A DNA stretch of 26,679 nt from NCBI GenBank assembly GCA_002269645.1, contig NIVC01005084.1, forward strand, positions 1 through 26,679, given 5' to 3'. This document shows positions 1 to 26,679 of the stretch, one piece after another. This stretch comes from Macrostomum lignano. Its lineage: Eukaryota. The notes below the pieces were generated by a model. The model was not told the DNA's origin. It made no database searches and saw only the letters and a list, made by a program, of their open reading frames with translations. The first letter of the stretch is position 1; each line of letters begins with the position of its first letter. The translations under genes and the position numbers were made by a program.

Positions 1-1545
1 GGGGTTTTTTCAGGAGTGTCTTATGTCATTCAAAAGGGCATCCGATGGGCTACAATTTGACACCACACTCGAAAAAATTCGCCCAGTAATAAAAATTTTT
101 CTTTAACAACATATGCTTTTTTGGTCGAGTCCCCGGCCTCTTTTTTTCCCCGGTTTCGGGTCACTGCTCCGCACAGGTAGGTCCAAATGCTTAGAAAATT
201 TAGGAAAACAAATTTCCATATGTTTGACACGTTTTGTTAAAATCTCAACACCGTAGCTTAAAACACTTTCTTATTTTTGGAGACTACTTTTTGAAAACGT
301 GACCCAAATTTTCAAAAACACTCTTTTTGACCCTTGTAGCCATATAGAGCAGCAATGAATGGCCCAATCAAGCAGATCTCAGCATTTCCGAATAAAAGAC
401 ATCCATTTGAGTGATTTGGGTTGAAAAATTGAAAAAATCAAGATTTGCATCTGTATAGGATAAGCCTCTTTAAAGTGCACAAACGGTTTGTACTTTTCTT
501 TTAAAGTGCAGATAGGCAGCCATGTCAAAAGTACATTTTAGCCCAAAAAATTATAGCGCATCTAAAAGCCCCAGGTGTTGTTGACATTAGGCAGCAGCTC
601 AAAAGCCGCGCTATTGCGCGTCCTTTTCGCTGCAGTACGGGCAAGGTTGAAAAAACATGTACAAAAAATTGGCCGAAAAATTGCATTTTTAATAATCAGA
701 TGCAGTTTGCTCAAAAATACGAATTTTCCAGCCATATTGGCGTATGACCGGTGAAACTTTAGCTATTCGACTAAACAATATTGAAAATGCAGAAAAATCG
801 GTGCGCAAAATTTCTTATTTTTCGACTTCAAAGTTTGTACCCCAAATGGGCCGTTTTTCACTTAACAGGTAAAAAGTACCTGTTAACAGGGGTTTTTTCC
901 AGAGTGTCTTATGTCATTCAAAAGGGCATCCGATGGGCTACAATTTGACACTACACTCAAAAAAATTCGCCCCATTTTAAAAAAATTTCCTTAACAACGT
1001 TTGATTTTCTGCAGAGCCCCCGGCCTCTTTTTTCCCTGGTTTCCGGGTCACTGCTCAGCACAGGTAGGTCCAAATGCTTAGAAAATTTAGGAAAACAAAT
1101 TTCCAAATGTTTGACACGTTGTGTTAAAGTCTCAACACCGTAGCATAAAACACTTTCTTATTTTTTGGGACTACTTTTTAAAAACGTGACCCAATTTTTC
1201 GAAAATGTCGTTTTTAGGCACTCTTTGGCACCTGGGCAGGTTATTGATGGCCCAATCGGCCAGATCTCAATGTTTCCGAATAGAAGACATCCATTTGAGT
1301 AATTTGGTGTAGAAATATTAAAAAATAAAGTTTTCCATCTCGACGCCATAGGCCTCACAAAAGTGCACTAAAAATTTGTACTTTTAAACAGCAGATAGGC
1401 AGCCATGTGAAAAGTACATTTTAGCCAAAAAAACTACAGCGCATTAGACAGCTCAAAGTGTTGTCAACGCTAGGAGACAGCTCAAAGGCCGCGCGAAAGC
1501 GCGTCCTTTTCGCTGCGGTGAGGCAAAGTTGAAAAAAATGCCAAT
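1..1545. repeat. AT-rich tandem duplication, period ~888 bp (copy 1: 1-888; partial copy 2: 889-~1545)
   Basis: GGGGTTTTT..GAGTGTCTTATGTCATTCAAAAGGGCATCCGATGGGCTACAATTTGACAC at 1 recurs at 889; colinear blocks (CAGGTAGGTCCAAATGCTTAGAAAATT, GACATCCATTTGAG, CAGATAGGCAGCCATG, GCGCGTCCTTTTCGCTGC) continue at about +888 until ~1545, with many substitutions. Confidence 0.85.
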
Positions 1546-2016
1546 TTTTCGACCTCAAAAAACACGTTTTTTGTACTTTTACCTGTAAAGTGAAAGTACA
1601 ATCAAAAAATCCATTTCGGATCATTTTAGCGTTCGAATGCCCGCGTCTGCTGAGCCCACTCGCTAAGCGCTGCCATATTCTCAATCCTTATTTTTTGAGA
1701 TCAAATTTTTTGACAATGTCGAAAAAACGCAGTTTTTGGTTGCCATGGCAACCAAAACGCGTCGCCATGACAACCAAACACTGCGGATCTGTTAGCCCTA
1801 GGTCTTTGACGCATTTTGGCAAAAACCGTTTGTAAATCGGTCGTACCGTTTTTTATGCGCAGCGTTTCAAAGTTGAAAAACGTCATTTTTAGTGTGTCAC
1901 ATCTGTTGCACATCTTATCAGGGACGATTTCGCAAAAGTAAGCAGTATAGAAAAAAATTCTCGCTTCGCTCGCATTTTTTCCTATACTACTTACTGGCTC
2001 ATCGTCCCACAACTAG
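1..2016. mobile_element. Non-autonomous DNA/rolling-circle (Helitron/Helentron-like) element; right end at 2016
   Basis: Imperfect subterminal inverted repeat GGGACGAT..AGTAAGCAGTATAG (1921-1950) vs CTATACTACTTACT..ATCGTCCC (1982-2008) around a TCGCTTCGCTCGC loop, then terminal CTAG (2013-2016) abutting the Gypsy pol. No transposase seen; family assignment is inference. Confidence 0.4.
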
Positions 2017-5000
2017 ACATAAAATTAAATTAGATATAGCAGGTAAATCTCTAGAATTTAGCGATAGAATTCCGCTCGTGACATCGAGTGACGAAACGCG
2101 TTGCGTCCTACTGCAAGTAGTCAAGAAAGTATCTATATCACCGATGAGCGAAATTTATGTCAAGGCTAAATGTAAAGATATTCCAGAGACTGCAGAACTC
2201 GGCTTCATTTTAGGCCGCAGTCAAATCAGTGAGAAAGATGAGCCATTAGTAGCTAAAGCTATTACTAGATTAGACGAATTCGGTGAAACTTACGTTAGAT
2301 TAATGAACCTGACAGAAGAGGCACAGACAATTCATAAGGATGAGGTAGTTGCGCAGTATCAACCGCTGAAGGAAGACGTAGAACTTTTCGCAATGTCAGA
2401 AACTGATTTAGAAGTAGGTGCGCAGAAGCAACCAAAGGAGGCAGTCACGGTGCAAGAAGCAGACAGGCTTAGAGAACAATTCCGCTTAAACGAGACCGAT
2501 TTAAGTGAAGCTCAGAAGAGAAAAGTAATTGAATTATTACATCGTTACCAGAATATTGTTTCGAAGGACCAGTGGGACATCGGTAAAACCCAGATGGGCG
2601 AATTCAAGATTGAGACTACCGATGAAATTCCAGTCAGAATTCCCCTGCGCAAGCAAAGCCCAGAGCAACGAGAATTTGTTAGCGGGCATGTGCAGCAGCT
2701 GTTAGAGCACGATTTGATTGAGCCTTCAGAATCTGAGTGGAGCTGCCCTATTGTTCTCGCCCGGAAGAAGTCCGGAGAATTCAGATCTTGCTGTGACTTC
2801 AGACAGTTAAATAATAAGACCAAGACAGTTTTCCGCTACCGTTAATTCAAGAATCGCTAGAATCCCTGGCAGGCAACATGTACTTTAGCACCCTCGAAAT
2901 AGTCGGCGCTTATTGGTCAGTGAAGGCCAGAGAGGCTGACCGCGAGAAATTTGCGTTTCGAACCCATGATAGCCTGTTTCAGTGGAAAGTTTTGCCTTTC
3001 GGAGTCACGAACGGACCCGCTTGCTTTCAACGCATACCGTAATGCAGAAGATCTTAGGTGATTATACTTACAAGTTCGCCTTACTCTACCTAGATGATGT
3101 AATCTGCACAGGCAAGAATTTCGAAGAAATGCTCACTAATTTAGAACTAATATTTTCTCGGTTAGCAGAAGCTGGAATGAAAATCAAGCCAGAGAGGACC
3201 TTTCTGTTTCGGAAAGAAGTCACCTTCCTAGGGCACACTGTCTGCCAGCACGGTATTTATACTAGCAAAGATAAGATAGAAAAAGTCCAGACATGGCCCC
3301 GGCCAGAGAATATCTCTGAGCTGCGTGGATTCTTAGGCTTAGCAGGTTACTATCGCAGATTTATTAAGGCCTTTGCGCGTATAAGTGAGCCTTTAAATAA
3401 TTAAACTAGAAAAGATGTCAAGTATAAGTGGAATGACAGTTGCCTGAGGGCATTTGATTTATTAAAGCAGAAGCTAGTGAATGCACCTGTGCTGAGCTAC
3501 CCCAGGTTCGATAGCGACGCGGGACCGTTTATTCTCGATGTCGACGCGTGTGACGTAGCTATAGGTGGAAATTTATTACAAGAGCAAGATGGGGAAGAGA
3601 AAGTGATAGCCTACGCTTCCCATCCGTTAAACGAGCATCAGTTGAATTACTGCACTACGATGAAGGAAATGTTTGCGCTAATATATTTCTTAGAACATTA
3701 CCGGCCTTATCTGGTAGGCCGTCGTTTCAAGGTCAGGACAGACCACGCGGCCCTCCAATGGCTACGCAAGTGCCATGGTGCAAAAGGCATGTTAGGCAGA
3801 TAGGAATATGATTCTTGAGCAGTTTGATCAATTTGAAGTAATCTCGAGAATGGAAGAATATGACTTTGCAATTCAATACCGCCAAAGGATAGCCCATGGT
3901 AACGCAGACGCCCTGAGTCGCAGACCTCAGCGGGATGGTCCCCCGAAACGCTACCATGAGGAATGCCCCACGTGCAGTGCGACAAAGACTGCCACAGTCC
4001 ACTGCGGTGCAATAAATATCGATACGCCAGCGGGAATTGTAGAACTGCAGGAGAGCCAGCCAGAGTTGCTGCTGCTCAAGCAAAAGCTCAGGCAGGGAGA
4101 GCCCTGTCCGCCCAAGAACGAATGGGTTGGAATGAGTCGCAGTTATAAGTCATTATTAAGCGATTATGAGCAGCTAACAGTGAAGAATAACATAATTCAT
4201 AGAAACTGGACAGATTCAGAAGGCCGAAAATTTGAGCAGATTATATTGCAAGAGAATCCAGCCGTAGAGCAACAGCTGTTCCGGGCTTATCACGACCAGA
4301 TGGCCCACGGCGGTATTTCCAAGACAAAAGATTTGATTCGACAGAGATTCTGGTGGCCAAATTATTCAACAAACTTAGATAGATATATCAAGACTTGTAC
4401 TGAGTGCCAGACAAGGAGGAAATACGGGCCGAAGCCAAGAGCGCCTTTAGAACCAGAAGTAAGCAGTTACATGGGCGAAAAAGTCCATATAGATTTCGCC
4501 GGTCCGTTTAACGCCACGGCACGGGAGAACAAGTACCTCCTGCTGATGGTCGATCACTTTACGGGTTGGCTGGAGGTCAAGGCACTTAGAGATTGTACAG
4601 CTGAGAGTACAGCTTGGGCCCTGTACACAGAGTGGATCACTCGGCATGGTGCCCCTGAAGCATTCATATCAGACAGAGGAACATCATTTACGGCAGGATT
4701 AGTGAAGTCGCTAACCGAAAATTTCTGAATAGATCTGCGCCATACTACTAGCTACCATCCGCAGGCTAACGGTCGCTGCGAGCGCATGGTCAGAGTAGTG
4801 AAAGATGGAATCAGGTTAGCTCAGAGCGAACTTAGTTTGGCATGGGATGAGGTGCTTCCGCACGCTGTGATGGTTCAGCGAAGCACAGTCAGTGAAAGCA
4901 ATAAATTTAGCCCGCTCGAATTAGTCTATGGCCGAAAGATGCGGCTACCGGTTGATGCTGAGCTTGGATTGCCTTCGCCGGAGCGCAAGACCCGTGATAA

Positions 5001-5691
5001 GCATTTGCACGATCTGTATAAAAAGTGCATGGAATCGTATCGAATTGCCAGAGAAAAACAACAAATATCAGTCAGGCGGCAGAAGTCTAATTATGACGCT
5101 TAAGTATTCCAGCAGTATTATCAGCCAGGTGACCTGGTCTGGATAGAGAATACGCAGAACTGTTACGATACGAATAGGAAATGGGTAGGTCCGTACAGAG
5201 TGCTTGAAGTTAGAAATAATGGAAAAAAATTAAAGATTGAGCCCGGTCCGAAGGTTGACCGCATAGAGCAACCTGTCAGAATTCATGACGTAGTGACGGT
5301 AGACAGAACAAAGCCATGCTACTTGTCGGAAGAAAATTTGCGCCAGTATCGAGAAGAAGAAGCTGGAAGTGCTAGCGATGACGGCTCGGAGGAGTCAGAA
5401 AGAGTCCAAGTGGAGATTCGGAGGCCTGAGAGAATTAGATTTTTGCAACGTGAGAGAGCTCACGAAGCTACTGGAAGTAATGTGAATAGAACAGTGGAAA
5501 GCACTCAGACAGCGGCCAATGCCAACCAACAGGCCAGGCAGAGTCCTGTGCGCACTCCGCCGAATTTAATGCATCTGAGCCCCGTGCACAGTACGCCGCC
5601 GCAGCGGGCAGGCACGAGTAACATTAGCTGGATACCGCGGCTGCGAAACCGCGCGGCGATTAGACCCCCAGAGCGATATGGTCATCATTGA
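2017..5691 (+). pseudogene. pol: Decayed Ty3/Gypsy pol (end of protease/linker, RT, RNase H, integrase with GPY/F motif); 5' end (LTR, gag, protease core) missing
   Basis: RT: IEPSESEWSCPIVLARKK..FRSCCDFRQLN, FQWKVLPFG, LLYLDDVI. RNase H: FILDVDACDVAIGGNLLQ, NYCTTMKE, TDHAALQW, HGNADALSR. IN: HDQMAHGG..CTECQ zinc finger, HIDF/SDRG/CERM DDE triad, KWVGPYRV. Lesions: frameshifts at ~2830 and ~3035; in-frame stops at 3402-3404, 3801-3803, 4726-4728, 5101-5103; 37-nt extra segment at 3804-3840. Confidence 0.95.
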
Positions 5692-6266
5692 ATAGGGCCA
5701 TAGACAAAAATACTGTCGAGACGGAAATCTTCATTGTATTACTAATAGTAACTTGTCGAGACATACGCGAGAAAATTTGTAGATCGCAAGATGGAACTGG
5801 AGGAAAATTGATAATAGAAATTCAGAATTGGACATAATAAAGACTTGGAAGTGCTGATGTTGACACTGCAGTTGAGGGAGTTGGCGACGAACTGCTCGAG
5901 CTGTCACACCTGGTGGATTCCAGGATGCTCATGAGAGAGAAATACCATAGACGACCATAGAAGATATAAAACGCCGAAGGGTGCTAATTGAAATTGAAAT
6001 CGGAAAAGGGCCCAGATTGAAGTTGTCTGCGGTTCCACCGGCCAGCATATTAGGAAATATTATTATGAGATAAAATTATTAAGGAATAAATATTATTAAA
6101 AAATTATGAAAAACAGTCTTGCAGTAGAACTGACATGCGTGCATATTCGATAATAACATAAAAACTGTAAAAGGTTCATAAAAACAATACAAAAAAATAT
6201 TATTCCTAATTGCTTGAGTCAGAAACTGCTAGACACAAAAATATTAAACACTCACAGTACACTGAC

Positions 6267-6872
6267 ATGCTACATGTTGCAGCTGACATGGCTCAGCGAG
6301 AGGATGGGGAGATTCCCGACGGCGCTGCTGCGGTCCCGGAGGTGGACGTATTGGATGTGTGCGCCGCCGTCGACGATCTGGGTATGTCGGAGGCGACGGC
6401 GAAGCCATCACGAGCTGAACGGCGGCGGGAGCGGGCTCACAGGCACTACGAGCAACGACGTGCCGTGCGCCGCGCTGAACGCAAACTTGAGACATCGCCG
6501 ACGCTGACACGGCCACAGGTCTTTTCGGCCCTGAGGCGCTACATTAGAAACGACTGGAGCCGAAACCCGTTAGTAGATACGCTTCGTGCAAAGATCCGGC
6601 ACGTGCGGCTTGCTGGTCAGCAAGGCGGCATCCCGATGCCCGAATTGTTCGACACGATGGCGACGGCCGTGTCGGTGGCCATTGCCTTTACGCCCCGCCA
6701 GCGGATGCCAGACACGAGCATCGACGACATCCGAACGGCCATTTCAATTTTTTGCTATCTTGGCAGTCTATTTCGTATCAGTGTATTTTACAATTGCCGC
6801 AGTGAAATTGAGGGGTGCTTGCTTGACTTATTGCGCTGGGCAGCGGAGTACACTGTGGTCGCTGGCTATTAG
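6267..6872 (+). CDS. ORF-A, ~200-aa protein of unknown function (acidic N-terminus, Arg/Glu-rich helix, hydrophobic helical C-terminus)
   Basis: Intact GC-rich ORF within AT-rich flanks; ATGs at 6267 and 6288; CAG acceptor-like sites at 6255-6257 and 6280-6282; AATAAA at 6875-6880 just after the stop. No family recognised. Confidence 0.5.
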   Translation: MLHVAADMAQREDGEIPDGAAAVPEVDVLDVCAAVDDLGMSEATAKPSRAERRRERAHRHYEQRRAVRRAERKLETSPTLTRPQVFSALRRYIRNDWSRNPLVDTLRAKIRHVRLAGQQGGIPMPELFDTMATAVSVAIAFTPRQRMPDTSIDDIRTAISIFCYLGSLFRISVFYNCRSEIEGCLLDLLRWAAEYTVVAGY

Positions 6873-6973
6873 ATAATAAAACTGCTAATTTTAAACTACT
6901 GTACGTATTCGCACCAAGCGCCTATTTTTAAGTACCAAAGTACCTAAGGCGAGCACAAGCCTCAGCACGTGGA

Positions 6974-7378
6974 ATGCCTACAGTGCGACGAGCTTCTGTG
7001 CAAGACATGCAGCGCCATGGTGCACAAATACCCGGCTTGCAGACGGAAGCCAACGGCGCTGTCTCCGGCCTGCGAGATACCGTCAGCAGACAGGAGTCTG
7101 AGCTGGATGCCGTGCGCCGGGAGCGCAACAATGCTCTAGCTCTACAGGCCAAGACGGCGAAGGAAATAAACTGCCTCCGCAGCACGATTGCGCAGCTCCG
7201 GCAGAAGCGACAAGCCACCACCGCTGAGGCGCAGTCGGTGGCTGAATCTCTGTGCTCGTTGGCGTCCCGAGTGGCTGCAGGCTCGGCTACTGCAAGCAGC
7301 TTGTCTGCTCCTGCTGCCACTGTGGAGTCTGTGGACGAGCTCTACGACTTAATTCAACCAGCCGTCGCTACCCTGTAG
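6974..7378 (+). CDS. ORF-B, 134-aa predicted coiled-coil protein of unknown function
   Basis: Heptad-like segment LRDTVSRQESELDAVRRERNNALALQAKTAKEINCLRSTIAQLRQKRQ; GC-rich island; frame open from 6932, with AG acceptor candidates at 6931/6940/6948; the same frame stays open ~70 codons past the TAG. Confidence 0.5.
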   Translation: MPTVRRASVQDMQRHGAQIPGLQTEANGAVSGLRDTVSRQESELDAVRRERNNALALQAKTAKEINCLRSTIAQLRQKRQATTAEAQSVAESLCSLASRVAAGSATASSLSAPAATVESVDELYDLIQPAVATL

Positions 7379-7827
7379 CTCCACATTGGCCAACTCTGCG
7401 CCAATGGCGCCCTTACGGCAGCAGCGCTCCGATTACACGGAGTCCCAAACCATTTTACAGGCTGCACTGTTATGGAAAATCTTTCAATATGCTTGAAGTG
7501 GCCAGCGCTTGGAAGGAGAGTTAAGTGCAGTATTACACAGTATGTATTAAACCGGACTGTCAGTACCCTATTTCCGATACCTGGATTTTAAAAAAATCAA
7601 CGATAAACAAAAATAAATGCATAATTTAAGCTTTTTAGACCTTTCCCTGCATTTTTAAGGCAAAGAAAGCAAGCTTAGCATTGTTTTTAATGAATAAACC
7701 TTCAGTAAAAGAAATAAAATAAATGAACGAATGAAAAAAATCACTAGCTACTGTAGACGAATAGTCTAATACGAGTGTGTAGAATTATAAAAACTGACAA
7801 TTCCACTATATTTGCCTTCTTTCGTAG

Positions 7828-8577
7828 CCGTAACATGCTACTTCTGCGGTAGGGGGCACCGGGTGGCGCGATGCGAGGCCGTCCGCCAGTACTACGCACA
7901 GCAACAGGAGCAGCAGCAGCACAAGCAGAAGCAGTACCCACCATCGCCACCGACAGCCTGAGCGCCATCACGGCCCTGAGCGCCGGGCCACTTAGGCAGA
8001 GGGACTCAGTGGCAGCCGACTGCTGGCAGCTCATCCTGAACCTGACCGAGCTAGGTACCAGGACCGGCTTCTGCTGGGTCCCGGCCCACTGCGGTATAAC
8101 CGGCAACGAGGCTGCCAACCAGGCAGCGGCCAGGGCAGCAAACCTCGACCTAGGCCATGCCCCGATCCAGATGGACGCCACCAGAGCGTCCTGGACACCG
8201 CAGCAGTCGGCCCTTTCTAGAGCCTGCCTCTGGGCCTGCCGCGGAAACTGCAGGTCCTGATTAACCAGCTGCGCGCGGGCGCCAGCATGATCGACAAGAA
8301 AACTCGCCACCGGCTCGGCATCGACGCGTCCCCCTGTGCCCCGACTGCGGCGAGGTGGACAGCGCCGACCACGTCGTCCTCCGCTGCCCAAGAGGCGACC
8401 GCCACCGAGCCTAACGCGGAATTCCATTCGAGAACTTGGAGAACCCGGCCGCGGTCATCGAGCTCCTGCGCAGTATGGGGTGCCTCTAGCACCCCGCCAT
8501 TATCGGTCTTCCGGCTCGGGCGCGCCCTGAAGCAGAAAGAAAGAAAGCACCAGCACCAGCAGGGGCGGCATGATTAA
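7828..8577 (+). pseudogene. Terminal exon encoding a CCHC zinc knuckle and a Gln/His-rich tail, interrupted by a LINE insertion
   Basis: Branch-like CTGAC (7794-7798), pyrimidine tract and TAG acceptor (7825-7827); frame reads VTCYFCGRGHRVARC (7836-7874, C-X2-C-X3-H-X4-C) then EAVRQYYAQQQEQQQHKQ. Removing 7931-8529 plus one TSD copy restores in-frame KERKHQHQQGRHD* (stop 8575-8577). Confidence 0.5.
7931..8529 (+). mobile_element. 5'-truncated non-LTR retrotransposon (I-group-like: RNase H plus C-terminal CCHC finger), 8-bp TSD
   Basis: RNase H motifs TDSLSAITAL and FCWVPAHCGITGNEAAN; after frameshifts, LQVLINQLRAG and CPDCGEVDSADHVVLRC; flanked by AAGCAGAA at 7923-7930 and 8530-8537. The 3' boundary is ambiguous because the flank GAAAGAAAG could partly be tail. 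Confidence 0.85.
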
Positions 8578-8666
8578 AACTGTCTGTACTCGCGATTTAC
8601 TTAGTTATTAAGCGCGTTCGGCAAAAAAGCACCAGCCGTGTTTTCTGTGGCACAAATTAAAGTTAA

Positions 8667-9029
8667 TTATATTACCTAAAACACTGTTGTTCGTTCGTTG
8701 ACGTTGACGTTTGTGGCATTATTTCTGCAGTTGAGAAGCCAAAGGAAGTGCAAAATGGTTCCGGAAAGCTCGTCCATTTGGCAAAAGTTACTATTGTTGA
8801 TAAGTCTGGGTCGTCTGTGTCCTGCACTTTTTGGCCAGTTCTGCGCAGGTGAAAAAACTGGTCTGTCGGCGACATTCTCGCTATTCATGGTTGTCAAGTC
8901 CAAGAGTACGCCCAAATGATAAGCCTCGGCTGTTCGCAGGTAGAAGTGCATCACTGGCTGCACATGACACCAATACCGATCTTTGATGAAATCCATGACA
9001 GATTTCATTTCAATTTTTTAGATTTTTAA
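8667..9029 (+). pseudogene. RPA70-like OB-fold (ssDNA-binding) domain, disrupted; absent from the supplied ORF track
   Basis: Frame reads FVDVDVCGIISAVEKPKEVQNGSGKLVHLAKVTIVDKSGSSVSCTFW..KNWSVGDILAIHGCQVQEY, matching the RPA1 DBD-A/B pattern (VDIIG..I.L.D.SG..V.ATLW....VLAIKGARVS.F). The TGA at 8850-8852 disappears if one G is added after TGG and one A is removed from the A6 run (TFWASSAQVKNW). No ATG in frame. Confidence 0.7.
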
Positions 9030-9461
9030 CCACTTATGCCCCAGTACAGAATTTTGCGAACAGAATATTATAATGGCATTAAATATTTAAAGTATTATTT
9101 AATTCCACCATAGCATGTCATTACTACGAATGACTGTACATGTACGTGTACCATTGGATACTTGCATATGCCGAGCGTCACTAGATGCTCTCCTACACAG
9201 AACAGTATGTTATCACACTACATGACCGTAGAGCCCGATTGTTGTAATCCAAGTATGAACTGTAGGATAATACGAAGCTGAATAGATTCACTGAACGTTT
9301 TGACATTTTTGTCAATTCTACGATAAGCAGAGCAGAGTCGAGGGCGAGTATTAAATTGACCTTGGGAAAGGAACTAACATTTTCTCAAGTAATTTTTAAG
9401 TCCTAGTTTAAAGTATTTAAAAGTACAAAAAAGGTTTTAAACATATTATGCCCTACATAAA

Positions 9462-9600
9462 TCCCATATACTAAAAATGAGTTGTCTGTAGCAATGCGAT
9501 AGATTTCAGAAAAAATGGCTCAACCGATTTTCTTCAAACTTGCACCATTCGATCAGAAATTTTTCTTGGGACGGTACATGCATCTTGGCTAAGAAATTGC
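9462..9600 (+). mobile_element. Helitron-like non-autonomous element 5' end (3' limit not defined)
   Basis: A|TC start followed by ATATACTAAAAATGAGTTGTCTGT..GGCTCAACCGATTTTCTTCAAACTTG, a pattern resembling 5' ends of invertebrate non-autonomous Helitrons; recognised from memory of such families only. Confidence 0.4.
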
Positions 9601-9930
9601 TCAATTCTAAAGAGATTAAATATTCGAAAAACATGTTTATTTGCAATGTCAAGCAAAATTTTCGACTTGAAATGCATTGTAAGAATGCTAGATAAAAACC
9701 TGACTGACTGAATTCCAATTCTGATAAAGATTGCATCACAACAAGTTGAAAAGAGTGCCGAAGAAATGCACACACAACTTGATTAAAATTGCGTAATAAT
9801 ATTGCTAACTTACATTGAGACTGATACTGGCTGACTGAGAAATTGATTATGTCATAACTTTCTACTCTCACTGACTTGCTGTAAGAATTGAATTATAAGG
9901 GCCACAATTCATGTTTTCCAATTGACAAGA

Positions 9931-10000
9931 GATAGCATAGATGCGAACAGACTGGACTGCTAATGCAGCGACCTGGGTTCGAATCTTAGTAGTGCAAAAA
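9931..10000 (+). other. Degenerate tRNA-derived sequence (SINE head or tRNA pseudogene)
   Basis: A-box-like TAGCATAGATGCG (9933-9945), anticodon-arm-like CTGGA-CTGCTAA-TGCAG, T-arm CTGGG-TTCGAAT-CTTAG with B box GGTTCGAATC (9976-9985), T-run downstream. The acceptor stem does not pair, so it is not a functional tRNA. Confidence 0.45.
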
Positions 10001-10056
10001 GATTTTTTTTATTAAAACACCTTAAAAACACAAAATGCTAAACACAAAAAAGCACA

Positions 10057-10395
10057 ATGTCAAACATTAAAGAGCCATCATGTCAAACATAAAAGAGCCA
10101 CCATGTCAAACATAAAAGGACCACCATGTCGAACATTAAAGAGCCACCATGTCAAACATTAAAGAGCCATCATGTCGAACATTAAAGAGCCACCATGTCA
10201 AACACTAAAGAGCCACTATGTTAAACATTAAAGAGCCACCATGTCGAACAATAAAGAGCCACCATGTCAAACATTAAAGAGCCACCATGTCAAACACTAA
10301 AGAGCCACTATGTCAAACATAAAAGAGCCACCATGTCAAGCATTAAAGAGCCACTATGTCAAACATAAAAGAGCCACCAGGTCAAACATAAAAGA
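10057..10395. repeat. 23-bp minisatellite (ATGTCAAACATTAAAGAGCCACC), ~14-15 copies
   Basis: Directly visible tandem units with 1-3 variants each. Confidence 0.95.
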
Positions 10396-10654
10396 TACAC
10401 AATTTTAAACGTAAAAGTAAGCGTCATGCCAATTTTAAAGGAGCCACTATAGAGCTAAGGAAATTGTTGCACTAGCTACTTATTGTCTGGTGGATGCTTA
10501 CTATAGCTTTTCCCGGTCAATTTGGTCCTAGAAGCACTCAATTTAATCCGCAATAGAGAATTCCAATTCATTCCGCCGTCACTAGAGATATGTCTATGGC
10601 CAAGTATGCTGTTTCGTTCCACTCAATTTAATCCTGGGGGCACTTATTTCGCGT

Positions 10655-10785
10655 ATTTATTTTAAAAGCTATTACTTTTAAAGAAAAGAGATTGACGCAT
10701 TGATTTGTAAGCATTAAGTTGTTCAGAAACTGGCGCTACTTTCCGAGTCACTCATTCTTGCTTATTAACGGCTTTTAAAATAAAT
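10655..10785. repeat. 15-bp perfect inverted repeat bracketing 131 bp (possible MITE remnant) abutting the LTR
   Basis: ATTTATTTTAAAAGC (10655-10669) is the reverse complement of GCTTTTAAAATAAAT (10771-10785). AT-rich, so chance cannot be excluded. Confidence 0.4.
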
Positions 10786-13001
10786 GATGTAACCGCCCTC
10801 GTCGCCTGTCCGCTCCGTAGAGAGACGAACGCATGGCTAGAGGGGGCAATGACCGTAGGCTGCCTATGACCGGGCAATGACCTGACGGACCTCCAGCACC
10901 AGACTGTCCCGCCCACATGATTAGTAGCTTTGGTAGCGCTTCGTGACCAGAGGGCCAAGGACCCACATGGACCCCACCTGTAGCCAAGGTGCAATAGTTG
11001 GTCACTCGGTCATGGTATGACCGAGTGGCTGCCACCACTCTATGTGACCTGGCGCACCTGGATCTTTCTACCAGACCTCTCGAGGCTAGAGCCCCGCCTG
11101 GATTGGTTACCAGGGGATTTAGGCTAACAGGGGAGACGCATGCAGCCGAGTACAGGGACTCTGCTTGGGGCATGATCGGGAACTCTGGGCTCAATCCTGG
11201 AGGATTTCTCAGCAGGGGATCCTTTGTGGCTGTGAGCGAGGCTGACTTGCGACTTTGATTACTAAGAGTAGTATGAGGCGAACATGTACTGTCTACAGTT
11301 TAGATTGCTCAGGGCGAAGGGACGCGTTAGCATGGGGTTGCAACCTTCCTACTGCCATTCTGTGCCAAGACTCGCTAATCCCTCTACTGCACGCACACGC
11401 GGCCCCGCAGCACGCACTCACAGGCGGGCTTTGCACGGGGAGAGGCCATTAGCTTACCCAAACTTCCTTATGCTTTGCCACCCCGGGAGAAAGGCTTAGC
11501 AAGCCATGAGTGAAATGATGGTGAAAGATTGAATAATGATGAAGTTAGTTAATAGTTAATAATTAGGCCCTTAGGCAAATAAGCAGGCAATTAGGCGGCT
11601 TCACTATTGAGTAAAATACAGCAAAAGATACGGTATCACAATTGGCTCAGCTCTCTAATCAGACAATGGAAAATAGGCAAACCCCGGATAAGCAAAGGCA
11701 ATTAGAGCCCAAATTAGTAGTAGGAACTTACCGGCAGCTGCACAGAGAGAGAGAGAGGCGGAGTGACCGAGGGCGGCTGTAGGCTGCAGTCAGGCAGACG
11801 GTGAAGCGGCGATGCGCTGGAGCGACGAGGCGCTGATGTAGATCAGGCGATGCTGATGATGCTGGGCGGTATCAGACCGCTGGCCGATAGGCGAGCTCAC
11901 TTGGGGAGCTAAGGATAACTTGGCGGTAACAGACCGCGGACCGGCAGGGATTCGTCTTATAGACGAATGGGTCAGAACTCAATCTGACAGCAAGTCCAAA
12001 GAAGGACGAGGAGAGGAACAGAGATAAACTCAGTTGAGTATTCTCATGCCGAAATCGCTTCCTTTTATAGACCTCACAGCCGCCTCCTCAAGGTCGTTAC
12101 CATGGCTCCCTCTCTCTGATTGGCTGCCGGCAGAATGACGTCAGAATGAGTCATGATGAGAAGCATGAGACCGGCATAGCAACATGAGAAATCGGGAAAT
12201 TGCGCAATCCGGAGGTGGGGTGGGGGATAATTGGCGCAGCGGGTGGTCGCGAAAGTGTTGCGCAAGCAAACATTGAGAACAATAGGGCTGGGGTCGAGAA
12301 CAAAGGAATTGGAAATCGGGGATAATTGGGGAAAACTGAGAACAATGGAAAAGTAAACATTGGAGAAAAGGTGATAATTAGGTGCGAAAACGAGAACAAA
12401 AGAAAGAGAAAATCGGAGAAAATGTGATAATTGGTGGGGGTCGAGAGAACAAAAGAAGCAAAAACGAGAACAATAGAAGCGGAGGTGGGGTGGGTGTCAC
12501 ATGAGAAATTTGGGAAGGAGAACAATAGCGTGAGAAAAGGTTGCGCAAGAGAGGGGGATGAGTCATCGATGAGTCACCGAGGGGGAGAAGGGGTCACACG
12601 ACTTGCGTCACCGTTTGGGAGTTTGAGAGGGGATGGGGAGACGGTGAGCACACAAAGTACTGTAAGTAGACACAGGGAAAGAGGGGACAGCGCAGGAAAA
12701 GAGTGCAGAGGGAGACAAAAAAAGGGAGGAGGTAGAGAAAGTACAGGAAGAATAGGGCGGGAACAGAAGAGATAGGGTAGAGGGGGAGGTACAGAAAGGG
12801 GTAGGGGCTCCGGAAAGGCAGGTGTGGCGGCAGGAGAGACGGGACCAAGGCAGCAGGAGGGGTGCAGCAGAGCGGGAGTCTCCAGGCCCGGTCGGAGACC
12901 TGGCCGAGTCTCGACAGCTCTGTGCAGAGGGTGCACGGGATAGGAGGCACTTTCAAAAAAGTTCCCATGCCCTATCCCGCGACCAGAGCGTGGTTACATC
13001 A
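10785..13001 (-). repeat. 3' LTR (2217 bp)
   Basis: Starts TGATGTAACC and ends GGTTACATCA (perfect 10-bp terminal inverted repeat); differs from the 5' LTR by about 5 substitutions and 5 indels (1,7,1,1,1 nt) by eye. Confidence 0.97.
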
Positions 13002-13018
13002 CACCCCCACTGCCTTTT
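13002..13018 (-). other. Polypurine tract (PPT)
   Basis: Minus strand AAAAGGCAGTGGGGGTG immediately precedes the 3' LTR. Confidence 0.7.
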
Positions 13019-13606
13019 GTGACGGAACTGGTTCCGTCATCATCACTGCCCAACATGGAACCACACAGACGGGAGCGGGATCTCAACCGAACGTGAAATC
13101 ACAGAATTAACAAACCGCGAGCGGGAATGGAAAAAGGCGATAAAATAGAGGGGATAGCAATAAATTCACAACACGAGATACATAGGTTGGAGTGCAATAC
13201 AGAATTTCAAAAATTTCAACTGTTGCTGTGGCTAAAGTGGGAGGGGGGAAACACAGACAGCGCAATAGTAGGGAGAAAAATAGCGAATTGTCAACAATAA
13301 ATTATCATAATTGGATAGAAGCGCAGCTGGGAAAGAGAGGAAACGGGGAAGGGTGAGGGAAGTGGGGAAAAAGAAGGGGGGAAGGGTTGCTAGCACACAG
13401 CCAAGGGCAGAGCCTCGGGGAGAATGACGATTACACAGGGGAAAAATACTAATGCAGCGCAGTAAATTAATAAGCTAATTTCGCCGGGAGTTCAACCGCA
13501 CGGAGGCCTAGCGTCCTTGAAGGCTCGGACCCCGCTTCAGCCAGTCAGAGGGCTTCGGGGCGATCGGTTGTAGGCTGGGAGGCGCCGCGCCGTGCGCTGG
13601 CCACTG

Positions 13607-13719
13607 TATAAAAGGCGCCACTGATAACGGGAGCCGGCTGCCTGCAACCTACACGGAGTCGCAGTTTCCAACCAAGGCACTCAGCGCGATTTTCCAAACT
13701 ATACAACTACTCGGTAAGT
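13607..13719 (+). promoter_or_regulatory. Antisense promoter (TATA box), short non-coding exon and 5' splice site inside the LTR element
   Basis: GTATAAAAGG with TATAAAA at 13607-13613 after a GC-rich stretch; TCG|GTAAGT donor at 13714-13719. Confidence 0.55.
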
Positions 13720-14140
13720 CCCATCACCAACCTGATTTCCTTTCGCCTATACGTTAAACGAAATCTACCCACTCGCCATGCCTTTCGTTTTAAACTGAGC
13801 CAATTGCAGTAATAATATATGGCCTTTCTTACGGTAAAAGTAGTGAGCAGCCAACACAGAGCCATTTTTAGGAATTTTTAGGATAATGACACAACAATGA
13901 CTCGTATATTGGTTATTAAAGTTTAAAAATGAATATTATGGAAGAACCGAATATTAATAGGATAATATGAATAGAAGAGGGATTTGGGAGATTAGACTCC
14001 GGAGGATAAATGATGATGCGGCCCAACTCCCTTCGATTTCTTCCTTCAACGCCACGCGCACGCAGTTCTCATCCATGCCTCCGAGACCCTCATAAACTTA
14101 ACAGCCGAAAGAATTCGAAAGAGGAATTAATCATTAATTT

Positions 14141-14510
14141 GACTGCCACCAGTTTGATGTACTATTATAAAAGAGAAAGGGGAACCTACCACCATCTTGG
14201 CGCATTACCAAAGAAAAGAAAAGGAGGATCAGCCACCATTTTGAGAGAGGTTGCTAGGGAAAACTGCCACCAATTGTACATTAACAGGGAAGAGAAAGAG
14301 GGAACCCGTCACCACTTAGAGTGGATTGCCCGGGGAAACTGCCACCATTTGCCCTTCTACCAGAGGAGAGGAAGACGAAAAACTGCCATCACTTAGAGGT
14401 GTATCATTAAAAGAAGGCGGGTAAGAAGGCTACCACTACTTGATCACCTAGAGCTCAAGGGAGGAGAGGGAATGAAGAAAGGAAGAAACCCCCAGGAAGG
14501 CCACTACCAC
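14141..14510. repeat. Degenerate array (~9 units, 35-45 nt spacing) of a CTGCCACCA-core motif resembling the element's own PBS/LTR junction
   Basis: Cores near 14143, 14187, 14230, 14264, 14307, 14339, 14383, 14430, 14503 in a purine-rich background. CTGCCACCAGTTTGATGTA (14143) vs the true junction CTGCCACCATTTTGATGTA (19902-19920). Confidence 0.75.
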
Positions 14511-14600
14511 ACGCCATAAAGTTAAAATCCCCATCTATCTACATCCTAATACCCGGCTAGTTCCCTACTTCTATTTCATCCCTTAAATTCTCATTTTCAG

Positions 14601-15007
14601 GATTCCGGCCGCTAGTAGCCGAGCCCATCCTTGAAGAGGAGTCCGACTACGAAGCGCCCGAAGACAGCCATTCAGAGCCGGACGCCCCCTCTGATTCTGG
14701 GCCGGCTGCGCCATCTGGTGGCATAGGCGCCGCGGCTCCCGGGCCATGCGACCGCCGGGCCGCCAGCGAACCAGCGTCCGGGGCCGGTTGGCATCCGGTA
14801 CCACCGCCGTTGTCAGCCCGAGCGCACGCTCCGCCGCCGGTCGCCGCGGTGACGCCCGTGGCTGCCGCTCCACAGCCCTTGCCAACCCCTGTGGTGGAGA
14901 CCGACGGCTCCTGGCATTTGGTCGTGCTGTCGACGGCCCTAATAGCCGGTCTCACAATGCACTGGCTACTGCTCTTGGAGCTATTTCTGCGGCTTCCCAA
15001 CTGCTGA
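14601..15007 (+). CDS. Antisense exon encoding an acidic/Pro/Ala-rich polypeptide with a C-terminal hydrophobic (putative TM) segment
   Basis: Strong acceptor TTCTCATTTTCAG (AG 14599-14600); frame from 14603 reads FRPLVAEPILEEESDYEAPEDSHSEPD..PLPTPVVETDGSWHLVVLSTALIAGLTMHWLLLLELFLRLPNC*. No ATG identified for this frame; an overlapping 104-aa ORF starts at ATG 14746. Confidence 0.55.
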
Positions 15008-15593
15008 TGCTGGTGGTTCTTAATGCTTACTTACTAATTCTGAACTATCTGTCCCCATAACTTGACTTTAATTACTTACCTGACTTTACATTGACTAAAC
15101 CACTGGCCTACTCTAAACTAATTGCTGCCCCATTTGCCTGATAAACTTAATTACATTGAATGCCCCCCCTATTGCCTCATCGAAACCAATTAAAAGTTTC
15201 CCAAAATCGGACTTTCACAAAGTGTGAACAAACACACGAAATCAGACCTAAAGGTGCTAATTTCCTACGGTCCCAGACTTCCATTGTTCCCAGAAAATCT
15301 TAAACAGCGGGGCAGGACCTCCTGTGGAGCAGACCCATAGAAATTTTACTAGTTTCCAAGTTAATATTTACTGATAGGGAATTAACGCATACTGTACGGG
15401 CCTAATTTTCGAGCTAAAATCTTAGATATTTAAACAACACCAACGAGCACGAGGTCACAACATAAATTCGAGTAATAGAGGGCATACGTAAATACGCGAA
15501 AAGCGGTCTCCAACGGGGCAACACGAGCAAAATTTCGACACGCGAATCGGGGGGGGGAATTAAGCAATCACTGGCTAGCTACCGATCTGTTAC

Positions 15594-16112
15594 TCAGCGG
15601 GGGTCGAATGGGAGACTCACACCTAGCAAGTAAACCTTTTCTGTTCGATAGTCTATGATAGCATGCGTACTGGCTAGAAAAGCACTACCCAGGAGGGAAA
15701 CTGCTGCTGAATTGCCAACGACCAGAAAGAGGATTCTCACCTCTTCTAGCCCAATAACTGCTGTGAGGGTGGCCTGGCCTAGCATCTCTAATTCATTGCC
15801 CGTGTAGGACACGGCCTTCACACATGGGGGCTCCAGGGCCTCCACACTCTGTCCGGTAATTTTAGTAAAGTCTTTGACTGTTAGCAAAGACAGCGCACTG
15901 CCCCCATCTACCAGGAGGCGGGTGGGAACATTCTCAATTGGCAACTCTACAACAATATCTCTCCCGCGTTGTCCTCTAGCTGGTCTTGGCTGATAGAAAT
16001 CGGGTACCTTCTCAAATCTAAACTTCTTGCTGGGCGGACGTGGCAGGTTAAGCTGGGCCCTAGAGAGGGAACGGGGCTGAGTTCGGGCCGGGCCATTCAG
16101 CCCTCCCACGGG
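15594..16112 (-). CDS. pro: Retropepsin-type aspartic protease, in the -1 frame relative to the gag C-terminus; pol ends here
   Basis: IENVPTRLLVDGGSALSLL (active-site position D-G-G), KAVSYTGNELEMLG flap, LLGSAFL motif, IIDYRTEKVYLLG end. One extra C in the C5 run would extend it into a linker remnant (SVELASDCLIPP..SRVEI) that then decays. Confidence 0.85.
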   Translation of the reverse strand, partial: PVGGLNGPARTQPRSLSRAQLNLPRPPSKKFRFEKVPDFYQPRPARGQRGRDIVVELPIENVPTRLLVDGGSALSLLTVKDFTKITGQSVEALEPPCVKAVSYTGNELEMLGQATLTAVIGLEEVRILFLVVGNSAAVSLLGSAFLASTHAIIDYRTEKVYLLGVSLPFDPR

Positions 16113-16118
16113 TTTCCC
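16056..16118 (-). other. Putative programmed -1 ribosomal frameshift signal (G_GGA_AAC plus stem-loop/pseudoknot)
   Basis: Slippery heptamer at 16118-16112, in register with the ..PGSGNPWEG* frame; 8-nt spacer; 7-bp stem GGGCTGA/TCAGCCC; loop GGCCC can pair with downstream GGGCC; the -1 frame is the protease. Confidence 0.75.
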
Positions 16119-16236
16119 GAACCCGGGGGCTCTTCAGGCGTGGAAGGAGGAGGCATCAGAGCTTGCGCGCGCAGCTGGGCGAGCCTCTCCTGCCTCTCCC
16201 TGGTAGCCTCGTCTAACATATCTCTGCCCCACTCCT

Positions 16237-17541
16237 CTAAATCTTGCCTATGGCGATCAGTGGCGCACGAAGCTGCAATTGCTGCTGCTGCACACCCGGC
16301 GCCGGCGGCGTGGGCGCCTCCTGAATTGCAAGCGGCGGGGGCTGGGGTTGGCGCCAGTTCCTACTGCTATTAGAGCCGCCCTGCCCCTGCCTCCAGTTCC
16401 TGTTGGGAGTGGCGGGGCGAGGGGGCCTCATCTGCTGGGGCAGCTGGGCAACAGACTCTGCTGTCGCCTTCATAGTTTCATTGAGCTGCACCAGCTGGTT
16501 GCGCAGATCTTTTTGCGTTTGCTCTAGCGCGCCCAACCTCTCTTGCATCTCTGATAGGCCGTCACCGTCCTCCTCCGTCTCGTCAGCTTCCTGGTTCACC
16601 ATCCTGACCCACTTGCGAGGGGGCCTGGGTGGCTGCTGAGGTTGCAGACGGACTTCGGTGCGGGACTCAGACCTGGGCGGGCCACTACTGTCCCATTTCC
16701 CGGCTAAGTCTGCGGCTTCTAACAGGGCTTGCTGCTGTTCTAACACCTGCTCAATTGTCTGCCAGCGACGGCTCAACAGATCTTGTCTGACCTGGCGGGG
16801 GAGCTTAGCGTGTTCCAAGTAGGTGTACACGATTTCTTGTTCTCTCTGCTCACCCTGAATCTGAGGAAACATGGCCGTTATCTGAGATCTTATCATAGCA
16901 GCAAAAGCACTATGTGATTGGCCGGGTTTCTGGCTCAGATTCTTCAGCTTATTTCTCTTAGCCAGATCAGTGTTGGCCTCGCCCAACTGCTCTCCTAATC
17001 TAGATACGAACTGCTCAAAGGGCAATTGCCCGTCCAATCCTAAGGCTAAGTTCTGAAATTCACCTGGGAGGTGCGAGATGAGCACCTGCTTCCTAGCCTG
17101 ATCTCCTACAGTTCTCTCCGCGTCCAGCTTGTAGATCATTCTCTCTACCCATTGCACAAAACAGTGTTCGCCGGGAGAGAACTTTTCTACGTAGATTTTC
17201 GGCCTCTGGGCGTCTTGGCCCATGTTTAGCTGGTTAAACGCATTGGCTATAGCGGCAACTAAGTCTCCTAGCTGCGGGACTGCCTGAGGAGGATTCTGGG
17301 CTGCGTCCGGGGGAGCAGCGGCGGCTGCTGCGCCACCCTGATTGGGAGCGGGAGCTGCTACTCCTTCATCTGGTTCCTCAACTACTACTGCTTCTGGAGG
17401 CTGAGGGACCTGGTTACCAGCGGCTGCGGCCATTGCGGCTGCGGGGGCGGCAACTGCTGGGGTGTCAGCGGCCGAGGGTGGTTGACCAGGGGCGTCTGCG
17501 CACACAGCTTCTACGACCCTATCTCCACGCGCCCGTGACAT
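16237..17541 (-). CDS. gag: Gypsy-type Gag (capsid), 434 aa as sequenced; true C-terminus probably continues in the -1 frame to 16097
   Basis: ATG 17541 (MSRARGD); Ala/Pro-rich N-terminus; capsid-like PKIYVEKFSPG..FVQWVERM; MHR-like LKNLSQKPGQSHSAFAAMIRSQI; coiled coil; no CCHC knuckle. The adjacent frame DRHRQDLEEWGRDMLDEATRERQERLAQLRAQ..SGNPWEG* looks like the real tail. Confidence 0.9.
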   Translation of the reverse strand: MSRARGDRVVEAVCADAPGQPPSAADTPAVAAPAAAMAAAAGNQVPQPPEAVVVEEPDEGVAAPAPNQGGAAAAAAPPDAAQNPPQAVPQLGDLVAAIANAFNQLNMGQDAQRPKIYVEKFSPGEHCFVQWVERMIYKLDAERTVGDQARKQVLISHLPGEFQNLALGLDGQLPFEQFVSRLGEQLGEANTDLAKRNKLKNLSQKPGQSHSAFAAMIRSQITAMFPQIQGEQREQEIVYTYLEHAKLPRQVRQDLLSRRWQTIEQVLEQQQALLEAADLAGKWDSSGPPRSESRTEVRLQPQQPPRPPRKWVRMVNQEADETEEDGDGLSEMQERLGALEQTQKDLRNQLVQLNETMKATAESVAQLPQQMRPPRPATPNRNWRQGQGGSNSSRNWRQPQPPPLAIQEAPTPPAPGVQQQQLQLRAPLIAIGKI

Positions 17542-17556
17542 GTGAATGCCGGATAG

Positions 17557-17600
17557 CTGGGGGAGTACCCACCACCGGGAAGGAAAAGAAAAGAAAACCG
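17557..17600 (-). promoter_or_regulatory. 3' splice site 15 nt upstream of the gag ATG
   Basis: Minus strand TTTTCTTTTCTTTTCCTTCCCGGTGGTGGGTACTCCCCCAG|CTATCCGGCATTCACATG. Confidence 0.6.
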
Positions 17601-19892
17601 GGGCAACTACAGGTAAAGACCGAAAAGTTGATCCGAAACACACAAACACACTCACACACACACAAACACAGACAAAACCCACATACTTGCGGCGTCGAAG
17701 AAAACAAATTGAAAAACGGGTGGCTCCACATAATTCCATTTAGGCAGTCCTAACGGCTTCACTCGGCAAAGCACACTGACTCAAACTGCGGCTACCACTA
17801 CCAGTTGTCTATGGCACATCCTGACAGGGAAAAATTGGCTATTCAGAGAGACTTGACCTTCATTTTGCGGCCATGCTAGGGAACCCAAATGCCGACCGTA
17901 AACGGACTTACGGCACCTGTACAAATTCTCCCCTAGGGTTGCGCGCCGGACCCCATTTCCTTAAGAAAGCTACTACGAAGAAGCGTTGGCGCCTGGACCC
18001 AAAAACCCAAGTGGCGGGAGCAATCCCCATGGAGGTCCTCCCACTTTACTGCCCTTGCACAGCCGGAAAACCGTCGGAGTCCAGTGGGGCTTCCACCTCA
18101 GGACTACCAATCTTGTACACGCAGCTTCACAAAAGGCGGGAATCCAGCTCCCCTACGTCTAGCAGAATCCACAAAAACCAAGACCTCCCCTTCTGTTCAG
18201 AGCGAAGGCGCGCAGCGGGAGTCCAGACTAAACTGTCCCCGAAGTTTTCAGGTTAGGCGGATTACAAGCCTGAAACTCTCGCCCGCTTTCCTAGGATAAA
18301 CAGACCTAAGTGAGTATCTTCCTGAAATGCTTGCCCCTCCGATACTCCACCTTTGCTGCAGCTCGAAATAGCATACTTGGGACCTTTATCTGATGGCGGA
18401 GAAAGTCCTACAGTTGTCAGCCTCTCCACTTTACTGTACTTGAACGCCCGGTTCTACCAGGAGACAGCGGTACCTCCATCTAGGTTATTCCAAGTTGCCA
18501 GAGACGTCAACCCGTCTTATTGACCTTGCGGGGCACTGGGGTGGCACTCTATGTACCGGGGCTTTACATTAGGGGACTGCATGCAACCCTGCGTCTAAGC
18601 GCTTAGTGGGCTGCAGTGGCCAGAGGGGAAAAGAGTTGCGCAATAGCGCCTTCCTGGGCCAGGCTGACAAGTCGGGCAGGAGCGCCGTTCTACCGGGTCG
18701 GGCTGATTGGCACACCCACCTCCCCTATCAGACTGACAGCAGGGGGGAGGAATTACTAAAGGAGGAGAATGCAGCAGGAAACATTACGAGATCACTGGGG
18801 GCCACCAGACTTCCAGTACACCATTCCAATACTCACTGAACTCCACTATCAATAGGATACTATGGGATCTACTATTTCCAGCCACTGCACCAGCCCAAAT
18901 GCAACCAAAGCAGTTACTACCGGGTCTGCAATACAGTGGGGAGAGTCAGCAGACACGTTGGGATCGAATCCCAGCCATGAAGGCACCAGGGGTTACCGCA
19001 GAATTCAGGTCCGGGCTGATCGCAGGTATTCCATAGGAGGTGACACTTTTTTTAGCCCGAGATTTTTGAGTCACACTGATACCCTACAGAGATACAATCA
19101 CACCGCTATTCCCATTCCTGCGAGACTTTGGTATCCCCCAATGTTTCCAAGGCCATGACTACTGCTTCCCTTACTATGCATATATAGCGAGTTCCCCATA
19201 GCCCTTGATAGCTGTTCATTCTAATGGACAAACAAAACACGCTCCGGTCTCTACGCATTTCTAGGATTAACTGAGCGATCAGGGAGAGCGACTGTTACAC
19301 TCCCCCGAGTAAAAGAAAGAGGTAGGACAAAGGAAAGAAATGCTTCGCTTCCAGCTTCCCTGTGCTTGCGTGATGAGGCTTCCGTACCTGGCTGGCTGTC
19401 CACCTCAACACTCACACAGTTCTGCTGTAGGCTAGGCGAGAGAAAGAAAGGGAGGGGAAATAAAGCATATTACCATGAAATAGAAAGTGAGTCCGGAAAA
19501 TTCACTTTCGCAGTTCTTCACACACTCCGTTACCAGGTAGCTATTCTGATTGTAATCAAATCCGCTCGTCTACCACTTCACACTTTCTAGCGCTGAAACT
19601 GATCGGCTAAATTAATTTTAAATTGAATCAGGGGCTTTTGGCGAATGAATGAATTTGGAAATTTCGAATGAATTGAACGAATTCGCAGCCCGAAAAATTT
19701 GAAAAGTTACATTAATATTTTTGGATTTTGTTGCCTCACGCCATGGGAGAAGAGAATGACGATTGGCGATTTTTACGATTGGTAGATTTAGACATGGCAC
19801 TCTTTGCGCTTCGGCCACCATTCTGAGGGATGCCACAGGTGCGCTTGTCACATCTAAACCACCAGTCCGAAACTCAGCGCTGTTTGCACCAG

Positions 19893-19910
19893 ATCCCACC
19901 GCTGCCACCA
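19893..19910 (-). other. Primer binding site complementary to the tRNA-Leu 3' end
   Basis: Minus strand TGGTGGCAGCGGTGGGAT, 3 nt from the 5' LTR end; complement of the eukaryotic tRNA-Leu 3' end ATCCCACCGCTGCCA-CCA. Confidence 0.92.
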
Positions 19911-19913
19911 TTT

Positions 19914-22119
19914 TGATGTAACCGCCCTTGTCGCCTGTCCGCTCCGTAGAGAGACGAACGCATGGCTAGAGGGGCAATGACCGTAGGCTGCCTATGACCG
20001 GGCAATGACCTGACGGACCTCCAGCACCAGACTGTCCCGCCCACATGATTAGTAGCTTTGGTAGCGCTTCGTGACCAGAGGGCCAAGGACCCACATGGAC
20101 CCCACCTGTAGCCAAGGTGCAATAGTTGGTCACTCGGTCATGGTATGACCGAGTGGCTGCCACCACTCTATGTGACCTGGCGCACCTGGATCTTTCTACC
20201 AGACCTCTCGAGGCTAGAGCCCCGCCTGGATTGGTTACCAGGGGATTTAGGCTAACAGGGGAGACGCATGCAGCCGAGTACAGGGACTCTGCTTGGGGCA
20301 TGATCGGGAACTCTGGGCTCAATCCTGGAGGATTTCTCAGCAGGGGATCCTTTGTGGCTGTGAGCGAGGCTGACTTGCGACTTTGATTACTAAGAGTAGT
20401 ATGAGGCGAACATGTACTGTCTACAGTTTAGATTGCGAAGGGACGCGTTAGCATGGGGTTGCAACCTTCCTACTGCCATTCTGTGCCAAGACTCGCTAAT
20501 CCCTCTACTGCACGCACACGCGGCCCCGCAGCACGCACTCACAGGCGGGCTTTGCACGGGGAGAGGCCATTAGCTTACCCAAACTTCCTTATGCTTTGCC
20601 ACCCCGGGAGAAAGGCTTAGCAAGCCATGAGTGAAATGATGGTGAAAGATTGAATAATGATGAAGTTAGTTAATAGTTAATAATTAGGCCCTTAGGCAAA
20701 TAAGCAGGCAATTAGGCGGCTTCACTATTGAGTAAAATACAGCAAAAGATACGGTATCACAATTGGCTCAGCTCTCTAATCAGACAATGGAAAATAGGCA
20801 AACCCCGGATAAGCAAAGGCAATTAGAGCACAAATTAGTAGCAGGAACTTACCGGCAGCTGCACAGAGAGAGAGAGAGGCGGAGTGACCGAGGGCGGCTG
20901 TAGGCTGCAGTCAGGCAGACGGTGAAGCGGCGATGCGCTGGAGCGACGAGGCGCTGATGTAGATCAGGCGATGCTGATGATGCTGGGCGGTATCAGACCG
21001 CTGGCCGATAGGCGAGCTCACTTGGGGAGCTAAGGATAACTTGGCGGTAACAGACCGCGGACCGGCAGGGATTCGTCTTATAGACGAATGGGTCAGAACT
21101 CAATCTGACAGCAAGTCCAAAGAAGGACGAGGAGAGGAACAGAGATAAACTCAGTTGAGTATTCTCATGCCGAAATCGCTTCCTTTTATAGACCTCACAG
21201 CCGCCTCCTCAAGGTCGTTACCATGGCTCCCTCTCTCTGATTGGCTGCCGGCAGAATGACGTCAGAATGAGTCATGATGAGAAGCATGAGACCGGCATAG
21301 CAACATGAGAAATCGGGAAATTGCGCAATCCGGAGGTGGGGTGGGGGATAATTGGCGCAGCGGGTGGTCGCGAAAGTGTTGCGCAAGCAAACATTGAGAA
21401 CAATAGGGCTGGGGTCGAGAACAAAGGAATTGGAAATCGGGGATAATTGGGGAAAACTGAGAACAATGGAAAAGTAAACATTGGAGAAAAGGTGATAATT
21501 AGGTGCGAAAACGAGAACAAAAGAAAGAGAAAATCGGAGAAAATGTGATAATTGGTGGGGTCGAGAGAACAAAAGAAGCAAAAACGAGAACAATAGAAGC
21601 GGAGGTGGGGTGGGTGTCACATGAGAAATTTGGGAAGGAGAACAATAGCGTGAGAAAAGGTTGCGCAAGAGAGGGGGATGAGTCATCGATGAGTCACCGA
21701 GGGGGAGAAGGGGTCACACGACTTGCGTCACCGTTTGGGAGTTTGAGAGGGGATGGGGAGACGGTGAGCACACAAAGTACTGTAAGTAGACACAGGGAAA
21801 GAGGGGACAGCGCAGGAAAAGAGTGCAGAGGGAGACAAAAAAAAGGAGGAGGTAGAGAAAGTACAGGAAGAATAGGGCGGGAACAGAAGAGATAGGGTAG
21901 AGGGGGAGGTACAGAAAGGGGTAGGGGCTCCGGAAAGGCAGGTGTGGCGGCAGAGAGACGGGACCAAGGCAGCAGGAGGGTGCAGCAGAGCGGGAGTCTC
22001 CAGGCCCGGTCGGAGACCTGGCCGAGTCTCGACAGCTCTGTGCAGAGGGTGCACGGGATAGGAGGCACTTTCGAAAAAGTTCCCATGCCCTATCCCGCGA
22101 CCAGAGCGTGGTTACATCA
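19914..22119 (-). repeat. 5' LTR (2206 bp)
   Basis: Near-identical copy of 10785-13001 with the same TGATGTAACC..GGTTACATCA ends. Confidence 0.97.
21184..21695 (-). promoter_or_regulatory. LTR U3 promoter: TATA, CCAAT, CRE, AP-1 x3, C/EBP x3, repeated GATAA and AACAAT motifs (same set at 12063-12575 in the 3' LTR)
   Basis: Minus-strand TATAAAA at 21190-21184; ATTGG ~50 nt upstream; TGACGTCA 21257; TGAGTCA 21268, 21679, 21690; ATTGCGCAAT 21320 plus two more TTGCGCAA; degenerate GAGAACAA and GATAATTGG repeats. Confidence 0.75.
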
Positions 22120-22480
22120 AAAGTTCCAATTGCACCTAACAGTAAGTGAACTTTAATTTCTACCCCCACGCAGCACTTTGGGCATGTCCTGTTCTTGTAA
22201 GGAATCTTTGGTCTCACAGTCCTCATAAGTGTTTCGCAGGCTGGTTATGGATTGCTAATCTAACCTGTGACAGGGTGCGCTTGAATTCTTGATTAGAGAT
22301 CTCCTGTACATAATTTTCGGTTGAGTAGCAGCATTGGAAGCTTTGTATTGGAGAAGCGTGTCTTTCAAGGGTCATTAACCTTGGAGACGCCCTCGTGATG
22401 ACGCCAAAACCAATGATCGCCATCACTTGCTTTAGTCTTAGCATACTGTAAGTAGTGCCATTGTTACAAATAGCCATGTT
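22120..22480 (-). pseudogene. Degenerate 3' end of a non-LTR retrotransposon ORF2 (L2/Crack/CR1-like C-terminal Cys/His region), cut by the LTR
   Basis: Joining two frames gives KRTLSQVRLAIHN..RTVRPKIPYKNRTCPKCCVGVEIKVHLLL, resembling the R..LTK.RLS.H.L.IETGRY.RPKIP...R.C..C...VEDE.HFLL motif of such LINEs. Confidence 0.55.
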
Positions 22481-22575
22481 TATAATGTTTATTTAAAAAT
22501 TGCAACTAGGCACATGTCAAATGTTGTCCTAACTTTTTACTTTTGGCCCAAAAATTAACTAGTTAAATATTTCAA

Positions 22576-22706
22576 CACTGTCCTCTGGGGGAGCAATGTC
22601 CTCAGCTGGCATTGTCCTCAGGGGCACTGTCCTCAGGGGACATGGTTCTCAGGGACACTGTCCTCAGGGGGCACGGTTCTCAGAGGGGGGCACTGATCTC
22701 AGGGGC
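22576..22706. repeat. Degenerate 15-19-bp tandem repeat (CACTGTCCTCAGGGGG), ~8 units
   Basis: Directly visible. Confidence 0.8.
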
Positions 22707-22876
22707 GCAATCGACCAATAAGCAGACTGTTCGAATTCGAGACTATTTGGCACAATAGGTACGAGGTAAATTGGTAAATTGCAATCATCAAATCGTTGCT
22801 TATGCTTGGTCTATATGTTCCCGTAAGCCAATCGAACTTACCCGACACTCGGGCATCTCCCGACTGGTATCCGCAG

Positions 22877-23215
22877 GCACAACCTTGGCCTGTCGTGGTA
22901 CCGCGGCCAGATGCCGCTCAGCCGACCCGGCGACGTCACCTTGGAGAAGTCACCAGCCTATTTCGTCACCGAGGCTGCCCCAGCTCGGGTGTGGCGCATG
23001 AACACCAGCATCCAGCTAATCCTCATTCTGCGCGATCCCGTGGACCGCGTTGTCAGCGACTACGCGCAGCATGTGCACCGGCGAGTCTCTAAAGAGTTGC
23101 CGCCCAAGCCGATCGAAAGTCTCGTGCTGACGCGCAACGGCGATGGCCGGGTGAATCCGAACGCCAAGATGGTGCAAACATCGCTCTATCACAGACATCT
23201 GCGGCGGTGGCTCAG
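22877..23215 (+). CDS. HS3ST: Heparan sulfate glucosamine 3-O-sulfotransferase, penultimate coding exon
   Basis: CCGCAG| acceptor and |GTGAGT donor, both phase 2; GLSWYRGQMPLSRPGDVTLEKSPAYF and 3'-phosphate-binding ILRDPVDRVVSDY motifs. The upstream PAPS 5'PSB exon was not found in the window. Confidence 0.93.
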
Positions 23216-23520
23216 GTGAGTAAAATCGAGTGGCTTATTGGTTACCCGTCTGACTCGTATTCGTGTAACATGTGCGAGTTCAAGACTTAGCGCAATTGGC
23301 TCCGCCACCACTTGTCTCGTGGCTCGTGGGTTCCTTCACAAGTTACTGAATCTTAATCACATTGCTTAACCAGTTCGTAACTCCTGAACCGTGTGACTTA
23401 AACAACTTTGACGCGTTCTTCTCATGAGTTTCGACTTATCGCCAACTTTATTTGGGTTTCTGAACGCTTTGAAAAAGTTTTTCTTAACAGTAAAGCCAAT
23501 TGGTTTCTCATACCGCTAAG

Positions 23521-23884
23521 GTACTTCAAGCCCGACCAGATCCACCTGGTGGATGGCGATCGGCTGGTCAGTCAACCGCACTCGGAGCTGAAGCAGGTCG
23601 AGGACTTTCTCGGCTTAAAGCGGCACATTCGTCCGGAGCATTTTGTCTTCAACGCCACCAAAGGCTTCTACTGTCTGGCTCCGTCTGTTAGCAGCGGCCG
23701 AGGTAAAAAACGCAGACAGCGCTGCCTCGGCTCCGAGAAAGGCCGCCGACACCCGAGCGTGGCTAATTCCACTCTGACGGCGCTGCGCCACTTTTTTGCT
23801 GGACACGACGAACGCCTCGTCCAGCTGACTGGGCGCACTTTTGATTGGATGCGACGGAACGCCCAGCAGTTTGGAGAAGAGTAA
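23521..23884 (+). CDS. HS3ST: Heparan sulfate 3-O-sulfotransferase, last coding exon
   Basis: TAAG| acceptor, phase-compatible with the upstream exon (..WLR|YFKPDQIHLVDGDRL); FNATKGFYCL..CLGSEKGRRHP..LRHFF..TGRTFDW, characteristic of the HS3ST C-terminus. Confidence 0.93.
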
Positions 23885-24197
23885 ACGGTGGTGAAGCCTC
23901 TTTCAATAGCCTAATTATTAGCCGAATTCCCCTTGCTTGTCTAGAAAATAAGAATCCATTGCCATTCGGGACGCATCGAACTTTAATAAAGAGACTCAAA
24001 AGATATGGCTTTTAGAAACAAAAGGAAAGGTTTTCCATGGAAATAAACTGACAATAGGATGGAACAGTCGTAAACGGATGATGCTTAGAGCTCAAGATAA
24101 CGCAAAACAGACATTGCTGACTCAGATTACAACTCAATAGTATTCCACCGTTTGCACTGGTGCTGTTATCCATGGTCAATATTTTGTTAGCGCAAGT

Positions 24198-24568
24198 GCG
24201 CAGATAAGCGAAATCTCACACTAAACCATTGACGTCTGCACCAGTGCAGATAAGCGAAATCTCACACTAAACCATTGACGTCTGCACCAGTGCAGATAAG
24301 CGAAATCTCACACTAAAACATTGACGTCTGCACCAGTGCAGATAAGCGAAATCTCACACTAAACCATAGACATCTGCACCAGTGCAGATAAGCGAAATCT
24401 CACACTAAACCATAGACATCTGCACCAGTGCAGATAAGCGAAATCCCACACTAAACCATAGACATCTGCACCAGTGCAGAAAAGCGAAATCTCACACTAA
24501 ACCATAGACATCTGCACCAGTGCAGATAAGCGAAATCCCACACTAAACCATAGTCATCTGCACCAGTG
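24198..24568. repeat. 46-bp minisatellite, 8 copies, with self-complementary unit ends
   Basis: Unit GTGCAGATAAGCGAAATCTCACACTAAACCATAGACATCTGCACCA starting at 24198, 24244, 24290, 24336, 24382, 24428, 24474, 24520. Confidence 0.95.
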
Positions 24569-25286
24569 GCTATCGCAATTGTGCACCCACTGGCTTGACG
24601 AGTTTCAGTTCTGTTGTGGATCTAGATGAATTCTTGATTGCTGATGCAGACGCACGATAAAACTGTGCTGCGATGACTTTTTGTTTCTTGGAATATGAAC
24701 GCACATGTAAAATCTAATTTACATGTTACTTGAATCTGATTTCTCTGCAAGTATTCAATTATTGATTTATTGTTTAATTGGCTTTCTTCGTATTGCTGTG
24801 GTGTTGAAGCAATCGGTTAAACAGCTTTCGTACTTTAACATAATTTTTGTTTAAATGAGAACAATTGACTTACCCTGGCTACCTATGACAGTTTTGTCAG
24901 TTGTAAATAATTTTGTTTGGTTGGTTAGCCTTTCACTTCCGATGTTTGCCCTCATTCTTATAGAAAACGAATTGTTATTGTTTCTGCATGTATACGACAG
25001 TTTTGTTTCCTGTATTAAAATCGCGCTCTCACTCTTACATCGCGCTGCTTTTGCACTGCCAGAAGTTTATAGTATCATCCAGCCTATTGCGAGTTTAGTT
25101 TTCACTTGACTTCATTCAATATTCGTCGGAGTAAACATTCTGTTATATAAAAATACAATCAAAAAGTAACGTGATGAGCCCAGTGATATTCTCAGTTACG
25201 TTTGTGTACTTGCTAAAAATGAACTCTGATCGTTATGAATCTTTGTTACCTGACGCAACTTTGACGCTCATTTAATAGATTTTTAG

Positions 25287-26021
25287 CAGAGAGCTCAGAA
25301 AGTGCGAACCCGGGTTCCCTTCCCTGAACTGCCCGCCTGCGGCTTCATGATGAAGGGACAGCAGCGCCACAGCCAGGAAGACGGTAGAATCCTCGGAATT
25401 TTCCGGCGCAAATCAGCAATTTGCCGGCGCACGGCGCACACTTCACTGCGCCGCGCGCATGGGCTCGGCGCATCGGCGCATGGCTCGGTGCATCGGTGCA
25501 TGGCTCGGCGCATGGCGCACAAGGTACGTCAGTGTACGTGACAATATAATAATGAATAATAAAAAAACGTATATTAAATGTCAATCAATCAATAAAATAA
25601 ACGATAGTCGATACGATAGTCGTTATTTCCAATGTTGTTTCTATTTCAAATTTCATTAATCGACTTAACAAACTTAACAAATTTGCGCCTTTCGCGGCTT
25701 TTGTTGCGTCTTTTTGCTTATATTTTGCAAATAGAAGCCATGATTGAACTGCTTGAACTTCCATTGATATTGATTCAATTTAGATACTTAATACTTGATG
25801 GTGCTTTTTCAAGTGTATTTTTCTCGGCGCATGGCGCACAAGTAATTTTTTTTTCTCGGCGCACGCGGCGCACAGCAAAAATTTTGATGGATGTTATTCC
25901 GGCGCACACGCTGCACCTTCCTGACCATGGCAGCAGCGAGACATCGTCTATGGCCAAGCGATAGCCAGTGTTGTCGGATTCAGCGCGCAGGAATGTCGTT
26001 TCCGCACTCGTTCGCGTGCTG
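25287..26021. mobile_element. Possible non-autonomous DNA transposon with GGCGCA-rich subterminal blocks around an AT-rich core
   Basis: CAG..CTG ends with only weak inverted similarity; many CGGCGCA motifs; CTCGGCGCATGGCGCACAAG repeated at ~25503 and ~25822; no TSD found. Confidence 0.3.
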
Positions 26022-26385
26022 GAATGCAACTGTCTATGGTAAAAACGCCATTGGAATCAAGCAGAAAATCAGTGCAGGAATGATGTGCGATTCTTGCACT
26101 ATAAAGGAAACGGAACATTAAAGCTTTCGACGATACTCGGGCTCGTGATTCTATCTTTGGTTTAAGTGTCCATGGTCTCGTATTACTGGTCTCGGTTTAA
26201 TTGTCTATGGTCTCGTATTAGTGACGGCTCCGCCCCCACACCCCCGCAAGGGGACTGCGTCCCCTTGACCCCTGCTTCCTACCACTCTTACTGTGTGCAA
26301 GCATGAATCCAACATTCATGCTAGAAAAATGCTAGACTTGACGTAGTCTCTTCACTTGGTCTCAATTAGCATGTAGTGTCTGTTA

Positions 26386-26679
26386 CCAGAATGAGTGTAT
26401 GCGGCACCAAAATGAGTGCCTGAATGCGACACCAAAATGAGTGCCTGAATGCGACACCAAAATGAGTGCCTGAATGCGGCACCAAAATGAGTGCCTGAAT
26501 GCGACACCAAAATGAGTGCCTGAATGAGTGCCTGAATGCAGAGCCAAAATGAGTGCCTGAATGCAGAGCCAAAATGAGTGCCTGAATGCATAGCCAAAAT
26601 GAGTGCCTGAATGCAGAGCCAAATTGAGTGCCTGAATGAATGAAGAGCCAAAATGAGTGCCTGAATGCAGAGCCAAAAT
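26386..26679. repeat. 25-bp minisatellite (CCAAAATGAGTGCCTGAATGCGACA / ..GCAGAG), ~11 copies, running off the window
   Basis: Directly visible; period 25 (26407, 26432, 26457...). Confidence 0.95.

Follow-up and report, generated by a model that had tools for sequence, protein, structure and literature searches.

Open reading frames antisense to the coding strand and placed between pol and the 3' LTR have been described for the LTR retrotransposons Grande, RIRE2, Retand, PvRetro13 and the fungal Boty, and the accessible text of the reports gives their function as unknown (PMC7264820, PMC11963269, PMC8365987). The plant carriers are found in maize (Grande gene23), rice (RIRE2), Silene (Retand ORF4/TRP28) and bean (PvRetro13), and their antisense products are reported as nuclear or DNA-binding (PMC7264820, PMC11963269). 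In Botrytis, brtn of the Boty-like (BcGypsy1) elements is likewise an extra antisense gene in a Gypsy element (PMC7264820, PMC8365987). In these sources, as far as they are accessible, the antisense accessory genes of LTR elements belong to plants and fungi.

The window analysed here is a stretch of 26,679 nt of Macrostomum lignano DNA, and its positions 13607-15195 lie in the 3' internal region of an 11,335-nt (11.3-kb) LTR element on the minus strand. We think it reasonably likely that a spliced antisense gene of the element family has its last exon, and likely its promoter, in this region, and that its product is likely a protein of 215 residues, predicted to be tail-anchored and possibly a particle adaptor. 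The unit is placed between the coding region and the 3' LTR and opposite to gag, which is the aORF-3R position. With the plant Ty3/gypsy antisense ORFs, as described in the accessible sources, it has in common a long 3' internal region, an orientation antisense to gag and the lack of a homologue outside the elements; also, tandem repeats lie nearby and some of the plant carriers are non-autonomous. The Grande antisense ORF has its own internal promoter according to the same sources, and the M. lignano unit has a candidate one. Unlike the plant ORFs, the M. lignano unit is found in an animal, is spliced (likely three exons) and has a product predicted to be tail-anchored; unlike the plant carriers, its element has gag and protease only. 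Transposase_28 (PF04195), the Retand TRP28 type, was absent from the antisense proteins P0006 and P0009 (described below) in a Pfam search. The gene brtn differs in its fungal host, and no sequence similarity to it was found. Neither the M. lignano antisense gene nor an animal, multi-exon, tail-anchored equivalent was found in the literature searched, most subscription papers lying outside it. The gene widens the class by an animal host, a contig-supported splice and a predicted membrane protein, and its function can be tested, as M. lignano has transgenesis and RNAi.

The element is delimited by two long direct repeats with 10-nt inverted TG..CA ends, namely the 3' LTR (10785..13001, minus strand, 2217 nt, ends TGATGTAACC...GGTTACATCA) and the 5' LTR (19914..22119, minus strand, 2206 nt). 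Their alignment contains 2201 matches, 5 substitutions and 5 indels, and with 5 substitutions in 2206 LTR letters the element family is young. A family of this age keeps intact frames even without selection. The primer-binding site TGGTGGCAGCGGTGGGAT, which we take to be of the tRNA-Leu type, is located 3 nt from the 5' LTR (19893..19910, minus strand), and the purine-rich tract that adjoins the 3' LTR (13002..13016, minus strand) is, by established LTR anatomy, the candidate PPT; a primer-binding site after the 5' LTR and a purine tract before the 3' LTR are both present. The flanks of the element have no match over 4-5 nt that would mark a target-site duplication, and a recombined copy or an assembly join is a possible cause. 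Downstream exons of a host sulfotransferase gene are found at 22877..23884 (plus strand, phase-2 acceptor ending at 22876; Sulfotransfer_1 E 2.4e-05 and 3.3e-09), and the element likely sits in an intron of this gene. Concerning the species of the element, the database proteins that are 99% identical to frame A of the antisense unit (see below) are all labelled Macrostomum lignano. Rfam and ARAGORN scans gave no matches. Heat-shock elements of the form GAAnnTTCnnGAA are present on neither of the two strands searched, so there is no link to the heat-induced families in the accessible part of PMC12801592.

On the sense strand of the element, a gag-like frame of 434 codons is found at 16237..17541 (minus strand, from ATG 17541). 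In atlas features it matches Retrotrans_gag/Ty3_capsid clusters at 0.93-0.94 with 129-131 shared features, in the fold search its best five matches are PNMA2 and Arc capsids (E 0.05-0.7, none with E <= 0.001), and in Pfam there is a weak match to PNMA (E 0.044); no sequence homologue of near length or longer was found. These three lines, each weak, agree on Retrotrans_gag/PNMA/Arc and suggest that the frame is Gag-like. An aspartic-protease-like frame (LLVDGGS) is located at 15594..16133 (minus strand; the match to gag-asp_proteas, with E 0.021, stays below the curated cut-off). Neither RT nor RNase H nor integrase is found after it, and a search for pol remnants in three minus-strand frames each of 13003-15596 and 17740-19913 gave no family. 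The element thus appears to be a Ty3/gypsy-type LTR retrotransposon in a non-autonomous gag-protease form, its superfamily being assigned by Gag likeness, for which the individual lines are weak, since this copy has no pol and no autonomous partner was found. The catalogue of M. lignano elements in PMC12801592 starts from RT in the part accessible to us; the LTR-end and PBS motifs of the element and the terms 'antisense' and 'non-autonomous' were not found in its five supplementary files. RT-based catalogues of this kind would pass over an RT-less family.

The earlier note had listed TATAAAA at 13607, GTAAGT at 13714, an acceptor at 14600 and ATTAAA as signals of a plus-strand gene, and all are in place. 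The octamer TATAAAAG at 13607..13614 (plus strand) is the candidate promoter of the antisense gene. It is found four times in the window (13607, 14166 and, on the minus strand, both LTRs) against an expectation of 1.15, and 2 of 100 shuffles reach four. Candidate non-coding exon 1 (13637..13713, plus strand, about 77 nt), the 5' end of which is assumed to lie 30 nt after the TATA box, contains no ATG, as had been stated. It is followed by the candidate donor GTAAGT of intron 1 (13714..13719, plus strand), which ranks third among the plus-strand donors of the element; the acceptor ending at 14600 ranks first among the plus-strand acceptors, both ranks coming from a simple generic scoring devised for this analysis. 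The 3' part of intron 2 (13963..14600, plus strand) ends in a polypyrimidine tract and this CAG acceptor, and contains a degenerate array of purine-tract/CTGCCACCA repeats (14143-14391). The coding part of the last exon (14601..15007, plus strand) corresponds to residues 81-215 of P0006 (99.3% identical), and ATTAAA at 15189..15194 (plus strand) is the candidate poly(A) signal; no poly(A) tail was seen among the 24 loose contig ends listed of 150.

Two overlapping frames are found in the last exon. Frame A, which agrees with the 135-codon acidic, Pro/Ala-rich frame of the earlier note with its hydrophobic C-terminus, is open over 135 codons (14600-15004, stop 15005-15007) and has a net charge of -11. 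Frame B opens at ATG 14746 for 104 codons and has a net charge of +11, as expected of the basic alternative product that had been noted. The C-terminal end of each of the two frames is hydrophobic (Kyte-Doolittle 2.0 over 19 residues). Open frames are readily obtained in this region: in dinucleotide shuffles of 14601-15007 the given frame stays open in 78 of 2000 and one of three frames in 245 of 2000, and two frames, of 122 and 127 codons, are open on the other strand across the same GC-rich patch. The codon-position bias of frame A is like that of gag (G at positions 1/2 of 0.42/0.16 vs 0.37/0.17). From sequence alone the signal of the antisense gene is modest; it is raised above chance because contigs reach the 14600 acceptor from an upstream exon and because database models join there in phase.

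The contigs belong to four of 24 listed runs (X1, X2, X10 and X15, from four studies) and were compared with 10785-19913. All four runs are contigs, three guessed to be RNA and one of unknown kind, and contigs drop rare forms. At least half of the words occur in 20 of the 24 runs, 14 of these 20 being guessed to be RNA; X21-X24, with near-zero shares, were left out. In X1 and X10 (two of the four runs) upstream sequence joins straight to the acceptor at 14600/14601, and in both an intron contig stops at 14629, as predicted for a merge at the 14600 acceptor. The X1 contig of 2420 nt runs through 12972-13966, continues with 1395 other letters and then joins to 14600, whereas the X10 contig has 28 other letters ahead of 14600, which in a by-eye reading fit the residues of P0006 that precede the junction. 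The skipped part ends in a plus-strand polypyrimidine-CAG acceptor, which makes the spliced RNA antisense to gag, and the spliced plus-strand transcript claimed earlier is borne out at this acceptor. In X2 and X15 (two of the four runs) contigs pass 14600 unbroken and show no splice. The minus-strand intron 15079-13327, which pairs the best donor with the best acceptor of that strand, has no joint among the 11 listed in the four runs. We conclude that a spliced antisense gene is very probably real in the element family: contigs reach its acceptor at 14600/14601 from an upstream exon, and database models join there in the phase of frame A.

The same contigs show that the window copy lacks the start-codon exon, which other copies carry. 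At 13963..13966, four letters common to both sides, contigs of three of the four runs (X1, X2 and X10) cease to follow the window at 13966 and continue for about 1.4-1.6 kb in different sequence, and one contig of X1 re-enters it at 13963; none of the 32 pieces listed of 1435 bridges 13963-13966 as in the window. It follows that other copies have at least about 1.6 kb of extra sequence at this point, the start-codon exon included, and the gap in the window copy looks like that left by a microhomology deletion or an assembly error. This exon comprises 80 codons and 1 nt, and nothing in the window truly matches residues 1-80 of P0006. As a result the window copy likely cannot make the 215-residue protein. 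The longer form with the start-codon exon is found in 10 of 11 database models and in three of the four runs, which accounts for the upstream exon that the earlier note had left missing. The exon ends at 1396 letters past 13966 according to X1, and the X10 contig ends at 1397, a one-letter difference of the kind expected if the contigs branch at a donor whose first letter is G. The X2 contig ends 1180 letters past 13966. With the exon start deduced from the database models (see below), an intron-1 contig would be expected to end there when the exon spliced in has G as its last letter, which is the case for exon 1; this is only a hint in support of the 13714 donor. X1 and X10 contigs read through this donor unspliced, and X2 shows no splice at 14601.

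Eleven database proteins were retrieved, all from M. lignano and 74-100% identical. No relatives outside M. lignano were found among 1.84 billion representatives (5 matches) or 7719 candidates (8 matches). The upstream exon is held by 10 of the 11 models, and seven of the 11 join the 80-residue exon in phase at window codon 14600, in agreement with the phase-1 upstream exon that frame A had been said to need. By their endings, the models fall into five that finish in frame A, three that were shifted into frame B, each at a different place, one with an early stop and two chimeras. P0006 is the clean 215-residue form, with 80 residues of the upstream exon and 135 of frame A, and it is the sole model with the ATG exon that has no sign of a frameshift (nine of 10 have one). 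Unless they are assembly errors, these shifts speak against a working gene. They are plausible as long-read assembly errors because the M. lignano assemblies have 31.92% and 63.95% error-free bases in the accessible account of PMC5730564 and because in the short-read contigs of the four runs the 12 rows listed of 19 show frame A without an indel. The earlier note had taken freely accumulating indels and stops as evidence against the gene: frame A is free of indels in these contig rows, whereas the database models do carry frameshifts. At least two substitutions in frame A are found among the rows listed for the four runs, and they are non-synonymous in both frames.

An acceptor-like stretch directly before the ATG is read through in P0003 and P0007 and is the site of a splice in P0011; both observations place the start of the exon some 4 nt ahead of the ATG. 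P0005 and P0011 carry BOX15 names, which presumably belong to the genome-guided transcript-assembly annotation. The accessible part of PMC5730564 describes the annotation as a genome-guided transcript assembly. The antisense gene is hidden in the databases under unrelated automatic names; the labels US8A (the UniRef label of P0006 and P0008), GPS, BON, LigA and ORF3 are spread across near-identical models and were rejected as evidence. P0006 and P0009 match no Pfam family, P0006 has no usable match in the protein atlas, and its pattern matches in viral contigs (34) and metagenome contigs (599) gave no confirmed case.

In a single-sequence structure model P0006 is disordered apart from a predicted C-terminal helix at residues 184-214 (14909..15001, plus strand; pLDDT 88-98), with a hydrophobic core at about 187-206 (KD 2.0) that is followed by about 9 residues to the C-terminus. 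The hydrophobic stretch is the only one in the protein, and no signal peptide was found. A tail-anchored layout, with a single C-terminal helix, a short tail and no signal peptide, is predicted, and the candidate tail-anchored product of the earlier note is consistent with this model. Four copies of residues 172-215 gave a score of 0.12. The start of the protein is Arg-rich, with seven arginines in residues 5-16, and about 180 disordered residues precede the helix. The acidic motif AEPILEEESDYEAPE at residues 87-101 (14618..14662, plus strand) holds the only tyrosine of the protein, and we take its EEESDYEAP stretch to contain an S-x-x-E kinase site and a Y-x-x-P motif. A DSG-x4-S motif at 112 was also considered and is likely a chance occurrence in low-complexity sequence.

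The diverged model P0009 (74%) differs from P0006 at 1 of 15 residues of the acidic motif, 2 of 34 of the C-terminal segment, 12 of 35 of the linker and 4 of 6 just after the junction. Against the linker, the Fisher test gives p 0.076 for the motif and p 0.006 for the C-terminal segment; the segments were picked after viewing the alignment, and the comparison is of one protein pair at the protein level. The first exon of P0009 is identical at 79 of 80 residues, so that the protein is a mosaic, and mosaic recombination or constraint at the DNA level could give the same picture. Translation in frame A into a membrane-anchored protein is probable.

The gene might instead work as RNA, the spliced antisense transcript dampening the element by interference or double-stranded RNA and the 215-codon frame arising incidentally from GC-rich sequence. 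As the shuffles and the minus-strand frames show, long frames arise easily in this region; nearly all models with the ATG exon are frameshifted, the genomic RNA is complementary in its 3' part to the entire unit, and micropia, among others, has antisense RNAs described as non-coding (PMC7264820, accessible part). However, the splice is phase-matched between the ATG exon and the long frame, the linker drifts while the motif and the helix are kept, and the codon-position bias matches gag. We regard a purely RNA-based gene as unlikely, and the RNA role and the protein role can coexist.

For the protein-coding reading we propose the following course. An internal TATA promoter at 13607 would start the antisense mRNA, which would not depend on the LTR promoter and would converge with gag-pro. 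The mRNA would have three exons, namely the non-coding exon 1, an ATG exon of about 245 nt and the last exon; the first intron would measure 1.4 kb and the second about 0.84 kb or more, and poly(A) would be added after 15194. Since there is no signal peptide and about 180 disordered residues stand before a single C-terminal helix, the protein would be inserted into the membrane post-translationally, with its long part in the cytosol. There the kept EEESDYEAP motif may bind a host sorting or SH2-type adaptor, and this binding would bring Gag particles to the membrane for transport or cell-to-cell passage, as Us9 does for herpesvirus particles. Alphaherpesvirus Us9 is a tail-anchored type II protein that has a cytosolic acidic cluster with tyrosine and CK2-type serine and loads particles on a host motor (PMC3602541, accessible part). 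It serves as a works-like model only: the M. lignano motif has one tyrosine instead of two, the protein is about twice as long and it is retrotransposon-borne, and no sequence homology to the Us9 family was found in Pfam and protein database searches. By this analogy, a membrane adaptor for Gag-particle traffic is a tentative proposal, possible but on the doubtful side. The shedding of pol while gag, protease and the antisense gene are kept fits a role in particle handling, but in so young a family frames stay intact even when unselected. That the adaptor moves the particles of the RT-less element between cells, for example from soma/neoblasts to the germ line, with neither Env nor a FAST-like fusogen, is speculative and rather improbable; if true, it would give an RT-less element with its own capsid, protease and adaptor a route of spread free of Env and of FAST-like fusogens.

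Accessory membrane proteins of other animal elements (bdelloid ORF3, sORF2 and Tor env), as far as their sources are accessible, differ from the M. lignano protein in topology. The sORF2 of the Drosophila MDG1-group, like the FAST proteins, is likewise a small single-pass membrane accessory protein, carried by an env-less animal LTR element, and it has a short N-terminal ectodomain, a central helix, a cytoplasmic C-tail and often MGxxxS/T (10.1101/2025.03.14.642691, accessible part). Unlike sORF2, the M. lignano protein has a C-terminal helix, a long N-terminal part and Ser as residue 2, and its gene is antisense and spliced. A sORF2/FAST-like fusogen was rejected, as an N-out/C-in helix, an ectodomain of 10-50 residues, MGxxxS/T and a polybasic patch after the helix, the marks given in the accessible descriptions, are not found. 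The Tor3b/Tor4b env of Oikopleura is likewise a membrane protein of an animal Gypsy-type element expressed from an internal promoter (PMC4402516, accessible part); it is a sense-strand, furin-cleaved glycoprotein, whereas the M. lignano protein has virtually no ectodomain. An Env or env-like glycoprotein was also rejected: there is no signal peptide or large ectodomain, the sole hydrophobic stretch is C-terminal and the gene is antisense.

Another destination for the same protein would be the inner nuclear membrane, where it would be tail-anchored, with the Arg-rich start as nuclear signal and an unfolded linker, and would tether element RNA or DNA. Yeast Heh1/Heh2 have the layout that serves as template for such a tether. 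The arginines at residues 5-16 and the long disordered part ahead of the helix suit this arrangement, and the plant antisense products are nuclear or predicted DNA-binding in the accessible reports; but the N-terminus also resembles a mitochondrial presequence in its amphipathicity (moment 0.79), so no single destination is indicated. We consider the nuclear tether improbable.

That the unit derives from a captured host-gene fragment and is a passenger of no use to the element is very improbable. It retains introns and its own TATA box, and in so young a family intact frames need no selection. All 11 database matches, however, look like copies of the antisense unit, and no host source gene was found. 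Introns are also no mark of capture, because reverse transcription of the sense strand preserves antisense introns whatever their origin.

Scarcely credible is a direct splice of exon 1 to 14601 with translation of the 104-residue basic protein from ATG 14746, which the earlier note had offered as an alternative: this ATG is the first of such an RNA and in good context, frame B ends hydrophobic, three models finish in it and it is the sole product left to the shortened window copy, but no 13713-14601 joint is found among the 11 listed in the four runs (of the junction reads that had been proposed as a check, those ending at 14601 are present in X1 and X10 contigs and none among the joints listed comes from 13713), one model of 11 has this join and it is P0002, a 1204-residue chimera, the three models enter frame B only through shifts out of frame A, and in copies with the ATG exon ATG 14746 lies far downstream of the first ATG.

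One further model concerns the host gene. P0011 begins with a host sulfotransferase exon (N-terminal part of the gene), continues with the ATG exon and then with window 14599-14631, and the host exon is spliced in at phase 2, which is the phase of the host acceptor at 22876. This one model suggests that the acceptor of the antisense gene can also trap a host sulfotransferase transcript.

The four sequencing runs were compared as contigs over positions 10785–19913, and the contig depth over the 3′ LTR (10785–13001) of the minus-strand gag-protease element is far above that of the element interior; in run X15 the depth is about 7,000–16,000 in the LTR and 210–510 in the interior. The contigs of X2 and X10 both leave the LTR at position 12898 and continue into identical sequence that does not belong to the window. 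Because of the excess depth and this common exit, most of the LTR appears to be common to solo LTRs or related elements, and the latter perhaps include an autonomous partner. No target-site duplication is found between the flanks of the element (10780–10784 and 22120–22124), despite its nearly identical LTRs. A small indel near the 3′ end of gag sets the window apart from all four runs, and another in the 5′ leader sets it apart from three of the four; a fault in this copy or in its assembly is possible at these two sites.

The second intron of the antisense gene, which lies opposite gag on the plus strand, contains six matches (at most one mismatch) to CTGCCACCA within positions 14143–14391 (+), each preceded by a purine tract. 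This 9-mer is also the end of the primer-binding site (19902) and is present in both LTRs. Across the window there are 18 matches versus 6.1 expected, and at least 18 were reached in none of 100 shuffles. In the genomic RNA, these copies would be additional sites complementary to the 3′ end of the primer tRNA. Based on splice-site scoring, the top-ranked donor (15079) and the top-ranked acceptor (13327) of the minus strand flank the entire antisense gene, and splicing between them would remove this gene from the genomic RNA; the joint 15079/13327 is not among the joints listed for the contigs of the four runs. The same scoring predicts one candidate micro-exon per LTR on the minus strand (11732–11737 and 20853–20858), with a strong acceptor and, 6 nt on, a strong donor; among the same listed joints, none backs these micro-exons.

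Host sulfotransferase exons (22877–23884, +) begin 760 nt beyond the element. In the database protein model P0011, the upstream part of a sulfotransferase gene is spliced in phase 2 to the ATG exon of the element, and from this splice pattern a copy bearing the ATG exon seems to be located in such a sulfotransferase intron, where it may trap the host transcript. A search of the window with the upstream host exon of P0011 gave no match. A second model, P0005, has four different residues instead of GFRP at the junction of the antisense protein; either the splice was called at a shifted position, or the underlying copy is slightly rearranged at the intron. Run X2 contains a joint between 13836 and 14079 (depth 18), with unidentified letters in between. 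The motif ACTAAT occurs twice (15033–15038 and 15117–15122, +) in the AT-rich candidate 3′ UTR, and presumably resembles STAR-protein sites.

Outside the element, a separate, decayed Gypsy-type pol interrupted by stops is located at 1877–5691 (+), with matches to reverse transcriptase (E 5.3e-10), integrase (E 1.2e-17) and, weakly, a dUTPase-like domain (E 0.014). It is followed by a 220-codon frame and a 148-codon frame (6210–7378 and 7853–8260, +), the second being coiled-coil-like; the family search assigned no family to either. The same search reported a fragment resembling RNase H (E 2.7e-05) together with them. The segments 1–1538, 10053–10395, 24200–24568 and 26399–26679 are repetitive and comprise an approximately 888-nt repeat unit as well as 23-, 46- and 25-nt tandem arrays.

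Follow-up and report, generated by a model that had tools for sequence, protein, structure and literature searches.

The closest described systems are found among Ty3/gypsy LTR retrotransposons. In Ty3 and Drosophila gypsy, whose primer-binding site (PBS) is bipartite, extra tRNA-complementary sequence is situated near the 3' end of the genomic RNA, and the available parts of the relevant articles describe these 3' sites as pairing with the T, D or anticodon arms (PMC5371799, PMC4974528, PMC1635307); since the sites occupy different arms, one tRNA can bridge both RNA ends. Plant elements of the Retand type carry family-specific arrays of at least three tandem units between the coding region and the 3' LTR, accompanied by an antisense gene that is mostly TRP28, and they do so also in non-autonomous members; the available text of this source does not mention PBS-derived units and calls the origin and function of gypsy 3' tandem arrays unknown (PMC11963269). 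Drosophila gypsy furthermore contains the Su(Hw) insulator, described in the accessible part of its source as 12 clustered sites (PMC9917439). PBS-derived sites are also present in mammalian host transcripts, where they are complementary to the tRNA 3' end, lie away from the priming site and are mostly long and single.

Here we describe a window of 26,679 nucleotides from Macrostomum lignano (GCA_002269645.1, contig NIVC01005084.1), in which a Ty3/gypsy element carries, near the 3' end of its genomic RNA, an array of short cores matching nucleotides (nt) 1-9 of its own PBS, hereafter half-PBS (Table 1). The position of this extra tRNA-complementary sequence is shared with Ty3 and Drosophila gypsy. 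Unlike in those elements, as far as the available parts of the articles describe them, the eight to nine cores and the PBS are complementary to one and the same acceptor end; the different-arm feature that defines the bipartite PBS is thus lacking, and the bridging of both RNA ends by one tRNA is impossible for half-PBS cores. The analogy with the Ty3 bipartite PBS, drawn in a preliminary description of the locus, therefore fails on this point. With the Retand-type arrays the locus has in common the placement of its eight to nine tandem units between the coding region and the 3' LTR, together with an antisense gene; it differs in belonging to an animal element, in its PBS-derived cores and in an antisense protein unassigned to any known family. 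As in the Su(Hw) insulator, about ten short conserved sites are clustered in a gypsy element, whereas the insulator sites are protein-bound DNA unrelated to the PBS and the present ones derive from it. In contrast to the mammalian transcript sites, those found here are 9 nt long, repeated and located in the element itself. The array is hence a member of the gypsy 3'-internal tandem arrays, with a unit of known source.

Our searches of the open-licence literature turned up neither a PBS-derived array nor a half-PBS in U5. The words PBS, tRNA, antisense and tandem are missing from the accessible text of PMC12801592, and four motifs of the element were absent from five of its supplements; this study, as far as its available text goes, mined elements by reverse transcriptase (RT), so that Pol-less families would be missed.

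Table 1. Features of the LTR element and its array in the window (core matches refer to PBS nt 1-9)
Feature	Position	Strand	Basis or remark
5' LTR, TG...CA ends, 9-nt terminal inverted repeat	19914..22119	-	LTR comparison
3' LTR	10785..13001	-	against 5' LTR: 2202 matches, 5 mismatches, 12 gap columns
True PBS, 18 nt, starts 3 nt after 5' LTR	19893..19910	-	junction at 19902
Polypurine-tract-like stretch before 3' LTR, short and interrupted	13002..13018	-	sequence
gag, 436 aa, PNMA-like Ty3/gypsy capsid	16237..17547	-	homologues and protein-atlas match
Aspartic-protease-like frame, ends in stop	15594..16133	-	PF13975 only at E 0.021
Whole array, eight clear and one decayed half-PBS cores	14143..14511	-	match to PBS nt 1-9
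Unit 1: LTR end, 3-nt spacer, PBS nt 1-9, 18/19	14143..14161	-	
Core 2, 8/9, change retains G-U pair	14186..14194	-	
Core 3, 8/9	14230..14238	-	
Core 4, 9/9	14264..14272	-	
Core 5, 7/9	14306..14314	-	
Core 6, 9/9	14339..14347	-	
Core 7, 8/9	14383..14391	-	
Core 8, 7/9	14430..14438	-	
Decayed ninth core	near 14503	-	
Single exact half-PBS in LTR, 255 nt upstream of PBS	20157..20165 (also 11029-11037)	-	
Half-PBS 8/9 in leader, 90 nt downstream of PBS	19812..19820	-	
TATA box (13607) and consensus splice donor (13714) of likely antisense unit	13607..13719	+	
Last exon of likely antisense gene, strong acceptor at 14600	14601..15007	+	
Site where other copies carry about 1.8 kb extra; window copy without it	13963..13966		

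As judged from the copy in the window, which lacks about 1.8 kb present in other copies, the element is a Pol-less gag-pro Ty3/gypsy LTR retrotransposon of Macrostomum lignano. Its Gag has four distant homologues, all with PNMA/Retrotrans_gag domains, and scores 0.93 against a PNMA cluster of the protein atlas, and the protease-like frame gave a tblastn match inside one gypsy locus (E 4e-5). According to the list of open reading frames and Pfam, no RT, RNase H or integrase follows the protease-like frame, nor does any further long sense ORF. The three UniRef gene models covering part of the element all belong to Macrostomum lignano; word-indexed searches with Gag (near lengths) and the protease (longer) returned no matches, and neither an RNA family nor a tRNA gene was found inside the element. 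Contigs of the sequencing runs representing other copies depart from the window sequence at 19914, the LTR/internal border, among the matches listed. A target-site duplication is absent, since the flanks at 10780-10784 and 22120-22124 differ though the LTRs are >99% alike; the copy in the window may be recombinant or misjoined, which leaves the family call unchanged.

Several other features of the window were recorded. A decayed gypsy pol at 1877-5691 (+), with RT, RNase H, integrase and several stops and frameshifts, is a separate element, no link to the Pol-less one being seen. Host minisatellites occupy 10053-10395 (23 nt), 24200-24568 (46 nt) and 26399-26679 (25 nt), the first containing a 7-nt word common to the core in an unrelated context, and two frames at about 22800-23884 (+) resemble by eye what we take to be a heparan sulfate sulfotransferase gene. 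Within gag, at 17414-17443, contigs from two runs end or branch exactly at 17443. The LTR contains a consensus donor at 20853 (-), and a pyrimidine tract accompanied by AG is found at about 17560 (-), immediately ahead of the gag start; together they suggest that a spliced gag mRNA without PBS might be formed, and no joint between the two was seen. Another strong sense donor is present at 15080 (-). Cover was absent at 17479-19888 in two runs guessed to be RNA, which proves nothing.

The array is real and far above chance. Within 14141-14510 the core occurs 3 times exactly, 6 times at <=1 mismatch and 9 times at <=2 mismatches, and these counts were reached by none of 2000 dinucleotide shuffles (maxima 1, 2 and 4), in the kind of motif-enrichment test that the preliminary description had proposed. 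When the best 370-nt window over the internal region was taken, 6 and 9 matches stood against maxima of 3 (<=1 mismatch) and 7 (<=2) in 200 shuffles. As one match with <=2 mismatches, at 14354, belongs to a spacer, eight cores plus the decayed one are in register. The start-to-start spacing of the eight clear cores is 43, 44, 34, 42, 33, 44 and 47 nt; units of 33-47 nt alternate between short and long, and their spacers of 24-38 nt are pyrimidine-rich (68% pyrimidine in sense). Moreover, a comparison of the array with 15,024 9-mers taken from elsewhere in the element gave PBS-core words as the top five matches, so that the link to the PBS is no after-the-fact choice.

About nine mimics of the junction between LTR end and PBS had been proposed at first sight. 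The number holds with eight cores and a decayed ninth, and so do the core in the other units (in register, 7/9 to 9/9) and the match of 14/15 in the third unit (14230); the likeness to the LTR end is confined to unit 1. The 19-mer at 14143 agrees with the junction at 19902 in 18/19 positions, as stated then, and is the best match to it in the window on either strand. Over the 10 nt preceding the PBS the units match at 9, 6, 7, 4, 4, 4, 6, 2 and 0 positions, which is clearly significant in unit 1 only (about 1e-4 for nine tries), and PBS nt 10-18 are matched at 0-3 of 9 positions in all units. Units 2 onward are half-PBS copies, not junction mimics. Tandem Repeats Finder at score 30 missed the array, its units being too diverged. 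By blastn the 3' region is no duplicate of leader or LTR (best E 0.22), and a tandem TRIM or LTR-PBS-PPT array was rejected, given units of 33-47 nt whose spacers are pyrimidine-rich in sense, with an LTR end in one unit only. The + strand ORF 14010-14396 that spans the array had no Pfam match and is unlikely to be coding, because other copies show 44-nt unit losses and a 1-nt insertion.

We tentatively prefer, judging from sequence, the explanation that a single seeding copy of the junction gave rise to the array as a tandem repeat, and that its cores may have been kept as weak docking sites for the primer-tRNA 3' end. The seeding is argued for by the agreement of unit 1 with the LTR end (9/10). 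The PBS may correspond to tRNA-Leu, by what we take to be the metazoan Leu AAG/TAG 3' end. The one place where a tRNA 3' end matching the PBS turned up was a tRNA-Met gene of a viral contig (2 of 3 loci), which shows a true tRNA 3'-end shape of the PBS and does not point to a particular isoacceptor. With the complement of the window's own PBS standing in for the tRNA 3' end, pairing was predicted at -39 kcal/mol for the PBS and at -10 to -17 kcal/mol for the eight clear cores as 9-mers; three of these pair at only about -10 kcal/mol, which counts against docking. The sense RNA of the array folds worse than 100 of 100 shuffles (z +3.06), and such an unstructured RNA counts for docking, whereas the exposure of the eight clear cores, at the 9th-49th percentile and so not above the regional median, counts against it. 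Transitions in the cores keep a G-U pair in 5 of 9 cases against 2 of 9 expected (P about 0.03, assessed by eye on units that are not independent).

A search for a dedicated intramolecular partner of the cores, made with no shuffle control, found none, and a folding-switch model is not supported, as neither such a partner nor an excess of PBS-complementary sequence was present. It should be added that a pairing of the five terminal LTR bases with PBS nt 1-5 around a three-base loop is predicted at 19906-19918 (-) (P about 0.9), and that unit 1 has the same pairing potential.

The history of the array was traced within the array itself and through other copies. Mean pairwise identity is 0.82 for cores, 0.49 and 0.42 for the near flanks and 0.24-0.30 farther out; the core value is inflated, as cores were chosen by their match, and the gap to the flanks is still large. 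Aligned spacers, at 0.53 against 0.45 when shuffled, are barely above shuffles, so the proposal that cores were kept over spacers is upheld within the array. Alternate units resemble one another in their spacers (z 4.0-4.8 for three of 28 pairs), which points to growth by tandem duplication. Copies were compared in 4 of the 20 sequencing runs containing the stretch, with all contigs searched and the best matches listed. Among these matches, the abundant form differs from the window in the array by three listed substitutions, one of which falls in a core (14391, in 1 of 4 runs), and by one insertion, and diverged low-depth contigs align across the array and drop whole units. Such skips run from 14175 to 14220 (44 nt) in 2 of 4 runs, and from 14245 to 14334 and from 14276 to 14399 in one run; the contig with the last of them has 57 differences over 14399-14882. 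Given these unit skips in diverged relatives, the array is older than the subfamily splits and its number of units is variable.

This variability would also be expected if a captured junction had merely been amplified to a minisatellite that is now decaying, changing in copy number and devoid of function. Tandem arrays and antisense ORFs commonly occupy the region from pol to the 3' LTR, according to the part of the source available (PMC11963269), the best junction match stands at one end of the array and the strongest decay at the other, and, as detailed below, other same-PBS elements have no array. We regard this reading as unlikely, since a relic should erode cores and spacers equally, and the persistence of cores at 0.82 beside near-random spacers is counted for their retention by selection; repair from tRNA would presumably restore 18 nt and not 9.

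The array is likely, from the sequence signals, to lie inside an intron of an antisense gene, a placement drawn from donor, acceptor, contig ends and gene models together. Among the matches listed, 2 of 4 runs contain contigs that break away from the window sequence precisely at 14600, and their loose ends are nearly identical. Of two gene models, both chimeric predictions, P0001 connects the antisense frame at 14600 with an upstream segment that the window lacks, and P0003 joins the 13714 donor to that frame. The joints listed for the four runs do not include one linking 13713 directly to 14601. The antisense frame has 134 codons, is acidic, Pro-rich and of low complexity with a hydrophobic C-terminal stretch, and had neither a Pfam match nor a usable protein-atlas match. 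At 13963-13966 contigs leave or enter in 4 of 4 runs, with lengths (1397 and 444 letters; 1707 in another run) that put the extra DNA at about 1.8 kb, and no contig among the matches listed for the four runs spans the junction present in the window; the + strand of the extra DNA begins with a CA-rich stretch resembling 17636-17683, which precedes gag. At 14709-14724 (-), within the antisense frame and 200 nt away from the array, the sequence fully agrees with what we take to be the CTCF consensus, probably by chance.

The location between antisense donor and acceptor also suits an explanation in which the cores are PBS-derived binding sites for a host factor or for Gag, on DNA or RNA, acting as insulator, enhancer, silencer decoy or antisense splicing signal. 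In the gypsy insulator the Su(Hw) sites are separated by spacers, and conserved cores in variable, biased spacers resemble this layout. Furthermore, the core flanks are partly conserved (AA before, TCCC-like after), a feature unneeded for tRNA pairing, and an exact core lies upstream of the PBS in one element of another PBS type, described below. We consider protein binding a doubtful explanation, though one of some weight; the presumed CTCF consensus matches no core, and the single copies outside the array have properties that argue against it.

For these copies, a metagenome scan for the same PBS, covering 15 of 64 parts, gave 101 LTR loci, with RT downstream of the PBS in 16. None has an array, although only 18 span 4.5 kb downstream and 8 have both LTRs; the maximum number of cores per 400 nt was 3 at <=1 mismatch (6 here) and 6 at <=2 (9 here). 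Upstream of the PBS, 200 nt were available in 86 loci, 79 after dereplication, and PBS nt 1-9 recurred there in the same sense in 22 of the 79, with about 1 expected and control maxima of 5 (shuffles) and 7 (permuted words). The reverse complement was found upstream in one locus and PBS nt 10-18 in one, and downstream half-PBS copies in 3 of 68 loci. After masking of the copies and stricter clustering, 18 of 72 LTR clusters, which may share descent, retained one upstream half-PBS 24-200 nt before the PBS; loci L060, L071, L085 and L092 (within L026-L126) are examples, in U5. Among the 18, nt 1-9 are matched in 17-18, nt 10 in 14 and nt 11 in 7, followed by background; one copy is a near-full PBS duplicate. 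They are not preceded by an LTR end of their own (4-6 of 18 per position). In two loci, L056 (820-905) and L087, the whole LTR-end/PBS junction is tandemly duplicated, 60 nt and 35 nt apart.

The upstream copies end at nt 9-11, where the acceptor stem stops, and their ratio of 22 sense to 1 antisense fits a role at the RNA level; both features speak against protein-bound sites, the strand bias being unlike most enhancer sites. A functionless relic would, moreover, leave the upstream half-PBS in these 18 clusters, with no own LTR end before it, unexplained. PBS-complementary sequence was not in excess in loci with an upstream copy (21 vs 57 loci, P 0.55), so that the partner of the half-PBS is probably in trans. 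A control set of nine loci was selected by what we take to be a Ser-type PBS motif: a copy of their own PBS upstream was present in 0 of 9, and the half-PBS core of the other type in 1 of 9; co-variation with PBS type did not show among these few loci. In the latter case, L127, the other type's core is present over 10 nt without mismatch in the LTR, 294 nt upstream (-294). Chance, an earlier change of primer or a motif independent of the PBS may lie behind this; the case hints at the last of them. In viral contigs the PBS junction pattern gave 0 loci, and 25 loci with a three-core pattern, mostly with multiples-of-three spacing or exact 16-nt repeats, were set aside as unrelated.

Docking of the primer tRNA is favoured because it would account for cores that start exactly at the CCA end and go no further than the acceptor stem, for the strand bias, and for the changes that tolerate G-U pairing. 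Unit 1 would have arisen by a template switch during reverse transcription, and slippage or further switches may have amplified it; the suggestion that the units are fossil template-switch products could fit unit 1 and does not fit the others. Gag-assisted annealing would load several tRNAs onto the genomic RNA, each held at about -10 to -17 kcal/mol, from which the 18-nt PBS (-39) would take them over, and the array would thereby raise the primer supply of an RNA dependent on borrowed RT. Where another same-PBS element has a lone half-PBS in U5, as a quarter of them do, this might represent the same signal in one copy. Counted against docking are the absence of arrays in the 101 same-PBS loci, the Ser-type result of 0 of 9 and, in the available part of the Ty1 literature, the dispensability of the acceptor-stem PBS for tRNA packaging (PMC4974528).

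Short PBSs are able to prime, being 8 nt in Ty3 and 10 nt in Ty1 (PMC4974528) and 11 nt in gypsy (PMC1635307) in the accessible parts of these articles; half-PBS cores could therefore misprime, a cost that also counts against docking. This ability would be exploited if the tRNA primed at unit 1, its LTR-end copy serving as an integrable end in rearranged or shortened progeny. In unit 1 the LTR end, the spacer and the 9-nt site are indeed in register; we nevertheless hold such priming to be highly improbable, as no joint of LTR end and array unit occurs among the five joints listed for the four runs, and the LTR end is present in one unit only.

An earlier suggestion that the array is a decoy sequestering 3' tRNA fragments (tRF-3s), which would otherwise block the PBS or silence the RNA, turned out weak. 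3'-tRFs repress LTR elements through the PBS, partly independently of the seed, as the available portion of PMC12853362 reports, and several spaced sites in unstructured RNA have the layout of a sponge. Pairing is, however, limited to the last 9 nt of the fragment, with the half on the seed side matched at 0-3 of 9 positions, the sites (-10 to -21) are far weaker than the PBS (-39), and the cited support is all mammalian, so that a decoy is very unlikely.

Beyond the docking reading for this array, the half-PBS may possibly, and with considerable doubt, be an unrecognised class of cis-element in animal Ty3/gypsy retrotransposons, 9-11 nt long and restricted to the acceptor end, present once in U5 of a quarter of same-PBS elements and multiplied here into a tRNA-collecting array that would outcompete a helper for primer and RT. 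The finding bears on how LTR elements choose and load their primer tRNA and on the competition between Pol-less elements and their helpers. With a repeat unit that has an identifiable source and partner, the role of 3' arrays becomes testable, in a worm for which transgenic tools exist. The single half-PBS recurring in U5 of unrelated elements may outweigh the array in importance.
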